Part shown: positions 1 to 64,000 of the stretch, piece after piece
How positions within the stretch are numbered: the first letter of the stretch is position 1
How the letters are laid out: every line of letters begins with the position of its first letter
NCBI GenBank assembly: GCA_040390345.1
Contig: JAZJYP010000075.1
Location: forward strand, 1,121 to 65,120
Direction: 5' to 3'
Length of the DNA: 64,000 nt
Source: Pseudomonadota bacterium
GTDB taxonomy: Bacteria; Pseudomonadota; Gammaproteobacteria; Burkholderiales; Burkholderiaceae_D
Position numbers and translations under genes: made by a program
The notes under the pieces: model-generated
Databases searched by the model: none
What the model was told of the DNA's origin: nothing
What the model saw: only the letters and a program-made list of their open reading frames with translations

Positions 1-90
1 TTGTGTCATATTGGAATTGTGTATCCCATTAGCAAAATGAGCAGAAAATTCATGCTGCGCCCATCGCCGAACAAAGTAAACTGACGCACC

Positions 91-1011
91 ATGAAACAAA
101 TGACCAGCACCGAATGGATAGCCCAGTTCCTCGCCAGCGAGCCGCCGCGCTCGAAGTCGCTGGTGATGACGATCTTTGGCGACGCGATCGCCCCGCATGG
201 CGGCAAGGTCTGGCTGGGCAGCCTGATCGAGCTGCTCGCGCCCTTCGGCGTCAATGACCGCCTGCTGCGCACCTCGGTGTTCCGCCTGGTGCAGGAAGGC
301 TGGCTGGTGGCCCACCGCGACGGGCGCCGCAGCCTGTACGCGATCCGCCCCGACGCGCTGGCCCGCTTCGAGCGCGCCAACCGCCGCATCTACGCCCAGC
401 CCGACACCCAGTGGGACGGCAGCTGGACCCTCTTGATCGGCTCGAACCGGATGGACGCGCCCGAGCGCGCAGCCCTGCGCAAGGAACTCGAATGGGAAGG
501 CTATGCGCTGATCGTGCCCGGCGTGCTGGCCCATCCGGCCGCCAACAGCGCCCTGCTCGAAGAGATCATCGCGCGCACGGGCGTGGCCGGCAAGCTCTTC
601 GCCGTTGTCGCACGCGGGCTCGATGGCGTCTCTGCGCGCCCGCTGGCCGAACTGGTGCACGACTGCTGGGACCTGTCGGCCATCAGCGCCGCCTACCAGC
701 ATTTCATCGACACCTTCGCCCCGCTCGAGGCGCTGCTGCAGCAGGAGAACTTGCTCCCGCAGGCCGCCTTCGTCATCCGCAGCTTGCTGATCCACGCCTA
801 CCGCCGCGTCGAACTGCACGACCCGATGCTGCCGCTCGAGCTGCTGCCCGATCCCTGGCCCGGCACGCGCGCCTACGCGCTGGCGCGCGACCTGTATCGA
901 CTCGTCCAGGCGCAGGCGGAATTCCATATCGTCGACGTGATGCGGCGCGGCGACGCGCACGCGCCGCTGTCCGACGCGGCCTTCACGCGGCGCTTCGGCG
1001 GCCTGGCCTAA
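91..1011 (+). CDS. paaX: PaaX-family transcriptional repressor
   Basis: 306-aa ORF. The N-terminus (SLVMTIFGDAIAPHGGKVWLGSLIELLAPFGVNDRLLRTSVFRLVQEGWL) is typical of the PaaX winged-helix family. No paa catabolic genes are adjacent. Confidence 0.75.
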   Translation: MKQMTSTEWIAQFLASEPPRSKSLVMTIFGDAIAPHGGKVWLGSLIELLAPFGVNDRLLRTSVFRLVQEGWLVAHRDGRRSLYAIRPDALARFERANRRIYAQPDTQWDGSWTLLIGSNRMDAPERAALRKELEWEGYALIVPGVLAHPAANSALLEEIIARTGVAGKLFAVVARGLDGVSARPLAELVHDCWDLSAISAAYQHFIDTFAPLEALLQQENLLPQAAFVIRSLLIHAYRRVELHDPMLPLELLPDPWPGTRAYALARDLYRLVQAQAEFHIVDVMRRGDAHAPLSDAAFTRRFGGLA

Positions 1012-1118
1012 TTGCCTGGCGCGCGCTGCCGGCATTTGATGTGGCGCAGGGGTGCGCCTGGAACAACGCTGTGGTAATCTTTCCGCCGGTCACAATTCCA
1101 ATTCCAATAAAGGCTGTC

Positions 1119-2417
1119 ATGACACGCTCCCTCCTCTTGACGCTGGCCCTGACCCTGGCCGCATCCACCGCCCATGCCGAGCTCACCCTGGTCCAGGCCG
1201 GCCACCTGCTCGACCGGCCCGGCCAGGCCGCGCGCGGCGCCTCCACCGTGGTGGTCGAAAACGGCAAGGTGAAGGCCGTCCTGGACGGCTTCGCCGGCAC
1301 CGACACCTATCCCGGCGCGGCCATTATCGACCTGCGCGCACGCTACGTCCTGCCCGGCCTGATCGACAGCCACGTGCACCTGACCTCCGACCGCGCCGGC
1401 AACGACGGCGCCCTGGCCGGCGTGACGGCATCGACCGCCGACTGGGCCTACGAGGCCGAAATGAACGCCCACAAGACGCTCGCCGCCGGCTTTACCACCG
1501 TGCGCAACCTGGGCGACGGCGACAATGGCGTCACGCTGGCGCTGCGCGACGCCATTGCCAAGGGCTGGGTGCAAGGTCCGCGCATCATCGACGCCGGCAC
1601 GCCGATCTCCACCACCTCCGGCCACATGGACGGACGCCTCGGTTACGCCGACTGGGTCCAGCACGGCATCAACACCAGCAATGTATGCGACAGCGTCGAG
1701 AGCTGCCGGCGCGCCGTGCGCCTGCAGATCGGGCGCGGCGTGGACGTGATCAAGATCGCCACCACGGGCGGCGTCAACAGCATCGTCGGCGCCGGCGTGA
1801 AAAAGCAGATGTTCGACGACGAAGCGCGCGCCCTGGTCGAGACGGCCCACCTGTATGGCAAGAAGGTCGCCGTGCACGCCCACGGCGACGACGGCATCAA
1901 CCTGGCCCTGGCCATGGGCGCCGATTCGATCGAGCACGGCACCATGTTGGACGATGCGGGCGTCAAGCTGTTCCTCAAATCCGGCGCCTACTATGTGCCG
2001 ACCCTGTCGACCATCAACGGCTACCTCGAACGCATCGCCAAGGACCCGGACGCCTACTCGCCGGCCGTGCGCGCCAAGATCGACTGGCGCCTGGGCGTGA
2101 CGGGCAAGTCCCTGCAGCTGGCAACGAAGCATGGCGTGAAAATCGCCTTCGGCACCGACGCCGGCGTGTCCAAGCACGGGCGCAATTCCGACGAATTCGA
2201 ACTGATGGTCAAATTCGGCATGACACCGGCCGAAGCGATCAAGGCCGCCACCGTCAACGCCGCCGATTTGCTCGGCGTCTCCAGCGTGGCCGGCTCGCTC
2301 GAAGCGGGCAAGGGCGCCGACCTGATCGCCGTCGACGGCGACCCGCTGGCCGACGTCAAAGTCCTCAAGAACGTCAAGTTCGTCATGAAGGGCGGGGCCG
2401 TGTTCAAGCGCGACTAG
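1119..2417 (+). CDS. secreted metal-dependent amidohydrolase (COG1228-like)
   Basis: In-frame ATG at 1119 gives a signal peptide (MTRSLLLTLALTLAASTAHA). It has the HVH metal motif (LIDSHVHL) and an amidohydrolase-type C-terminus (GTDAG...GKGADLIAVDGDPL). Confidence 0.8.
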   Translation: MTRSLLLTLALTLAASTAHAELTLVQAGHLLDRPGQAARGASTVVVENGKVKAVLDGFAGTDTYPGAAIIDLRARYVLPGLIDSHVHLTSDRAGNDGALAGVTASTADWAYEAEMNAHKTLAAGFTTVRNLGDGDNGVTLALRDAIAKGWVQGPRIIDAGTPISTTSGHMDGRLGYADWVQHGINTSNVCDSVESCRRAVRLQIGRGVDVIKIATTGGVNSIVGAGVKKQMFDDEARALVETAHLYGKKVAVHAHGDDGINLALAMGADSIEHGTMLDDAGVKLFLKSGAYYVPTLSTINGYLERIAKDPDAYSPAVRAKIDWRLGVTGKSLQLATKHGVKIAFGTDAGVSKHGRNSDEFELMVKFGMTPAEAIKAATVNAADLLGVSSVAGSLEAGKGADLIAVDGDPLADVKVLKNVKFVMKGGAVFKRD

Positions 2418-2472
2418 GGCCGATGGGCGTAAAATGTCGGCCTTCAGCACTTTTTCTCCGACAGGACATACC

Positions 2473-3600
2473 ATGCCCATCAAGATCAGCAGCCAGTTCG
2501 ACGCTGGCGCCATCGATGTCGTTGCCGCCACAAGCGCCGGCGCCATCGACCTGAACATCCGCAAGGACTCGCACGCCGACATCGTTCAGTGGTTCTACTT
2601 CCGCCTGCAGGGCGCCCAGGGCGAAGCGTGCACGATCCGCTTCCTCAACGCCGGCAAGGCCGCCTACCCGGCCGGCTGGGAAGACTACCAGGCCATGGCC
2701 AGCTACGACCGCATCAACTGGTTCCGCGTGCCCACCAGCTTTGATGGCCAGGTCATGACGATCAGCCACACGCCGGGCATGGACAGCGTCTACTACGCCT
2801 ACTTCGAACCGTATTCGTGGGAACGCCACCTCGAGCTGCTCGACCGCGCCCAGATGTCCGAACACGTGCGCATGCTCGACCTGGGTTCCACCGTGCAGGG
2901 CCGCGACATGAATGTGCTCGTCATCGGCGACCCGCAGGCGCAGAAAAAGGTGTGGGTCATCGCGCGCCAGCACCCGGGCGAAACGATGGCCGAATGGTTC
3001 GTCGAAGGCATGCTCGACGCCCTGCTCGACCCGGCCCACCCCTTCGGCCGCCAGCTGCTCAAGCAAGCCGTGTTCTACGTGGTGCCGAACATGAACCCGG
3101 ACGGCTCCGTCAATGGCAACTTGCGCACCAACGCCGCCGGCGCCAACCTGAACCGCGAATGGAATACGCCGACCATGGCGCGCAGCCCCGAAGTCTTCCT
3201 GGTCAAGGCCAAGATGAAGGAGACGGGCTGCGACCTGTTCCTCGACGTGCACGGCGACGAAGGCCTGCCCTACGTGTTTACGGCCGGCAGCGCCGCGCTG
3301 CCGACTTTCACGCCCGCGCAAGCGGCGCAGGAAAAGAAGTTCGCCGAGGACTTCAAGATCGCCAGCCCGGACTTCCAGGACGTGCACGGCTATCCCGATG
3401 CGCCCTACACCGACGAAGTGCTGACCATGGGGTCGCCCCATATCACCCACGCCTTCGGCTGCCTGTCGCTGACGCTGGAACTGCCCTTCAAGGACAACGC
3501 CAACTGCCCGGACGAACACACCGGCTGGGATGGCGCGCGCAGCGCCCGCCTTGGCGCGGCAGTCTTGCAGCCCATCCTGCAGTCCCTGCGCGCCGCTTAA
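2473..3600 (+). CDS. M14-family zinc carboxypeptidase-like protein
   Basis: ATG at 2473 is preceded by AGGA. The N-terminal domain (ISSQFDAGAIDV) and QHPGETMAEWF...NPDG match the HxxE zinc site of M14/cytosolic carboxypeptidase-like enzymes. Confidence 0.7.
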   Translation: MPIKISSQFDAGAIDVVAATSAGAIDLNIRKDSHADIVQWFYFRLQGAQGEACTIRFLNAGKAAYPAGWEDYQAMASYDRINWFRVPTSFDGQVMTISHTPGMDSVYYAYFEPYSWERHLELLDRAQMSEHVRMLDLGSTVQGRDMNVLVIGDPQAQKKVWVIARQHPGETMAEWFVEGMLDALLDPAHPFGRQLLKQAVFYVVPNMNPDGSVNGNLRTNAAGANLNREWNTPTMARSPEVFLVKAKMKETGCDLFLDVHGDEGLPYVFTAGSAALPTFTPAQAAQEKKFAEDFKIASPDFQDVHGYPDAPYTDEVLTMGSPHITHAFGCLSLTLELPFKDNANCPDEHTGWDGARSARLGAAVLQPILQSLRAA

Positions 3601-4022
3601 GGCTTCACTGGCAGTGCCTCGACGCTGGCGGTGCCCGCCGCCGCGTCGGCGCGATAGCGCTGCAGCAGCCATTGGTATTGCGGCGTCGCGCGCGCCGGAT
3701 CGAGGTTGTGGTTGGCCGCGAAGGCATTGAAGTCGCGCACGCCGTTGTGCATCGCCTGTTCCAGCGACACCAGCGCGCCGTCGGTATCGGCCAACATGCA
3801 CTGGGCCTGCGCGCGCAGGTACCAGGCCTGGCCATTCTTCGGCTCGCGCAGCACCACCTGCCCGGCCAGCTCCTTGACCCTGGCGTAGTCATTGTCCTGC
3901 AGCGCCACGCGCGCCGCCTCCAGCTGCTCGGCCGCCGTCTGGGGGGCGCGCTGGCCCAGCAAGAGAAAACAGGCCAGTGCCACGCAAGCGGCCAGCACAC
4001 CGAGTGCCACCAATTTTTTCAT
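3597..4022 (-). CDS. small secreted/anchored TPR-like protein
   Basis: Starts MKKLVALGVLAACVALACFLLLG, a hydrophobic N-terminus, followed by helical repeat-like sequence. Its 3' end overlaps the convergent peptidase gene by 4 nt. Confidence 0.5.
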   Translation of the reverse strand: MKKLVALGVLAACVALACFLLLGQRAPQTAAEQLEAARVALQDNDYARVKELAGQVVLREPKNGQAWYLRAQAQCMLADTDGALVSLEQAMHNGVRDFNAFAANHNLDPARATPQYQWLLQRYRADAAAGTASVEALPVKP

Positions 4023-4101
4023 TCCATCCCCGAGCAATCTTATCGATCTATAAATTATAGCGATGAATTGATTAAATTACGCACAGGAAACAAGAAATAA
4101 T

Positions 4102-4647
4102 TTAACGCTGCGGTTCTGGCAGAAAATACAGCACCGTCTTGACGCCATACAGCAGCAGCAGGGTACCGGACAGGTCGCCGACAAACATGACGACAAAGCT
4201 GCGCGCCAGGTCCACATGGTCACCGCGCAGCACGAACCAGGCGTGATGCAGCAAGGGATTGGCGAGCGAAAAGATCAGTGCGCAGGCAAGCAACTGCGTG
4301 GCCGACAAGTTGGCGAGCGAGCTGCGCAAGCCAAACGCCATCTGGGCCACCTGGTAGCAGGCGTAGGGGACGAGCGAGGTGAGGATGGCCCCGCCCAGCG
4401 AGCGCTCCAGGTCGCCGGGGAAATTGCCGTAGAAACTAACCAGGAATGAGGCGCACAGCAGGCCAATCGCGCCGGCGCCGCCAAACAGCAGGGTGCACAG
4501 CAGGCGCAGGCCGGCCGGCAGGTAGACCCAGTGGATGCCGGGCACGAAGGTGGAATTGGCGAACAGCCACTCGTTCAGCGCCAGCATGAGCAGGTAGGCC
4601 ACCACGGTCGCCGCCGCCATGGCCATCGAAATTCGTAATTGCTGCAT
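4102..4647 (-). CDS. polytopic membrane protein, function unknown
   Basis: ATG at 4647. There are several hydrophobic segments throughout. I recognise no family. Confidence 0.45.
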   Translation of the reverse strand: MQQLRISMAMAAATVVAYLLMLALNEWLFANSTFVPGIHWVYLPAGLRLLCTLLFGGAGAIGLLCASFLVSFYGNFPGDLERSLGGAILTSLVPYACYQVAQMAFGLRSSLANLSATQLLACALIFSLANPLLHHAWFVLRGDHVDLARSFVVMFVGDLSGTLLLLYGVKTVLYFLPEPQR

Positions 4648-4717
4648 GGTCCGATCCCACTTTCTTGGTTTAGAATGCGAGCAGAAGGACACCCCTTCTC
4701 CATTCGACGGGAGTTAC

Positions 4718-5074
4718 ATGACCAAGACCGCAACGCGGCCAGCCGACATTTACCTGCGCTTCGTGCGACTTGCCGAAGCGCTGCGCGGATTGCCCTCCTT
4801 GCCGGTTCTCGATCCGCTCGAAGACCGCATTTTGACATTCATCGCCCTCAACGGGCAAGAAAATGAGCGACTTTCGGTACGCGACATGATGGCGCGCGAC
4901 GAATTCGGTTCGCCGGCGACCGTGCACAGCCGCCTCAAATCGATGCGCGAAAAGGGCTGGATCATGCTCACTGACACGGAAGACGCGCGCCGCAAGCAAA
5001 TCACGCTGACCCAGGCTGCCCTGCTGTATTTTGACAAACTATCACAATGCATGCTGCGCGCCGTCAAAGGCTAG
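4718..5074 (+). CDS. winged-helix (MarR-like) DNA-binding protein
   Basis: 118 aa counted from the ATG at 4718. The segment LSVRDMMARDEFGSPATVHSRLKSMREKGWI looks like an HTH/wing. It is divergent from the membrane protein gene. Confidence 0.5.
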   Translation: MTKTATRPADIYLRFVRLAEALRGLPSLPVLDPLEDRILTFIALNGQENERLSVRDMMARDEFGSPATVHSRLKSMREKGWIMLTDTEDARRKQITLTQAALLYFDKLSQCMLRAVKG

Positions 5075-5168
5075 ACTTTGCTGCCTTGCAGCATATTTTT
5101 GATGCAGGTCAATGAAATAACTGCGCCAGATCAATAAGCTTCTTTCGTACCAACAACGAAGGAAGACC

Positions 5169-5777
5169 ATGAAACGCAGCACCCTGGCCACCGCGGCCAC
5201 CCTCCTCGCCCTGTTCAGCCACCAGGCCCTCGCCGACGACAACTGGCTCGTGCGCGTGCGCGCCGTCAAGCTGTCGCCCGCCGACAAGTCCGACCCCGTC
5301 GGCGGCAGCGGCGCCGCCGACCGCCTGCACGTGTCGAGCAAGACCATTCCCGACATCGACATTTCCTACTTCTGCACGCCGAACGTGGCCGTGGAACTGC
5401 TGCTGACGGTACCGCAAAAGCACACCGTCACCCTGGACGGCACCGGCATCGGCACCTTCAAGCACCTGCCGCCGACCCTGCTGGCCCAGTATCATTTCGC
5501 CCCGGCCTCCCAGCTGAGCCCGTATGTCGGCGCCGGCATCAACTACACACTGATCCACGGTGTCGACCTGCTCGGCGGCAAAGGCGGCCTCGAGCACAGC
5601 AGCGTCGGCCTGGCCCTGCAAGCGGGTCTCGACTACAAGCTCGACAAGAAATGGTCGATCAACATCGACGTCAAGAAGATCCAGATCCGCAGCGACGTCA
5701 CTGCCAGCGGCGCCAAGATCAGCGCCGTCAAGGTCGATCCCCTGCTGGTCGGCGTCGGCGTCGGCTACCGCTTCTAA
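5169..5777 (+). CDS. ompW: OmpW-family outer membrane protein
   Basis: It has a signal peptide, the characteristic start DDNWLVRVRAVKLSPADKSD, and a C-terminal aromatic residue (GVGYRF). Confidence 0.85.
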   Translation: MKRSTLATAATLLALFSHQALADDNWLVRVRAVKLSPADKSDPVGGSGAADRLHVSSKTIPDIDISYFCTPNVAVELLLTVPQKHTVTLDGTGIGTFKHLPPTLLAQYHFAPASQLSPYVGAGINYTLIHGVDLLGGKGGLEHSSVGLALQAGLDYKLDKKWSINIDVKKIQIRSDVTASGAKISAVKVDPLLVGVGVGYRF

Positions 5778-5812
5778 GCACGATTGCGCGCAGGCCCCCA
5801 TGTTGACATTGC

Positions 5813-5886
5813 CGTAGGGTGGGCACATGTGCCCACGCGCGCACCGATGTTGAATGCACGCGTGGGCACGCGTGCCCACCCTACGG
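5813..5886. repeat. REP-like composite palindrome (GTAGGGTGGGCAC family)
   Basis: Sequence is CGTAGGGTGGGCACATGTGCCCACGCG ... CGCGTGGGCACGCGTGCCCACCCTACG. Each arm is itself a palindrome. Related copies occur at 32400 and 13689. Confidence 0.8.
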
Positions 5887-5936
5887 CCGCTTTTGGCCGA
5901 TTGGGGAAAAGCCTGGCGCACTAATGGGCAGCGTCT

Positions 5937-7022
5937 TTATTTGCGGGCGGCGCCGATCAGGTAGTTCTGCATCGGCGCTTCGGCCACCGAGGCCCAGGTG
6001 TTCTGGTCCTGGCGGTAGCGCTTCCAGGGCTCATACACCTTCTTGAACTTGGCGTTCTTGGCCGCTTCTTCTTCCATCACTTCATGCGCGGCCTTGTAGC
6101 AGGCGTCCATGATCTCCTTGGAGAAGCTGCGCAGCTTGGTCCCGCCCTTGAGCAGGCGCGCCAGTGCAATCGGATTCTTGTGGTCGTATTCGGCCTGCAT
6201 CACCACGTGGGCTTCGTAGGCGGCCGCCTCGACGGCGTTCTGGTATTCCTTGGGCAGCTTTTCCCATTCCTTGATGTTGATGTAGAGCGAGAGCTGCGGC
6301 CCCGCTTCCCACCAGCCCGGCGCATAGTAGAACGGCGCGACCTTGTGAAAGCCCAGCTTTTCGTCGTCGTACGGACCCACCCATTCGGCGGCGTCGATCG
6401 TACCCTTTTCCAGCGCGGGATAGATGTCGGCGCCGGCCAGTTGCTGCGGCACCAGGCCCAGGCGGTCCATCACACGCCCGGCGAAGCCGCCGATGCGCAT
6501 CTTGACGCCCTTCAGGTCGGCCACGGTGTGGATCTCGCGGCGGAACCAGCCGCCCATCTGGGTACCGGTGTTACCGGCGGCGAAGTTGATGATGCCGTAA
6601 CCCTTGAAGAACTCACGCATCAGCTCGCGCCCGCCGCCCTGGTCGAACCAGGCCGTCTGCTGGCGCGAGGTCAGGCCAAAGGGCACGGCGCAATCGAAGG
6701 CGAAGGTGGGGTCCTTGCCGAAGTAGTAGTAGGACGCGCTGTGGCCGCATTCGACCGTGCCTTCCTTGACCGCATCGAGCACCTGCAGGCCCGGCACGAT
6801 TTCGCCACCGGCGAACACGCGGATGTTGAACTTGCCGCCCGTCAGGCCCGCCACGCGCTTGCTGAACAGTTCAGCCACGCCGTAAATGGTGTCGAGCGAC
6901 TTGGGGAAGCTGCTGGCCAGGCGCCAGTTGATCGTCGGCAGCGACTGGGCCAGCGCCGGGGCGGCGACCGCGCCTGCCGATGCGCCGACCGCCGCTTTTT
7001 TAAGGAAGGAACGCCGTTCCAT
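5937..7022 (-). CDS. TRAP transporter substrate-binding protein (DctP family), Tat signal
   Basis: The N-terminus MERRSFLKKAAVGASAGAVAAPALA is a twin-arginine signal. The body is DctP-like. No dctQ/dctM genes are adjacent. Confidence 0.8.
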   Translation of the reverse strand: MERRSFLKKAAVGASAGAVAAPALAQSLPTINWRLASSFPKSLDTIYGVAELFSKRVAGLTGGKFNIRVFAGGEIVPGLQVLDAVKEGTVECGHSASYYYFGKDPTFAFDCAVPFGLTSRQQTAWFDQGGGRELMREFFKGYGIINFAAGNTGTQMGGWFRREIHTVADLKGVKMRIGGFAGRVMDRLGLVPQQLAGADIYPALEKGTIDAAEWVGPYDDEKLGFHKVAPFYYAPGWWEAGPQLSLYINIKEWEKLPKEYQNAVEAAAYEAHVVMQAEYDHKNPIALARLLKGGTKLRSFSKEIMDACYKAAHEVMEEEAAKNAKFKKVYEPWKRYRQDQNTWASVAEAPMQNYLIGAARK

Positions 7023-7101
7023 AGAGTGTCTCCTGAAGGTTGGGTCTGCGGGATCACAGCGCGCTAAGTGTATTTCCGCAACGGCAAGCTTGCAAGGACA
7101 A

Positions 7102-8454
7102 TCAGCTACCGGCCACCACCATTTTTTCGATCAGGATCGAGCCGGTCTGCTTGTTGCCGCGCGTGAGCACGTCGGCGCCAACACCAACGATTTGCTGGAA
7201 GATGTCCTTCATATTCCCGGCAATCGTGATTTCCTCGACCGGATACTGGATCACGCCGTTCTCGACCCAGTAGCCGGAGGCGCCGCGCGAATAGTCGCCC
7301 GTCACGTAGTTGGTGCCCTGGCCCATCAGTTCGGTGACCAGCAGGCCGCGGTCCATCTTGCGCAGCATGGCGGCAAAGTCGTCGCCCTTCTTCGTCTTGC
7401 TCGACGTCAGCGACAGGTTGTGCGAGCCGCCGGCATTGCCGGTCGTCTTCATGCCCAGCTTGCGCGCCGAGTAGGACGAGAGGAAGTAGCCCTGCAGCAC
7501 GCCATTCTTGACGACCTCGCGGCGCACCGTGCGCACGCCTTCTTCGTCAAACGGCGCCGAGCCGACACCACCGACCACGTGCGGATCTTCCAGCACCTGG
7601 ATGTGGGACGGGAAGATGGACTTGCCGAGCGAGTCGAGCAGGAAGGTCGACTTGCGGTACAGCGCGCCGCCCGAGGTGGCCTGCACAAAAGCGCCGAGCA
7701 GGCCGGCCGCCAAGGGCGCCTCGAACAGCACCGGGCAGGTGCGCGTATCGAGCTTGCGCGCGTTCAGGCGTGCCAGCGCGCGCTCGGCGGCGTAGCGGCC
7801 TACCGCTTCGGGATTGGACATGTTCTTCGGGTCGCGCACGCTGGTGTACCAGTCGTCGCGCTGCATTTTGGCGCCCTTGCCGGCGATCGGCGCCACCGAC
7901 AGGGTATGCCGCGAGAAGGGATAGCCACCGACGAAGCCGCGCGAATTGGCCGCCACGAAGTGCGACTGCTGCACATGCACGCTGGCGCCTTCGCTGTTGG
8001 TAATGCGCGGGTCGACGTCGAAGGCGGCGCTTTCGGCGCGCTGGGCCAGGGCCACGGCCTGCTCGGTCGAGATCATCCAGGGATAGCACAGCTTCAGGTC
8101 GCGCGGGTTCATTTCCAGCATGTCGGCGTCGGCCAGGCCGGCGCAGTCGTCTTCGGCCGTGAAGCGGGCGATGTTGTAGGCCGCGTCAACGGTGGCGCGC
8201 AGGGCGGCCGGCGAAAAGTCGGAGGTCGAGGCATTGCCGCGCTTCTGGCCGATATAGACCGTCACGCCCATGCCCTTGTCCTTGTTTTGCTCGATCGTCT
8301 CGATCTTGCCGCGCCGGACCGACACCGACAGCCCGCTGCCTTCGCTGATTTCGACGGCGGCATCGGTGCCGCCCGCCTCGCGCGCATAGGCCAAAACATC
8401 GCGCGTGAGGGCCTTCAGCTGGTCCTGGGTGTGGATAAAGACGGTGTCGTTCAT
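7102..8454 (-). CDS. pmbA: metalloprotease PmbA (TldE)
   Basis: 450 aa with a typical PmbA/TldD-family sequence over its full length. It shows the conserved divergent pairing with yjgA. Confidence 0.9.
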   Translation of the reverse strand: MNDTVFIHTQDQLKALTRDVLAYAREAGGTDAAVEISEGSGLSVSVRRGKIETIEQNKDKGMGVTVYIGQKRGNASTSDFSPAALRATVDAAYNIARFTAEDDCAGLADADMLEMNPRDLKLCYPWMISTEQAVALAQRAESAAFDVDPRITNSEGASVHVQQSHFVAANSRGFVGGYPFSRHTLSVAPIAGKGAKMQRDDWYTSVRDPKNMSNPEAVGRYAAERALARLNARKLDTRTCPVLFEAPLAAGLLGAFVQATSGGALYRKSTFLLDSLGKSIFPSHIQVLEDPHVVGGVGSAPFDEEGVRTVRREVVKNGVLQGYFLSSYSARKLGMKTTGNAGGSHNLSLTSSKTKKGDDFAAMLRKMDRGLLVTELMGQGTNYVTGDYSRGASGYWVENGVIQYPVEEITIAGNMKDIFQQIVGVGADVLTRGNKQTGSILIEKMVVAGS

Positions 8455-8550
8455 GGGGTGCTTTTCTTCGGCTGTCCGTTAAAACAGGTATGATAGCAGT
8501 CGTTTACCGTTTTCACCGCCCGGCTGTGCGCCCGGTGGCCCCCTCCTATC

Positions 8551-9156
8551 ATGCCAAATCCAAATCGCGGTGCCTGCGGGTTCCAGTCCTCCGAGTTCGA
8601 GCAGGAATACGAACGCCCCTCCAAATCTGAGCTCAAGCGCCAGATGAACGAGCTGCAAAAACTGGGCGAAGAACTGGTCGCCCAGCCACGCGACCGCGTC
8701 AAGCGCGTGCCCATGCCCGAAGACGTGCGCGAAGCCATCCTGATGTGCCAGACCATCACCAACCACGAAGGCCGGCGCCGCCAGATGCAATTCGTGGGCA
8801 AGAAGATGCGCACCCTCGACGAAGCGGAAATCGCCGCCATCCAGCGCACCATCGACAGCTGGAAGGGCATGTCCAAGGCCGACACGGCCGCCATGCACGC
8901 GCTCGAGCGCCGCCGCGACAAGCTGCTGGCCGACGACAAGGCCTTGACGGTGCTGCTGGAAGAGAACCCGGAGCTGGACGTGCAGCAGCTGCGCACCCTG
9001 ATCCGCAATGCGCGCAAGGAACAGCTTGAATCCAAGCCGCCGAAAGCCTACCGCGAGATTTTCCAGATCCTCAAGCAGGTCGCTGCCAAGACCGCGCCTG
9101 AGCCACTCGATGGCGAAGACGGACTGCTGGACGACGATGAACCAGAAGACGAATGA
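8551..9156 (+). CDS. yjgA: ribosome-associated protein YjgA (DUF615)
   Basis: The segment SKSELKRQMNELQKLGEELV, the charged helical body and the acidic tail are YjgA-like. It lies divergent from pmbA, as in many proteobacteria. Confidence 0.8.
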   Translation: MPNPNRGACGFQSSEFEQEYERPSKSELKRQMNELQKLGEELVAQPRDRVKRVPMPEDVREAILMCQTITNHEGRRRQMQFVGKKMRTLDEAEIAAIQRTIDSWKGMSKADTAAMHALERRRDKLLADDKALTVLLEENPELDVQQLRTLIRNARKEQLESKPPKAYREIFQILKQVAAKTAPEPLDGEDGLLDDDEPEDE

Positions 9157-9724
9157 CACGGCCCTGATCGGGCTCGTCTCGATCTCCGACCGCGCCAGCG
9201 GCGGCGTCTATGAAGACAAGGGCATCCCGGCCCTGCAGGAGTGGCTCGATGCGGCCATCACCTCGCCCTTTCGCACCATCACCTTGCTGATCCCGGACGA
9301 ACGCGCCGCCATCGAAGCGGCGCTCATCGAACTCGTTGACGTGGAAGGCTGCGACCTGGTCCTGACAACTGGCGGCACCGGCCCTGCGCGGCGCGACGTG
9401 ACGCCGGAAGCGACGCTCGCCATCGGCACTAAGGAAATGCCCGGCTTCGGCGAGCAAATGCGCCAGATCAGCCTGGCCTTCGTGCCGACGGCCATCCTGT
9501 CGCGCCAGGTGGCGGTGATCCGCGAGAGGCCGGGCCACGCCGCGCTGGTATTGAACTTGCCCGGCCAGCCGAGGTCGATCAAGGAAACGCTCGAAGGCCT
9601 GCCCAATGTGCCGGGCATCTTCGCTGCCGTTCCCTACTGCATCGACCTGATCGGCGGCCCGTATATCGAAACCAATCCGGACCTGTGCAAGGCTTTCCGC
9701 CCCAAGTCCGCGATCAAAAAGTGA
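9137..9724 (+). CDS. mog: molybdopterin adenylyltransferase (Mog/MoaB family)
   Basis: ATG at 9137. It contains ISDRASGGVYEDKG ... LVLTTGGTGPARRDVTPEA, the MoCF biosynthesis domain signature. The start overlaps the yjgA 3' end by 20 nt. Confidence 0.8.
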   Translation: MNQKTNDTALIGLVSISDRASGGVYEDKGIPALQEWLDAAITSPFRTITLLIPDERAAIEAALIELVDVEGCDLVLTTGGTGPARRDVTPEATLAIGTKEMPGFGEQMRQISLAFVPTAILSRQVAVIRERPGHAALVLNLPGQPRSIKETLEGLPNVPGIFAAVPYCIDLIGGPYIETNPDLCKAFRPKSAIKK

Positions 9725-9729
9725 GCACC

Positions 9730-10398
9730 ATGAGCCAACTGCTGGAAAACATCGAAATCGAGACGGGCGCCAATCCCACGGTCGCCATCATCTGGATGCA
9801 CGGCCTGGGCGCGGACGGCAACGACTTCGTCCCGCTGGTCAAGGAACTGGACTTGCGCGGTTTGCCCGCAATCCGCTTCGTGTTCCCGCATGCCGGGACG
9901 ATGCCCGTGACGATCAACGGCGGCTACGTGATGCGCGCCTGGTATGACATTCTCGGCACCGACCTCGTACGCCGCGAAGATGAAACGGGGCTGCGCAAGT
10001 CGCAAGCCCAGGTCGAAGCGCTGATCGCGCGCGAAAAGGCGCGCGGCATTCCGGCTTCGCGCATCATCCTGGCCGGCTTCTCGCAGGGCTGCGCGATGAC
10101 CTTGCAAACCGGCTTGCGCCATCCGGAAAAGCTGGCCGGCCTGATGTGCCTGTCCGGTTATGTACCGTTGTCGGCCAAGCTCGCCACCGAGCGCAGCGCG
10201 GCCAGCCTGTCCACGCCGATCTTCATGGTCCATGGCCGCGGCGACGGCGTCATTCCGATCCAGCGCGCCGAAGCCTCGCGCGACCTGCTCGTCTCGATGG
10301 GCTACCAGGTCGAATGGCACGAATACATGATGCAGCACTCCTTGTGCCAGGAAGAAGTCGACCACATTGGCAAGTGGCTCAAACACGTTTTAGCGTGA
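9730..10398 (+). CDS. carboxylesterase/phospholipase-family alpha/beta hydrolase
   Basis: It has the GFSQGC nucleophile elbow and the WMHGLGADGNDF motif. Length and order of motifs fit the esterase family. Confidence 0.8.
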   Translation: MSQLLENIEIETGANPTVAIIWMHGLGADGNDFVPLVKELDLRGLPAIRFVFPHAGTMPVTINGGYVMRAWYDILGTDLVRREDETGLRKSQAQVEALIAREKARGIPASRIILAGFSQGCAMTLQTGLRHPEKLAGLMCLSGYVPLSAKLATERSAASLSTPIFMVHGRGDGVIPIQRAEASRDLLVSMGYQVEWHEYMMQHSLCQEEVDHIGKWLKHVLA

Positions 10399-10413
10399 TC
10401 GAAAGGAGCCGCC

Positions 10414-10614
10414 ATGGCTAAGAAGGAAGAAGAGCTGGACGAAGAAACGCTGGCCCTGATCAACTGGTGCATCGAGGTCGAGAAGCTGTTCATCGCCGCC
10501 GGCGCCACCCAGAAGGAAGCGCAGGAACAGATCGAAGACCACGTCGAGTGGTTCACCGACCTGTTCTACGATGGCTTGTCGCCGGAAGAAGCGGCCAAGG
10601 AAGCGCTGGCCTGA
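10414..10614 (+). CDS. small acidic hypothetical protein
   Basis: 66-aa ORF with GGAG upstream of the ATG. I recognise no family. Confidence 0.4.
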   Translation: MAKKEEELDEETLALINWCIEVEKLFIAAGATQKEAQEQIEDHVEWFTDLFYDGLSPEEAAKEALA

Positions 10615-10615
10615 A

Positions 10616-11140
10616 TTACGGCACGGCCGTCTGGGCCGCGTTCATCACCATCGCCAGCAGGGTGTAGTAGCCGCTGATGCCCATCAGGTCGACCACGCCC
10701 TTTTCGCCGAAGCGCGCCAGCGCCGCCGTGTAGCTGGAGTCGGAGACGCGCTTTGTTTCGTGCAGTTCAATGCAAAAATCATAGACCGCCGCCTCGTCGT
10801 CCGTCAGCATGGGCGGGCGCTGGCGGCGCCGGATCGCTTCGATCGCGATATCGGCGATGCCGGCCTTGGCCGCGATGGGCGCGTGGATGGCCCATTCAAC
10901 GGGCTGCTTCCAGTGGCTGGCCGTGATCAGGATGGCCAGTTCGGTCAGGTGGGGGCCGATGCTGCTGCGAAAGCGCAGGTATTCGCCCATGCGCTGGGTG
11001 CACGCCAACAGCTCGGGGCTGCGCAACAGCGGTATAAAAGGCCCGTACAGCGCGCCGCGCGGGCCATCGATCACCGCCTGCGCCACCGCGCGTTGCTCGT
11101 CCGTCAACATATCCCAAGCAATCGCTCCCAACCTGTCCAT
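10616..11140 (-). CDS. carboxymuconolactone decarboxylase (CMD/AhpD-like) family protein
   Basis: 174 aa, all-helical, with a layout typical of CMD-family proteins (recognition only). Confidence 0.6.
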   Translation of the reverse strand: MDRLGAIAWDMLTDEQRAVAQAVIDGPRGALYGPFIPLLRSPELLACTQRMGEYLRFRSSIGPHLTELAILITASHWKQPVEWAIHAPIAAKAGIADIAIEAIRRRQRPPMLTDDEAAVYDFCIELHETKRVSDSSYTAALARFGEKGVVDLMGISGYYTLLAMVMNAAQTAVP

Positions 11141-11151
11141 GGCGCTCCCTG

Positions 11152-11625
11152 TCAGATCGGCACCCAGAGCCCCACGCCTCCGTTGCCAGTATGCGGATTG
11201 AAGTCGGCGCCGTAGTGTTCGATGAAGGGCGCTTCAGCCGCATGATAGCCCGAATTGGGCAGCCAGTGGTCCATGATGGCCACCCAGGTGTCGCGGATGG
11301 TCGAGACATGGCCGCTGTGGCGGAACACCGCATAACGGTGGGCCGGCACCGCCAATTGCCTCAGTTCCGGTGGGCAATTGGCGACGTTGTCGACGGCGAC
11401 GGCGCAGTAGTATTCCATGCCTTCCTTGTCGCCCTGCACGACGCCATAGGCATCGAAGCCGCTTTGTCCGGGGATGTGGCCGATATAGGGGGCGAAGCGC
11501 TGCCACATGGCCGGGATCGCCGCGGCGTCGGCCGTGTTGAACGGTCCGCCCAGGCCGGCCAGCAGCAGCGCCGGTTTTTCTTCGATGCGGGGCGGCGCCA
11601 GTTCGGGTTTGGTTTTCGTATCCAT
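11152..11625 (-). CDS. GyrI-like small-molecule-binding domain protein
   Basis: 157 aa. The motifs MWQRF...GVV...YYCAV...VPAHRYAVFRHSG...HWLPNSGY are typical of the effector-binding domain of AraC/Rob-type regulators. Confidence 0.7.
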   Translation of the reverse strand: MDTKTKPELAPPRIEEKPALLLAGLGGPFNTADAAAIPAMWQRFAPYIGHIPGQSGFDAYGVVQGDKEGMEYYCAVAVDNVANCPPELRQLAVPAHRYAVFRHSGHVSTIRDTWVAIMDHWLPNSGYHAAEAPFIEHYGADFNPHTGNGGVGLWVPI

Positions 11626-11645
11626 GATGATTACCTCAATCAGAG

Positions 11646-11759
11646 TCAGGTTGTCGATGTGGCGCTGGGCGCATGCAACGCCGTCGCCACGGTCTCGAGC
11701 GAGATGTCGCCGGCGTAGTGGCTGTTGATATACCAGCGAGCTTTTGCGATGACGGTCAT
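11646..11759 (-). pseudogene. 37-codon remnant of an AraC-type HTH N-terminus
   Basis: My own translation of the minus strand gives MTVIAKARWYINSHYAGDISLETVATALHAPSATSTT then a stop. The start (A..YI..HY...ISLE.VA) resembles AraC-family helix 1-2, and it lies directly upstream of the GyrI-like ORF. Confidence 0.35.
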
Positions 11760-11842
11760 GTTTTTTCCTTGCGTGGGACAGGTGCTACGATGCCTGTCGC
11801 TGGCGCGTCACGCTTGATCGGGATTGCGCAATTGGCGGCGCG

Positions 11843-12136
11843 CTAGGTATGCTTGGCAATATAAAACGTGGCACCGACCAACGCAGTGCCGTAGGTCACC
11901 ATCAGCGTGCTGCACAGAACGAAGAGACGCGAAATTTGCTCTCTCAGTTCCTTTCGCACCTCGCCGCGCACGTCGTGTATGTCGGTGCGCAAGCCTTCAA
12001 TTTCCTTGTGCAAGCCTTCAATGTCCATGTGCAAGCCTTCAATGTCCTTGCGCAAGTTATGAACCTCTAGCTCCACGCGGTCCATTCTCGCGGTCAAATC
12101 ATCTATCCTGTGATGCAAATGCTGTACTTCGGGCAC
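11843..12136 (-). CDS. tail-anchored coiled-coil protein with heptad tandem repeats
   Basis: 97 aa. The repeats DIEGLHMDIEGLHKEIEGL are followed by a C-terminal hydrophobic helix (LFVLCSTLMVTYGTALVGATFYI). Confidence 0.55.
   Translation of the reverse strand: MPEVQHLHHRIDDLTARMDRVELEVHNLRKDIEGLHMDIEGLHKEIEGLRTDIHDVRGEVRKELREQISRLFVLCSTLMVTYGTALVGATFYIAKHT
11988..12055. repeat. 21-bp tandem repeat (about 3.2 copies) inside the coiled-coil ORF
   Basis: The copies read GCAAGCCTTCAATTTCCTTGT / GCAAGCCTTCAATGTCCATGT / GCAAGCCTTCAATGTCCTTGC / GCAAG. The repeat is in frame, 7 codons per unit. Confidence 0.85.
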
Positions 12137-12365
12137 GTTTCGATGCGAGTCAGGCGCGCTTCCATTCCCTTATCATAGACAGCGCGCCTGGCATCGTCAA
12201 ACAGGGGTTCGCGTGAATTTTCGCCTGGCATTTTGGTCTCCTGAGCGTCGTCGTGGACCGGTCAATACTGCACGTAAATATTTGCCCTTCGTTTCACCTG
12301 GATCAAACAAAGCTGCGCGATTCGCCCCTATTGTCATCAATCCGCAATCCGGCCCAAGGACCGTC

Positions 12366-13697
12366 ATGACCCACATCATCCACCGCAACCTGCTGGCCCG
12401 CCCACCGATCGCCGTGAGCGCCCTGGGCATCGAAGTGCGCGACAGCGAAGGCAAGACCTACCTCGACGCCAGTGGCGGCGCGGCCGTCTCTTCGCTCGGC
12501 CATGGTCACCCGGAGGTGCTGGCGGCCATGCATCGCCAGATCGACCGCAACGCCTATGCGCATACGGCCTTCTTCACCACCGAGGTGGCCGAGGAACTGG
12601 CGGCGCGCCTGGCGGCGGGCGCACCGGAGCCGGGCATGGAAGTGTATTTCCTCTCGGGCGGTTCGGAAGCGATGGAGACGGCGCTCAAGCTGGCGCGCCA
12701 GTATTTCGTCGAGAATGGCGAAGCACAGCGCAGCACCTTCATCGCGCGCCGCCAGAGCTTTCACGGCAACACGCTTGGCGCGCTGGCCGTCGGTGGCAAT
12801 GCCTGGCGGCGCCAGCACTTCGCGCCGCTGCTGATCGACGTGGCGCGGATCGCCCCCTGCAATGCGTATCGCGACCGCGGCGCGCAGCAGTCGCTGGACC
12901 AGTACACGGCGTCACTGCTGCAGGAACTGGAAGCGGCCATCCTTGCCTCCGGGCCGGAAAAGGTGATCGGGTTCGTCGCCGAAACCGTGGTCGGCGCCAC
13001 CGGCGGCGCGGTGCCGCCCACGCCCGGCTATTTCCGCGGCGTGCGCGCACTGTGCGACAAATACGGCATCCTGTTCATCGCTGACGAAGTCATGTGCGGC
13101 ATGGGCCGTACCGGCACCATGTATGCCATCGAACAGGACGGCGCCATCCCCGACATCATTACCCTGGGCAAGGGACTGGGCGCCGGCTACCAGCCGATCG
13201 GCGCGGTGCTCGCGCGCGCAGCCATCGTGGCGCCGCTGCGCAGCGGCAGCGGGATGTTCCACCACGGGCATACTTACGTCGGCCATCCGGTGGCGGCGGC
13301 GGCGGCGCTGGCAGTGCAAAAGGTGATTGAACAGGAGAACCTGCTGGGCGCGGTGCAGGCGCGTGGCGAATCGCTGCGCACCATGCTGCGCTCGGCCTTC
13401 GCCGGCCACGAACACGTGGGCGACATCCGCGGGCGCGGCCTGCTGCTGGCGGTGGAACTGGTGCAGGACCGCGACAGCAAGCGCGCGTTCGCGCCGGCGC
13501 GCAAGCTGCACGCGGCCATCAAGGCGCAGGCGATGGTGCGCGGCCTGATGGTCTATCCGATGGGTGGCACCATCGACGGCCTGCATGGCGACCATATCCT
13601 GCTCGCGCCGCCCTTTATCGTCAGCGAGGCGCAGTTGTCGGAGATCGTCTCGCGGCTGATCGATGCTGTGGACGCCGCGATCGCGCTTGGTGGGTGA
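12366..13697 (+). CDS. class III (omega/beta-amino acid) PLP aminotransferase
   Basis: ATG at 12366. The motifs SSLGHGHPEV, FLSGGSEAMETALKLAR, FIADEVMCGMGRTG and HGHTY are class III aminotransferase signatures. Confidence 0.85.
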   Translation: MTHIIHRNLLARPPIAVSALGIEVRDSEGKTYLDASGGAAVSSLGHGHPEVLAAMHRQIDRNAYAHTAFFTTEVAEELAARLAAGAPEPGMEVYFLSGGSEAMETALKLARQYFVENGEAQRSTFIARRQSFHGNTLGALAVGGNAWRRQHFAPLLIDVARIAPCNAYRDRGAQQSLDQYTASLLQELEAAILASGPEKVIGFVAETVVGATGGAVPPTPGYFRGVRALCDKYGILFIADEVMCGMGRTGTMYAIEQDGAIPDIITLGKGLGAGYQPIGAVLARAAIVAPLRSGSGMFHHGHTYVGHPVAAAAALAVQKVIEQENLLGAVQARGESLRTMLRSAFAGHEHVGDIRGRGLLLAVELVQDRDSKRAFAPARKLHAAIKAQAMVRGLMVYPMGGTIDGLHGDHILLAPPFIVSEAQLSEIVSRLIDAVDAAIALGG

Positions 13698-13765
13698 CGC
13701 GCTGCGCGCTGACCCACCCTACGCCACTGCCTGGGTCGCGGGCCAAGGGTGCGCGTCACCCACCA
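13689..13765. repeat. REP-like palindromes (GGTGGGTGACGCGC variant)
   Basis: GGTGGGTGACGCGCTGCGCGCTGACCCACCCTACG is followed by GGGTGCGCGTCACCCACC. It sits between convergent genes. Confidence 0.6.
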
Positions 13766-13772
13766 ACAGGGG

Positions 13773-14612
13773 CTACGCCACCACGCTCTGCTGCTGTTCA
13801 CCCAGGCCGGCGATCCCCAGGCGCAGCTTGTCGCCACGCTTGAGGAAGCGCTGCGGCTTGCGCGCCATGCCCACGCCTGGCGGCGTACCGGTGGCGATGA
13901 TATCGCCCGGCTCGAGCGTCATGAAGCGCGACAGGTAGGCGACGATCTGGGCCACCGTGAAGATCATGGTCTCGGTGCTGCCGGTCTGCATGCGCTTGCC
14001 GTTCACTTCCAGGTACAGGTCGAGCTTCTGCACGTCGAACACTTCGTCGCGCGTGACCAGCCACGGGCCCACCGGGCCGAAGGTGTCGCAGCCCTTGCCC
14101 TTGTCCCACTGCGGTCCGCGTTCGAGCTGGTACTCGCGCTCGGACAAATCGTTGACGACGACATAGCCGGCCACATGGTTCAAGGCCTCCGCTTCGCTGA
14201 CGTATTGGGCGCGCGTGCCGATGACGACACCGAGTTCGACTTCCCAGTCGGTCTTCTTCGAGCCCTGCGGCAGCAGCACGTCGTCGTCCGCGCCGGACAG
14301 GCAACTGACTGCCTTCATGAACACGATGGGCTCGAGCGGTGGCGTGGCACCGATTTCGGCCGCGTGGTCGCTGTAGTTCAAGCCGATGCCGATGAATTTG
14401 CCGACGCGCTTGATTGGCACGCCCATACGTGGATTGCCCTTCACCTTGGGCAGGGTCTTGGGATCGATCTTGGCCAGCTTGCGCAGGGCCTTGTCGGACA
14501 GGTGATGGGCGTCGATATCGTCGATCACGCCGGACAGGTCGCGCAGGCGGCCTTCCTCGTCGAGCATGCCGGGTTTTTCTTTGCCGGGACGGCCGTAGCG
14601 AAGCAGTTTCAT
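13773..14612 (-). CDS. fumarylacetoacetate hydrolase (FAH) family protein
   Basis: 279 aa. The segments GIGLNYSDHA, DWEVELGVVIG and TGTPPGVG are classical FAH-fold motifs. Its start overlaps the MFS stop as ATGA. Confidence 0.85.
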   Translation of the reverse strand: MKLLRYGRPGKEKPGMLDEEGRLRDLSGVIDDIDAHHLSDKALRKLAKIDPKTLPKVKGNPRMGVPIKRVGKFIGIGLNYSDHAAEIGATPPLEPIVFMKAVSCLSGADDDVLLPQGSKKTDWEVELGVVIGTRAQYVSEAEALNHVAGYVVVNDLSEREYQLERGPQWDKGKGCDTFGPVGPWLVTRDEVFDVQKLDLYLEVNGKRMQTGSTETMIFTVAQIVAYLSRFMTLEPGDIIATGTPPGVGMARKPQRFLKRGDKLRLGIAGLGEQQQSVVA

Positions 14613-15880
14613 GGTGGGGCTTTCAAAGCGTGTGCGAATGCGTGACTATACCCGTTACGGGAACGCCGTGCGTAGTCGATCAATCCAGGCAGCTGCAGCG
14701 CCACCAGCACACCGAAGGCAACGCGGTAGGCGTCGGCCGGATAGTGGCCAAGCGCGTCCGGTTTCCATCGCGCGATGACGAGGCCGAAGCAGCATTGCAC
14801 CAGGAAGGCGCCGACGAAAATCAACAGGTTCAGGCAGGTGGCGGCGCGCCCTGTGAGCGTGCGCGGCATGCTTTGCGCGACGATCGCGTATTCGATGCCG
14901 GTGATCGTACCGACCAGCGTAAACAGCACCGACAGCATCTGGTAGCTGGGCGCGTAGTTGACCACGATCGCCGCCTGCACCGCCACGAACAGGCCGATAC
15001 CCATGCCCGCCACGTCGAGCGGCTTGATGCCGCGCCGTCCTGCCCATTCCGTCACCATGCCCACCGCAATGGCGCCGAAGATCACCGAGGCCATGCCCAG
15101 GTACAGCAGGTAGGCTACGGCGGCGTCGGAGAAATGCGCCACGTCGGATAGCCAGCGCCCGATCCACAGGCCCTGGATGCCGAAAAAGACCGTGTGCGGC
15201 ACCAGCACCAGCGAGATCGTGGTGCGGAAGGCGCGGTCGCGGTAGACGTCGAGGATCGATTGCACCGACGGCGGCGCGCCGCCCGGTGCGGCGCCGCGCG
15301 GCGTGAGCAGCCAGATCAAGAGGCCCACGCAGGCGGTCAGGGCGCCGAGCAGCGTGAACAGGCCGCGCCAGTCGGTGTAGTGCAGCGCCAGGCGCACCGG
15401 CAGCGTGGCCGAGGCAGCGCCCAGGCCGCCGACGGCGATCAGGTAGCCATGCACGGAAGGCAGCCTGGATGGCGCGATCCAGGTCGAGATGGCCTTCACC
15501 GCCGACATGAAACAGCCGCCCAGGCCGAAGCCGATCACGAAGCGCGCCGCCACCAGCTGGTAGAAGCTGTGGCCGTGGGCGAACAGCAGCGCGCCGGCAC
15601 CGGCAACGAGCAGCAGCACCAGCTGCACCTTGCGCGGCCCATGGCGGTCGAGCGCGATCCCGACTGGCAACTGCACCAGCGCGAAGGAAAAGAAGAAGGC
15701 GCTGGTGAGCATGCCGAGCTGGCCCGCGTCGAGGGCCATGCTGTGCACCAGTTGCGGCGCCAGTACCGCGTTCACGGTGCGCAGCAGTGCCGACAGGTAG
15801 TGTCCCAGCGCGAACGGCAGGAACACGTAGAAGAACACGGCAAGGCCGGACAGCCTTGCCCCTTCCTGCTGGCCGTCCAT
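14609..15880 (-). CDS. MFS transporter
   Basis: ATG at 15880, 4 nt after the kamA-like stop. About 12 hydrophobic segments. The upstream extension in the ORF track is a shadow of the kamA-like 3' end. Confidence 0.8.
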   Translation of the reverse strand: MDGQQEGARLSGLAVFFYVFLPFALGHYLSALLRTVNAVLAPQLVHSMALDAGQLGMLTSAFFFSFALVQLPVGIALDRHGPRKVQLVLLLVAGAGALLFAHGHSFYQLVAARFVIGFGLGGCFMSAVKAISTWIAPSRLPSVHGYLIAVGGLGAASATLPVRLALHYTDWRGLFTLLGALTACVGLLIWLLTPRGAAPGGAPPSVQSILDVYRDRAFRTTISLVLVPHTVFFGIQGLWIGRWLSDVAHFSDAAVAYLLYLGMASVIFGAIAVGMVTEWAGRRGIKPLDVAGMGIGLFVAVQAAIVVNYAPSYQMLSVLFTLVGTITGIEYAIVAQSMPRTLTGRAATCLNLLIFVGAFLVQCCFGLVIARWKPDALGHYPADAYRVAFGVLVALQLPGLIDYARRSRNGYSHAFAHALKAPP

Positions 15881-15884
15881 GGCA

Positions 15885-17231
15885 TCAGGCGGCTTGGCTG
15901 GCGACCAGTGGGATGACCTTGCGCGCGGCCCGGTCCTCTTCCTCGAAGAAGAATTTGCTCTGGCCGAAGGCCGGCACCAGGTGGTCCAGCCAGGTGGCGG
16001 CCGGGTCGTATTTGGCGAAGAAGGGCTTGCGCACCCAGTCCGGATTGCGCGCTTGCAGGAACTGCAGGGCGAACAGCTTTTCACCATTGATCGTCACCAC
16101 GCCGTCGACGACGACCTTGCCGGGGAAGGCGCTCATCGACGGTCCGCGCACGGTGCGCGACAGGCCCGACACCATCTGGTAGGCGGACTGGAAGATCTCG
16201 TGCGCGCGCGCCAGCGGCAGCGCGAAGTAGTCGGATGGCCCGGTGTCGCGCTCGACGAACATGTAGTAGGGGATGGCGCCCAGGCGCACGCCGGTGGTCC
16301 ACAGTTCGGCCCAGCTGGCCGGGTCTTCGTTGATGTGGCGGATCAGCGGGCCCTGCATGCGCAGGGTGGCACCGGTTTCGACGATGCGCTTGACGGCCGC
16401 CTGGGCCACGTCCTGGCGCAGCTCCACCGCGTGGCTGTAGTGGCCCATGATGGCCAGGTTCTTGCCGCTCTTGACGACGCGCTCGAACAGGCGCAGCAGG
16501 TCGCCGCTGTCGCGGTCGGAGACGAAGCGCTGCGGCCAGTAGGCCACCGACTTGGTGCCGATGCGGATGTTCTGGATGTGGGCCAGCGACGGGTCGAGCA
16601 GCGGTTCGAGCACGTCGGTGAGCTGGCGCGTGTTCATGATCAGGGGGTCGCCGCCGGTGATGAGGACGTCGGTGACGTCGCGGTGGTTCTGCAGGTAAGC
16701 CACCAGTTCGCCCGTCTCGCGCGCGTCGAACTTCATGTCGTCCATGCCGGCAAACTGCGGCCAGCGGAAGCAGAAGGTGCAATAGGCGTGGCAGGTCTGG
16801 CCGGCGCTGGGAAAAAACAGCACCGTCTCCTTGTATTTGTGCTGCAGGCCGCGCAGCGGCGCGTCGTTTACGCGCGGGACGTTGTGGGTCATCTGGCCGG
16901 CCGGGTGCGGATTCATGCGCAGTCGGATCGCATGCACCAGGCGCGCGGTGGCGGCATCATCTTTCTTGTACAGCAGCAGCTCGCGCAGCTGCGCATATTC
17001 CGTGGCCGGCAGCATGTCGCGGTGCGGAAAGGTGAGGCGGTAGATCGGGTCGTCCGGAATATTGTTCCAGTCGATCAGCTGGTCCATCACATAGGCATTG
17101 GTGCGAAAAGGCAAGACGTGCGAGACCACCTGCACGGCTTCCTGCAGGTCGGCGGGCATCCATTGCCATTGCCTGGCAAGGGCGATGGTCTGGCGCGTGT
17201 AGGGCTTGAATTTGGCGAGTTCGGCGATCAC
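15885..17231 (-). CDS. KamA-family radical SAM aminomutase (lysine 2,3-aminomutase-like)
   Basis: It has the CHAYCTFC (CxxxCxxC) cluster motif, ITGGDPL, and a KamA-type N-terminal region (LPFRTNAYVMDQLIDW...DPIYRLTFP). I prefer the GTG at 17231, preceded by AGGAG, over the GTG at 17282. Confidence 0.85.
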   Translation of the reverse strand: MIAELAKFKPYTRQTIALARQWQWMPADLQEAVQVVSHVLPFRTNAYVMDQLIDWNNIPDDPIYRLTFPHRDMLPATEYAQLRELLLYKKDDAATARLVHAIRLRMNPHPAGQMTHNVPRVNDAPLRGLQHKYKETVLFFPSAGQTCHAYCTFCFRWPQFAGMDDMKFDARETGELVAYLQNHRDVTDVLITGGDPLIMNTRQLTDVLEPLLDPSLAHIQNIRIGTKSVAYWPQRFVSDRDSGDLLRLFERVVKSGKNLAIMGHYSHAVELRQDVAQAAVKRIVETGATLRMQGPLIRHINEDPASWAELWTTGVRLGAIPYYMFVERDTGPSDYFALPLARAHEIFQSAYQMVSGLSRTVRGPSMSAFPGKVVVDGVVTINGEKLFALQFLQARNPDWVRKPFFAKYDPAATWLDHLVPAFGQSKFFFEEEDRAARKVIPLVASQAA

Positions 17232-17446
17232 GGTGTTCTCCTGAAAGTGGGGACGGCTTGCCCATCTTAGGATTTGCCACACGGAACGAATTGCCGAACA
17301 TCAATTGAGCGACAGGAAGATTTCCACTTGGAATAAGTTCCCTTCAGAAATGGCTGGCCGCCCTTGTGCCAGCGCAAAGGCCGGGGCGGCGGGGAGCGTA
17401 GATTACGACATGCATGTAAGCAACTTTCCAATTTGAAAGGACCGCC

Positions 17447-17893
17447 ATGAAACTGCTCCTCGCCCTCGCCTTCGCTGGCGCCGCCCCGGCCCTGCTGGCG
17501 GCCGAACCGACCGAAAAAGACGCCATCGCGATGGTGGAAAAAGGGGTGGCCTTGGTCAAGGCCAGCGGCAAGGCCGCGCTCGCCAAGAAGATCAGCGACA
17601 AGGATCCCGACTACGTCAACGGCGCGCTCTACCTCGACATGCGCGACCTGTACACCGGCATCGTACTGGCCCACCCGATCAACCACTCGATCGTCGGCAA
17701 GGACCTCACCGACGTGCCCGACGCCAGCGGCAAGAAGTACCGGCGCGAGATCATCGAACTGGCCCAGAAGAAGGGCCGTGGCTGGGTCGACTACCAGTAC
17801 AAGCATCCGACCAGCGGCAAGATCGAACCGAAGACGACCTATATCCAGCGTGTGGACGACGTCGTGCTCGAAGCGGGCATCTACAAAAAATGA
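17447..17893 (+). CDS. secreted stand-alone single-Cache (sCache_2-like) domain protein
   Basis: It has a signal peptide ([18 protein letters not shown]). The segments [26 protein letters not shown]...DASGKKY...[23 protein letters not shown] follow the sCache_2 pattern. No TM or output domain is present. Confidence 0.75.
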
Positions 17894-19557
17894 GCCCTCT
17901 GCTCCAGCGCTTGCGCATCGGACCCAAGCTGCTGCTCGCCCCCGGCCTGGCCCTGTGCCTGCTGCTCATGCTCTCGGGCGCGGCCGGCTATGGCATGCTG
18001 CGCCAGAACGCCACGCTCGACAATATGGTCGAGGTGCGCGCGGCGCGCCTGAAGGCCGCCGCCGAGATCGCCGGCGACGCCAAGTTCGCGCATGCCCAGG
18101 TCTACCAGCTGCTGGCCTGGGTCAATGGCAGCTTCGCCAAGGCCAGGCTCGACACCCTGGTCAAGGACATCAATGGCCGCCACGCCAGCCTGGCCGCCCA
18201 GCTCAATCAATTGGCCCAGGTGGCCGCCAGCGACGAACGCGCCCTCGTCGAGGCCTCCGCCACCGCACTGGCCGGCTACCACAAGCGCATCGGCGAGACC
18301 ATCGACATGGCGGCCGTGGACTGGTCGATCGCCACCAATGCGATGGTGCGCGCCGAACAGCAGTTCGAGGTGCTGAACTCCCAGCTGGCCGCCCTGTCGC
18401 AACTGGAAACGGCATTGAACAGCCGCGCCCACGCGCGCGCGCAGGCCGAATTCCATGACCTGGCCATCACCATGGGCGCACTGGTGCTGCTGTCGATTGC
18501 CCTGGCGCTGCTGGCCACCTTCCTGGTGCGGCGCGCCATGCTGGCCGATATCCGCGGCATCGCCGATACTGTCGCCGAACTGGCCGCGGGCCACCTGGTG
18601 GCCGGCCGGGCCCACCAGGGACGCGACGAAATCGCCGACACCGCGCGCGCCCTCGACCGCACCATTGCCACGCTCTCGAACACACTGCGCAGCGTGCTCG
18701 CGTCGGTGCACTCGATCGACTGCGCCTCGCAGGAAATTGCCAGCGGCAACCTGGACCTGTCGCAGCGCACCGAGCTGCAGGCGGCCTCGCTCGAACAAAC
18801 CGCCAGCAACGTCGACGCCCTCACCGAGGCCGTGCGCGACAACGCCGCCACGGCGCGGCGCGCCAACGAACAGGCGGCCAACGCGGCGCGCCTGGCCGAC
18901 AGCGGCGGCCAGGCCGTGCAGCGCGCGGTGGCCAGCATGGCCACGATCAAGGCCAGTTCGCACAAGGTCGTCGAGATCATCGGCGTGATCGACGCGATCG
19001 CCTTCCAGACCAATATCCTGGCGCTGAACGCCGCCGTCGAGGCGGCGCGCGCCGGCGACCAGGGCCGCGGCTTTGCCGTCGTCGCCGCCGAAGTACGCAC
19101 CCTGGCGCAGCGCTCGGCGGCGGCCGCGCGCGAGATCAAGACCCTGATCGTCGCCTCCTCGTCGACCATCGACGCGGGCAGCGCCGCGGTCGACCAGGCC
19201 GGCAGCAGCATGGACGACATCGTCGCCTCGGTGCGCGACGTCAGCCTGCTGATCGAACGCATCAGCGTGGCCAGTTCGGAACAGGCCGAGGGCATCGCCG
19301 GCGTCAACCGCGCGGTGAGCCAGATGGACGATATGACACAGCAGAACGCCGCCCTGGTGGAGCAGGCAGCGGCGGCCGCAGCCAGCCTGCACGACCAGAC
19401 CGAGATGCTGGCGCGCGCCGTGGCGGTGTTTCGCATTGACGGCATGCCCGAACGGCGCGCGCCGGGCAGCCCGATGCGCCTGGGCGAACCGGCGCGCGCG
19501 CAAGCGCGAACCGGCCAGGCCGAAGCGCCACGGCAGCGGGCTACAGCGCAAGCTTGA
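17890..19557 (+). CDS. methyl-accepting chemotaxis protein (4HB-type periplasmic domain, HAMP, MA domain)
   Basis: The highly conserved signalling hairpin ([44 protein letters not shown]) is present. The protein has two TM segments. Its start overlaps the Cache ORF stop as ATGA. Confidence 0.9.
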
Positions 19558-19745
19558 TAACCATGCAAGATATGCGCAATCATGGCTACGCTTTGGCCAC
19601 GCCGCGGCGCAAGTTAATTTCCGGGCAAGGTTATCGCCTGCATGCGACAAAATCAGCGCCAGGCCAAGCGTGAGGGGGCGCTCTGGTTTATAGTGTGGGA
19701 CTGACGGGGCCCGCTGAGTGGCCCCGCCGTTGATTGCCTTCGCCC

Positions 19746-20609
19746 ATGAGTAAAGCAGCAGCTGCAGCGGCCCCGGCCGCCGATCCCGTCGACGCCCTGA
19801 TCAAGTCGATCCGCATTCCTCCGCGGCCGAGTTTGCTCGCCGACCTGCAGCGCGAACTGCTCGCGCCCGATCCCCAGCCGCAGTCCATTGCCCGCATCAT
19901 TTCGAGCGATGTCGGCATGTCCGGCGCCCTGCTCAAGCTGGCCAATTCCTCGTTCTACGGCGGCGCGCGCAAGGCCAAGTCGATCGAACAGGCCATCCTT
20001 TTCCTGGGCATCAACCAGGTCGCGGCCCTGATGACGGGCTTGCTCGCGCGCGCAGCCATCCCCACCGACAATGCAGCCCTGGCCAGCTTCTGGGATATTT
20101 CGACGCGGCGCGCCCAGGCCATCGTCTATCTGTCGCGCCGCCTGCGCATTGGCGAGCCCGACGTGGCCCATACCTTCGGCCTGTTCTGCGACACCGGCGT
20201 GCCGCTGCTGATGGACCGCTTCCCCAATTACGCGGCCACCTTTGCCGCCGCCGGCGAAGACCTGGAGCGTCCTTTCACGGCCACCGAAGACGCCGCCCAC
20301 AGCACCAACCACGCCGCCATCGGCTGCCTGCTGGCGCGCAACTGGGGCCTGTCCTCGGAGGTGACCTGGGCCATCCTGCACCACCACGATTACGACGTGC
20401 TCGAAGACGGCGCCACCCCCGACGCCGTGCGCTCGCTGGTGGCCCTGTCCCTGCTGGCCGAGGCGGCCCTCCAGCACTACCAGGGCAATGCCGATTCGCT
20501 CGAATGGGCCAAGGGCGGCGCCCGCGCCTGTGCCCACCTGGGCCTGTCCGACGCCGAGACGACCGACCTGCTCGACGAGCTGCACGAATCCTTCCACGCC
20601 GAGCACTAG
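19746..20609 (+). CDS. HDOD domain protein
   Basis: The segments GALLKLANSSFYG...SIEQAILFLGINQV and TEDAAHSTNHAAIGCLLARNWGL are HDOD signatures. Confidence 0.8.
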   Translation: MSKAAAAAAPAADPVDALIKSIRIPPRPSLLADLQRELLAPDPQPQSIARIISSDVGMSGALLKLANSSFYGGARKAKSIEQAILFLGINQVAALMTGLLARAAIPTDNAALASFWDISTRRAQAIVYLSRRLRIGEPDVAHTFGLFCDTGVPLLMDRFPNYAATFAAAGEDLERPFTATEDAAHSTNHAAIGCLLARNWGLSSEVTWAILHHHDYDVLEDGATPDAVRSLVALSLLAEAALQHYQGNADSLEWAKGGARACAHLGLSDAETTDLLDELHESFHAEH

Positions 20610-20688
20610 ACAGGCGGGCCGCACAGGACGATACTGAAGGCAAGATGCCGCCGTGGAGCGGCTTCTCACCGAAGTGACGGAGGCTGTG

Positions 20689-21855
20689 ATGAAGACCCTG
20701 GCGATTTTCCTGCTGTGCCTGTTCCTGAGCGCTTGCGCCACGTCCCTGCCGCCGCCGCCGTCGCCCCTGCAACTGGCCGACGATTCGCGCTTTGGCCCGC
20801 CCAATGAAGCGATCAACCCGGAAGAACTGTTTACCCTCAGCCCCGAGATGCGCAACTATGTGCGCAGCCCCGTGTTTGCCAACCACATCCGCAACAAGGG
20901 CGAGCGCGGCCTGATCGAAGCGCTCTACCAGAAAGGGGAACTGAAGCTCGAATACGATTCCTCGCGCACGCGCAACGCCGCCGAAACCTTCGCCGCCAAG
21001 AGCGGCAATTGCCTGTCGCTGGTGATCATGACGGCCGCCATCGCCAAGGAACTCAATATGCAGGTGTTCTACCAGAACGTCATGGTGGACGAGACCTGGA
21101 GCCGCAAGAACGGCCTGTACTTCGCCAGCACCCACGTCAACCTGACCTTCGGACGGCGCTCGACCGAACAGATCCATTCCTACGATGCCGGCATCACCAT
21201 GCTCACGGTCGACTTCCTGCCCGCCGAAGACGTGGCCGGCTACCGCACCCACACGGTCGATGAGGGCACCTTGATTGCCATGTACATGAACAACAAGGCA
21301 GCCGAGGCGATCGCCCAGGACCGCCTCAACGACGCCTACTGGTGGGCGCGCCGCGCCGCCATCGAGCATCCGGCCTATATCACCGCCTACAACACGCTCG
21401 GCGTGGTCTATCAGCGCCACGGCGACCATGCGCTGGCCGAGCGGGCCTTCCGCCTGGCGCTCGAACGCGAACCGCAAAACCTGGTCACGATGCAAAACCT
21501 GGTGCCGGTGCTCACGGCCCAGGGCAAGACGGTCGAAGCGAAGGCCCTGCAAACGAAGATCGCCAGCATCGAGCCCTTCCCACCGTTCTACTATTTCGAC
21601 CTGGGCACCAAGGCCATGGCCGCACACGACTGGGCCAAGGCAAAAACCCTGTTCAGCAAGGAAGTGGCGCGCATGCCCTACTACCACGAGTTTCACTTCT
21701 GGCTGGGGCTGTCGATGTTCATGCTCGGCGAGCAGGGCGACGCGCGCGAGCAGCTGAACCTGGCGATCGAAACGAGCACCTCGCCGGACAATCGCAATCG
21801 TTATGCGGCCAAGCTGGCCCATTTGCGCTCGCTCGCGCCCAATCGCTTCAACTAA
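20689..21855 (+). CDS. lipoprotein with transglutaminase-like N-domain and TPR repeats
   Basis: There is a lipobox (FLSAC) after the ATG at 20689 with GGAGG upstream. GNCLSLV is a Cys-containing transglutaminase-like motif. C-terminal TPR-like repeats are present (AYNTLGVVYQRHGDHALAERAFRLALE). Confidence 0.6.
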   Translation: MKTLAIFLLCLFLSACATSLPPPPSPLQLADDSRFGPPNEAINPEELFTLSPEMRNYVRSPVFANHIRNKGERGLIEALYQKGELKLEYDSSRTRNAAETFAAKSGNCLSLVIMTAAIAKELNMQVFYQNVMVDETWSRKNGLYFASTHVNLTFGRRSTEQIHSYDAGITMLTVDFLPAEDVAGYRTHTVDEGTLIAMYMNNKAAEAIAQDRLNDAYWWARRAAIEHPAYITAYNTLGVVYQRHGDHALAERAFRLALEREPQNLVTMQNLVPVLTAQGKTVEAKALQTKIASIEPFPPFYYFDLGTKAMAAHDWAKAKTLFSKEVARMPYYHEFHFWLGLSMFMLGEQGDAREQLNLAIETSTSPDNRNRYAAKLAHLRSLAPNRFN

Positions 21856-22568
21856 AATTGACCGGCGGCGGCCAGCAAACGCGTGCGGATGGCCACGATG
21901 CTGCCATCGGCCTGCATGGCCGCCAGTACCTGCTCCAGGCGCGGTACCAGGGCGACATGCTGTTTGTGCAGGTAATGGAATAGCTGCACGCGTTCGAGCG
22001 ACGGCTGCAGCGTCACGATGCCATGGCCCGGCATGGTCGCGAGCAGTTGGCGCGCTTCGATATCGGGCATGAGGGCGATATCGGTACGCCCGCCGATCAA
22101 TTTGCGCAGCACCAGTTCGTTGGAGGCCGCCATATCGATTTTCATCCCGCGCGTGCCTTGCTCGAACACGACAATGCCGCGGTGAAATCCGATCGTATAG
22201 GGCCGCAGGCTGTTCCACCCGGCGGGCACGAATTGCGCCGTGCGGGTGAGCACGACAATGTCGAAATAATTGACCGGCACCTTGACCTGGACCAGGTCGG
22301 GATAGCTGCTCGACAGGCCGCCTACACGCTGCAATTCGCCATCGGTCAAGCCTTCGGCCGACTCGGCCAGCGCACGCGCGGCGGGGCGCTCGCGAAATAT
22401 GACCGGCACATGCAGGCGCCCATACGCTTCGGTGAGGATGGCGCGCCCGATCTGTTCGACCAGCATGCCCCTGTCGACCGCGGCAATGGTCATCGGGGCG
22501 GCAGCGGCGAAGGCAGCCCAGGCCATCAGGATCGCCCACCCGCAGGGCAAGACTAATCTCAATAGCAT
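21852..22568 (-). CDS. orphan periplasmic solute-binding protein (family 3-like)
   Basis: It has a signal peptide and the size and pattern of amino-acid ABC binding proteins. No permease or ATPase gene is nearby. Confidence 0.55.
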   Translation of the reverse strand: MLLRLVLPCGWAILMAWAAFAAAAPMTIAAVDRGMLVEQIGRAILTEAYGRLHVPVIFRERPAARALAESAEGLTDGELQRVGGLSSSYPDLVQVKVPVNYFDIVVLTRTAQFVPAGWNSLRPYTIGFHRGIVVFEQGTRGMKIDMAASNELVLRKLIGGRTDIALMPDIEARQLLATMPGHGIVTLQPSLERVQLFHYLHKQHVALVPRLEQVLAAMQADGSIVAIRTRLLAAAGQF

Positions 22569-23019
22569 CGGCGCGATCCCTGGAGAAGAGGCAAGACATC
22601 AGTATCCGCCCAATCCCGTCCCGCTTCAAGCGCTGCCGGCCAAGCCATTCAGGGCGCCACCGGGAACGGGATCTTACGGCTACGGCAGTAAATTTTATCA
22701 AAAATACAATGTTTATTATCTACACTTTTTCCCTATTTTGTTAATATTTGAACACTTCGTGAGCGGTGAAATCGATAATAATTTGCCTACAGAAATTATT
22801 CACACTTCGAACCGGTTTTAGTCACATCGCCGAGCCAAGAACAAGCATAAAAACAAGGCTTTAGGCAAGTTTTTGGGTGTTGCAAAACCTAAATTTATTT
22901 TGATATTTATCTACCAAGTGCGATGCGTATATCGCAACGAAACTTTTCCTTATGCTATTCTTTCCGTCACGTCATTTGATGACCGCACGGCGGGTGGCCG
23001 ATCCCACCCTTTCTTTGAC

Positions 23020-23050
23020 AGCCCGACTTACGGAGCCGGGCTATTTTTTT
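23020..23050 (+). terminator. intrinsic-terminator-like hairpin in the leader of the PEP-CTERM metalloprotease gene
   Basis: AGCCCG-(11 nt loop)-CGGGCT is followed by ATTTTTTT and ends 30 nt before the GTG start. A second hairpin, GGGTGG-N6-CCACCC + TTTCTTT, lies at 22992-23016. Confidence 0.45.
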
Positions 23051-23079
23051 GAATAATGATAAAAATGGAGAGTTTCAAC

Positions 23080-24345
23080 GTGAAGAAGTCTATCGTCCTG
23101 AAAGTGGGCGCCGCTGCTGTCGCAGCCGCCCTCGCCGCACCTAGCTTCGCAGCCAACATCGTGCTGCATGACACCACCGGCAGCTTCTCGACCGCGCCGA
23201 ACGGTGCCGCCGCACTGCTGGCCTTCCAGAAAGCTGCAAACTTCTGGAACCAGACCCTGACCAACAATGCCACCATCGACATCCAGATCGGCTTCAAGCC
23301 GCTGGGCACCGGCATCCTTGGCAGCACTGGCAGTACCCGTCAAGACGTTTCCGTCAGCAGCGTCTATGGCGCGCTGGCCGCGACCGGCAATAGCGCCCTG
23401 GACGTTTCGGCCGTTTCCCACCTGGTCCCGCTGAATCAGGGCGGTTTGACCGATGTTCGCGTCAATGCCTATCTGAACGCTGCGACCCAGACCGGCATCG
23501 ATCCAACCAAGGCCAGCCGTATCCTGCCGTCGAACGTGTATGCCAGCCATTATCTGTATGCCAACACCTCGGTGATGAAAGCGCTGAACCTGCCAACGGC
23601 CACGCACACCTTTGATGCCAGCATCACGTTCAGCTCGTCTTTTGCCTTTGACTTCAACCCAACTAACGGCATCGACAACGGCAAATATGATTTCACCGCT
23701 GTCGCAGTGCACGAACTGGGCCACGCGCTGGGCTTTGTCTCTGGCGCCGATTTCTATGACGTCTACGGTGGCAAAGGCCCTGGTGCCGCGTCCTTCGGCA
23801 ATGGTGATACCTGGAACGACGAATCGGTTGGCAGCACACTCGACCTGTTCCGCTACAGCGCCACGCCGGAAGGCAATGGTACGCGCGACCGCATGTGGGG
23901 CGCCAACAAGACCGCTTTCTTCTCCATCGATGGCGGTGCCAGCGTATATAACCTGCCAGATACCAACCAGGAAGCCGCGTTCTTCTCGACCGGCTCTTAC
24001 AACGGCGACGGCAACCAGGCCAGCCATTGGAAAGACAACCTGGCCGTGCTGGACTTGGGCGCCCAGTGCTACCTGAGCACCCGCGCAGTCGGCATCATGG
24101 ACCCAACGATGGCTGCCTGCGCCAACGGCATCGTCACCGGCAACGACCTGGCCGCTTTCGACGCGATGGGCTGGAACCTGAGCCAGAACATTCTGGCCAA
24201 CCCAGGCTACGCTGAAACCACGGCACAGATCTACGCCCGTGACGGCCTGGCCCAGGCTGTGCCGGAACCAGAAACCTATGCCATGCTGCTCGCTGGCCTG
24301 GGCCTGACCGCTTTCGCTGCACGCCGCCGCAAAGCCGCCAAGTAA
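23080..24345 (+). CDS. secreted zinc metalloprotease with PEP-CTERM sorting signal
   Basis: GTG at 23080 follows GGAG. It has a signal peptide (KKSIVLKVGAAAVAAALAAPSFA) and an HExxH site (AVHELGHALGF). The C-terminus VPEPETYAMLLAGLGLTAFAARRRK is a canonical PEP-CTERM signal. Confidence 0.8.
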   Translation: MKKSIVLKVGAAAVAAALAAPSFAANIVLHDTTGSFSTAPNGAAALLAFQKAANFWNQTLTNNATIDIQIGFKPLGTGILGSTGSTRQDVSVSSVYGALAATGNSALDVSAVSHLVPLNQGGLTDVRVNAYLNAATQTGIDPTKASRILPSNVYASHYLYANTSVMKALNLPTATHTFDASITFSSSFAFDFNPTNGIDNGKYDFTAVAVHELGHALGFVSGADFYDVYGGKGPGAASFGNGDTWNDESVGSTLDLFRYSATPEGNGTRDRMWGANKTAFFSIDGGASVYNLPDTNQEAAFFSTGSYNGDGNQASHWKDNLAVLDLGAQCYLSTRAVGIMDPTMAACANGIVTGNDLAAFDAMGWNLSQNILANPGYAETTAQIYARDGLAQAVPEPETYAMLLAGLGLTAFAARRRKAAK

Positions 24346-24375
24346 TTCCCTGCGGCCGCGCGAGCGGCTGTCCCG

Positions 24376-24416
24376 ACGCCGCCACAGCTTCACGGTTGTG
24401 GCGGCGTTGTACGTTT
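24376..24416 (+). terminator. hairpin terminator after the metalloprotease gene
   Basis: ACGCCGCCACA-(10 nt)-TGTGGCGGCGT forms an 11-bp stem, followed by a weak T-containing tail. Confidence 0.45.
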
Positions 24417-24533
24417 ACGTCAACGCAACACATTGTGCTACAACATAGCAAAAAATAATTCCTCACGAAGGCATAATTGCTGTAAATTTACGGATACTCT
24501 TTAAGCAACAATCCCTGCGAAAGGAAGTTCCGA

Positions 24534-25637
24534 ATGCGCCCTGCCCTGCACTGCTGCCTCCTCGTCCTGATCCTGTCCGGCTGCGAAGCGCTGGCCGCCA
24601 CGCGCCCGCTGGGCATCGTCGCGCCGGGCGGCGAATCGACCATTGCCTACGACATCAATGGTGCGGGCCAGGTCGCCGCCGTGCTCGAAGACGAGGATGG
24701 CCACCAGCGCGGCGTGCTCTACGAAAAGGGCAAGATCACCGAACTCGGGTCGCTCGGCGGCATGTACAGCGATGCGCGCCGTATCAACGAACGCGGTGAA
24801 ATCGTCGGCTCTGCGCGCAAAGCCGACGGCAGCTGGAGCGCCTTCCTGTTCGACCGTGCCGGCGGCATGCGCGTGCTCGGCACCCTGGGCGGCCCCAGCA
24901 GCTACGGCATGGCCCTGAACCAGCAGGGCGAGGCGGTCGGTTTCGCCGACACCACCAGCGGCGACTGGCACGCCTTCTTCCAGCATCCGGGCGCGGCCAT
25001 GAAGGACCTGGGCACCCTGGGCGGCAAGATCAGCTATGCGGCCGGTATCAACCAGCAGGGCCAGGTGGTGGGCACGGCATCGCTGGCCACTGAATACCGC
25101 CACGCCTTCCTGTATGACCCGGTCCTGGGCATGGTCGACCTGGGCACCCTGGGCGGGCGTTCCAGCTCGGCCACCGCCATCAACGACAGCGGCATGATCG
25201 TCGGCGCCTCCGAAACGGAAGAACGGCGCTGGCACGCCTTCGTCTACGACGGCCAGAAGATGATCGACCTCGGCGCCCTGATCGGGCGCGGTGACAGCTA
25301 CGCCACCGGCATCAACAACGCCGGCCACGTCGTCGGCACCCTGCTCATTGGCGACGAACGCCTGTCCTTCGTCTGGCGCGACAACAAGATGACGGTGCAC
25401 CGCGGTGGCAAGGGCCTGCACCTGACCAATGCCATCAACGACGAGGAACTGGTCATCGGCGCCACCTATGACCGCCGCATGATCGCCGCCACGATGGTCT
25501 CGAACGCGCCGCCGGTGCGCCCGCGCGGCGGCAGCGAATTCCTGTTCATGGTGGCCCTGGTGCTGGTGCTCGCGAGCGCCACCGTCATCTACCGCAAGCG
25601 CTACCGCGGCATCCCGCTGCGCAACTACGCGCCTTGA
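24534..25637 (+). CDS. HAF-family extracellular repeat protein, paralog 1
   Basis: It contains about 7 repeats of the type A.GIN..GQVVG....(R/W)HAF.YD....M.DLGTLGG. It has an N-terminal signal/lipobox-like sequence (LSGC) and a C-terminal TM helix followed by RKRYRG. Confidence 0.8.
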   Translation: MRPALHCCLLVLILSGCEALAATRPLGIVAPGGESTIAYDINGAGQVAAVLEDEDGHQRGVLYEKGKITELGSLGGMYSDARRINERGEIVGSARKADGSWSAFLFDRAGGMRVLGTLGGPSSYGMALNQQGEAVGFADTTSGDWHAFFQHPGAAMKDLGTLGGKISYAAGINQQGQVVGTASLATEYRHAFLYDPVLGMVDLGTLGGRSSSATAINDSGMIVGASETEERRWHAFVYDGQKMIDLGALIGRGDSYATGINNAGHVVGTLLIGDERLSFVWRDNKMTVHRGGKGLHLTNAINDEELVIGATYDRRMIAATMVSNAPPVRPRGGSEFLFMVALVLVLASATVIYRKRYRGIPLRNYAP

Positions 25638-25704
25638 TATACCCACTTGAAGTCGCCGGCAACTCGGTGTTACCCTAGTAGCACCCGTCCTTTTCGACAC
25701 GATC

Positions 25705-25989
25705 ATGGCCACGACTTCACTCAAACTGTCCGATGAACTCAAACAGCGCGCCACCAGCGCCGCGCAAGAAGTAGGTATGAGCACCCATGCCTTCATGGTC
25801 GACGCGATCCGACGTGCTGCCGACGCCGTCGAAGAACGCGCTCAATTCGTCGCCCAGGCATTGGAAGCGCAAGTGGACATGGCTGAAACCGGCCTGGGAT
25901 ACGCTGCCGACGATGTGCACGCTTATCTGCGCGCGCGCCTTGCGGATCCGGAAGCGCCCAGGCCGCCTGCCAAAGCATGGCGAAAATAA
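25705..25989 (+). CDS. ribbon-helix-helix antitoxin (ParD/CopG-like)
   Basis: 94 aa. The N-terminal TSLKLSDELKQRATSAAQEVGMSTHAFMVDAI is RHH-like. It overlaps the downstream toxin gene by 13 nt. Confidence 0.65.
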   Translation: MATTSLKLSDELKQRATSAAQEVGMSTHAFMVDAIRRAADAVEERAQFVAQALEAQVDMAETGLGYAADDVHAYLRARLADPEAPRPPAKAWRK

Positions 25990-26276
25990 GCTATTCAAAG
26001 CGGGCACTGGCGGACCTTGAACGGCTCAGCGACTGTCTCGCCCCGGCGGGCCGCGCCACCCAGCTCGAAGCGCTTGACCTGATTAGCGAAGCCATCGATA
26101 TCCTCGCGCGTCATCCTTTGATGGGCCGCCCCGCTGAAGCGGGTTTGCGCGAACTCGTCATTTCACAAGGCAAGACAGGCTACATCGCTTTGTATGTGTA
26201 TGAACCGGTGCGTGACGCCGTTCTCGTGTTCTCGATTCGCCATCAACGCGAAGCCCGATTCCCCAGCCGGGTATAG
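25977..26276 (+). CDS. ParE/RelE-superfamily type II toxin
   Basis: 99 aa. YSKRALADLERL...HPLMGRP....LRELVISQGKTGYIALYVYEP....VLVFSIRHQRE is the typical ParE-family pattern. Confidence 0.75.
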   Translation: MAKISYSKRALADLERLSDCLAPAGRATQLEALDLISEAIDILARHPLMGRPAEAGLRELVISQGKTGYIALYVYEPVRDAVLVFSIRHQREARFPSRV

Positions 26277-26285
26277 TGGGCGTCC

Positions 26286-27383
26286 ATGATTCAAGCCACC
26301 TTCCGCCTCTTGCTCCTGTTCGCCGCGTTGCCGGCGAGCGCCACATCGCTCGGCATCCGTGTGCCGCCCGGCGCGTCCAGCGTGGCCTATGCCATCAATA
26401 CGAACGGCCAGGTGGCCGCTGTCGTTTCAGTCCCGAATGGGCGCCAGCGCGGTTTGCTCGTCGAGCATGGCAGGGCGACAGCCCTTGGCCTGCCAGGCGG
26501 CGGCGACAGCGACGCCCACGGCATCAATGCCGCAGGCGTGGTGGTCGGTTCGGCCACCGACGCGCAGGGCCATAGCCGCGCCTACCTGTACGACCGCGTC
26601 CACGGCATACGCACGCTCGGCACGCTGGGCGGACAGGGCAGTTACGGCATGGCCATCAATAACCGCGCGATGGTAACCGGCTTTGCCGACACAAAGACCG
26701 GCGCCTTCCACGCCTTCCTGCACGACGGCAGCACCATGCGCGACCTGGGCACCCTGGGCGGCACCTTGAGCAACGCCAGCGGCATCAACGATGCGGGCCA
26801 GGTGGTGGGCGCAGCGACCCTGCGTGACGAGCGCCGCCATGCGTTTGTCTATGACGCCGCGCGCGGCATGGTGGACCTGGGCACGCTGGGCGGAAAATCA
26901 AGCGCAGCCGCGGCCATCAACAACGCCGGCCACATCGTCGGCGCTGCCGAAACCGCAGGCGGCATCTGGCACGCTTTCATCTATGACGGCAAGCGCATGA
27001 CTGACTTGGGCGCCCTCATCGGCGCAGGCGACAGCTACGCCACCAGCATCAACCGCGCCGGCCACGTGGTGGGCACGGTGCAGGTCAAGGACGAGCGGCG
27101 CAGTTTCATCTGGCGCGACGGACAGATGATCGTGTTCCGTGGCGGCCAGGGCCTGTTTGCCGTCAACCACATCAACGATGCCGGCCAGGTGGTCGGCGCG
27201 ATCCGCGGCACCCAGCTCGAAGCGGCTATCATGAGTGCGAACGCGGTGCCAGGCGACGTGCCCAACGCCCTGCGCACGCTGCTGCCCGCTGCACTGTTTT
27301 CAGTGCTGGCCGCCGCCATCCTGGTGTTGCAGCGCAAGCGCTACCGCGGCCTGTCGTGGCGCAGCCTGTTCGAACGCCGTTAA
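26286..27383 (+). CDS. HAF-family extracellular repeat protein, paralog 2
   Basis: It has the same repeat architecture as 24534-25637 and the same TM + RKRYRG tail. Confidence 0.8.
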   Translation: MIQATFRLLLLFAALPASATSLGIRVPPGASSVAYAINTNGQVAAVVSVPNGRQRGLLVEHGRATALGLPGGGDSDAHGINAAGVVVGSATDAQGHSRAYLYDRVHGIRTLGTLGGQGSYGMAINNRAMVTGFADTKTGAFHAFLHDGSTMRDLGTLGGTLSNASGINDAGQVVGAATLRDERRHAFVYDAARGMVDLGTLGGKSSAAAAINNAGHIVGAAETAGGIWHAFIYDGKRMTDLGALIGAGDSYATSINRAGHVVGTVQVKDERRSFIWRDGQMIVFRGGQGLFAVNHINDAGQVVGAIRGTQLEAAIMSANAVPGDVPNALRTLLPAALFSVLAAAILVLQRKRYRGLSWRSLFERR

Positions 27384-27454
27384 TCCGTTTTTCACGAAGG
27401 TACGCCATCGTTGCGACCGCCTTGTCTTCCAGCGAACCGCGGGGCAGCTACCGG

Positions 27455-27982
27455 TCAGCACTGAGCCAGCACCTGCCATTGGCGCAATTTTTCGGCATAC
27501 GGCAAGGTGTAGGCGGGGCTGCTCGACGGCAGCGCAACGATGCGATAGCGCTGCGCGTGCTCGCCCAGCACCTTCAGTCCCAGCCGGGCTGCCGTCCCGC
27601 CATTGAAGGCGATGGTCGTCAACGCCGGCAACTTGGCAATCAAGGCGAGCAGGTCGTTGTCATTGCGGTCCCGGATGCGGCTATCCAGGCTGCCCGGGCG
27701 ATGCGCTTCGGCCACCACGTCCCATAAACCGATACGCTGTTCCAGCAAGGCGTCGAGGCGCGCGGCATAGTCGAGCGGCACCAGGTCCACTCGCGTCACT
27801 GCCGACATCAAGGCCCAAAAACGGTTCTGGCGGTTGCCATAGTATTGCTGGAGCAGCAGCGATTGTTCGCCCGGCAGGCTGCCCAGCACCAGCAGGCGCG
27901 TTTGCGCGTTCACGACCGGATCGAAACAGCGTTTGCGCGCAGGCTCATCCAACTTCACAGGCGTTTTCATCATGGTCTGCAT
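27455..27982 (-). CDS. DNA-deoxyinosine (hypoxanthine) glycosylase-like, UDG superfamily
   Basis: LLVLGSLPGEQSLLLQQYYGNRQNRFWALM matches, as I remember it, the motif of the hypoxanthine-DNA glycosylase family. Size is 175 aa. Confidence 0.65.
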   Translation of the reverse strand: MQTMMKTPVKLDEPARKRCFDPVVNAQTRLLVLGSLPGEQSLLLQQYYGNRQNRFWALMSAVTRVDLVPLDYAARLDALLEQRIGLWDVVAEAHRPGSLDSRIRDRNDNDLLALIAKLPALTTIAFNGGTAARLGLKVLGEHAQRYRIVALPSSSPAYTLPYAEKLRQWQVLAQC

Positions 27983-28014
27983 GATAGCAAGTTCAGTGTA
28001 AAATCATCCGGCAC

Positions 28015-28491
28015 ATGCATACCAACAACAATCCGGAGACCCCCATGGACACCACGGCAGCACCGCGCACCATCGATACCCTGTTGGCCAAGTACAGCGA
28101 AAGCCATTTGAACCACACCAACGAACTGATTCATTTCGTCTGCGTGCCGGTCATCGTGTTCACCTTGCTCGGCCTGGTGTGGGCGGTCCATCCGCTCGCT
28201 GCCGTGGCCGTCACCATCGCCTCCCTGTTCTACTACCTGCAACTGTCGCGGCCCTTCGCCGTGGGCATGCTGGTGATGGCCGGCGCCATGCTGGCCCTGC
28301 TATCGGCCTTGCCGCCTGCCACCGTGCTGCCACTGTCGATCGCCATCTTCGTGCTGGCATGGATCGGCCAGTTCATCGGCCACAAGATCGAAGGCAAGAA
28401 GCCCTCCTTCTTCGACGACTTGCGTTTCCTGCTGATCGGCCCGCTGTTCGTGCTGAGCTTCCTGTACCGCCGCCTGAACCTGGCCTGGTAA
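28015..28491 (+). CDS. DUF962/Mpo1-like membrane protein
   Basis: It contains Y..SH.N..N..IH motifs (YSESHLNHTNELIHFVCVP) and IGHKIEGKKPSFFDD. The start could be the downstream ATG at 28045. Confidence 0.65.
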   Translation: MHTNNNPETPMDTTAAPRTIDTLLAKYSESHLNHTNELIHFVCVPVIVFTLLGLVWAVHPLAAVAVTIASLFYYLQLSRPFAVGMLVMAGAMLALLSALPPATVLPLSIAIFVLAWIGQFIGHKIEGKKPSFFDDLRFLLIGPLFVLSFLYRRLNLAW

Positions 28492-28605
28492 CAGAAACTT
28501 ACCTTTTTTGGATGGCTGGCGACAACAAATGCCGATAAGCTACAGGTTCCAAAAGTCCTGCCACAGTGCCGGCCTTTCCAAAAAACGATTACACGGAGTG
28601 TCCAA

Positions 28606-29055
28606 ATGAAAGCAGCAATCGCCCTCGTCCTCGCTTGCGCCAGCCTTACCGGCTGCGTCGTCGCCCCCCACTCGGCCAGCGTCTATGGCGGCCGCCAGAC
28701 CATGAATGAACAAACCGTGCGCATGGCGGTCGTTGAATCGGTGCGCGAAGTGACGATCAATAACCAGAGCAGCGGCACCGGCACCCTGGCCGGCGCGGCC
28801 CTGGGCGGCATCGCCGGCTCGACCGTGGGCGGCGGCAAGGGTTCGACGGCGGCGGCGATTGCCGGCGCCGTGCTCGGTGGCGCCATCGGCAGCCAGGTCG
28901 AAGCCAATGCCAACAACCGCAAGGGCTTCGAGATCACCGTCAAACTCGACAACGGCGAATTGCGCGCCATCACCCAGGAGGCGGACGAACAGTTCCGTCC
29001 GGGCGAACGCGTGCGCCTGCTCAGCAGCGGCCACACCACCCGCGTCACCCACTGA
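28606..29055 (+). CDS. outer-membrane lipoprotein, glycine-zipper (SlyB/Pcp-like)
   Basis: It has a lipobox (LTGC) and the glycine zipper GAALGGIAGSTVGGGKGSTAAAIAGAVLGGAIGS. Confidence 0.75.
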   Translation: MKAAIALVLACASLTGCVVAPHSASVYGGRQTMNEQTVRMAVVESVREVTINNQSSGTGTLAGAALGGIAGSTVGGGKGSTAAAIAGAVLGGAIGSQVEANANNRKGFEITVKLDNGELRAITQEADEQFRPGERVRLLSSGHTTRVTH

Positions 29056-29115
29056 CCGTTGGCGGCCCTCAGTGGCCGCCCGGCAAGAAATGGCGAAAGC
29101 TTTTATACTTTCGCC

Positions 29116-30054
29116 ATGTCCTCTCCCCTCCTGTTCGCCATTGCCTCGCTGATCTGGGGCTCCACCTTCTGGGCCATCACGCTGCAACTGGGCGAAGTCG
29201 CACCCGCTGTATCCGTCGCTTACCGCTTCGGCCTGGCGTCGCTGATCCTGTTCGTCCTGTGCCGCCTGCGCGGCGATACCCTGCGCCTGCCCTGGCGCGC
29301 CCAGCGCTGGCTGATGCTGCAGGGCGCCTTCCATTTCGCCCTGTCCTATGTCTGCACGTATGGATCGGAACAATACCTGGTCTCGGCCCTGATGGCGGTG
29401 CTGTTCGCGCTGATGGTGTTCTGGAACCCGATCTGCAACCGCCTCGCCTTCGGCACGGCGATCAGCTGGCGCACCTGGGCCGCGGGCAGCGTGGCCGTGG
29501 CCGGCGTGACGCTGCTGTTCTTCCATTCGATCAGCGCCGCCTGGACCGAGATCCTGGCCGGCGGCAGCGGCCACTTCCTGCTCGGCCTGGGCCTGGCGCT
29601 GGCGGCGACGATGGCCAGCTCGGCCGGTAATGTGGTGGTGATCAAGGTGCGCGAGCAAAGCGGCAATGTGATGCTGACCATGGCCTGGGCCATGTTCTGG
29701 GGCACCTGCCTGGTGCTGGCCTGGTGTATGGTGAGCGGCCAGTCCTTTGCCTTGCCGGCCGCACCGCGCTACTGGATGGGCTTGTTCTACCTGTCGGTGT
29801 TCGGCTCCGTGATCGCCTTCAATTGCTATTTCACCCTGATCGACCGCATCGGTTCGCAAAAGGCCGTGTATATCGGCGTGGTCACGCCGGTCATCTCGGT
29901 GCTGCTGTCGATCCAGCTGGAACACTACCGTCCCGGACCCATCGAGTGGTTCGGCATGGTGCTGTGCCTGGCCAGCGTGGCCTGGGCCTTGCGTTCCCCC
30001 ACACCCAAGGTGTTACCATCAGTATCTTTAGCCCCCTTGCCTGAAAGCCCATGA
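29116..30054 (+). CDS. DMT-superfamily (EamA) transporter
   Basis: ATG at 29116. It has 10 hydrophobic segments and two EamA-like halves. Confidence 0.8.
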   Translation: MSSPLLFAIASLIWGSTFWAITLQLGEVAPAVSVAYRFGLASLILFVLCRLRGDTLRLPWRAQRWLMLQGAFHFALSYVCTYGSEQYLVSALMAVLFALMVFWNPICNRLAFGTAISWRTWAAGSVAVAGVTLLFFHSISAAWTEILAGGSGHFLLGLGLALAATMASSAGNVVVIKVREQSGNVMLTMAWAMFWGTCLVLAWCMVSGQSFALPAAPRYWMGLFYLSVFGSVIAFNCYFTLIDRIGSQKAVYIGVVTPVISVLLSIQLEHYRPGPIEWFGMVLCLASVAWALRSPTPKVLPSVSLAPLPESP

Positions 30055-30536
30055 GCTCTTTCACCATCCGCCCTGCCGAACCTGCCGATGTCGGTGATAT
30101 TTACGACATGATTGTCGAACTGGCCGTGTTCGAGAAACTCGAACACCTGGTCGTCGCCACTGAAGCGCTGCTGCACGAAGGCTTGTTCAGCGACAAGCCG
30201 TCGTGCGAAGCGATCGTCGGCGTCGAGGATGGCGAAGTGGTCACCTTTGCCTTGTTCTTCCACAATTTCTCGACCTTCCTGACACGCAAGGGCCTGTACC
30301 TGGAAGACCTTTATGTCAAGCAGGCGCACCGCGGAAAGGGCTATGGCCGCCAGATGCTCGTCGCGCTGGCGCAACTGGCCGTGGCACGCAACTGCGGGCG
30401 CTTCGAGTGGTCAGTGCTGGACTGGAACGAGCCTGCGATCAACTTCTACAAGGGCATGGGCGCCGACCTGTTGCCGGACTGGCGCGTCTGCCGCGTCACC
30501 GGCGACGCCCTGACGGCCCTGGCCGAGCACCCCTGA
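30051..30536 (+). CDS. GNAT N-acetyltransferase (diamine/spermidine acetyltransferase-like)
   Basis: It carries the acetyl-CoA motif QAHRGKGYGRQML. Its start overlaps the DMT stop as ATGA. Confidence 0.85.
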   Translation: MSSFTIRPAEPADVGDIYDMIVELAVFEKLEHLVVATEALLHEGLFSDKPSCEAIVGVEDGEVVTFALFFHNFSTFLTRKGLYLEDLYVKQAHRGKGYGRQMLVALAQLAVARNCGRFEWSVLDWNEPAINFYKGMGADLLPDWRVCRVTGDALTALAEHP

Positions 30537-30569
30537 AGAAAAAACCCGCGGTCACTTGCGTGCCGCGGG
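30537..30569 (-). terminator. hairpin with A-run/T-run, likely minus-strand (possibly bidirectional) terminator
   Basis: GAAAAAA-CCCGCGG-(11 nt)-CCGCGGG. On the minus strand the stem is followed by TTTTTTC. Confidence 0.4.
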
Positions 30570-30958
30570 CGAACCCATGTCTGCTATGGGGAGGGGAGAC
30601 TGAAATCACAGTTTCACTATAGTCGTGCAACTGTACAATTTCTTCTGTCTTTACAATTGCTTACCTCGGTAACATGAGGCTCACTTGCATCGTGCGCCTG
30701 TCGGGTTTTCTTACATTGATAAAAATCAATGATCCACGGCCTGCCGCGTCCAGAATGGGGGCTTCGTCCCAACCGGAGCCAGCCATGAAATTCAGCGTTA
30801 AACCGCTCACTTCGCGCCTCTACAAGGCCTGGCTCCGCTCGCGCCTCGACACCTGCTCGCGCAGCCTGCAAACCATTGCCGCCCAGCGCGAAAATGATTT
30901 CCACGCCGAACGGATCCTGCACCGGGAAATGTCGGAAATGCGCTCGCGCCTGCAATCG

Positions 30959-32422
30959 CTATAGGGCGCGCCGGCGCGCCAGCCACCACTCCAGCACTTC
31001 GAACAGCGCCTGGGTTGCCAGCGCCAACGCCGCCGCCGGCAAGGCGCCGGCCAGCAGCATGTCGTGGTCGTTCAGCGCCAGGCCGATGGTGATGCGCTCG
31101 CCATAGCCACCCGCGCCGATGAAGGCGGCAATCGTCGCCGTGCCCACGCTCATCACTGCCGCCGTTTTGACACCGGCCAGGATCACCGGCAGCGCCAGCG
31201 GCAAATCGATATGCAGCAGGCGGTCACGCCGGCCCAGGCCCAGCGCCAGCGCTGCCATGCGCAAGCCGGGCGGCACTTGCAGGATGCCGGTGCAGGTATT
31301 GCGCACGATGGGCAGCAAGGCATACACGAACAAGGCCACCAGCGCCGGCACCGTGCCGATCATGCCCAGCAAGGGAATCAGCATGGCCAGCAAGGCCAGC
31401 GATGGCACCGTCTGCAGCACGCCGGCGATGGCCAGCACCGGCTGGCGCAGGCGCGGCGCGAAGGCCGCCAGCACGCCCAGCGGAATACCGACGACGCAGG
31501 CCAGCGCCACCGACAGCAGCACCAGCGTGATGTGCTGGCGCGTAAGCGTGGCGAGCTTGTCGTCGAACATCCGGCTCCATAACCCCTGCTTCGCGCCTTG
31601 CGTCGCTTGCGGCGCGCGCCAGTTGCGCGCCACGTCGGCGAAACTCTTGCCGTCGATTTCCACTTGCGCGTTCATGGCGATCATGTCCGCTTCGCTGATG
31701 CGCCCTTCGAGCTGCTGCAGCGCGCGCCAGGCGGCCGGGAAGCGCTGTGGCAGGTCCAGCCGGTACAGCAGCACTGCGTCGTAGCGGGGAAAGTAGTGCA
31801 GGTCGTCGGCCAGCACGCGCAAGCCGTATTGCTTGATCTTGGCATCGGTCGAATAAATGTCGATCACATCGACCTGGTGCTGGGCCAGGGCTTCGTAGGC
31901 GATGCCGTGATCCAGGCCGGCGGGCTGCTGCGTCAGGCCGTAGCGCTTGGCCAGTCCGGGCCAGCCGTCGGCGCGGCCAATGAATTCGTGCGACAGGCCG
32001 AGCTTGAGCGTGCTCCGTTGCGCCAGTTGCGACAGGCTGGCGATGCCGCTGTCGGCGCGTGTGGCAAGCGCATAGGTGTTGTTGAAGCCGAGGGGCACGG
32101 CCACGCCCAGGCCAAGGGGGGCAAGCGCTGCGCGCATGGTGGCCAGGTCGCTCGCCTGTTCGTTCTTGAGGATTTCGCGGTCGATGGTGCCAAGGTATTC
32201 GGCATAGACGTCAATCGATCCTGTGCGTAGGGCAGCGAGCACGATGGCGGTATTGCCCAGGCCCTGGCGGTGTTCGGCATGGCCGGCTTGCTGGGTGAGG
32301 ATCTCGCCGAGGATATACGATTCAGTGAAGCGTTTCGAGCCGACGTGCAGCACATCATCAGCCTGCGCCGCCATGGACAGGAAGAGAACCAGTAGCCAGG
32401 TAGGGTGGGCACATGTGCCCAC
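30959..32422 (-). CDS. ABC transporter fused substrate-binding/permease protein (OpuB/OpuC-type, quaternary-amine family)
   Basis: The N-terminal half is binding-protein-like (LHVGSKRFTESYILGEIL...IDVYAEYLGT...DIYSTDAKI). The C-terminal half is a 5-6 TM permease with an EAA-like loop (ALGLGRRDRLLHIDLPLALP). The start is uncertain: the only in-frame start giving a signal peptide is GTG 32422, inside the REP element. Confidence 0.75.
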   Translation of the reverse strand: MGTCAHPTWLLVLFLSMAAQADDVLHVGSKRFTESYILGEILTQQAGHAEHRQGLGNTAIVLAALRTGSIDVYAEYLGTIDREILKNEQASDLATMRAALAPLGLGVAVPLGFNNTYALATRADSGIASLSQLAQRSTLKLGLSHEFIGRADGWPGLAKRYGLTQQPAGLDHGIAYEALAQHQVDVIDIYSTDAKIKQYGLRVLADDLHYFPRYDAVLLYRLDLPQRFPAAWRALQQLEGRISEADMIAMNAQVEIDGKSFADVARNWRAPQATQGAKQGLWSRMFDDKLATLTRQHITLVLLSVALACVVGIPLGVLAAFAPRLRQPVLAIAGVLQTVPSLALLAMLIPLLGMIGTVPALVALFVYALLPIVRNTCTGILQVPPGLRMAALALGLGRRDRLLHIDLPLALPVILAGVKTAAVMSVGTATIAAFIGAGGYGERITIGLALNDHDMLLAGALPAAALALATQALFEVLEWWLARRRAL

Positions 32423-32466
32423 GCGGAGCCAACGCCTCAACGCGTGGGCGCACGCGCCCACCCTAC
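32400..32466. repeat. REP-like composite palindrome (GTAGGGTGGGCAC family)
   Basis: GTAGGGTGGGCACATGTGCCCACGCG-(15 nt)-CGCGTGGGCGCACGCGCCCACCCTAC. It overlaps the hutI stop codon (32463-32465). Confidence 0.8.
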
Positions 32467-33662
32467 GCCCGAGCCACGCCGGCATGGAAGACGGCGCGGC
32501 AGGGATTGAGGCCCATGGCGTAGGACAGGTCGGCCGGGCGCGCAATGCCCCACAGCGCGAAATCGGCGCGTTTGCCCACTTCGAGCGTGCCGATGTCGCG
32601 CTCGCGCCCCAAAGCACGCGCGGCGTGGACCGTGGTGCCGGCCAGCGCCTCGAGCGGCGTCAGGCGCCACAGCGTGCATGCCATGTTCATCGCCAGCAGC
32701 AGCGACGTCATGGGCGACGTCCCTGGATTGCAGTCCGTCGCCACCGCCATCGGCACATGGGCGGCGCGCAGCAAGCCGATCGGCGGGGGCATCGTCTCGC
32801 GCAGGAAGTAGTAAGCGCCCGGCAGCAGCACGGCCACTGTGCCGGCCGCCGCCATGGCATCGACCCCGGCTTGCGACAAGTGCTCGAGGTGGTCCGCCGA
32901 CAGGCCACGGAAGCGCGCCACCAGTTCGGCGCCGCGCTGGTCGGACAATTGCTCGGCATGCAGTTTGACCGGCAAGTCCAGCGCCTGCGCCACCGCGAAC
33001 ACGCGCTCGGTCTGTTCCAGCGTGAAGCCGATGCGCTCGCAAAACGCGTCGACCGCGTCGACCAGGCCTTCGGCCACCAGTACCGGCATCATGCCGCAGA
33101 CGTTGTCGATGTAGTCGTCGGGGCAGCGCGCAAATTCAGGGGGAACGGCATGCGCACCGAGGAAAGTCGTGGCTACGTTGACGGGCAGCTCCTGCCCCAC
33201 CCGGCGCGCCACGCGCAGCATGGCACGCTCCGATTCGAGCGAGAGACCGTAGCCGGATTTGATTTCGATTGTCGTCACGCCTTCGGCCATCAGGCTGCGA
33301 ATGCGCGGCAAGCTTTGCTGCAGCAGTTCATCGTCGCTGGCGGCGCGCGTGGCGCGCACAGTCGACATGATGCCGCCGCCGGAGCGGGCGATGTCTTCAT
33401 AAGTGGCGCCGTTCAGGCGCGCCTCGAATTCGTCGCTGCGGTTGCCGGCGTGGACAATGTGGGTGTGGCAGTCGATCAGGCCGGGCGTCAGCCAGGCGCC
33501 ACTGCCGTCGAACACCTGCGCCGCCGCTGGCGCGCCGTCGCGCGGGCCCAGCCAGGCGATGCGGCCATCCTTGACAGCGATGGCGCCATGGCGCACTTCG
33601 CCATAGCCACCGGCCATCGTCGCCAGGTGGACATTGGTGATGAGAAGGTCCATCTCAGACAT
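32463..33662 (-). CDS. hutI: imidazolonepropionase
   Basis: The motifs [17 protein letters not shown] and [10 protein letters not shown] are HutI signatures. The start is either ATG 33662 or ATG 33653. Confidence 0.9.
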
Positions 33663-34233
33663 TGAAGATGTCGATGACCAGCACCGTGGCCTGGCCTGTC
33701 TCGAACTTCCAGACCGTGCCCGGTTCGAACACCACGGCGTCGTAGCGCACCAGGCCAAGGCGCTCCGAATCGCAGCTGATCGACAGGCTGTCGCCCTCGG
33801 CCAGGAACATGATGGTGGTGTCGCCGCGTGGCGAGAATTCAGATATGCCCGAGAGCACGCGCCGCCCCAGCTGGTGTTCGCAGCGTTCGCGCCGCGTCAT
33901 GACGTTGAAGTCGGCGGTGTCGCCATCGCCGATGGTGGCCATGACGTCGGCCTCGCCGTCGAATTCGATGACCGGTTCTTCCTCGCACAGCAAAACACGC
34001 TGCTGGCCGTTCAGGTCCAGCATCACGCCCGGGCCGGAAACCAGCGCCAGCGTGCGGTCGATCCCGGGGAAGATGGAGAACGGCCCGCTCTGCGAAATCG
34101 TCGCAAGGCTGACGCGCCAGTCGAAATTGTCGATGCCCGCGTCAGGCGGCCAGATCGCAATTTCGGTGGTGCTGCCGCCGCCGTTTTTCCACGGTGCCGG
34201 GTCCAGGCTGGCATACGGTATCAGTCGCGTCAT
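33655..34233 (-). CDS. hutD: HutD-family protein
   Basis: 192 aa. It matches the HutD pattern (PW.NGGG.T.EI...). Its start overlaps the hutF stop as ATGA. Confidence 0.7.
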
Positions 34234-35591
34234 GATCGAAACTCCCGCAATGCGGCGATGGTCTGCTTGAAGCGCTGCGCAATCGCCGTTTGCGCAACGT
34301 GTCGTTGATCCTGCACTACCCACTGGCCACCCACCATCACGTCCTTGACCAGGTTGTCGTTACCGCTGAAGACCAGTGTACCCAAGACGTCGGCGCTCGC
34401 GCAGCCATACAGATTGGGATGCTCCGCGTCGAGCACCAGCAAATCGGCGCGCTTGCCCGGCGCCAGCGCGCCTACGGGCCGGCCGGAGGCCTGCGCACCG
34501 CCGCGCGCCGCGCCCTGCCACAGGAAGTCGCCCACATGACGTTCGGTTTCGCTGGCGGCCACATTGCGGCGCTGGTGCAGCAGGCGCTGGCCATATTCTA
34601 ACCAACGCAGCTCTTCGATGGCGCTTTGCGAGATATGGCTGTCGCTGCCGACGCCGAAACGCCCGCCCGCTTCGAGGAAAGGCGCCAGCGGGAACAGGCC
34701 GTCGCCCAGGTTCGCTTCCGTGGTCGGGCACAGGCCCGCCACGGCGCCGCTGGTGGCGATGGCCGCGGTTTCGGTCTCAAGCAAATGGGTGGCATGCACC
34801 AGGCACCAGTGCTGGTCGACCGGCAGGTGGTCGAACAGATACTCCACCGGCCTGCGCCCGCAGTAGTCCAGGCTTTGCTGCACTTCGGCCATTTGCTCGG
34901 CGATATGGATGTGGACCGGGCGCCCGGCCGGCAGGGACGCCAGCACTTCGCTGATCTGCTTGACCGAGGCCGCGCGCAGCGAATGGGGCGCAACGCCCAC
35001 TTCCGTATTGGCGTCGCGCAGGGGCGAGAGTTCGTCGACGATGCGCAGCAGCGACTCGGGATCGGTGCGGAAGCGCTTCTGGTCGTCCTTGAGCGGCTGC
35101 TCGCCGAAACCGGCGTAGTTATACAGGACCGGCAGCATTGTGATGCCGATGCCGGCAATGCGCGCGGCGGCGACCACGCGTTCGGCCGTTTCGGCCGGGC
35201 GGGCGTAGAGCTGCCCCGCCGGGTCGCGCTGCACATAATGGAATTCGCACACCGAGGTATAGCCGTGGCGCAGGCATTCCGAATACAGCTGCGCCGCGAT
35301 GGCTTCGATATGGTCCGGCGTGATATTGCGGGCGAAGCGGTACATCAAGTCACGCCAGGTCCAGAAGCTGTCCGGCCCTGCGCCCGCCTTTTCGGTCAGC
35401 CCGCCCAGCGCGCGCTGGAAGGCGTGCGAGTGCAGGTTGACCATGCCCGGCAAGACGTACTCGGCGACCGGCGCCTCGCCCTGCTCACTGGGACCGGCGA
35501 AGGTGAGCAAACCCTGGGCGTCCCATTCGAGGCGCACGTTGTCCTGCCAGCCGCCTGGCAGCAGCGCGTGGCGGGCGAACAGCGCACTCAT
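34230..35591 (-). CDS. hutF: formimidoylglutamate deiminase
   Basis: 454 aa of the amidohydrolase superfamily (NLHSHAFQR, HIHIAEQ, GSDS). Its position in the hut operon and the ATGA overlap with the hutG stop support the call. Confidence 0.85.
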   Translation of the reverse strand: MSALFARHALLPGGWQDNVRLEWDAQGLLTFAGPSEQGEAPVAEYVLPGMVNLHSHAFQRALGGLTEKAGAGPDSFWTWRDLMYRFARNITPDHIEAIAAQLYSECLRHGYTSVCEFHYVQRDPAGQLYARPAETAERVVAAARIAGIGITMLPVLYNYAGFGEQPLKDDQKRFRTDPESLLRIVDELSPLRDANTEVGVAPHSLRAASVKQISEVLASLPAGRPVHIHIAEQMAEVQQSLDYCGRRPVEYLFDHLPVDQHWCLVHATHLLETETAAIATSGAVAGLCPTTEANLGDGLFPLAPFLEAGGRFGVGSDSHISQSAIEELRWLEYGQRLLHQRRNVAASETERHVGDFLWQGAARGGAQASGRPVGALAPGKRADLLVLDAEHPNLYGCASADVLGTLVFSGNDNLVKDVMVGGQWVVQDQRHVAQTAIAQRFKQTIAALREFRS

Positions 35592-36376
35592 AGTCTTGCC
35601 CAGTTGGCGGCGGCGCTGGTCATCTCGCGCAGCAGGCCCTGCACGCCTTGGGCGAGGTCGGGCCGGTAGCCGTAGGGCGCCTCTTCGTCCATGTAAACAC
35701 ACTGGCTCATTTCGAGCTGGATGGCGTGGACGTTGTAGGCCGGCTGGCCGTAGTGGCGCGTGATGTGGCCGCCCTTGAAGCGGCCGTTGACGGCAACGCT
35801 GTAGTCGTCCTGGGCCCGCGCGATGCTGACGATGGCGTCTTCCATGCCGGGGTCGCAGGACGCGCCCTGGGCGGTGCCGAAATTGAGGTCCGGCAGGCGG
35901 CCTTCGAAAAAGCGCGGCACCACCGAAGCGATGGAATGCGCATCCCACAGGGCCACGCGGCCGTGCATTGACAGCAAGCGGTCCAGTTCGGCGCGCAGGG
36001 CCTGGTGATAGGGCTGCCAGTAGCGCCCCAGGCGCAACTGCACTTCGGCTTCGTCTGGCGCCTTGCCGTCGAGGTAGAGCGGCGTGCGGCCGAAGGTGTC
36101 GACCGGGCACAGGCCGGTCGTGTCCATGCCGGGATAGAGGTTGGTGTTTTCCGGCGGCCGGTTCAAATCGATCACGTAGCGCGACCAGCGCGCCGAGATG
36201 GTCGACGCGCCCAGGTCGTGCAGGAAGTCGTAGAGCTTGACCAGGTGCCAGTCGGTGTCGGCGCGCTCAAGCGCCGGCGCCGACATCGTGGCCGCAATGT
36301 CGTCGGGAATATCGGTGCCCACGTGGGGCATCGACACCAGCAATGGAATACTGCCTGCCGTAAACTGGAACTCCAT
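35588..36376 (-). CDS. hutG: N-formylglutamate amidohydrolase
   Basis: 262 aa. The segments PLLVSMPHVGT, RYVIDLNR and the FGase family pattern are present. Confidence 0.85.
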   Translation of the reverse strand: MEFQFTAGSIPLLVSMPHVGTDIPDDIAATMSAPALERADTDWHLVKLYDFLHDLGASTISARWSRYVIDLNRPPENTNLYPGMDTTGLCPVDTFGRTPLYLDGKAPDEAEVQLRLGRYWQPYHQALRAELDRLLSMHGRVALWDAHSIASVVPRFFEGRLPDLNFGTAQGASCDPGMEDAIVSIARAQDDYSVAVNGRFKGGHITRHYGQPAYNVHAIQLEMSQCVYMDEEAPYGYRPDLAQGVQGLLREMTSAAANWARL

Positions 36377-36391
36377 ATCGACTCCTGATGC

Positions 36392-37933
36392 TTATTGGTA
36401 CAGTGCCGCGAACAGCCCTTTGCAGGAAGCGGACAGTTCGCCCTTGATCACCATCTGCTTGGCCGCCTCGATGTCCGGCGCGAAGAAGCGGTCGGCGTCG
36501 AAGAACGGCACTTGCTGGCGCAGCTGCTGGTGCACATGCTCCAGGTGCGGCGAGGTTTTCAGGGGACGGTGGAAGTCCACGCCCTGGGCCGCTGCCAGCA
36601 ATTCTATGCCAAGGATAACAGCTGTATTGTGCGCCATATCGTCGAGGCGGCGCGCCGCGAAGGTGGCCATCGACACATGGTCTTCCTGGTTGGCCGAAGT
36701 AGGCAGGCTGTCGACACTGGCCGGATGGGCCAGCGACTTGTTTTCCGACGCCAGCGCGGCGGCCGTGACGTGGGCGATCATGAAGCCGGAATTGACGCCA
36801 GGGTCGCGCACCAGGAAAGGCGGCAGGCCGGACAAGGTCGCGTCGATCAGCAGGGCAATGCGGCGCTCGGACAGGCCGCCGATTTCGGCAATCGCCAACG
36901 CCAGCGTATCGGCCGCGAAGGCCACCGGTTCGGCGTGGAAGTTACCGCCGGAGATGATGTCGCCCGTTTCCGGGAAGATGAGCGGATTGTCGGTCACCGC
37001 GTTCGCTTCGATGAGCAGGGTGCGCGCGCTGTTGCGCACGATGTCCATCACCGCGCCCATGACTTGCGGCTGGCAGCGCAGGCTGTAAGGGTCTTGCACG
37101 CGCTCGTCGCCCACCAGGTGGGAGGCGCGGATGGCCGAATCGGCCACCAGCTGGCGGTAGATGGCTGCCGCAGCGATCTGGCCCGGCTGGCCGCGCACGG
37201 CGTGCACGCGCGCGTCGAACGGCGCATCGCTGCCCTTGGCTGCATCCAGCGACAGGGAACCGGCCACCATGCCCGCTTCCAGCAGGCGTTCTGCCATGAA
37301 CAGGCCATGCAGGGCCAGTGCAGTCGACACCTGGGTGCCGTTGATCAGCGCCAGGCCTTCTTTTGCCGCCAGCACCACCGGCGTGATGCCGGCTGCCTGC
37401 AACGCGGCCGTGGCGTCGATCAGCTTGCCGTCCACGCGCACCTGGCCCACGCCCAGCATGGCCAGGGTCATGTGCGACAGCGGCGCCAGGTCGCCCGAGG
37501 CGCCGACCGAACCCTTGGCCGGAATGGCGGGCATGATGCCGGCGTTGTACAGGGCGATCAGCGTATCGATGATCAAGGGGCGCACGCCCGAGAAGCCACG
37601 CGCCAGCGAGCCGATTTTCATCAGCATGACCAGGCGCACGGTGGCGTCGGACATCAGTTCGCCCGTGCCCACCGAGTGCGACAGGATCAGGTTGCGCTGC
37701 AGCTGTTCCAGCTTTTCATCCGGGATGCGCGTCTTGGCCAAGAGGCCAAAGCCGGTATTGATGCCGTAAGCCGCGTCGCCTTTGTTGACGATTGCCTGCA
37801 CGGCGGCGGCGGAGGCTTCGATGACCGGGTAGGCCGAAGCGGCCAGGGTCAGTTTGCCGGGTGCGGCCCACACGGCGCGCAGGTCGGCCAGGGTCATCAG
37901 GCCAGGTTGGAGAGTCCAGTCTTGGTTCGTCAT
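36392..37933 (-). CDS. hutH: histidine ammonia-lyase
   Basis: It has the MIO-forming [14 protein letters not shown] motif and full-length HAL similarity. ATG 37933 gives the usual N-terminus (MT....L.PG.MTLADLR). Confidence 0.93.
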
Positions 37934-37941
37934 GGTGTTCT

Positions 37942-39645
37942 TCACTTGATCATGGGGAGGTTCAAGCCATTGCGCTTGGCGCAGGCGATGGCGGTGTCGT
38001 AGCCGGCGTCGGCATGGCGCATCACGCCGCTGCCGCTGTCGTTGACCAGCACGCGCGCCAGGCGCTTGGCCGCCGCGTCGGTGCCGTCGGCCACAATGAC
38101 GACGCCGGAGTGCTGCGAATAGCCCATGCCCACGCCGCCGCCATGGTGCAGCGACACCCAGGTCGCGCCGCCAGCGGTGTTGAGCATGGCGTTGAGCAGT
38201 GGCCAGTCGGAGACGGCATCGGTGCCGTCTTTCATCGATTCCGTTTCGCGGTTCGGGCTGGCGACGGAGCCGGTGTCGAGGTGGTCGCGGCCGATGACGA
38301 TCGGCGCCTTCAGTTCACCGGTGCGCACCATTTCGTTGAAAGCCAGGCCGGCGATATGGCGCTCGCCCAGGCCCAACCAGCAGATACGCGCCGGCAGGCC
38401 CTGGAAGGCGATGCGCTCGCGCGCCATGTCCAGCCAGCGGTGCACTTGCGCGTGGTGCGGGAACAGTTCCTTGATCTTGGCGTCGGTCTTGTAGATGTCT
38501 TCCGGGTCGCCCGACAAGGCCACCCAGCGGAAGGGGCCGCGGCCTTCGCAGAACTGCGGGCGGATGTAGGCGGGGACGAAGCCAGGGAAGTCGAAGGCGT
38601 TTTTCACGCCGTGGTCCAGCGCGACCTGGCGGATGTTATTGCCATAGTCGACGGCCTTGATGCCCATCGCGTGGAAGTCCAGGATGGCTTGCACGTGCAC
38701 GGCGCAAGAGGCGGCCGCCGCTTCCTTCAGTGCCACGTGCTGCGTTTCGTCGGCCTGCGCGGCCTTCCATTGCGCGACCGTCCAGCCGCTGGGCAGGTAG
38801 CCGTTGATCAGGTCATGGGCCGAGGTCTGGTCGGTGACGAGGTCCGGTTTCAGGCTGCCGGCCTTGGCGCGCTTGACCAGTTCCGGCAGCACGTCGGCGG
38901 CGTTGCCCAGCAGGGCGATCGACACGGCTTCGCGGCGCTCGGTGTGATGCTTGATGAGGGCCAACGCATCGTCGATGTCCTTGGCTTGCTTGTCTACGTA
39001 CTTGGTGCGCAGGCGGAAGTCGATGCTGCTTTGCTGGCACTCGATATTGAGCGACACGGCACCGGCGAAGGTGGCGGCCAGCGGCTGCGCGCCGCCCATG
39101 CCGCCCAGTCCCGCCGTGAGGATCCAGCGCCCGCCCCAATCGCCGCCGAAGTGCTGGCGCCCGGCTTCGGCGAAGGTTTCGTAGGTGCCCTGGACGATGC
39201 CCTGGGTGCCGATATAGATCCAGCTGCCGGCAGTCATCTGGCCGTACATGAAGAGGCCCTTGCGGTCCAGTTCATTGAAGTGTTCCCAGTTGGCCCACTT
39301 GGGCACCAGGTTGGAGTTGGCCAGCAGCACGCGCGGCGCGTTCTCGTGGGTCTGGAACACGCCGACCGGCTTGCCCGACTGGATCAGCAGGGTTTGGTCG
39401 TCTTCCAGCGTGCGCAGGGTGGCCAGGATCTGGTCATAGCATTCCCAGTTGCGCGCGGCGCGGCCGATGCCGCCGTAGACGACCAGGTGTTTCGGGTTTT
39501 CCGCCACTTCCACGTCCAGGTTGTTCTGGATCATGCGGTAAGCCGCCTCCGTCAGCCAGTTCTTGCAGTTGAGCGTGGTGCCGCGCGGCGCGCGGATGTC
39601 GCGCGTCGCGTCGAAGCGCGGATCGTTGTCGAGTTTGGTCGTCAT
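37942..39645 (-). CDS. hutU: urocanate hydratase
   Basis: 567 aa, unmistakable urocanase ([28 protein letters not shown]). Confidence 0.95.
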
Positions 39646-39681
39646 GGCAACTCCTTGGAAAGGTGGATGCTTGAAGTCTAA

Positions 39682-39695
39682 GTTGTATAGACAAC
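39682..39695. promoter_or_regulatory. HutC-type operator
   Basis: GTTGTATAGACAAC is an imperfect palindrome matching the TTGTATA.ACAA HutC/GntR box as I remember it. It lies 37-50 nt upstream of the hutU ATG. Confidence 0.55.
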
Positions 39696-39835
39696 CGTGT
39701 CAAACGATTTATTGAATCTCTGGCGATCCGCAAAATGGCACAACACCCGATAGGCTACGCTCTCCCGAGCATGGCGATCAATCCTACACCCATTTACGTC
39801 CATTCTTGAGTCCAGCCGCATGTCGGGAGGCCACC

Positions 39836-40237
39836 ATGGCACTATCATTCCAGCCCAAAGTACGTGCAGTCGTGATGTGTGACTTTGCGGGAAATATCGA
39901 GCCTGAGATGGTAAAAAGGCGCCCTGTCGTCGTGATTGCTCGGAATCGCACCAACAGCAAGTTGGTAACGATCGTCCCCTTAAGTACGACCGAGCCAAAT
40001 GTGATGGCGAAACACCACTACGAGCTCCCAATTAACCCAGTGCCGGCACAGAAGGGGCGGAAATGCTGGGCAAAATGCGATATGGTTGCGACTGTCTCGC
40101 TTGAGCGCATGGACCGGTTGAAGGACGGCTGGAATCGCGTGGTGCCAGAGGTCACCGCCACCGATCTGAATGCGATCAGGCTAGGCGTGGTCAACGCACT
40201 TCAATTGAAAGGCACCGTCGAAGAAGGGCGATCCTGA
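39836..40237 (+). CDS. solitary PemK/MazF-superfamily toxin-like protein
   Basis: FQPKVRAVVMCDFAGNIEPEMVKRRPVVVIA...LVTIVPLST follows the MazF/PemK N-terminal SH3-like barrel pattern. The surrounding DNA is visibly AT-richer than its neighbours. Confidence 0.65.
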   Translation: MALSFQPKVRAVVMCDFAGNIEPEMVKRRPVVVIARNRTNSKLVTIVPLSTTEPNVMAKHHYELPINPVPAQKGRKCWAKCDMVATVSLERMDRLKDGWNRVVPEVTATDLNAIRLGVVNALQLKGTVEEGRS

Positions 40238-40363
40238 CAGCAAATGACGAAGCGCGTATTTTGTGGCATACTGATTTCGTACCCTTATGGGACTTGAAGC
40301 CTTCCGGCAACGGAAGCCAGGTTCGGCGTTCAGGTGATGACAAGCTTGCCGATCCTGTGAACA

Positions 40364-40394
40364 GGGCACTCTCCGGAGTGCCCTTTGTCTTTTC
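40364..40394 (+). terminator. rho-independent terminator
   Basis: GGGCACTC-TCCG-GAGTGCCC followed by TTTGTCTTTTC. Confidence 0.65.
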
Positions 40395-40401
40395 TGCACG
40401 C

Positions 40402-42060
40402 TTAGCGGCGCGTGAACACCTGCTTGCCGGCCACCCAAGTCTGCTGCACGGCCACCTTGTAAATATCATAGGTCGGCATGGTGAAAAGGTCATGGTCGAT
40501 GACGATAAAGTCGGCCCATTTGCCCACTTCCAGCGAACCAGTCACCTTTTCCTGGTGGCCCGCGTAGGCCGCGTCGAGCGTGAAGCAGCGGAACGCTTCC
40601 TTGAGCGACATGGCCTGGTCGGGATGCCAGCCGGCGATGGGCTGGCCGGCCGCATCCTGGCGGGTGACGGCGGCGTGGATGCCGAAGAAAGGATTGGGCG
40701 ACTCGACCGGGAAGTCCGACCCGCAGGCGATGCGCGAACCTTGATGCAGGAAGCTGCGCCACGCGTATGCGCCCTTCATGCGCTCGGCACCGATGCGCGT
40801 TTCAGCCATGTTCTTGTCCGAGGTAGCGTGGGTCGGCTGCATCGACGGGATGATGCCGATGCTCTTGAAGCGCGGGATGTCCGACGGCGCCACGACCTGG
40901 ACGTGCTCGACGCGGTGGCGCAGGCCGACGGTGCCGGTTTTTTTGACCAGCTTGTCGAAGGCGTCGAGGATCTGGTGGTTGCCGGCATCGCCAATGGCGT
41001 GCACGTTGACCTGGTAGCCGCGCTTCATGGCTTTTTCCATCATCGCCGTGATGGCGGCGTTGGAGTTGAACAGCAGGCCGTGGCTTTTCGGCTCGTCGCT
41101 GTAGGGCGCCAGCAGGGCCGCGCCGCGGCTGCCCAGGGCGCCGTCCGAATACAGCTTCACGGCGCGCAGCGCATACATGTCGTTGGCGTAGGTGGGCAGT
41201 GGACCGTTCTTGGACAGCTTGTCGAAGTCGGCATCGGTCCCGCCGATCATGCCGTAGATGCGGGCGGTCAGCTTGCCGTGGTCCGCATAGTCGCGATACA
41301 GATAGTCCTCGCTTGCGTTCACGCCAGCGTCGTGCGCCGAAGTCAGGCCCAGGCTGGCCATGGTGGCGAGCGAGGCGTCGAGCAAGGCGCGCCCTTCGGC
41401 TTCGGTTTTCTTCGGCAGGACTTTTTCAACCAGCTCCTTGGCCGCATCGACGAGCACGCCGGTGGCGTTGCCACTGGCGTCGCGCAGGATCTTGCCGCCG
41501 GCCGGATCGGGCGTGCTCTTGGTGATGCCGGCCAGCGCCAGCGCTTTCGAATTGGCCCAGCCGGCATGGCCGTCCACGCGCGAGAGCCACACCGGGCGGT
41601 CCGCGACGACGCCATCTAGTTCGACGGCGGTGGGGAAACGTCCCAGTTTCCAGATCTCCTGGTTCCAGCCGCGGCCGATCAGCCAGGCTTGCTGCGCGTG
41701 GCTGCGCGAATAGTCACCGACCGCCTTGAGCGCGCCGGCCAGACTGGACGTGCCCACCAGGTCCAGCTCCGACAGCAGCGCGCCAAGCCCGAAGACATGG
41801 CCATGCGCATCGATCAATCCCGGCAGCACCGTCTTGCCCTGCATGTCCACATGCTTCGCGCCCGGCGCTTTGGCCGCCACGTCGGCTGCGCTGCCCACCG
41901 CGATGATCTTGCCCGCATCGTCAAAGGCGAGCGACGAGAACTGGACCATCGCATTGTACGCGTTCAGCGTGTAGCCGTTGGCGTTGTCGATCACGGTGGC
42001 GGCGTGGGCGCCGAAGCAGGTCAATACAAGCGCCGACAGCGCCGAACGGGTAAAACGCAT
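40402..42060 (-). CDS. secreted amidohydrolase family 3 (YtcJ-like) protein
   Basis: 552 aa with a signal peptide. The segments LPGLIDAHGHV, VNVHAIGD and GSDFPVE are present. Confidence 0.85.
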   Translation of the reverse strand: MRFTRSALSALVLTCFGAHAATVIDNANGYTLNAYNAMVQFSSLAFDDAGKIIAVGSAADVAAKAPGAKHVDMQGKTVLPGLIDAHGHVFGLGALLSELDLVGTSSLAGALKAVGDYSRSHAQQAWLIGRGWNQEIWKLGRFPTAVELDGVVADRPVWLSRVDGHAGWANSKALALAGITKSTPDPAGGKILRDASGNATGVLVDAAKELVEKVLPKKTEAEGRALLDASLATMASLGLTSAHDAGVNASEDYLYRDYADHGKLTARIYGMIGGTDADFDKLSKNGPLPTYANDMYALRAVKLYSDGALGSRGAALLAPYSDEPKSHGLLFNSNAAITAMMEKAMKRGYQVNVHAIGDAGNHQILDAFDKLVKKTGTVGLRHRVEHVQVVAPSDIPRFKSIGIIPSMQPTHATSDKNMAETRIGAERMKGAYAWRSFLHQGSRIACGSDFPVESPNPFFGIHAAVTRQDAAGQPIAGWHPDQAMSLKEAFRCFTLDAAYAGHQEKVTGSLEVGKWADFIVIDHDLFTMPTYDIYKVAVQQTWVAGKQVFTRR

Positions 42061-42168
42061 CAGGGACTCCTTCTTGAATTCAAAAGCAAGAAAGAGAGTG
42101 TATAGATATTTCGAAATTGTTCAATCTGCTAACATCGGCCGTCTATACCTTACCCGAGAGAGCTGCCT

Positions 42169-42762
42169 GTGACCGTGATCCGCCCGCTGCAACCTGATGA
42201 CGCTGCAGCCTACCGTGCCCTGCGCCTGTTCAGCATTGAAGAATCGCCGACCTCGGTCTGGGCCTCGCATGATGAAGAAAGCGCGCTGTCCCAGTCCGCC
42301 TTCGCGCAACGGCTGACACCAACACCCCATCAAATCGTGATGGGAGCCTTTCATGGCGACAAACTGCTTGGCATCGCCGGCATGCGGCGCGAGAACGTGC
42401 GCAAGATCGCCCATCGCGCCGGCTTGTGGGGCATCTACGTTATGCCCGAAGCGCGCGGCGCTGGCCTCGCGCGCCAGATGGTGAATGCACTGATCGCCCA
42501 CGCGCGCGCGCAGGCGGACCTCGTCCAGTTGACGCTGTGCGTGCGCAGTTCCAACGAATCGGCCAAGCAGCTTTACACCAGCATGGGTTTCATCAGGACG
42601 GGCGTTGACCCGCGCTCGATGCTGATCGACGGTGATTTCCATGACGAAGACCGGATGGTCCTGCGTCTCGATCAGCAGGACAGTACGCATGTGGCGCTAG
42701 TGAACGCACAAGCCTTTCCCCCTACATATCAGGAGCCGCCATGCCCTTCGATGAAGGATTAG
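42169..42762 (+). CDS. GNAT N-acetyltransferase with atypical C-terminal extension
   Basis: GTG start. It has the acetyl-CoA motif EARGAGLARQMV. After the usual GNAT end (DRMVLRL) there are about 30 extra residues running into the next gene. Confidence 0.7.
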   Translation: MTVIRPLQPDDAAAYRALRLFSIEESPTSVWASHDEESALSQSAFAQRLTPTPHQIVMGAFHGDKLLGIAGMRRENVRKIAHRAGLWGIYVMPEARGAGLARQMVNALIAHARAQADLVQLTLCVRSSNESAKQLYTSMGFIRTGVDPRSMLIDGDFHDEDRMVLRLDQQDSTHVALVNAQAFPPTYQEPPCPSMKD

Positions 42763-43070
42763 CTGAGAGAATTCGGGAAGTCCTCGCTACCGATCGCCAT
42801 GTTATGGAAAAGAGAATGTTCGGCGGACTGGCCTTCATGTCCGGAGGCTATATGTTTATCGGCATAGCGGGCCCCGCCCTGATGGTAAGAGTCGGCCCCG
42901 AGAACTATGAGAAAGCCCTTTCACAGCCCCATGTGCGAGAAATGGATTTCACCGGAAAACCAATGAAGGGCTATGTCTTTGTGGATCCACCGGGTTTTGA
43001 AGATGCCGCGGATCTTTCCAATTGGGTTGATCTGTGCCATCGTTTTGTCAAAACTTTGCCGCCAAAGTAA
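42741..43070 (+). CDS. TfoX N-terminal domain protein
   Basis: 109 aa. EKRMFGGLAFMSGGYMFIGI....LMVRV is the TfoX_N pattern. Lower G+C starts about here. Confidence 0.75.
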   Translation: MPFDEGLAERIREVLATDRHVMEKRMFGGLAFMSGGYMFIGIAGPALMVRVGPENYEKALSQPHVREMDFTGKPMKGYVFVDPPGFEDAADLSNWVDLCHRFVKTLPPK

Positions 43071-43381
43071 GCCCAATGAATGCGTCAGGTCCGTCTCCTG
43101 ACCCAACATGAACGCTCTCCGCGCGCTCAACACACGACGACGTTGGAATCGAAGAGCTCGCGTCCATAACGAGGTTGACGATTTTCCGTTCTGCCTACTG
43201 CAGAGCGAACGAGTGAAACGCGGCAAGGTGTGTTTGCAGTTTAGTTTTAGGGTGCGCTAAACTGAGCTAAGTATCTAAGAATAAAAGAGAAAACTCGCGA
43301 GGCCGTACTCGGAAACGGTTCCTTGTCGGTTTATTTTGCGCCCATTGGGGCGTCTACTTAACGTTGGTCTGTTACTTCACG

Positions 43382-43684
43382 ATGAAACTACTGGAAGCAA
43401 TTTTCCTCGTTACTCAAATGCCGGACGACTCGTGCATTTGCTGCGTTCGTCCGTTTCATCAAAGCAGCGACGCGAAAATCGTGCAGCTAACTGCCGAGTG
43501 CTCTTTACCGGAGCATGCGCTTGAAAATGGTTTCGAGTACTTTCTAGAAAAGGATGGAATAGAAGAGCTTCCTGGCTACGCGGAAGGCAAGCTCAAGTCT
43601 CGTGAAGCGAAGACCGAATTCATCGTTTACTATGCCGAGTTCGATGCATACCCCGCGTGGTTCAACGAATTGTGTGCAGAGTAG
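43382..43684 (+). CDS. hypothetical cassette protein (immunity-protein-like small acidic protein)
   Basis: 100 aa from ATG 43382, which lies 13 nt after the core GTTGGTC. I cannot name a confident family. Confidence 0.45.
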   Translation: MKLLEAIFLVTQMPDDSCICCVRPFHQSSDAKIVQLTAECSLPEHALENGFEYFLEKDGIEELPGYAEGKLKSREAKTEFIVYYAEFDAYPAWFNELCAE

Positions 43685-43702
43685 AAATGGCAAACGCTAA
43701 CT

Positions 43703-43760
43703 GCCCAACCCATTGTTCCAGCGGATCGCCTTCGGCGCCCGCTGAACATGCACGTTGGCC
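43703..43760 (+). other. attC-like site (58 bp)
   Basis: GCCCAAC / CCATTG / TTCCAGCGG / ATCGCC-TTC-GGCGC / CCGCTGAA / CATGCAC / GTTGGCC. The inner stem has one unpaired base. Confidence 0.55.
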
Positions 43761-43995
43761 GCGCTTTGGTCACGTGTGTTGGCGTGGTGGCTACGCTCAG
43801 CACCTGAGCCACAGGCGGCATGAAGAGCGCGGCTCCGCTTGGCGTTTGGGCCGGTGGCAAAGTGGCCGCAAGGTTTCGTTTTAAGTTTCGTCCACGGCTG
43901 CATCGTTGGCAGTGGCAAGCGCAGGCGTTGGTGCCGTTGGTTGCGTCGCGGTCGGTGGCTTCGGTGGCGCGGTCCGCAGCAAGTTCATGTGCCCC

Positions 43996-44085
43996 GGCCA
44001 ACCCCGCGCTCGTTCGGACCGGCCGGACTCGCCACTTCTTAGTTTTAATCCGCTGGCGGCCGTCCGCACAGCTTTAACGTTAGCC
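43996..44085 (+). other. possible long attC-like site (90 bp)
   Basis: GGCCAAC ... CGGACCGGCCG ... CGGCCGTCCG ... CTTTAAC-GTTAGCC. The boxes pair only partially. Confidence 0.3.
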
Positions 44086-44102
44086 GCCTCTAGCACGCCT
44101 AT

Positions 44103-44504
44103 ATGTCGTATCCAGTTCTCGATATCTCCAGATTTGACGACATCCTCCCGTACCTACGCGGCAAGGTCTTCCATGTCACGCCTACGGCCAGCTTGGCCGT
44201 GATCCTGGCAGATGGTTTCCTGCTTCCGAATGTTGGCGATCGAGTCTCTCTTTTTGGAAATACGACCACTGGCTATTTTCGACACAAAGGCTGCGTCTCT
44301 TTCTTCGACTACCGGCGCCCCGATTCAGAAGAATGGAAGGAACACGCACACAAGTGTTTGCCAACGCTCCCGCTCACAAGGACACAGCAGATCGCTATCC
44401 TTTTCTTGGCCGAGAAGGAGCATCAAAAATTGATCTCATGGGAAGGTTGGAAACGCGAGCAACTTTGGTCCTATAGGGTCGTTCCGCACGTCGAGTGCGG
44501 TTAG
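44103..44504 (+). CDS. hypothetical cassette protein
   Basis: 133-aa ORF starting 18 nt after the GTTAGCC core. The N-terminal KVFHVTPTASLAVILADGFLLPN faintly recalls ART-fold/DarT-like openings (speculative). Confidence 0.45.
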   Translation: MSYPVLDISRFDDILPYLRGKVFHVTPTASLAVILADGFLLPNVGDRVSLFGNTTTGYFRHKGCVSFFDYRRPDSEEWKEHAHKCLPTLPLTRTQQIAILFLAEKEHQKLISWEGWKREQLWSYRVVPHVECG

Positions 44505-44646
44505 CCGCGGTGTTCGCGTCACGACAGAAGGCGGCGGTGCTCGTGAAACTACGCTCGGTTGTAAGGCGCCGGTCATCTCTAATCTCCAACAACTGGAAGG
44601 CAAAGTGCCATGCGATCCCGAGAGTGCGCTTGCTCAGTGCAACTAA

Positions 44647-44703
44647 GCCTAACCATCAGCTTAACTGGACGCGCTGGCGCGCGCAGTTAGCGACACGCTA
44701 GGC
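44647..44703 (+). other. attC-like site, degenerate core (57 bp)
   Basis: GCCTAAC / CATCA / GCTTAACTG / GACGCGC-TGG-CGCGCGC / AGTTAGC / GACAC / GCTAGGC. It belongs to the same family as 44991-45050, but the core GTT is mutated to GCT. Confidence 0.5.
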
Positions 44704-44708
44704 TTTCG

Positions 44709-44996
44709 ATGTCACGACTGGGCAAAGTCTCAATTGATCTAGGTGCGGCTACCGACGCAGATATGCTTCACCATTTACTCATGGAAGCCTTGAAATTCCC
44801 GGGGTGGTACGGTTGCAACTGGGATGCCTTTTGGGATGCTATTACTGGGCTCGTTGAGATGCCGGAAGTGCTCGAATTTACGAACTGGCAAGGTTTTGCG
44901 GCGCGTTTGCCGAATGAAAGTCACCTTATGAGGACTTGCCTTGAAGAAATGGCACAGGAATTTCCAGCATCGGCGTCGAAGGTTTTCTATGCCTAA
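44709..44996 (+). CDS. barstar-family ribonuclease inhibitor (orphan immunity protein)
   Basis: DMLHHLLMEALKFPGWYGCNWDAFWDAITGLVEMPEVLEF aligns by eye with barstar [38 protein letters not shown]. Confidence 0.8.
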   Translation: MSRLGKVSIDLGAATDADMLHHLLMEALKFPGWYGCNWDAFWDAITGLVEMPEVLEFTNWQGFAARLPNESHLMRTCLEEMAQEFPASASKVFYA

Positions 44997-45050
44997 CCAT
45001 TTAATCAACCCGGACGCGCTGAAGCGCGCCGGTTATTCGTCACGTTGGGT
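44991..45050 (+). other. attC-like site (60 bp), best preserved
   Basis: GCCTAAC / CATTT / AATCAACCCGG / ACGCGC-TGAA-GCGCG / CCGGTTATT / CGTCAC / GTTGGGT. The barstar TAA stop lies inside the inverse core, and two bases of the inner stem are unpaired. Confidence 0.7.
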
Positions 45051-45083
45051 ATCAAAATTCATTTTTACTGGGACCTCTACTTG

Positions 45084-45422
45084 ATGCAACTTCTTTTTTC
45101 GTATGGAACACTCCAGCAGCGTGAAGTTCAACTGGCCACTTTCGGCCGTGAGCTACTGGGGATCGCTGACCAACTTATAGGTTTTCATCAATCGATGGTC
45201 AAGATTGAAGACCCCGAAGTCGTTAAGACGAGCGGGAAAACGCATCATCCGATAGTCAAACGAACGGGCAAAGTCGATGATCGTGTTGCCGGAACAGCGT
45301 TCGAGGTAACAGATGAGGAATTAGTGAATGCGGACAAATATGAAGTGTCTGACTATAAGCGTGTTTCGGCTTCGCTGGCCTCTGGTCGCACAGCGTGGGT
45401 TTACGTAGACGCTCGTACATAA
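45084..45422 (+). CDS. gamma-glutamylcyclotransferase (AIG2/GGACT-like) family protein
   Basis: The N-terminal LFSYGTLQ motif and the size (112 aa) fit. The ATG lies 34 nt after the attC core. Confidence 0.75.
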   Translation: MQLLFSYGTLQQREVQLATFGRELLGIADQLIGFHQSMVKIEDPEVVKTSGKTHHPIVKRTGKVDDRVAGTAFEVTDEELVNADKYEVSDYKRVSASLASGRTAWVYVDART

Positions 45423-45510
45423 TGTGCAGTGCCGCCCTATCCTGCAGTCAACTGGACTGTCTCCACGCCGCGCGCTCCGGCAGCCAGGTACTTTGAATGT
45501 CAGGCCCCGC

Positions 45511-45942
45511 ATGAAGAATTCGGCAATCTATGCTCCGCTGCTACTTCGGCTGACGCTCGGGGCCTTGTTCATCGCCCATCTTTACTGGAAGTTCGCTGTC
45601 TTTCCAGGCGGCGTGGATCAATGGCGCTCAAACTTTGCGGCCAATGGATACCCATGGTTCGTGCCGTGGTATGTTCTCTCGGCTGAATTCGCCGGTGCGC
45701 TCTTGCTCATTCCCGGCGTCTACGTTCGCTGGGTGAGTTTATATGCGCTTCCAATGATGATCGGCGCCGCTCATTTTTGGGCAGTGCGCAAAGGGTTTTG
45801 GTTTGTTGCCTCTGGCGCAGAGCTTCCCGTCGTATGGTCTGTCCTGCTGGTGCTTCAGGCTATGCTCGGCGATGGCCCGTGCGCTTTAAAGGTGTGGCCT
45901 AACAATTCATTTAAGGTGAAGTCACCTTGCGGCTCGGATTAG
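45511..45942 (+). CDS. DoxX-family membrane protein
   Basis: It has 4 TM segments and LLRLTLGALFIAH...EFAGALLLIPG, the DoxX pattern. The C-terminal 20 residues read through the attC-like left half, so the 3' end may be frameshifted. Confidence 0.7.
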   Translation: MKNSAIYAPLLLRLTLGALFIAHLYWKFAVFPGGVDQWRSNFAANGYPWFVPWYVLSAEFAGALLLIPGVYVRWVSLYALPMMIGAAHFWAVRKGFWFVASGAELPVVWSVLLVLQAMLGDGPCALKVWPNNSFKVKSPCGSD

Positions 45943-45943
45943 C
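45897..45943 (+). other. attC remnant (left half plus degenerate right end)
   Basis: GCCTAAC-AATTC-ATTTAAGGTGA-AG-TCACCTT ... GATTAGC. The left half resembles aadA-type attC (GTCTAACAATTCGTTCAAG) from memory. There is no intact GTT core. Confidence 0.35.
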
Positions 45944-46003
45944 TCCGCTCGTGAAGGATAATTCGGCCCAGCGCTCACCATTACATGGGAAGGTACTTCG
46001 TAT

Positions 46004-46306
46004 ATGACCCCTCTACAAATTGCGTTGCTGTGTGGCCTTGTCTTCGGCACCTTTGCCGTCGTGCTGATGTTGCCGATGGCATTTCCTGACAAGCGAACCG
46101 CCCTTTTGTGTGCCTTTGCCAGCCGTTTCGCGATTGGCTTCCTCATTCCGCTTATCAGCTTGCCTGTTCACGTTGCAGTAAAAGGGGCTGTCGTCGGTTT
46201 TCTCATTAGCCTTCCAGACGCCTTGCTCACAAAGGCGTACGCTCCGATACTTGGCATCGGTGTTGTCGGTGGCGCGGTCATTGGGATGGCGGCAAATACG
46301 TTCTAA
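46004..46306 (+). CDS. small membrane protein (3 TM), unknown
   Basis: 100-aa hydrophobic ORF on the same strand as the cassettes. Confidence 0.45.
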   Translation: MTPLQIALLCGLVFGTFAVVLMLPMAFPDKRTALLCAFASRFAIGFLIPLISLPVHVAVKGAVVGFLISLPDALLTKAYAPILGIGVVGGAVIGMAANTF

Positions 46307-46366
46307 CTGTTCGGCTCCGGCGGACGCACTTCAGCTTTGATATGTCGATATTTTCAGGGGTTTGTT

Positions 46367-46885
46367 TTGACGAGAATTTTGGAAACGGAACGTCTTATCG
46401 TTCGACAGATGCGCGTGGAGGATGCTGCCTTCATGCTCGAACTTTTGAATGGCGCGGCGTGGTTGCGCCATATTGGCGATCGGGGCGTCAAGACGCTGGA
46501 CGACGCGCAGGGCTATATCCGGAACGGGCCGCTGCAGATGTATGCGCGCCTGGGATTCGGTTCCTACGTCGTCGAATCGAAGGACACCGGGGCGGCCATC
46601 GGCACCTGCGGCTTGCTCAAGCGCGACTTCCTCGACGACGTCGATATTGGTTACGCCCTGCTGCCGCAGCATTGTGGCAGGGGCTATGCCAGCGAGGCCG
46701 CCAGTGCCTTGCTGTGCTATGCAAGGGACGTCGTGGGCAAGTCGCGCGTTCTGGCGACTGTGCGCGCGGCCAATGTGGATTCGGTCAGGGTCCTCGAAAA
46801 GCTGGGCCTGCGCTTCGAGCGGGCGATGATGCATCCGGATGGCGACCGGGAAATTCAGGTTTATGCCATCGACTTTACGCAATAG
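46367..46885 (+). CDS. GNAT N-acetyltransferase (RimJ/RimL-like)
   Basis: It opens with the typical ILETERLIVRQM and has the motif QHCGRGYASEAASALL. I propose a TTG start at 46367, preceded by AGGGG. Confidence 0.7.
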   Translation: MTRILETERLIVRQMRVEDAAFMLELLNGAAWLRHIGDRGVKTLDDAQGYIRNGPLQMYARLGFGSYVVESKDTGAAIGTCGLLKRDFLDDVDIGYALLPQHCGRGYASEAASALLCYARDVVGKSRVLATVRAANVDSVRVLEKLGLRFERAMMHPDGDREIQVYAIDFTQ

Positions 46886-46923
46886 CGAATCACAGCTGAT
46901 GTAACAACAGCAAGGAGGGCAGC

Positions 46924-47400
46924 ATGACAGTCAAGCGCATGGATAACGTTGGCATCGTGGTGGAAGACCTTGATGCCGCCATTGCGTTCTTTACCGAACT
47001 TGGCCTCGACCTTGAGGGGCGCGCCCCCGTTGAAGGCAATTGGGCCGATGGCGTCACCGGCTTGCGCGGCATGCGCGTCGAAATTGCCATGATGCGCACG
47101 CCGGACGGTCACAGCCGCCTGGAGTTGTCGCGCTTTCTCGCGCCGGCCATGGTCGCCGATCATCGCGCCGCGCCAGTCAATGCGCTTGGCTACCTGCGCG
47201 TCATGTTCACCGTGGAGGATATCGACGATACCCTCGCGCGGCTCGGCAAATGCGGGGCCACGCTCGTTGGCGACGTGGTCCAGTATGAAAACATGTATCG
47301 ACTCTGCTATATCCGAGGGCCTGAAGGCATTCTCATCGGGCTGGCCCAGGAGCTCGGTCAGCCGACTTCCCGGGCGAACCCCATCGCACCAGATCGTTGA
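46924..47400 (+). CDS. VOC/glyoxalase-family protein
   Basis: It shows MDNVGIVVEDLDAAIAFF..LG and a second beta-alpha-beta-beta-beta module (LRVMFTVEDIDDTLARL). Confidence 0.8.
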   Translation: MTVKRMDNVGIVVEDLDAAIAFFTELGLDLEGRAPVEGNWADGVTGLRGMRVEIAMMRTPDGHSRLELSRFLAPAMVADHRAAPVNALGYLRVMFTVEDIDDTLARLGKCGATLVGDVVQYENMYRLCYIRGPEGILIGLAQELGQPTSRANPIAPDR

Positions 47401-47409
47401 CGCTACGCG

Positions 47410-47718
47410 ATGAGGAAAGTTGTCGCCGCCGTGGCAATGGCGATGACGCGGTCAACTTTACCGCCACTTGTACCGAACAGAAAAAATAAACATCAAATGC
47501 GTCCAGCCTTGAAACAAAAAATAATCGATGTGTGCGAGAGCAAGCTCAGGATAAAAGGTCCAGACGTCGGTTTGTCTTTTTACGCTTTTTTCTGCAACAA
47601 GAACGAGGACCCGGCACTCTTGATGGAAGCGGCCACCTGGTGGATCCAAACGCATCAATTGGATCATTTTGAGAAGGCATCCAAGATCAAGCGCCTGGCC
47701 CTGCAAGAAACTCCGTAG
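47410..47718 (+). CDS. hypothetical protein (weak)
   Basis: The ORF lies in AT-richer DNA. The first about 30 codons look non-coding, so the real start may be the internal ATG (MRPALKQK). Confidence 0.3.
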   Translation: MRKVVAAVAMAMTRSTLPPLVPNRKNKHQMRPALKQKIIDVCESKLRIKGPDVGLSFYAFFCNKNEDPALLMEAATWWIQTHQLDHFEKASKIKRLALQETP

Positions 47719-47858
47719 GCAAGTGTTCGATGGCGAAGTGGGGGTATGCCAGCGCGAAGGGCGCCTGCGCGAGGGTGAAGGCAGTTGCCAAGATAAACAA
47801 GCAGGCGTTCGCTGCCCAGGTGCATTGCCCCGCTCCGGCGGCTATGGTTGAGGCCGTG

Positions 47859-47887
47859 TCCAAATGTCAGATGTGACCCCGACGTTT
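47859..47887. repeat. half copy of the GTCAGATGTGACCCCGACGT element
   Basis: A 20-nt identity with the right arm of the 61741-61842 hairpin. It sits exactly between the accessory stretch and the stop of the 2OG oxygenase gene. Confidence 0.7.
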
Positions 47888-48561
47888 TAGGCGGCGTCGT
47901 GGAAGATGAGACCGAGGGTGTGGCGGGTTCCGCTGCGCAGGCGGCTTACACCGTGGCGCATGTTGACGCGGTAGCTGCCGCGCGTGCCGTTCACGGGACG
48001 ATGATGCACGGGGAAAATCACGGCGTCGCCTTGCGCCAGCGGCACCACTTCGGCGCGCGACTGCATGCGCAGACGCTGTTCGGTGAGGACGAATTCGCCA
48101 CCCGTGAAGTCGCGCGAGAGCAGCACCGCCACTTGCAGCGGGAAGACGTGCTCACCATACAGGTCCTGGTGCAGGCAGTTGTAGTCGCCGGGGGCGTATT
48201 GCAGCAGCAGCGGCGTGGGGCGGGTCTGGCCCGCCTCGTGGCAGCGGGCGAGGAAGTCGGCATGCACTTCGGGATAGTGCGTGTCGATGCCCATGGCGGC
48301 GTTCCAGCGGTTGGCGATGTGTGCCAACGGTTCGTAAAGTTTCGTGCGCAGGCGCTGCAGGTGGTCGGGCAGCGGGTAGGCAAAATACTGGTATTCGCCG
48401 CGGCCGAAGCCGTGCCGCTCCATCACCACGCGCGAACGGAACAGGCTCGCTTCCGCATAGCTGGCGGCATAGGCGGCGCATTGCTGCGCCGTGAGCAGGG
48501 CGGGGACCACGGCGCAGCCATGGGCGTCGAGCTGCGCGCCCACTTCTTCCCAATCGATCAT
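47887..48561 (-). CDS. 2OG-Fe(II) oxygenase (COG3826/DUF2086-like), Ada-linked
   Basis: 224 aa with an HxD...H facial triad candidate (CLHQDLYGE ... MRHGVS). Its start overlaps the ada stop as ATGA. Confidence 0.7.
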   Translation of the reverse strand: MIDWEEVGAQLDAHGCAVVPALLTAQQCAAYAASYAEASLFRSRVVMERHGFGRGEYQYFAYPLPDHLQRLRTKLYEPLAHIANRWNAAMGIDTHYPEVHADFLARCHEAGQTRPTPLLLQYAPGDYNCLHQDLYGEHVFPLQVAVLLSRDFTGGEFVLTEQRLRMQSRAEVVPLAQGDAVIFPVHHRPVNGTRGSYRVNMRHGVSRLRSGTRHTLGLIFHDAA

Positions 48562-49622
48562 TTGCTGCCTTCGCGTTCGAGCAGGGCTTGCTTGCGCTCG
48601 ACGCCCCAGCGGTAGCCGGAGATCGCGCCGTCGTTGCGCACCACGCGGTGGCAGGGGATGGCGACGGCGGCGGGGTTGGCGGCGCAGGCACCGGCCACGG
48701 CGCGCGCGCCCGAGGGAAGGTCGATGCGGGCGGCCAGTTCGGCGTAGCTGACCGTTTCGCCGGGGGGGATGGCGCGCAGCGCTTGCCACACGCGCTGCTG
48801 GAAAGCGGTGCCGCGCACGTCGAGCGGCAAGTCGAGGCCAATCTCGGGCGCTTCCACCAGGCCCACCACCTTGGCCACGGTGGATTCGAAATCGGCTTCG
48901 GCGCCGCGCAGTTCGGCCTTGGGGAAGCGGTCTTGCAGGTCGCGCGCGAGCAGTTCGGGGTCGTCGCCCATCAGGATGGCGCAGATGCCTTTGCCGGTTG
49001 CGGCAACCAGGATGGCGCCGAGCGAACTTTGGCCGATGGCGAAGCGAATGGTCTCGCCGCTGCCGCCCTCGCGGAAGCTCTTGGGACGCATGCCCAGCAC
49101 GGCGTCGGCCTTGGCGTAGAAGCGGCCGCTGGAATTGAAGCCGGCGTTGTAGATCGCTTCGGTCACGCTGCCGGCAGCGGCCAGGCCAGCCTGCACACGG
49201 GCGGCGCGCTGGGCGGCGGCGTAGGCCTTGGGGGTGATGCCGGTGTGGCGCTTGAACAGGCGGTGGAAGTGGAAAGGCGACAGGCCGCAGGCGGCGGCCA
49301 GGCTGTCGAGGTCGGGCGCTTCCTCGGCCGCCTCGATCAGGCGGCAGGCGCGGGCGATGAGGGCGGCGTGGCGCTCGGCCAGCGGCGGCAGGTTGGGCTT
49401 GCAGCGCAGGCAGGGACGAAAGCCCGCAGCTTCGGCATCGGCGCAGCTGGCGTGGAAGGCAATGTTCTTGCGCAGGGCCGGGCGCGCGCCGCACGAGGGG
49501 CGGCAATACACGCCGGTGCTGCGCACGGAGTAGTAGAAGGCGCCATCGGCGTCGGGGTCGCGCCGCTGCACAGCGGCCCAGCGGTCTTCGTCGGTCTGGT
49601 AGTGGTTCATTTCGGCTTTCAT
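48558..49622 (-). CDS. ada: bifunctional Ada: methylphosphotriester methyltransferase/AraC-type regulator plus O6-methylguanine-DNA methyltransferase
   Basis: The N-terminus has the Zn-Cys4 region (FYYSVRSTGVYCRPSCGARP...FRPCLRCKP). The middle is an AraC HTH. The C-terminus has the PCHRV active site. Confidence 0.9.
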   Translation of the reverse strand: MKAEMNHYQTDEDRWAAVQRRDPDADGAFYYSVRSTGVYCRPSCGARPALRKNIAFHASCADAEAAGFRPCLRCKPNLPPLAERHAALIARACRLIEAAEEAPDLDSLAAACGLSPFHFHRLFKRHTGITPKAYAAAQRAARVQAGLAAAGSVTEAIYNAGFNSSGRFYAKADAVLGMRPKSFREGGSGETIRFAIGQSSLGAILVAATGKGICAILMGDDPELLARDLQDRFPKAELRGAEADFESTVAKVVGLVEAPEIGLDLPLDVRGTAFQQRVWQALRAIPPGETVSYAELAARIDLPSGARAVAGACAANPAAVAIPCHRVVRNDGAISGYRWGVERKQALLEREGSK

Positions 49623-49753
49623 GGCGTTTTCCCTTCGCTTGACAATGCCTGCATCGTAAAGCGCCGAAAACGGCAAAACACCCCGGGTCTTGCTATTGAA
49701 TTCAAGTGCTATAGAATCGGAGCTTTAGGACGCCCCCCAACCCGGAGAGTAGT

Positions 49754-50473
49754 TTGGAAGAAGCCACCGCGCAAGAGAACACGCCGATTTTCCAGCGCAT
49801 CAAAGATTACCTGATGAGCGAAATCGGCGCTGGCCGCTGGAAGGAAGGCGATGTCATCCCTTCCGAGCAGGCCCTGGTCAAGCAGTTCGGTGTCTCGCGC
49901 ATGACCGTCAACCGGGCGGTGCGCGAACTGACGGCCGAGCAAGTGCTCACGCGCCGCCAGGGCTCGGGCACCTTTGTCGCGCCGCAAAAGTTCCAGGCCA
50001 CGCTGGTCGAAATCAAGAGCATCGCCGACGAAATCCGCGCGCGCGGCCACGAACATCGCAGCCACCTGCACCTGCTCGAACGGGGGCGCGCCTCGGAGGC
50101 GATGGCCGCAGCTTTCGAGCTGGCGCCGGGGGCGGAGCTGTACCACTCCGTTATCGTCCATTTTGAGAACGAGCTGCCCATCCAGGTCGAGGACCGCTGG
50201 GTCAACCCGGCCTGCGCGCCGGATTATATGGGGCTCGACTTTTCCACGACCACGCCGAACGCCTATTTGATGGATGCGGCGCCGCTGTCGGGCGCGACCT
50301 ACAGCATCGAAGCCTTGACTCCCACGCGCGAAATCGCCGACATGCTGGCCATCGAGGCGCGCCAATGCTGCCTGGTCCTGAAACGCAAGACGTGCTCCCA
50401 GGGCCGCACGGCCTCGCTGGCGACGATGTGGCATCCGGGCCACCGCTACCAGTTCGCTGGCAGCGTGGCGTGA
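49754..50473 (+). CDS. hutC: histidine utilisation repressor (GntR/HutC family)
   Basis: TTG start. It has the GntR HTH (LPSEQALVKQFGVSRMTVNRAVRELT) and a UTRA effector domain. Confidence 0.8.
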   Translation: MEEATAQENTPIFQRIKDYLMSEIGAGRWKEGDVIPSEQALVKQFGVSRMTVNRAVRELTAEQVLTRRQGSGTFVAPQKFQATLVEIKSIADEIRARGHEHRSHLHLLERGRASEAMAAAFELAPGAELYHSVIVHFENELPIQVEDRWVNPACAPDYMGLDFSTTTPNAYLMDAAPLSGATYSIEALTPTREIADMLAIEARQCCLVLKRKTCSQGRTASLATMWHPGHRYQFAGSVA

Positions 50474-50587
50474 AATATTATTTCATTTTTCGTCGATTCT
50501 TGTAATTTTTAATCAAGTTCCCAAGCGCGCAGAAACTCGTTACCATGGAGTCAGCACCGCCCTAACCGGTGCACGCCACTGAAAGGG

Positions 50588-54442
<3,855 letters not shown>

Positions 54443-54515
54443 GCATTAAAAAGGCAGGCGCCGCCAATTTCGCCGATAATACCGCTGCCGATAAAACCAA
54501 CAACAAAGTGAATCC

Positions 54516-54938
54516 ATGACAGCCACCCAGACCGCCCTGCCGCCCGTCCGCGCCCTGCGCGTGCTGCTCCTCGACGACGATGCCTTCACGCTCGACATCG
54601 TGCACGCCATGCTGGGCCAGCTGGGCCAGACCAATGTGCGCGCCGAGTCCGACGCGCGGCGCGCCCTGGCCCACCTGGGCGCCTGCCTGCCCGACCTGTT
54701 GATCTGCGACCTGTCGATGCCCGAGATGGACGGCATCGAATTCCTGCAGGCGGCCGCCGGTGCCGGTTTCCGCGGTGCCGTGCTGCTGTTGTCGGGCATG
54801 GACGCGGGCGTGCGCAGGGCCGCCGAACGGCTGGCGCGGGCCCAGGGCTTGCAGGTGCTGGGCGCCTACATGAAGCCGCTGTCGCAGGACGACTTGCGCG
54901 CTGCCATCCATACCCTGTCGGCCACCCTGCCGGACTGA
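54516..54938 (+). CDS. single-domain response regulator (CheY-like receiver)
   Basis: It has the LLLDDD acidic pocket, the phospho-acceptor region LLICDLSMPEMDG, and the conserved K (YMKPL). Confidence 0.85.
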   Translation: MTATQTALPPVRALRVLLLDDDAFTLDIVHAMLGQLGQTNVRAESDARRALAHLGACLPDLLICDLSMPEMDGIEFLQAAAGAGFRGAVLLLSGMDAGVRRAAERLARAQGLQVLGAYMKPLSQDDLRAAIHTLSATLPD

Positions 54939-55000
54939 AGTCAGACAAACACCGACCGCCTTGCACTTATGGCACAATAGCTCAAGTAGAAGGAGGGGAC

Positions 55001-55372
55001 ATGGCGACCATCATCCTGCTGGAAGACGACGAATTCCTCAGCGAGCTGTACAACGTTCACTTGCACGAGGCGGGCTATACGGTCGTCACGGCCAGCAATA
55101 GCCGCGGCGTGGTCGAACTAGTGGCGCGCCATGCGCCGGTGCTGCTCATTACCGACCTCGTCATGCCCGACCACGAAGGCCTGGAAGGCATTTTCAAGCT
55201 GCGCCGGGTTGGCCAGCTGCCCATCCTGGCCATCTCGGCCAACCCCGCCTTCCTGACGATGGCCGAGAGCCTGGTCGAGGCGACCTTGCTCAAGCCGTTC
55301 TCCGGCGAAACCCTGGTGGCGATCGTGGCGGGGGTGCTGCGCACGGCCACGCGCGGGGCCGCAGGTGTGTAA
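55001..55372 (+). CDS. single-domain response regulator (receiver)
   Basis: It has ILLEDDE, LLITDLVMPD and LLKPF. No output domain is present. Confidence 0.8.
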   Translation: MATIILLEDDEFLSELYNVHLHEAGYTVVTASNSRGVVELVARHAPVLLITDLVMPDHEGLEGIFKLRRVGQLPILAISANPAFLTMAESLVEATLLKPFSGETLVAIVAGVLRTATRGAAGV

Positions 55373-55573
55373 ACAACAAGAATTTGCGCGAAACGGCCCA
55401 CACTTTTCAAAAAAATAGGTTATTATTCCGGCGTGTCCCCGCCTGGCCCCTTCGTGCCGCCCTTCCAGCCATTGACTTTGCACACTTTGCCTCCACCATA
55501 GCAGTGTTGCAGAAACCGGAAGCCGGCTGGCGGCCTTGCCTGGCATTTGACCCACCCCCTCATTGAGAAAAAC

Positions 55574-55900
55574 ATGAGCGAACATATCAAACATATTAGC
55601 GATGCATCTTTCGAAGCGGACGTGCTCAAGTCGGAGCGTCCCGTACTGGTCGATTTCTGGGCCGAATGGTGCGGTCCGTGCAAGGCCATCGCCCCCATCC
55701 TCGAAGAAGTCGCCAAGGAATACGACGGCAAGATCCAGATCGCCAAGATGGACGTTGACGCCAACCAGGCCGTACCGGCCAAGTTCGGCATCCGTGGCAT
55801 CCCGACCCTGATCCTGTTCAAGAACGGCGTCGCCGCCGCCCAGAAAGTGGGCGCCATGGCCAAGGGCCAGCTGACGTCCTTCATCGACAGCAACATCTAA
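55574..55900 (+). CDS. trxA: thioredoxin
   Basis: 108 aa with the WCGPC active site and full-length TrxA similarity. Confidence 0.95.
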
Positions 55901-56025
55901 AACAAGAATACCGGCGGCAGCGCGCCCGCACTGCCGCCGAGAGACCCGGGAAGCCCAGCTTCCCCGAATTGATCAACCCACGCTGTTCCCTCCCCTACCT
56001 ATACTCCCGTCACGGGACTCAACAC

Positions 56026-57288
56026 ATGCATCTATCTGAACTTAAGGCCATGCACGTTTCCGCCCTGCTGGAAATGGCGATCGGCCTCGACATCGACAAC
56101 GCTGCCCGCCTGCGCAAGCAGGAACTGATGTTCGCGATCCTGAAAAAGCGCGCGAAATCGGGCGAGCAGATCTTCGGCGACGGCGCCCTCGAAGTGCTGC
56201 CGGACGGCTTCGGCTTCCTGCGCTCGCCCGACGCGTCCTATATGGCTTCGACCGACGATATCTACATCTCGCCGTCGCAGATCCGCCGCTTCAACCTGCA
56301 CACGGGCGACTCGATCGAAGGCGAAGTGCGCACCCCGAAAGACGGCGAGCGCTATTTCGCGCTGGTCAAGGTCGACAAGGTCAACGGCGAATCTCCGGAA
56401 GCCTCCAAGCATCGCATTCTGTTCGAGAACTTGACCCCGCTGCACCCGAACGAGCCGCTGCGCCTCGAGCGCGAAATGAACGGCCAGGAAAACATCACCG
56501 GCCGCATCATCGACCTGATCGCGCCGATCGGCAAGGGCCAGCGCGGCCTGCTGGTGGCCTCGCCCAAGTCGGGCAAGTCGGTGATCCTGCAGCACATCGC
56601 GCACGCGATCACGGCCAACCATCCGGACTGCACCCTGATCGTGCTGCTGATCGACGAGCGGCCGGAGGAAGTGACGGAGATGCAGCGTTCGGTGCGCGGC
56701 GAAGTGGTCGCCTCGACCTTCGACGAGCCGGCCACGCGCCACGTGCAGGTCGCCGAGATGGTGCTGGAAAAAGCCAAGCGCCTGGTCGAGATGAAGAAGG
56801 ACGTGATCATCCTGCTGGACTCGATCACCCGCCTGGCCCGTGCCTACAACACCGTGATCCCTGCCTCCGGCAAGGTGCTGACCGGTGGTGTGGACGCCAA
56901 CGCGCTGCAACGCCCTAAGCGCTTCTTCGGCGCCGCCCGCAACATCGAGGAAGGCGGCTCGCTGACCATCATCGCCACCGCGCTGATCGAAACCGGTTCG
57001 CGCATGGACGACGTGATCTACGAAGAATTCAAGGGTACCGGCAATATGGAGGTGCACCTGGAGCGCCGCCTGGCCGAGAAGCGCGTCTACCCGGCGATCA
57101 ACCTGAACAAATCGGGCACCCGCCGCGAAGAACTGCTGATCAAGCCGGACCAGCTGCAGAAGATCTGGATCCTGCGCAAGCTGCTGTACTCGATGGACGA
57201 GATCGAAGCGATGGAGTTCATCCTCGACAAGATGAAGGCCACGAAGAACAACAACGAGTTCTTCGACATGATGCGGCGCGGCGGCTAA
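56026..57288 (+). CDS. rho: transcription termination factor Rho
   Basis: 420 aa. MHLSELK..., the RNA-binding domain, the Walker A motif ([17 protein letters not shown]) and the Q/R loops are present. Confidence 0.97.
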
Positions 57289-57307
57289 GCCCTCCCCATC
57301 AGACCAG

Positions 57308-57332
57308 AAAGGCGGCTGCGGCCGCCTTTTTT
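57308..57332 (+). terminator. rho-independent terminator after rho
   Basis: AAAGGCGGC-TGCG-GCCGCCTTTTTT. Confidence 0.8.
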
Positions 57333-57833
57333 ACGTCACGAACCCGTGCATCCCGTGTATCAAACGACAACGGGATACCTCGTTCCCGCGCAGGCGCGTC
57401 GGGAATAATTCTCTTGGCATCGATGCGACCCCGATCAGGCCTTGGACGACTGCAGAAATTGCGATAATGAAACTTGAAATTCAAGAATCAAGGCCGTCCC
57501 CGCTTTCGCGAGGGCGACGTCGGGTCATTATTTTGGTCTTAAGCCAGGCCGCGAATTCGGCGTCAGCGCATGCTCACTGGACGTTTCGCGACCAACAGAA
57601 TTCGAATTGCTCAAAACAGGGCGCGCCTGCGGGCCCTTGCACGAAACCGGCTTCGATACCATCTTGCCTTTACAACAGCTCGCCAGGCTGGGGCCACTTC
57701 CGCGCACGCGAAAATAGGTGTACAATCGCCGGTTGCAGTATTCAACCCCTGGCAAGTGAGCGGCAATCGGGTCACGGAGCAAGACCGACCGACGAAGTGC
57801 TGTTTGGCTACCAAACCAACCGAGAGTCCCAGC

Positions 57834-58103
57834 ATGAAAAAAGATATCCATCCAGATTACCGCGAAGTGGTGTTCCACGACCTGTCGTGCGACTTCAAAT
57901 TCATCACCCGTTCGACCATCCAGACCCGTGAGAAGATCACCCACGAAGGCGCTGAGTACCCACTGGTCAAGATCGAGGTGTCGGCTGAATCGCACCCGTT
58001 CTACACCGGCAAGCACAAGATCGTCGACACCGCTGGCCGCGTCGACAAATTCCGCCAGAAATTCGGTGCCATCGGCTCGAAGACGGCTGTCGCCAACGGC
58101 TAA
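57834..58103 (+). CDS. rpmE2: 50S ribosomal protein L31, type B (no zinc ribbon)
   Basis: [16 protein letters not shown]...SHPFYTGK. It lacks the CxxC pairs of type A L31. Confidence 0.9.
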
Positions 58104-58123
58104 TTTTTTTGCCGCTCGACCCG

Positions 58124-58152
58124 AAAAAGGCAGCCACGGCTGCCTTTTTTGT
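58124..58152 (+). terminator. rho-independent terminator after rpmE2
   Basis: AAAAAGGCAGCC-AC-GGCTGCCTTTTTTGT. Confidence 0.8.
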
Positions 58153-58189
58153 TTGATACTTCGCTCTACCGAATTTACCACCCGCCTCG

Positions 58190-59911
58190 ATGAAGCCAGT
58201 CCGCCTGCCCGCCGCCGCCACCCTTGCCCTGCCGCGCTGGGCCCTGTTCGCCCTCGGCCTGCTGTACATCCTGCCCGGCCTGATCGGGCGCGATCCGTGG
58301 AAGGACGACGCCGGCAGCTTCGGCATCATGTGGACCATGGCCCACGGCAGCGTGGGCGACTGGCTGCTGCCCAATATCGCCGGCCTGCCCGGCAGCGGCG
58401 AAGGCCCGCTGGCCTTCTGGCTCGGCGCCGCCTGCATCAAGCTGTTCGGCTGGCTGGTCGGCGACCTGATGGCGGCGCGCCTGTCGACCATCGGCATCTT
58501 CGTCGGCGGCGCCCTGTCGCTCTGGTACGTCACCTTCCACCTGGGCCGGCGCGCCGACGCCCAACCCTTGCGCCTGGCCTTCGGCGGCCAGCCCGAGCCC
58601 GACGACTACGGCCGCACCCTGGCCGACACGGCCCTGCTGATCTACCTGGGCAGCCTGGGCTTGCTGCTGTTTAGCCACGAAACCCTGGCCGTGACCTTGC
58701 AGGGGGCCCTGCTGTCGACCTTCCTGTACCGCGCGGTGCGCTATGTCGAGCTGCCCGGCATGCGCAATGGCGCCCTGCTCGGCCTGGTGCTGGGCGCCCT
58801 GACGCTCACGCGCGGCTGGATCTCGCCGGCCGTGCTGGCCGTGGTGCTGTTCCTGTGTACCCAGTTCCTGGCCATGCCGACCGGGCGCGCGCTGCGCGAC
58901 ATCGGCGTGGCCGCGCTGGTGGCCATCTGCGTGACGCTGCTGTGGGTCGTGCCGGCCCAGCTGCTGCAACCCTACCACCAGGCGCCGGTGGCGGCCTGGC
59001 TGGCCTGGAACGCGGGCCAGGTCGGCATGCCCGAATGGAGCGCCGCCCGCAGCTTCCTGCGCGTGGGGATCTGGTTCTTCTGGCCGGCCTGGCCCTTCGC
59101 CTTCTGGGCCGTGTATGCCTGGCGGCGCCAGAACCGCCTGCTGCACATCGTGCTGCCGCTGTCCTTCGTGGTGGCGATGGTGGGCCTGATCCTGTGCAAT
59201 CCGGGCCCGGAAAACGGCGACCTGCTCAAGCTGCTGCCGCCGCTGGCCATCATGGCTGCCTTCGGCCTGCCGACCATGAAGCGCGGCGCCATCAACGCGA
59301 TCGACTGGTTCTCGGTGATGGTGCTGACCATGATCGCCGGCCTGATCTGGCTGTTCTGGATCGCCAAGCTGACCGGCTGGCCGGCCCAGCTGTCGAAAAA
59401 CGCGCTCAAGCTGGTGCCCGGCTTCACGCCCGAATTCCATCCGCTCGCCTTCGTCGTGGCGCTGGCCGCCAGCGTGGGCTGGATCGCGCTGGTGCATTGG
59501 CGCTTGTCGCGCCAGCCCTCGGTGCTGTGGCGCGCCGTGGTGCTGTCCTCGGGCGGCCTGATCTTGCTGTGGGTGATGCTGATGACCCTGTTCCTGCCCG
59601 AGCTGAACTACAGCAAGAGCTACCAGAGCGTGGCCCTGCAGATCGCCGCCAGGCTGCCGCCACAGGTGGGCTGCATCGATTCGAACGTGGGCCCGGCCCA
59701 GCGCGCCTCGTTTGCCTACTACGGCCAGCTGCCGTTCGCGCGCATCGACAGCGACAAATGCGATGTGCTGCTGCTGCAGGACAGCGTCAAGCGGCGCGAC
59801 GACAAGGAAATCGATCCGGCCTTCCGCGGCAAGCAATGGCAGTTGCTGTGGGAAGGGCGGCGCCCATCCGACCGCGACGAACGCTTCCGCCTGTACCGCC
59901 GCCTGCGCTAA
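58190..59911 (+). CDS. large polytopic membrane protein, GT-C/ArnT-PMT-like glycosyltransferase candidate
   Basis: 573 aa with more than 10 TM segments. It has an early periplasmic-loop acidic motif (GRDPWKDDAGSFG). The family call is tentative. Confidence 0.5.
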   Translation: MKPVRLPAAATLALPRWALFALGLLYILPGLIGRDPWKDDAGSFGIMWTMAHGSVGDWLLPNIAGLPGSGEGPLAFWLGAACIKLFGWLVGDLMAARLSTIGIFVGGALSLWYVTFHLGRRADAQPLRLAFGGQPEPDDYGRTLADTALLIYLGSLGLLLFSHETLAVTLQGALLSTFLYRAVRYVELPGMRNGALLGLVLGALTLTRGWISPAVLAVVLFLCTQFLAMPTGRALRDIGVAALVAICVTLLWVVPAQLLQPYHQAPVAAWLAWNAGQVGMPEWSAARSFLRVGIWFFWPAWPFAFWAVYAWRRQNRLLHIVLPLSFVVAMVGLILCNPGPENGDLLKLLPPLAIMAAFGLPTMKRGAINAIDWFSVMVLTMIAGLIWLFWIAKLTGWPAQLSKNALKLVPGFTPEFHPLAFVVALAASVGWIALVHWRLSRQPSVLWRAVVLSSGGLILLWVMLMTLFLPELNYSKSYQSVALQIAARLPPQVGCIDSNVGPAQRASFAYYGQLPFARIDSDKCDVLLLQDSVKRRDDKEIDPAFRGKQWQLLWEGRRPSDRDERFRLYRRLR

Positions 59912-60384
59912 GGACGGCGCACGTATTTCCCGTCAAAGGCGGTGCTCCAGGTCTTGCCGCCGTCCGTGGACGATTGCCAGTGCTGGCGCACGCTGCCATC
60001 GGGGTTGACGCTCCAGCTGATTTTCTGGCCGGCCGAAGCCAGCACCATCTTCCCCTCGCTGAACTGGCCATCGAGCAGCAGGCGGCTGCCGCTGCTGTCG
60101 ACCCAGGCCTGGTGCCACTGCTTGTCGCTAGCATCGTACATGTTCAGGCTCTTGCCCGTCACGCCGCCGCTGCCGCTCCAGTGCTCCAGCAGGGCGCAGC
60201 CGGCGCCGAAGGCCTCGATGCGGCTCTCTCCCACCTTCTTGCCATTGGGCGCGTAGACATCCCATTGGCCGATCCAAAAATCAAACTGATGGTGGAGCGC
60301 GTCGGCGCAGGACGGTGGCGCTGTTTGCGCCAGTGCGGGCGCGCTGGTCAGGGCAAGGGCGAGGGCGAAGGCAGTAGCTTGCAT
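59908..60384 (-). CDS. secreted hypothetical protein
   Basis: ATG 60384. It has a signal peptide (MQATAFALALALTSAPALA). It is convergent with the previous gene and overlaps it by 4 nt. Confidence 0.55.
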   Translation of the reverse strand: MQATAFALALALTSAPALAQTAPPSCADALHHQFDFWIGQWDVYAPNGKKVGESRIEAFGAGCALLEHWSGSGGVTGKSLNMYDASDKQWHQAWVDSSGSRLLLDGQFSEGKMVLASAGQKISWSVNPDGSVRQHWQSSTDGGKTWSTAFDGKYVRRP

Positions 60385-60436
60385 GGCGGCTCCTTGAACA
60401 GGGATGCCGCCAGCATAGCAATGTTTGGACGGCGCG

Positions 60437-61417
60437 TCAGGCCAGGTGCAGCTGGCGTTGTTCGCGCGGTGCCATGGCCGTTTCGGCTTCGGCCGAATAG
60501 ACCAGGCGCAGGGCCAGCGCATCGCGCCGTGCGGCCTTGATGTGGGCGCGGATGGCGCCAATGGCCACGGCCTGCATCTCGTGGCGCTTGCGCGCTTCCG
60601 AACGCTTCTTCGAGGCGATCGCCTCGAGCGCCAGTTCCGGCAGGTCTTCACAGGCGAGCACATAGTCGCCGTCGGCGCGCGCCACGGCGTGCAGCTCTTC
60701 CCACAAGGCGTTGTAGTCGGCGTGCACGCGTCCCTGGCGGCTGGACTTGGCCACCACGCGGTTGGCATTGCCGACCAGGATCAGGTCGCGGCAGCCGAGG
60801 TCGAAACCGAGCTGGCGCACCAGGCGCAGCAGCAGATTCTTCGGGCGCAAGCCATGCAGTTCGCGCGTGGCATGGCGGATCAGTTCCAGCCCCGCATTGC
60901 CGGGCGGGCCTTGCAGGCAGCCCAGGCCCAGGGTCAGGCCGCCCTGCTGGCGCAGGAAGGAAAAGGCCACCGAAGACACCAGGGTGTCGTGGTGCAGCAG
61001 TTGCAGGATCAGTTCGCCTTCACGCACCAGCACGCTGCCGGCGCGCAGCACCACGCGGTAGCCGAGGTCGGACTTGGCCTGCAGGCGGCACAGCTCGACC
61101 GGCTCGCGCGCAGCCTGGGCCACCAGCGGGGCCAGGCCGGTACGGATGACGAAGCCATAGTGGGCTGCGAGGGTGTCGAGGCGCTCGTCACAGGCGAGGT
61201 TGGTGGTGAGGTAGTCGCGGTAGATCTTGTTGACCAGGCGCGGGCAGGACGGCAGCATCTGGGCGAACAGGGGGTGGGAATTGAGCAGGCTCAGCCAGCG
61301 CCGGGTCTGGCGGCGATAGAACAGCGCGCGCGCGCTCAATTTCAGGGATTCCCGGACATAGGCCAGGCCATCGAGTTCCCCGGCCAGCCCGGACCGGAGC
61401 GTAATGCTGTTCGTCAT
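60437..61417 (-). CDS. VirK/YbjX (DUF535) family protein
   Basis: 326 aa. KIYRDYLTTNLACDERLDTLAAHYGF and the overall pattern fit DUF535. Confidence 0.7.
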   Translation of the reverse strand: MTNSITLRSGLAGELDGLAYVRESLKLSARALFYRRQTRRWLSLLNSHPLFAQMLPSCPRLVNKIYRDYLTTNLACDERLDTLAAHYGFVIRTGLAPLVAQAAREPVELCRLQAKSDLGYRVVLRAGSVLVREGELILQLLHHDTLVSSVAFSFLRQQGGLTLGLGCLQGPPGNAGLELIRHATRELHGLRPKNLLLRLVRQLGFDLGCRDLILVGNANRVVAKSSRQGRVHADYNALWEELHAVARADGDYVLACEDLPELALEAIASKKRSEARKRHEMQAVAIGAIRAHIKAARRDALALRLVYSAEAETAMAPREQRQLHLA

Positions 61418-61605
61418 CAGCCACCATGCAAGAAAAAGAGCGCAAACAAGGCGGTCGACGGGGGCAAGGTCGGCATTGTTTAACGTTGTAACGCAATGTA
61501 ACGTACTGTATCACAGCTTTGCTTCTAGTCAATACAGTTGGCAAATTTTTTACACCAGTCAATTTTTCTGGGCAGGATGCAACAATTGAACATGGCGGGG
61601 GAAGG

Positions 61606-61634
61606 CTTGCCGGAACAGGGCAAATCGGAGATAA
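61606..61634 (+). promoter_or_regulatory. sigma70-type promoter for tRNA-Leu
   Basis: TTGCCG-17 nt-GATAAT is followed by the GC-rich discriminator GCGGCTCGTC. The tRNA starts at 61646. Confidence 0.5.
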
Positions 61635-61645
61635 TGCGGCTCGTC

Positions 61646-61730
61646 GCCCGAGTGATGGAATTGGTAGACGTAGCGGACTCAAAATCCGCCGCCGCAAGGC
61701 GTGCCGGTTCAAGTCCGGCCTCGGGCACCA
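61646..61730 (+). tRNA. tRNA-Leu (anticodon CAA)
   Basis: A manual cloverleaf gives acceptor GCCCGAG/CTCGGGC, anticodon stem GCGGA/TCCGC with loop CTCAAAA, a long variable arm, T-arm GCCGG-TTCAAGT-CCGGC, and an encoded CCA. Confidence 0.9.
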
Positions 61731-61740
61731 GAATGCAGCA

Positions 61741-61842
61741 GCAAAAGCACGTCGGGGTCACATCCGACGGTTGGGAAAACCGGAATCGTGGTCTGACCCC
61801 GGTTTTCCCAACCGTCAGATGTGACCCCGACGTGCTTTTTGC
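61741..61842. repeat. ~100-bp near-perfect hairpin / MITE-like palindromic element
   Basis: The arms (61741-61783 and 61799-61842) are complementary over about 42 nt, with one C/T difference and one extra A. The loop is 15 nt. Confidence 0.85.
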
Positions 61843-61856
61843 TATGATGCTTCACC

Positions 61857-62546
61857 ATGTGCGTCAATTTCCGCTCCCCTGCCCCTGAATTGCTCGACGC
61901 CGTGCTCGGCGTGCTGATCGACGTCAACGAGACCTGGCCAGCCGAGACCTGGAAGGACTACGCCGCGCCCATCGTGCGTGCCGGCGCAGACGGCCGCCGC
62001 GAGGGCGTCGTGGCCAGCTATGGCATGGTGCCGCGCCGCCATATTCCGCCCGGCGTGCGCCCCTTCGACACCATGAATGCGCGCGCCGAAACGGTCGGCC
62101 AGCTGCGCTCCTTCGGCACGGCCTGGCGCGCCAGCCAGCTGTGCCTGGTGCCGATGACTTGCTTTTTCGAGCCGAACTACGAATCGGGCAAGGCCGAGCG
62201 CTGGTCCATCGCCGTGCCCGGCCAGGCTCTGTTTGCCGTGGCTGGCTTGTGGCGCGCCTGGCAGGAGCCCGGCGGCCATGTGGCCACCTCCTTCACCCAG
62301 ATCACCATCAACGCCGACGACCATCCCCTGATGCGCCGTTTTCACAAGCCGGGCGAGGAAAAACGCTCGCTGGTGATCGTGCCGCCCGAAGACTGGGACG
62401 CCTGGCTCAGCTGCCGCGACCCGGAACTGGCGCGCTCCTTCCTGCGCCCCTGGCCGGCCGCAGCAATGGCAGCCCAGGCGGCGCCGCTGCCGCCGCGCGC
62501 ACCAAAAAAAGTGGCGCCACTGCCCGTCCAGGAAAGCCTGCTGTGA
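61857..62546 (+). CDS. SOS-response-associated peptidase (SRAP/YedK family)
   Basis: It begins MC (Cys2 nucleophile) and has the SRAP pattern (NARAETV...R.LVPM..FFE). Confidence 0.85.
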   Translation: MCVNFRSPAPELLDAVLGVLIDVNETWPAETWKDYAAPIVRAGADGRREGVVASYGMVPRRHIPPGVRPFDTMNARAETVGQLRSFGTAWRASQLCLVPMTCFFEPNYESGKAERWSIAVPGQALFAVAGLWRAWQEPGGHVATSFTQITINADDHPLMRRFHKPGEEKRSLVIVPPEDWDAWLSCRDPELARSFLRPWPAAAMAAQAAPLPPRAPKKVAPLPVQESLL

Positions 62547-63337
62547 ACTGGCCGGCCCTGCTCCTGCTTGCGCTGGCGGGGCCGGCCTGGGGCGCCTGCA
62601 CGCGCGCCATCACGGTGCCGGTCTCGCCCGTGGGCATGTCCGTCATCGTCAACGGCAACGCCGTCAGCGGGGCCTTCCCGGAACTGCTCGAGCGCCTGGG
62701 CGAGAAGGCGGGCTGCCAGTTCGTCTGGTCGGTGGTGCCGCGCATCCGCCTCGAAATGATGTTCGAGGAGGGCCGCGCCGACCTGCTGCTGGCGGCCACG
62801 CGCAGCGAGCAGCGCGACTTGTCGGGCCTGTTCGTGCCCCTGGTCGCTTCGCGCGCCTCCCTCATTTCCATCGAAAAGGGCCAGGCGACTGTGGCCTCGC
62901 TGGCGCAGCTGCTCGAACGGCCCCACCTGCGCGTGGCCGTCGTGCGCGGCTACGATTACGGGCCGGCCTACCGCGAGATCAGCCGCAAGCTCGCCCAACA
63001 AAAGCGCCTCTACCTCGAGCCCGACGCGCTGTCGGTGGCGCGCCTGCTGGCCGGCGGCATGGCCGACGCCACCATCCTGCCCACCACCTCGATCGTCGGC
63101 GCCATCGCCCTCGACGCGCGCGTGGCCGGCCTGAAGGAGCGCCTGCGCTTCGAGCCGCTCGAAGAACTGCCCTGGTCACGCGGGGGGATTTACATTTCGA
63201 ACAAGTCCTTGCCGGCAGCGGACCGCGCCACGCTGGAACAGGCGCTGATGGCGGCCGGCCGCAGCGGCGCCCTGTACCAGGCCTACCTGAAGTATTTTTC
63301 GGCCGAGGTGCTGGCCGGTAGCACGCGCCCCCTGTGA
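62543..63337 (+). CDS. orphan periplasmic solute-binding protein (family 3-like)
   Basis: The GTG start overlaps the SRAP stop as GTGA. It has a signal peptide (NWPALLLLALAGPAWG). No transporter partners are nearby. Confidence 0.55.
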   Translation: MNWPALLLLALAGPAWGACTRAITVPVSPVGMSVIVNGNAVSGAFPELLERLGEKAGCQFVWSVVPRIRLEMMFEEGRADLLLAATRSEQRDLSGLFVPLVASRASLISIEKGQATVASLAQLLERPHLRVAVVRGYDYGPAYREISRKLAQQKRLYLEPDALSVARLLAGGMADATILPTTSIVGAIALDARVAGLKERLRFEPLEELPWSRGGIYISNKSLPAADRATLEQALMAAGRSGALYQAYLKYFSAEVLAGSTRPL

Positions 63338-63344
63338 CCGCGCC

Positions 63345-64000
63345 TCAGGGCACCGGCTTGGGGTCGGCCCAGTGCTCGTACTTGCGCTCGATGCGCTTCA
63401 TCGTGCCATCTTTGGCCATGGCGTCGGCGGCGGCATTCATTTTTTCCACCAGGGCTTCGGGCACGGCGCGGTTGCAGGCCAGGTAGAATTTGACGCGGTT
63501 GAACACCAGCAGCGGCACGATCTTGTCGGCCCAGCCGTACTGCTCGAGCACGGCGCCGCCGCGGCGCAGGCTGGCCGCCCATAGGTCGATCCGTCCGAGC
63601 AGCAGCTTTTGCGGATTGATCAGGTCGTTCTGGGCCGGGTCGACCAGGAAGCCGCGCGCGCGCAGGAATTCGTCGCGCGCGTCACCATGGTAGGTGCCGA
63701 TGCGCAGGTGGCGCGCGTCTTCCAGCGTCTTCAGGTGCAGGCCGCTGTCGGCGCGCCCCAGCAAGACCCATTCGCCTTCGTCGGTCGGGCCCACCCATTT
63801 GAACAGGGTTTCGCGCTCGGGCGTGCGGGCCGTCGAATAGACGCAGCCATCGGGGCGCTGTTCGGCCAGGGAATAGGCGCGCTTCCAGGGGAAGATCTCG
63901 ATCTGGTAGGTGACGCCACTGCGCGCCATGATCTCGCGCACCTTGTCGGTACCGATGCCGATCACCTTGTCGCCTTCGCGCATGCTGGCCGGGGCCGAGG
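63345..64000 (-). CDS. orphan periplasmic solute-binding protein (family 3-like), 5' end outside the window
   Basis: The reading frame is open to the window edge. The sequence is related in type to 21852-22568 and 62543-63337. Confidence 0.5.
   Translation of the reverse strand, partial: SAPASMREGDKVIGIGTDKVREIMARSGVTYQIEIFPWKRAYSLAEQRPDGCVYSTARTPERETLFKWVGPTDEGEWVLLGRADSGLHLKTLEDARHLRIGTYHGDARDEFLRARGFLVDPAQNDLINPQKLLLGRIDLWAASLRRGGAVLEQYGWADKIVPLLVFNRVKFYLACNRAVPEALVEKMNAAADAMAKDGTMKRIERKYEHWADPKPVP

What the first reader, a model, noticed from the sequence alone, without database searches (positions are those of the whole stretch)
12366..17231. KamA-like radical-SAM aminomutase / MFS / FAH-hydrolase operon convergent with a class III aminotransferase
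Three tightly packed minus-strand genes form this cluster: a KamA-family aminomutase with CHAYCTFC, an MFS transporter after a 4-nt gap, and an FAH-family hydrolase with an ATGA overlap. They face a class III (omega/beta-amino acid) aminotransferase across a REP element. None of the partners of known KamA systems is present. Those partners are EF-P modification epmA/epmB, the lysine-fermentation genes kamDE/kdd/kce, and ablB for N-acetyl-beta-lysine. One chemically coherent but unproven reading is a beta-amino acid route. The aminomutase would make a beta-amino acid, the class III transaminase would convert it to a beta-keto acid, and the FAH-type enzyme would cleave or decarboxylate that beta-keto or beta-diketo acid. 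The MFS protein would import or export the substrate.
Basis: inference. Interest (0 to 1): 0.6.

Follow-up and report, generated by a model that had tools for sequence, protein, structure and literature searches.

The report
Non-lysine KamA-type aminomutase with transporter
The cluster is real, but only the radical-SAM aminomutase and its transporter travel together (the aminotransferase is a looser partner, the FAH hydrolase a bystander), and the aminomutase belongs to a widespread uncharacterised clade that has lost both lysine-binding residues, so its substrate is probably not lysine.

Summary
All four genes, their spacing and the repeat element are as described. The organism is a Massilia/Telluria-like betaproteobacterium.

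The KamA homolog (15885-17231, minus strand) folds like lysine 2,3-aminomutase. It keeps the CxxxCxxC cluster, the carboxylate-binding Arg and the PLP Lys. It scores far below the cut-offs of every named KamA family. The two acidic residues that hold lysine's side chain are replaced by Arg345 and Ser. It belongs to a separate, uncharacterised clade: 299 representatives at E <= 1e-30 and at least 594 matches in species genomes.

Co-occurrence splits the proposed pathway:
- **MFS transporter:** its ortholog was found only in KamA-positive genomes and always next to KamA (11 of 11).
- **Class III aminotransferase:** present in all 16 KamA-positive genomes of 101 sampled, and directly downstream and co-directional in about seven genomes of the sister clade. 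It also occurs in 7 genomes without KamA.
- **FAH hydrolase:** present in 65 of 101 genomes regardless of KamA, split from KamA-MFS by cytochrome oxidase genes in close relatives, and retained where KamA-MFS was not found.

Best reading: a beta-amino-acid module of aminomutase plus transporter, with the omega-transaminase as the probable next step. The substrate is unknown and possibly acidic. Other first-stage notes of this scan flagged similar KamA-family genes in other genomes. Some genome counts include the unpublished genome G081.

The parts
15885..17231 (-). KamA-family radical SAM/PLP aminomutase homolog of an uncharacterised clade (448 aa from the GTG at 17231; the ORF extends to 17282)
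   Evidence: Carries CxxxCxxC at C164/C168/C171, R173 (equivalent to LAM R134) and K389 (PLP Lys); residue numbers follow the 465-aa ORF. TIGR00238 scores 123.8 bits against a cut-off of 199.2, and all equivalogs are far below cut-off. AF2 model pLDDT 90.8. Top fold match is 2A5H, probability 1.0, TM 0.59/0.67. The LAM D293 position is R345, and the second acidic position is S382/S384. AGGAG ribosome-binding site before the GTG.
14609..15880 (-). MFS transporter (423 aa), 4 nt downstream of KamA; the conserved partner
   Evidence: MFS_1 112 bits. Only weak similarity to anion-type MFS families (ACS/OPA). The ortholog (57-78% identity) was found in 11 of 101 family genomes, all KamA-positive and adjacent to KamA. 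A 53-55% homolog lies in KamA clusters of Caballeronia and Pantoea.
13773..14612 (-). FAH-family protein (279 aa), start overlapping the MFS stop; probable 2,4-diketo-3-deoxy-acid hydrolase type and a probable bystander
   Evidence: FAA_hydrolase 238 bits. NF053535 scores 456.1 bits against a cut-off of 500. Best solved relative is 8GSR, L-2,4-diketo-3-deoxyrhamnonate hydrolase, E 3e-99. Found in 65 of 101 genomes independent of KamA.
13689..13764 (.). REP-like dispersed palindromic element between the convergent genes
   Evidence: Perfect 14-bp inverted arms. 52 copies in the genome against 6 for the control pattern.
12366..13697 (+). Class III (omega-type) aminotransferase, 443 aa, convergent with the operon; recurrent but dispensable partner of KamA
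   Evidence: Aminotran_3 and PRK07483, both over cut-off. Nearest solved relatives are omega/GABA/amine:pyruvate transaminases. Adjacent and co-directional with KamA in L026-L030, L072, L074, L076 and L079. Present in 16 of 16 KamA-positive genomes and 7 of 85 others.
17447..19557 (+). Divergent neighbour: stand-alone sCache_2 protein (17447-17893) plus a 4HB chemoreceptor (17890-19557). Context only; syntenic with KamA across the Oxalobacteraceae loci
   Evidence: Pfam sCache_2, MCPsignal and 4HB_MCP_1. The MCP is divergent from KamA in nearly all Oxalobacteraceae loci and is retained next to FAH in G022, where no KamA was found.

Best explanation
The first gene encodes a PLP- and radical-SAM-dependent amino acid 2,3-aminomutase of a distinct, uncharacterised KamA clade. 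It keeps the catalytic apparatus: the [4Fe-4S]/SAM motif, the PLP lysine and the alpha-carboxylate arginine. Its side-chain pocket is rebuilt, with Arg and Ser where the lysine enzymes have two acidic residues. It should therefore interconvert a non-lysine, possibly anionic, alpha-amino acid and its beta-isomer.

The selected functional unit is the aminomutase plus the MFS transporter translated just after it, which moves the substrate or product across the membrane. The class III omega-transaminase is the most likely next enzyme, converting the beta-amino acid to a beta-keto acid. It is an ancestral neighbour that also works without KamA. I lean slightly towards uptake and catabolism over synthesis and export.

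The FAH protein is co-transcribed here by position only and is not part of the pathway.

Shown: family placement, residue pattern, fold and co-occurrence. Inferred: the reaction, the direction and the substrate class.
For: Fold and catalytic motifs:
- pLDDT 90.8, with 2A5H the clear top fold hit over about 420 columns.
- CxxxCxxC, R173 and K389 are conserved in 141-152 of 158 clade sequences.

Not a lysine enzyme:
- An ungapped alignment from PYY to F puts R345 on LAM D293 and on the E. coli EpmB Asp.
- The residue 7 before the PLP Lys is Ser, where LAM has Asp and EpmB has Glu.
- R345 is kept in 130 and D346 in 126 of 158 clade sequences (the ERDTG motif).
- The two-Asp rule, and the Lys/Asn swap in glutamate 2,3-aminomutase, are documented in PMC3965090.

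Co-occurrence:
- KamA-MFS: 11 of 11 MFS orthologs are adjacent to KamA, and none was found in KamA-negative genomes. The same MFS type sits in KamA clusters of two other genera.
- Aminotransferase: adjacent and co-directional (gap about 80 nt) in about seven genomes of five genera, where it is the only close homolog in the genome.
- On the KamA tree, the MFS-type clade and the aminotransferase-adjacent clade are sisters.

Other support:
- In KamA-less genomes the aminotransferase ortholog sits beside RpiR regulators, an amino-acid binding protein and an M20 amidohydrolase, a catabolic omega/beta-amine context.
- Ferredoxin partners fit a working radical SAM enzyme: a 7Fe ferredoxin gene after KamA (L073) and a 2Fe-2S fusion (P0238).
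Against: - No member of the clade has a known activity. Five literature searches found none.
- Substrate class is inferred from two positions in a sequence alignment. Model coordinates could not be inspected.
- Relatives at 51-55% identity that keep ERDTG sit beside lysine/ornithine-type N-hydroxylases, in a fusion (P0125) and in the Rhodococcus pDK3 cluster. That could point to a basic substrate.
- In Pseudomonas the neighbour is a branched-chain aminotransferase, which could point to a hydrophobic substrate.
- The aminotransferase occurs without KamA in 7 genomes, and KamA has no aminotransferase within 8 kb in Janthinobacterium and several Paraburkholderia loci.
- Co-occurrence counts come from related genomes and are not independent.
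- MFS specificity and direction are unresolved.
Confidence: 0.55

Rival explanations
1. MFS imports an amino acid, KamA makes the beta-amino acid, the class III transaminase makes a beta-keto acid, and the FAH enzyme cleaves or decarboxylates it.
For: In this genome FAH is translationally coupled to MFS by an ATGA overlap. KamA-MFS-FAH with a convergent aminotransferase recurs in many Oxalobacteraceae loci. FAH enzymes do cleave beta-diketo acids; the best relative is 8GSR.
Against: FAH homologs at 52-85% identity are in 65 of 101 genomes, most without KamA, and none was found in 3 KamA-positive genomes. Unrelated respiratory genes separate FAH from MFS in G072, and similar gaps are present in G013 and G077. 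In G022, MCP and FAH are adjacent and no KamA or MFS ortholog was found. Outside Oxalobacteraceae no FAH gene accompanies KamA.
Confidence: 0.1
2. A biosynthesis and export module. KamA makes a beta-amino acid from a common amino acid as an osmolyte, signal or building block, and the MFS protein exports it. The aminotransferase and FAH are unrelated neighbours.
For: Sister clades place the same enzyme in gene-cluster-like contexts: N-oxygenase-type flavoproteins, AurF-like and TauD enzymes, ATP-grasp ligases, and a hydrazine-synthetase-like gene set. An MFS gene follows in several of these clusters. Many more distant members stand alone.
Against: The Massilia-type locus has no tailoring or ligase genes. 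The LysR regulators and the omega-transaminase adjacency in the nearest sister clade look catabolic. The aminotransferase is retained near KamA on both sides of the split in the tree.
Confidence: 0.22
3. It is an ordinary lysine 2,3-aminomutase, as many database records name it, making beta-lysine.
For: Sources name close homologs 'lysine 2,3-aminomutase'. An N-terminal lysine/ornithine N-monooxygenase fusion exists in P0125.
Against: TIGR03820 scores 104.9 against 525.4 bits and EpmB 90 against 369.3. Both lysine-binding acidic residues are replaced. No beta-lysine-using partner was found in the genome. EF-P modification here is probably by EarP.
Confidence: 0.08

Closest known systems
Lysine 2,3-aminomutase KamA/AblA (Clostridium subterminale, PDB 2A5H; TIGR03820)
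   Same: Same overall fold along the whole chain. Shares the CxxxCxxC radical SAM motif, the GGDP motif, the carboxylate-binding Arg and the PLP Lys.
   Different: About 20% identity. HMM score 104.9 against a cut-off of 525.4. Asp293 is replaced by Arg345 and Asp330 by Ser. It has an extra N-terminal region and C-terminal tail. No kamDE/kdd/kce or ablB context.
EF-P beta-lysylation enzyme EpmB (E. coli YjeK; TIGR03821)
   Same: KamA-family core and the same motifs.
   Different: Scores 90 against 369.3 bits. EpmB keeps Asp and Glu at the two side-chain positions, whereas this protein has Arg and Ser. No EpmA in the genome, and EarP is present instead. The gene is not next to efp.
Glutamate 2,3-aminomutase (Clostridioides difficile type; TIGR04368)
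   Same: The same logic of specificity change: the two lysine-binding Asp become a basic residue and a small polar residue, Lys/Asn there (PMC3965090) and Arg/Ser here. This is the basis for guessing an anionic substrate.
   Different: Scores 84.2 bits against a cut-off of 650, so it is not a member. The residues differ. That family is described mainly from anaerobes (own knowledge). No activity is known for this clade.
Omega-/beta-alanine:pyruvate-type class III transaminases (for example PDB 3I4J, 5KR6, 6IO1, 3HMU)
   Same: The aminotransferase aligns end to end with these at E 1e-67 to 1e-86 and meets the PRK07483 equivalog cut-off.
   Different: The substrate of PRK07483-type enzymes is not defined. 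Pairing with a KamA-type enzyme has not been described in the papers searched.
L-2,4-diketo-3-deoxyrhamnonate hydrolase LRA6 (PDB 8GSR; NF053535)
   Same: The FAH protein aligns over its full length, E 3e-99.
   Different: Scores 456.1 against a cut-off of 500. No rhamnose or fucose pathway genes were seen among the adjacent ORFs read. Its distribution is independent of KamA.

Membership tests
KamA family, PLP-dependent radical SAM aminomutases (TIGR00238) | CxxxCxxC [4Fe-4S]/SAM motif | tested here: met
   CHAYCTFC with C164/C168/C171, conserved in 150-152 of 158 clade sequences.
KamA family, PLP-dependent radical SAM aminomutases (TIGR00238) | PLP-binding lysine near the C-terminal end of the barrel | tested here: met
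   K389 in SAFPGK aligns with the EpmB PLP Lys and is present in 141 of 158 sequences.
KamA family, PLP-dependent radical SAM aminomutases (TIGR00238) | Arg that binds the substrate alpha-carboxylate (LAM Arg134) | tested here: met
   R173 aligns with 2A5H R134 and is present in 148 of 158 sequences. The role of Arg134 is from own knowledge of the 2A5H structure.
KamA family, PLP-dependent radical SAM aminomutases (TIGR00238) | LAM-like three-dimensional fold | tested here: met
   AF2 pLDDT 90.8. Foldseek top hit is 2A5H, E 3e-19, TM 0.59/0.67; the next hit has E 2e-6.
KamA family, PLP-dependent radical SAM aminomutases (TIGR00238) | Score over the curated family cut-off | tested here: not met
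   123.8 bits against 199.2. It is a divergent branch of the family.
Lysine 2,3-aminomutase / EpmB (TIGR03820, TIGR03821, TIGR03822) | Score over the equivalog cut-off | tested here: not met
   104.9 against 525.4, 90 against 369.3, and 107 against 396.25.
Lysine 2,3-aminomutase / EpmB (TIGR03820, TIGR03821, TIGR03822) | Two acidic residues that bind the lysine epsilon-ammonium group | tested here: not met
   R345 and S382/S384 occupy these positions. The rule is documented in PMC3965090.
Lysine 2,3-aminomutase / EpmB (TIGR03820, TIGR03821, TIGR03822) | Pathway partners (EpmA/EF-P, KamDE-Kdd-Kce, AblB) | tested here: not met
   No EpmA or AblB over cut-off. EarP is present. BKACE paralogs exist only on other contigs. 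KamDE was not searched.
Glutamate 2,3-aminomutase (TIGR04368) | Score over the cut-off and a Lys/Asn pair at the side-chain positions | tested here: not met
   84.2 against 650 bits. The residues are Arg and Ser, analogous in charge but not the family's own.
Arginine 2,3-aminomutase (TIGR04468) | Score over the cut-off | tested here: not met
   87.6 against 600 bits.
Class III aminotransferase (PF00202; NCBIfam PRK07483) | Score over the curated cut-offs, full-length match | tested here: met
   314.7 against 30.5 bits, and 706.7 against 485 bits over residues 1-440.
2,4-didehydro-3-deoxy-L-rhamnonate hydrolase (NF053535), FAH superfamily | Score over the equivalog cut-off | tested here: not met
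   456.1 against 500 bits. The Pfam FAA_hydrolase domain is met at 238 bits.
Major facilitator superfamily (PF07690) | Score over the cut-off | tested here: met
   112.1 against 33.4 bits. No subfamily cut-off was reached.

The most novel reading that the evidence does not exclude
This clade is a second, independently evolved acidic-amino-acid 2,3-aminomutase, for example glutamate to beta-glutamate or 2-aminoadipate to 3-aminoadipate. It would work in aerobic soil bacteria. It would feed an omega-transaminase route to a beta-keto acid in Burkholderiales, and supply beta-amino acid units to N-oxygenase and hydrazine-type gene clusters in Pseudomonas, Burkholderia and actinomycetes.
Probability: 0.22. 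Interest if true: 0.68.

Novelty: new variant of a known kind. Interest (0 to 1): 0.5.

Why it matters
Only four substrate specificities are established for KamA-type aminomutases: lysine (KamA and EpmB), glutamate and arginine. This clade is large: 299 representatives of 50%-identity clusters at E <= 1e-30, and at least 594 matches in species-representative genomes. It spans Proteobacteria, Actinobacteria, Chloroflexota and Acidobacteriota. Databases routinely name it 'lysine 2,3-aminomutase' although it lacks both lysine-binding residues.

Defining its substrate would add a new radical SAM reaction, or a new route to a beta-amino acid. It would correct a widespread misannotation. It would also explain the enzyme's recurrent pairing with omega-transaminases and with N-oxygenase or N-N-bond gene clusters.

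For this window, the practical outcome is that the unit to study is KamA plus MFS, with the aminotransferase, rather than the four-gene pathway.

Tried and rejected
- **EpmB role:** rejected. No EpmA, EarP is present, and the scores are far below cut-off.
- **Beta-alanine supply for CoA through an alanine 2,3-aminomutase:** unlikely to be needed, because PanD is present.
- **FAH as a pathway member:** rejected on distribution and synteny.
- **PF13454 flavoprotein as a hidden partner here:** it follows KamA in many Burkholderia, Comamonadaceae and Pantoea loci. A 50%-identical homolog exists on contig C61, but it lies after an RND efflux pump. In the family sample only 2 of 16 KamA-positive genomes have it, so no link is claimed.
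- **Locus search with the 37-sequence alignment:** failed because no stretch was conserved enough. The 9-sequence alignment worked.
- **Literature:** five full-text searches found no characterised member of the clade. The LAM structure paper and the glutamate aminomutase paper are not held, so residue numbers for 2A5H beyond the alignment rest on my own knowledge plus PMC3965090.
- **Promoter and terminator scan:** uninformative.
- **MFS specificity:** only weak matches to anion-type MFS families, so it is not used as evidence.
- **Formal tree with characterised LAM, glutamate and arginine aminomutases:** not built, because reference sequences other than E. coli EpmB and a Rhizobium homolog could not be obtained by reference. 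Placement rests on HMM scores and motif comparison.

Full report
**Observation**

The window is about 65% G+C, and close homologs of the KamA protein come from Massilia, Telluria and Pseudoduganella.
- Class III aminotransferase, 12366-13697 (+).
- FAH-family protein, 13773-14612 (-).
- MFS transporter, 14609-15880 (-).
- KamA-like radical SAM protein, 15885-17231 (-).

The KamA start is best placed at the GTG at 17231, which follows an AGGAG. The longer ORF's first 20 residues are disordered in the model, and homologs align only from about residue 23. The 4-nt KamA-MFS gap and the 4-nt MFS/FAH overlap follow from these coordinates. No terminator-like site beyond chance separates the three genes.

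The convergent spacer holds a perfect 14-bp inverted pair. With one mismatch allowed, the 14-mer occurs 52 times in the genome against 6 for the control.

**The aminomutase homolog**

Pfam sees only a weak Radical_SAM match. NCBIfam places the protein nearest the KamA family but below every cut-off:

| Family | Score (bits) | Cut-off (bits) |
|---|---|---|
| TIGR00238, KamA family | 123.8 | 199.2 |
| TIGR03822, AblA-like | 107 | 396 |
| TIGR03820, lysine 2,3-aminomutase | 104.9 | 525 |
| TIGR03821, EpmB | 90 | 369 |
| TIGR04468, arginine 2,3-aminomutase | 87.6 | 600 |
| TIGR04368, glutamate 2,3-aminomutase | 84.2 | 650 |

It is the only KamA-family gene in the assembly. An AlphaFold2 model built on 37 relatives is confident (pLDDT 90.8). 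Its only strong structural match is lysine 2,3-aminomutase 2A5H, over about 420 columns.

Conserved across 158 clade sequences:
- The CxxxCxxC cysteines.
- R173, aligned to 2A5H Arg134.
- K389, aligned to the PLP lysine of EpmB.

The two side-chain positions differ from the lysine enzymes:
- An ungapped alignment of the PYY...F segment puts R345 on 2A5H Asp293 and on the corresponding Asp of E. coli EpmB.
- The residue seven before the PLP lysine is Asp330 in LAM (own knowledge) and Glu in EpmB. Here it is Ser.
- The ERDTG motif is kept in about 130 of 158 sequences. These include members from Pseudomonas, Rhodococcus and the monooxygenase fusion.

The SFLD paper states that the two aspartates bind lysine, and that glutamate 2,3-aminomutases carry Lys and Asn there (PMC3965090). 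By the same logic this clade is not a lysine enzyme. A basic residue at the first position suggests an anionic side chain, but that is inference only.

**Size and spread of the clade**

An exhaustive search of 50%-identity representatives found 299 proteins at E <= 1e-30. A scan of species-representative genomes found at least 594 relatives. They come from Oxalobacteraceae, Paraburkholderia, Burkholderia, Comamonadaceae, Pseudomonas, Pantoea, Bradyrhizobium, Chloroflexota and Acidobacteriota. Plasmid records add Mycetohabitans, Streptomyces, Rhodococcus and Nocardia. In a phylum-wide sample, 14 of 401 genomes carry it.

**Which neighbours are real partners**

I compared 101 genomes of the same GTDB family. 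One of them, G081, is unpublished, so the counts below include it.

| Gene | Genomes with an ortholog | Relation to KamA |
|---|---|---|
| KamA | 16, plus one fragment | - |
| MFS, 57-78% identity | 11 | All KamA-positive, always adjacent |
| Aminotransferase, 55-77% identity | 23 | All 16 KamA-positive genomes, plus 7 without KamA |
| FAH, 52-85% identity | 65 | Independent; not found in 3 KamA-positive genomes, elsewhere in the genome in 2 |

- In five genera (G016, G017, G037, G045, G056), and in further loci from the species scan, KamA is followed directly and co-directionally by the aminotransferase. There is no MFS or FAH between them, and that aminotransferase is the only close homolog in those genomes.
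- In G072 about 6 kb encoding cytochrome oxidase subunits, a cytochrome c and an AI-2E transporter lies between MFS and FAH. G013 and G077 have a gap of similar size.
- In G022, of the same genus as the KamA-positive G077, the chemoreceptor gene sits directly beside FAH and the aminotransferase lies 3.4 kb further on. No KamA or MFS ortholog was found in that genome.
- KamA-MFS therefore behaves as a two-gene cassette.
- A FastTree of KamA sequences (support values not examined) puts the MFS-type Oxalobacteraceae clade as sister to a clade holding the aminotransferase-adjacent loci and the LysR/ferredoxin loci. This fits an ancestral KamA-aminotransferase linkage.
- These genomes are related, so the counts are not independent trials.

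**Contexts in more distant members**

- **Paraburkholderia type:** a divergent LysR regulator, then KamA, then a 7Fe ferredoxin.
- **Burkholderia, Comamonadaceae, Pantoea and Bradyrhizobium:** KamA, sometimes a metallo-beta-lactamase-fold protein, a roughly 650-aa FAD/NAD(P)-binding protein (PF13454), then an MFS. In Caballeronia and Pantoea that MFS is 53-55% identical to the window's.
- **Pseudomonas:** cupin, RidA, GST, KamA, a branched-chain aminotransferase (PRK07544, over cut-off), a TauD-like dioxygenase, an AurF-like diiron N-oxygenase and a metallo-beta-lactamase-fold protein.
- **Rhodococcus pDK3:** KamA, cupin, a luciferase-like monooxygenase, a SidA/IucD/PvdA-family monooxygenase, a class I tRNA-ligase-like protein and a saccharopine-dehydrogenase-like protein, with ATP-grasp, carrier-protein and AMP-binding genes nearby. 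From own knowledge this resembles hydrazine-synthetase gene sets.
- **Metagenomic fusion P0125:** a lysine/ornithine N-monooxygenase domain fused to KamA, followed by a cupin and an ATP-grasp ligase.
- **Members at 50-55% identity in other Proteobacteria and a Bacteroidota-like contig:** stand alone. This agrees with other first-stage notes of this scan.

Recurrent pairing with aminotransferases of two different folds, and with amine-oxidising enzymes, fits an enzyme that makes or uses an unusual amine, that is, a beta-amino acid. It does not fix the substrate. The N-hydroxylase contexts could favour a basic substrate and the branched-chain aminotransferase a hydrophobic one. Both are evidence against my anionic guess.

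**The other three proteins**

- **Aminotransferase:** meets the PRK07483 equivalog and aligns best with omega, GABA and amine:pyruvate transaminases. In KamA-less genomes its ortholog lies next to RpiR regulators, an amino-acid binding protein or an M20 amidohydrolase. It looks like a general omega/beta-amine transaminase recruited to different amine sources.
- **FAH protein:** closest to L-2,4-diketo-3-deoxyrhamnonate hydrolase (8GSR, E 3e-99) and just under that equivalog's cut-off.
- **MFS:** gives only weak matches to anion-type subfamilies.

**Genome-level checks**

EarP is present and EpmA is absent, so EF-P beta-lysylation is not the role. AblB is absent. PanD is present, so an alternative beta-alanine source is not needed. 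Three BKACE paralogs exist elsewhere in the genome.

**Verdict**

The aminomutase is a new-specificity branch of a known family, and its transporter is a true partner. The omega-transaminase is a probable but dispensable partner, and the FAH enzyme is a bystander.

The most likely mechanism is interconversion of a non-lysine alpha-amino acid and its beta-isomer, coupled to transport, with transamination of the beta-amino acid to a beta-keto acid. Direction and substrate remain open.

Noticed in passing
window 17447-19557: A stand-alone sCache_2 protein overlaps the start of a 4HB-type chemoreceptor. The chemoreceptor gene (the Cache ORF was not checked in other genomes) is divergent from KamA in almost all Oxalobacteraceae loci, and stays next to FAH in G022, where no KamA-MFS was found. 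Whether it senses the pathway's substrate is unknown.
   Followed up: partly
L091-L102, L109 (Pseudomonas), about 3500-12900 in locus coordinates: A conserved co-directional cluster: two proteins without a Pfam family (one with weak ATP-grasp similarity), RidA, cupin, GST, KamA-like, branched-chain aminotransferase, TauD-like dioxygenase, AurF-like N-oxygenase and a metallo-beta-lactamase-fold protein. It looks like an uncharacterised natural-product cluster.
   Followed up: partly
L144 (Rhodococcus sp. DK17 plasmid pDK3) 2945-17206; also R. jostii RHA1 plasmid record NC_008269.1: The KamA-like gene heads a set with a cupin, a luciferase-like monooxygenase, a SidA/IucD/PvdA monooxygenase, a tRNA-ligase-like protein and a saccharopine-dehydrogenase-like protein, flanked by ATP-grasp, carrier-protein, AMP-binding, MFS and GNAT genes. 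This resembles hydrazine (N-N bond) forming machinery.
   Followed up: no
P0125 / L117 774-3422; P0238: Natural fusions of the KamA-like domain: one to an N-terminal lysine/ornithine N-monooxygenase domain (882 aa), another to an N-terminal 2Fe-2S ferredoxin domain.
   Followed up: partly
G000 contig C61 (L147) 1066-9394: A 616-aa PF13454 FAD/NAD(P)-binding protein is 50% identical to the one that follows KamA in other genera. Here it lies directly after an RND efflux pump (AcrB-type plus membrane-fusion protein) and a two-component system.
   Followed up: partly
L122 (G240) and L124 (G160): KamA-clade genes in small (1.6-1.7 Mb), high-GC genomes each carry one in-frame TGA. This could be a sequencing error, a pseudogene or recoding.
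   Followed up: no
L088 (Candidatus Pantoea astica) 3244-14414: Two KamA-like paralogs in one co-directional cluster, together with a 2-hydroxyacid dehydrogenase, an ATP-grasp ligase, the PF13454 flavoprotein, an MFS and a GST.
   Followed up: no
P0127 (alignment A2): One clade representative has lost the CxxxCxxC cysteines (CHLYRTGSWR). It may be a pseudo-enzyme or a sequencing artefact.
   Followed up: no
window 11152-11625 (-): A GyrI-like/Cass2 small-molecule-binding domain protein lies upstream of the aminotransferase, next to ORFs with no Pfam family, in a stretch of lower G+C (58%).
   Followed up: no

Follow-up and report, generated by a model that had tools for sequence, protein, structure and literature searches.

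[quoted passage not shown] 2016 (PMC4889954), who found them to be more numerous than complete integrons. Fewer than six sites are present in 83 % of CALINs and 95 % have no recognisable intI pseudogene, and integrons occur in about 10 % of beta-proteobacterial genomes (PMC4889954). The kind of locus reported here is therefore already known, integrase-less cassette arrays being well known and common in bacteria, and an earlier reading made from the letters of this DNA (the sequence-only reading) overstated its novelty in taking integrons to be little described in the lineage.

The locus was analysed within a 64-kb stretch of DNA (the window). A lineage-specific insert of 5.8 kb (42061-47886, + strand) was delimited between an amidohydrolase gene and the Oxygenase-NA, ada and hutC genes. 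The flanks and the first genes of the insert, all assigned by Pfam, were as follows.

40402-42060, - strand: amidohydrolase gene, left flank of the insert
42169-42762, + strand: GNAT acetyltransferase gene (GNAT1), absent from related loci
42741-43070, + strand: gene for a TfoX_N protein, absent from related loci
47887 onward: Oxygenase-NA, ada and hutC genes, right flank of the insert

The gene order hutC-ada-(oxygenase)-amidohydrolase-hutU-hutH was shared by all 80 related loci, and neither the insert ORFs nor the attC sites were found in any of 80 Massilia, Janthinobacterium and Duganella species when looked for between the conserved flanking genes. Conservation of the same content as core genome was looked for in these 80 related species and fails, since the insert content is absent from all of them. 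All 11 ORFs of the insert are on the + strand. The placement of the array in the hut interval and its short, uniformly oriented ORFs had been proposed beforehand; the ORFs named there are present, and Pfam gave a family for three of them (Barstar, GGACT and DoxX) and none for the 100-aa and 133-aa ORFs. The DNA had likewise been judged AT-richer than its surroundings, and the computed GC content was 0.48-0.56 at 42.8-46.4 kb and 0.50-0.61 across the 5.8-kb insert, vs 0.64-0.67 in the flanks. GNAT1 and the TfoX_N gene occupy the position at which intI would be expected.

To score attC sites, a covariance model (R2) from 112 metagenomic attC sites, with no window sequence included, was used as a substitute for IntegronFinder's attC model; the source sites came from arrays adjoining IntI genes. 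An ancestor model of R2 was seeded with window sites, so the scores of attC3 and attC4 (sites B and C) are partly circular. This concern is reduced, not removed, by the IntI linkage and by a control on three class 1 integrons, in which R2 recovered 12 of 12 attC sites (17.7-46.7 bits), every one immediately downstream of its cassette gene. Background scores peaked at 23.1 bits across 1.6 Mb of DNA from related Oxalobacteraceae. Four sites were found in the window, all on the + strand and clustered in 43703-45050 (1.35 kb), with R2 scores of 25.0-67.1 bits.

43703-43760, + strand: attC1, 58 nt, R'' GCCCAAC and R' GTTGGCC, one bulged C on the 5' arm
43996-44085, + strand: attC2, 90 nt, R'' GGCCAAC and R' GTTAGCC, long variable loop
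44647-44703, + strand: attC3, 57 nt, R'' GCCTAAC and R' GCTAGGC, bulged T on the 5' arm
44991-45050, + strand: attC4, 60 nt, canonical, GCCTAAC...GTTGGGT, two bulged C on the 5' arm

All four lengths fit the known attC range of about 57-141 nt. The highest score was that of attC4 (67.1 bits, E 2e-13; nhmmer E 5e-14), which is also the single occurrence in 64 kb of a strict RYYYAAC...GTTRRRY pair with a total length of 47-157 nt; the stop codon TAA of the barstar ORF (44994-44996) falls within its R'' GCCTAAC. For attC3 the score was 52.6 bits (E 6e-10). Here GCT replaces the conserved GTT while AAC is kept, as had been noted from the letters, so that attC3 taken alone fails the core consensus and probably no longer works as a crossover site. 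Both AAC and GTT are kept in attC1 and attC2, each with a 7-bp R box and one position departing from RRR. The attC1 score was 39.1 bits (E 1e-6) and its DNA fold z-scores were -3.2 (bottom strand) and -3.8 (top strand); the signal is carried by structure, because the sequence-only HMM gave an E-value of just 0.025. The weakest of the four was attC2 (25.0 bits; E 0.002 in the window and 0.0002 in the 6-kb region), which exceeds the best background match by just 2 bits and whose bottom strand folds with its R box at an energy no better than shuffles (z -0.06). The three sites that the sequence-only reading had listed (attC1, attC3 and attC4) were present with their letters as quoted, and R2, standing in for the attC covariance search it had proposed, scored window sites well above background.

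The bulged bases of attC1, attC3 and attC4 are confined to the 5' arm of the + strand, which is the ORF strand, a polarity relative to the ORFs as in canonical integron cassettes. Each of these three sites follows a + strand ORF, and attC2 ends an ORF-less unit. The window sites are attC sites, oriented as the ORFs are.

At least 120 metagenome contigs, mostly from soil, carry the same attC sequence family; they were matched by a pattern limited to the 5' half of attC sites B and C. Their 3' halves, unspecified in that pattern, complete the hairpin and end in GTTR in 68 of 81 cases. The metagenomic sites form arrays (seven sites in contig L109, about 15 in L111), and full-length IntI genes adjoin such arrays in L094, L111, L132, L148, L184 and L194, with a partial IntI in L114; where compared, these IntI are 50-56 % identical to IntI1. 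In the family helix 95.6 % of cells are paired and 13 pairs show compensatory changes, values reached by none of 500 shuffles.

These results bear on whether the palindromes might instead be REP-like repeats or terminators in an ordinary genomic island, with core motifs arising by chance. The hairpins do sit downstream of ORFs as terminators would, and sites C and B fold with energies that improve only modestly on those of shuffled sequence (z -1.2 to -2.1). However, no T-run terminator accompanies the hairpins, the sites are members of a family, in sequence and structure, whose arrays adjoin IntI genes, the family model that finds every class 1 control site finds nothing comparable in the 1.6 Mb of relatives, and four of the ORFs have attC-flanked cassette homologues. 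A non-integron origin is accordingly close to refuted.

The array starts at a junction resembling those that precede the first cassette of metagenomic integrons.

43336-43369, + strand: attI-type junction, core TCTACTTAACG/TTGG at 43353-43367 (the slash, with G43363 before it and T43364 after it, marks the presumed crossover), start of the array

The window has one copy of the motif YCTACTTNNNGTTRG, where 0 were expected; the general form of the motif is YCTACTTNNNG/TTRG. Among the fetched loci it was found solely in attC-bearing metagenome contigs, and the 1.6 Mb of DNA from related genomes had no occurrence. In L094, L114, L132/L185 and L184 its position is between intI and the first attC; in L173 it adjoins an intI fragment, and in L112 it is upstream of an attC. 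The window and two loci served for a post hoc derivation of the motif, and only the further hits (L132/L185, L173, L184 and L112) are independent of that derivation. The likeness of 43336-43369 to L184 and L094 spans about 34 nt, and this segment is regarded as a candidate attI. The cores at 43363 and 44079 had been described as isolated motifs cutting the region into units. This stands in part, as simple cutting does not apply: the core at 44079 is the R' of the 90-nt attC2, and the TTAAC-GTTGGTC core at 43363, for which no attC partner was found, is attI-like. A crude scan for a sigma-70 consensus or Pc promoter reading into the cassettes gave no match in 42000-48000, vs a shuffle mean of 3.0.

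A visiting integrase could also have put cassettes into a secondary attG-type site (a bare GTT), with no platform ever present here. Such an origin is one of those listed for CALINs in PMC4889954, IntI-mediated cassette insertion outside att sites has been demonstrated (bioRxiv 10.1101/2022.09.11.507474), and an intI pseudogene is not detectable. The left junction nevertheless matches the intI-first cassette junctions of several metagenomic integrons over 15-34 nt, and attC-less genes flank the array on both sides, which single-cassette insertion leaves unexplained. Insertion at a secondary site is therefore considered improbable.

Downstream of the junction, four cassettes were delimited.

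43382-43684, + strand: cassette 1 ORF (c100), 100 aa, no Pfam family; cassette 43364-43754, 391 bp
43761-43995, + strand: cassette 2 body; cassette 43755-44079, 325 bp, GC 0.64, bounds from attC1 and attC2
44103-44504, + strand: cassette 3 ORF (c133), 133 aa, no Pfam family; cassette 44080-44697, 618 bp
44709-44996, + strand: cassette 4 ORF, Barstar, 95 aa, PF01337 E 1.6e-18; cassette 44698-45044, 347 bp

Cassette 2 is apparently ORF-less; the ORFs at 43820-44077 (+) and 43630-44001 (-) in its region had no Pfam match. A c100 homologue of 31 % identity (L183, 489-761) lies between attC sites at 428-484 and 759-815, and a c133 homologue of 40 % identity (L168, 168-569) lies between attC sites at 47-139 and 678-755. 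Relative to its homologues (155-184 aa), c133 is shortened by about 25 aa by a TAG stop, the homologues running on with YPGPVEL... after ...VVPHVECG.

Beyond attC4 the insert continues with further + strand genes and eroded sites.

45084-45422, + strand: GGACT/AIG2-like gene (Pfam), a former cassette
about 45432-45506, + strand: fossil attC5, R'' GCCTAAC changed to GCCCTAT, R' GTTA.. changed to GTCAGGC, 14-nt loop insertion
45511-45942, + strand: gene for a DoxX family membrane protein (PF07681)
45897-45945, + strand: possible attC relic, GCCTAACAATTCATTTAA...GATTAGC, weak fold
46004-46306, + strand: membrane ORF, 100 aa (Pfam search)
46367-46885, + strand: GNAT acetyltransferase gene (GNAT2; Pfam)
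46924-47400, + strand: VOC/glyoxalase gene, a former cassette whose own attC is gone
47497-47718, + strand: DUF6500 gene, 73 aa (Pfam), start codon following P0138

Nucleotide homology of the GGACT gene begins at the R' core of attC4, and a 90 % identical homologue (P0019) is attC-flanked in L208-L213, in arrays with differing neighbours. The fossil attC5 is visible solely via alignment to the intact attC sites of the L208 and L210 cassettes; it was undetected by R2 and has no stable fold. A left-half attC copy had been proposed at 45897. The sequence resemblance is real, but it did not reach significance (R2 over 6 kb: 6.0 bits, E 6.7; nhmmer E 27). No attC was found by R2 in 46004-46885. The VOC gene matches L111 5644-6093 (87 % identical protein, 84 % DNA), where its counterpart lies between attC sites at 5549-5629 and 6162-6231 of an integron whose IntI is at 51-1130, and the homology starts at the ribosome-binding site just past the R' core. 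No attC was found near the DUF6500 homologues in L215-L217, and there was no sign of cassette status for this gene. The suggestion that older cassettes extend up to 47.9 kb thus held for VOC and not for DUF6500. Taken together, the homologues of c100, c133, GGACT and VOC are attC-flanked cassettes elsewhere.

A tyrosine recombinase had been reported as missing from the 64 kb, and this was borne out: in tblastn with seven queries (IntI1 and XerC, plus five metagenomic recombinases) no match had an E below 0.1, and when the six-frame ORFs of the 64 kb were searched with a profile, the best E was 0.48. These searches extended 43 kb upstream of the array and 19 kb downstream of it. No intI remnant was detected at 42169-43070 and no convincing pseudogene fragment in 43040-43370.

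A CALIN is recognised by two or more attC sites lying no more than 4 kb apart, with no integrase gene nearby, and the locus has four in 43703-45050 with no intI in the window. There is no adjacent intI, as a complete integron would have. A sedentary chromosomal integron would have its platform at the same locus across related species and a large homogeneous array; here the block is missing in 80 Oxalobacteraceae species, and four sites were detected, only B and C being mutually similar. In IntegronFinder's terms the locus is a CALIN. The original proposal of an integron-type cassette array without an integrase in the window, either decayed or a CALIN, is supported by the attC model and by the relatives.

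An IntI encoded elsewhere in the same genome might still excise and reshuffle the cassettes, making the array an active reservoir and not a fossil. The intact triplets of attC1, attC2 and attC4, with scores like those of functional class 1 sites, are consistent with this, as are the presence of half of CALINs in replicons encoding IntI (PMC4889954) and the reported ability of CALIN cassettes to be mobilised in trans (bioRxiv 10.1101/2025.06.18.660453); the intI search covered 64 kb of the genome. Set against these are the GCT core of attC3, the stop-truncated c133, the erosion of the attC after GGACT at both conserved triplets and the loss of attC from VOC, although its 87 %-identical twin keeps one. 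This decay, which agrees with the fossilisation suggested by the sequence-only reading, argues against ongoing turnover, and a live array is considered unlikely.

The preferred explanation is a degenerate integron remnant that has lost intI, with a probability of roughly 0.78. Signs of decay are the GTT to GCT change in attC3, the truncated c133 and the eroded distal attC sites, and we infer that intI was lost rather than never there. IntI recombines the folded bottom strand of attC with attI, so that a cassette is inserted at the attI end, and excises a cassette by recombining two attC sites. Insertion at the attI end places the newest cassettes nearest attI and the oldest furthest from it. 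Under the remnant reading, the attI-type junction at about 43353-43367 would head four cassettes (c100, the ORF-less unit, the truncated c133 and barstar), each ended by an attC predicted to fold as an imperfect hairpin. The downstream GGACT gene with its fossil attC and VOC without any remaining attC would be older cassettes, and the 5.8-kb block would occupy a variable spot in the hut locus of a Massilia-like bacterium. Without intI in cis the array would be frozen unless IntI acts in trans, and it is presumably inactive at present. Judged by their retained AAC/GTT triplets, attC1, attC2 and attC4 could still be substrates; attC3, with its GCT core, and fossil attC5 probably could not. The distal genes may be turning into ordinary chromosomal genes.

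Among known systems, soil metagenome integrons (L094, L111, L114, L132, L184 and L194) share with window sites B and C the attC subfamily GCCTAAC...GGACGCGCTGAAGCGCGCC..., and with the window a core of attI type as well as related cassettes (VOC, 87 % identical, and homologues of c100 and c133). They have full-length IntI (partial in L114) and longer arrays, whereas the window has neither. Class 1 mobile integrons (intI1-attI1-cassettes-qacEdelta1/sul1) have attC architecture and cassette polarity in common with the window, and a single model aligns attC4, position for position, with the attC sites of aadA1 and aadA2. The window differs from them in having no intI, resistance cassette, 3' conserved segment or Tn402/Tn21 context, and in an attI-type core unlike attI1. 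The ilvD-linked integron of Xanthomonas, an example of the sedentary chromosomal integrons whose activity is decaying, is similarly chromosomal with non-resistance cargo, its integrase function lost and its cassettes kept (bioRxiv 10.1101/2025.06.18.660453). That platform has a conserved locus genus-wide and a usually recognisable intI, whereas the window block is absent in 80 relatives and its intI is entirely missing. The window resembles CALINs in its small array of four attC in 1.35 kb with no nearby intI, in cassettes of unknown or non-resistance function and in having no recognisable intI pseudogene. It differs from them in appearing to keep an attI-type junction, so that it resembles an entire platform lacking intI rather than a detached fragment of an array, and in displaying an explicit series of attC erosion states.

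The window, with a GC content of 64 %, is closest to Massilia/Telluria (Oxalobacteraceae); for the amidohydrolase at 40402-42060, the best identity among 185,579 species representatives was 76 %. Gene order and names were confirmed by Pfam, including every ORF name given in the sequence-only reading, which had proposed an integrase-less integron-type cassette array in the hutU-hutC interval at 43363-45943. The genes of the locus are as follows.

36392-37945, minus strand, hutH
37942-39645, minus strand, hutU
39836-40237, plus strand, PemK/MazF toxin
40402-42060, minus strand, amidohydrolase
42169-47718, plus strand, eleven small ORFs in a single orientation
47887-48561, minus strand, Oxygenase-NA family gene
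48558-49676, minus strand, ada
49754-50473, plus strand, GntR/UTRA regulator (hutC-like)

The GC fraction was 0.48-0.56 across 42.8-46.4 kb compared with 0.64-0.67 in the flanks. Neither the insert ORFs nor any attC were present at the 80 related loci (L002-L081), where the common order was hutC-ada-(oxygenase)-amidohydrolase-hutU-hutH, indicating lineage-specific content rather than conserved core genome. Across Massilia, Janthinobacterium and Duganella, the gap equivalent to 42061-47886, between oxygenase/ada and amidohydrolase, measured anything from ~100 bp to ~6 kb at these loci and is therefore a variable spot and an insertion hotspot. The window proteins were otherwise found only on a 3.3-kb Logan contig and an 89-kb NCBI MAG contig. 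The toxin gene between hutU and the amidohydrolase lies in an AT-richer patch of its own (GC 0.52-0.56); none of the 80 related loci has it, and no obvious antitoxin ORF adjoins it. It appears to represent an independent strain-specific insertion, the second in the hut locus.

The attC sequences quoted in the sequence-only reading were exact, and a strict RYYYAAC...GTTRRRY pair occurs once in the 64 kb, at 44991-45050. Direct reading shows a 7-bp outer R box, an inner stem and a GC-rich terminal stem-loop at each of the sites 43703-43760 (site A), 44647-44703 and 44991-45050; the inner stem carries one or two bulged bases, always on the 5' arm of the plus strand. In single-stranded DNA folding, a full hairpin was formed by sites A and B, and the A/T-rich inner stem of site C made its folding less complete (B and C being the sites at 44647 and 44991). 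An Rfam scan of 41.5-49 kb returned only noise; Rfam has no attC family, and purpose-built covariance models were therefore used.

The initial model, R1, combined the three window sites with a structure drawn up by hand; on the window it recovered only those same three sites and was used solely as a stepping stone. A pattern restricted to the 5' half of sites B and C plus their loop, GCCTAACN{11,17}GACGCGCTGNNGCGCG, was scanned against a metagenome collection and matched at least 120 contigs. The parts of these matches left unspecified by the pattern complete the attC architecture, with a 3' arm complementary to the 5' arm, a bulge and, in 68 of 81 matches, a GTTR end at the right distance. 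R1 identified 112 sites on 80 of the pattern-matched contigs, many of them in same-strand arrays with a spacing of 250-600 bp. These 112 metagenomic sites, and no others, went into the model R2, which was run on the window with filters off and a cut-off of E 0.01 and gave four matches, all on the plus strand.

43703-43760, plus strand, attC1, R2 39.1 bits
43996-44085, plus strand, attC2, newly found, R2 25.0 bits
44647-44703, plus strand, attC3, R2 52.6 bits
44991-45050, plus strand, attC4, R2 67.1 bits

As a positive control, R2 recovered all 12 attC sites in three annotated class 1 integrons at 17.7-46.7 bits, each directly 3' of its cassette gene and on the cassette strand. As a negative control, the top score in 1.6 Mb of related Oxalobacteraceae DNA was 23.1 bits, so that the integron attC architecture proposed for attC1, attC3 and attC4 stands well clear of background. 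Scores for sites B and C are partly circular, R2 being derived from a model seeded with window sites, and the strong covariation of the inner stem comes from a family alignment fitted to the model; the attC assignment is nevertheless safe because of the class 1 control and the linkage to IntI. A sequence-only profile gave site A only E 0.025, and it is therefore the structural term that carries this site.

Two of the smaller elements proposed earlier had to be reassigned or dropped. The TTAAC-GTTAGCC core at 44079, described as isolated, is instead the R' box of the 90-nt attC2, whose R'' box is GGCCAAC. This is the weakest of the four sites, 2 bits above background and with a fold no better than that of shuffled sequence; its strand and position are right. 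A supposed left-half attC copy at 45897 was unsupported by the covariance model and nhmmer, as was a possible half site at ~46299. A 48-nt ACCCAAC...GTTGGAA unit downstream of TfoX_N (43100-43147) scored 6 bits and was rejected as evidence.

The GTTGGTC core at 43363, also described as isolated, indeed has no attC partner, but it matches an attI-type junction motif. A shared core, YCTACTTNNNGTTRG, emerged when the intI-proximal junctions of metagenome contigs L094 and L114 were set beside the window; it occurs once in the window against 0 expected and is absent from the 1.6 Mb of related genomes. Among metagenome contigs it was found in L094, L114, L132/L185 and L184, in each case between intI and the first attC and on the cassette strand, in L173, where it adjoins an intI fragment, and in L112, where it lies upstream of an attC. 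The window junction resembles those of L184 and L094 over ~34 nt. We therefore read 43336-43369 as a putative attI-type junction, but the post hoc definition of the motif keeps our confidence moderate. The junction most similar to that of the window is in L112, which carries an attI-type core at 985-999 and an attC at 573-632, both on the minus strand, and whose 1.8 kb of upstream sequence gave no IntI match; L112 may represent a further platform whose intI was lost.

No tyrosine recombinase was found in the 64-kb window, in agreement with the earlier claim, and tblastn with seven recombinases gave no convincing intI remnant upstream of the junction (43040-43370). The best alignment there was short, gapped, interrupted by a stop codon and not collinear, and was rejected. 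A recurrent 8-aa match at 45917-45894 (minus strand) to the HSFATHLL region of IntI was likewise rejected as neither significant nor collinear. Exactly at the expected place of intI are a GNAT and a TfoX_N gene (42169-43070, plus strand), which overlap by 22 bp, lie on the cassette strand and are absent from relatives.

Full-length integron integrases adjoin arrays in six of the metagenome contigs (L094, L111, L132, which equals L185, L148, L184 and L194). A partial IntI adjoins the array of L114, L178 has a partial match and L127 and L173 have short fragments. Those metagenomic integrases compared directly had 50-56 % identity to IntI1, the query being 100 % identical to annotated IntI1. L094, L114, L184 and L194 have the usual divergent intI layout. 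In L111 (51-1130), L132 (374-1429; =L185) and L148 (3172-2156), intI lies on the cassette strand with the array downstream, and identity to IntI1 is ~53 %. In the window, a crude promoter scan of 42000-48000 found no consensus promoter.

Measured from the G|TT boundaries, the window cassettes are 391, 325, 618 and 347 bp long. Homologues of the 100-aa ORF of cassette 1 (c100) and the 133-aa ORF of cassette 3 (c133) are flanked by attC on both sides in L183 and L168, respectively. GGACT, further along the array, has 90 % identity to protein P0019, which in six contigs has an attC on either side and neighbours that vary from contig to contig, and the VOC gene has 87 % identity to a cassette of the L111 integron; cassettes of soil metagenomes thus end up fixed in chromosomes. 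Other c133 and GGACT homologues are lone genes without attC; among them are P0004 and P0006, two c133 homologues whose surroundings were rejected as uninformative about integrons. The suggestion that the small genes up to 47.9 kb are older cassettes was supported for VOC and not for DUF6500, whose homologues (L215, L216, L217) have no attC nearby.

Several further observations concern these families. The c133 family (window 44103-44504; P0002-P0017; L082, L083, L168) is rare, with 17 proteins in a search of 5.8 billion, has no Pfam family and carries the conserved motifs GCVSFFDYR and VVPHVECGYPG; its members occur as an integron cassette (L168), alone amid housekeeping genes (L082) and beside AbiEii and Hcp genes (L083). 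P0019 is found in arrays beside cysS and a transpeptidase gene (L208 3916-7001, L209, L210), in which neighbouring cassettes vary by contig and include DUF4160/DUF2442 pairs. A GNAT gene is directly followed by DUF6500 in three unrelated contigs (L215 2580-3291, L216 2355-3228, L217 265-1138), and the window order at 46367-47718 is GNAT-VOC-DUF6500, which hints at a functional link between the GNAT and DUF6500 families.

The proposed fossilisation was borne out at several positions. In attC3 the conserved GTT is replaced by GCT, and c133 stops ~25 codons early relative to all its homologues. When the GGACT unit was aligned to L208 and L210, homology began at the R' core of attC4, ran through the gene and reached a degenerate attC at ~45432-45506, which shows GCCCTAT for GCCTAAC and GTC for GTT and is no longer detected by the covariance model. 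At VOC the attC is gone altogether. Proximal sites are mostly intact and distal ones eroded, a pattern that fits cassettes entering at attI and being older the further they lie from it.

Taken together, and after the corrections to the isolated cores and the 45897 half site, the results support an integron-type cassette array without an integrase. We put at roughly one in two the probability of a fuller reading, in which the locus would hold every stage of cassettes becoming ordinary chromosomal genes (cassettes intact near attI; a crossover triplet mutated in one attC; another attC reduced to a fossil, visible only against a 90 %-identical metagenomic twin; ex-cassette genes without attC), and its head junction, with the IntI-linked contigs, would define, for a soil integron integrase clade, the conserved attI core YCTACTT-N3-G|TTRG. 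No description of attI sites of that clade was found, and a full-text search of the available papers returned nothing relevant linking this Massilia-like genus with integrons and attC sites. This candidate core is a by-product of some wider use: most integrons have no known attI (PMC4889954), and the annotation of array starts is limited by this.

Clusters of attC sites lacking an integron-integrase (CALINs) are common: a survey of 2,484 genomes counted 279 of them and 164 complete integrons, only 15 of the 279 CALINs had a recognisable intI pseudogene nearby, and ~10 % of beta-proteobacterial genomes had integrons (PMC4889954). In Xanthomonas, integrons that lost their activity yet kept their cassettes have already been described (bioRxiv 10.1101/2025.06.18.660453). 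The locus therefore falls within a known kind, and the understanding of integrons is unchanged, CALINs being already known to outnumber complete integrons. What it adds is modest: one well-documented integrase-less array in a Massilia-like soil bacterium, with an attI-type junction, a small natural series of attC erosion visible at one locus and a link to a widespread soil attC subfamily.
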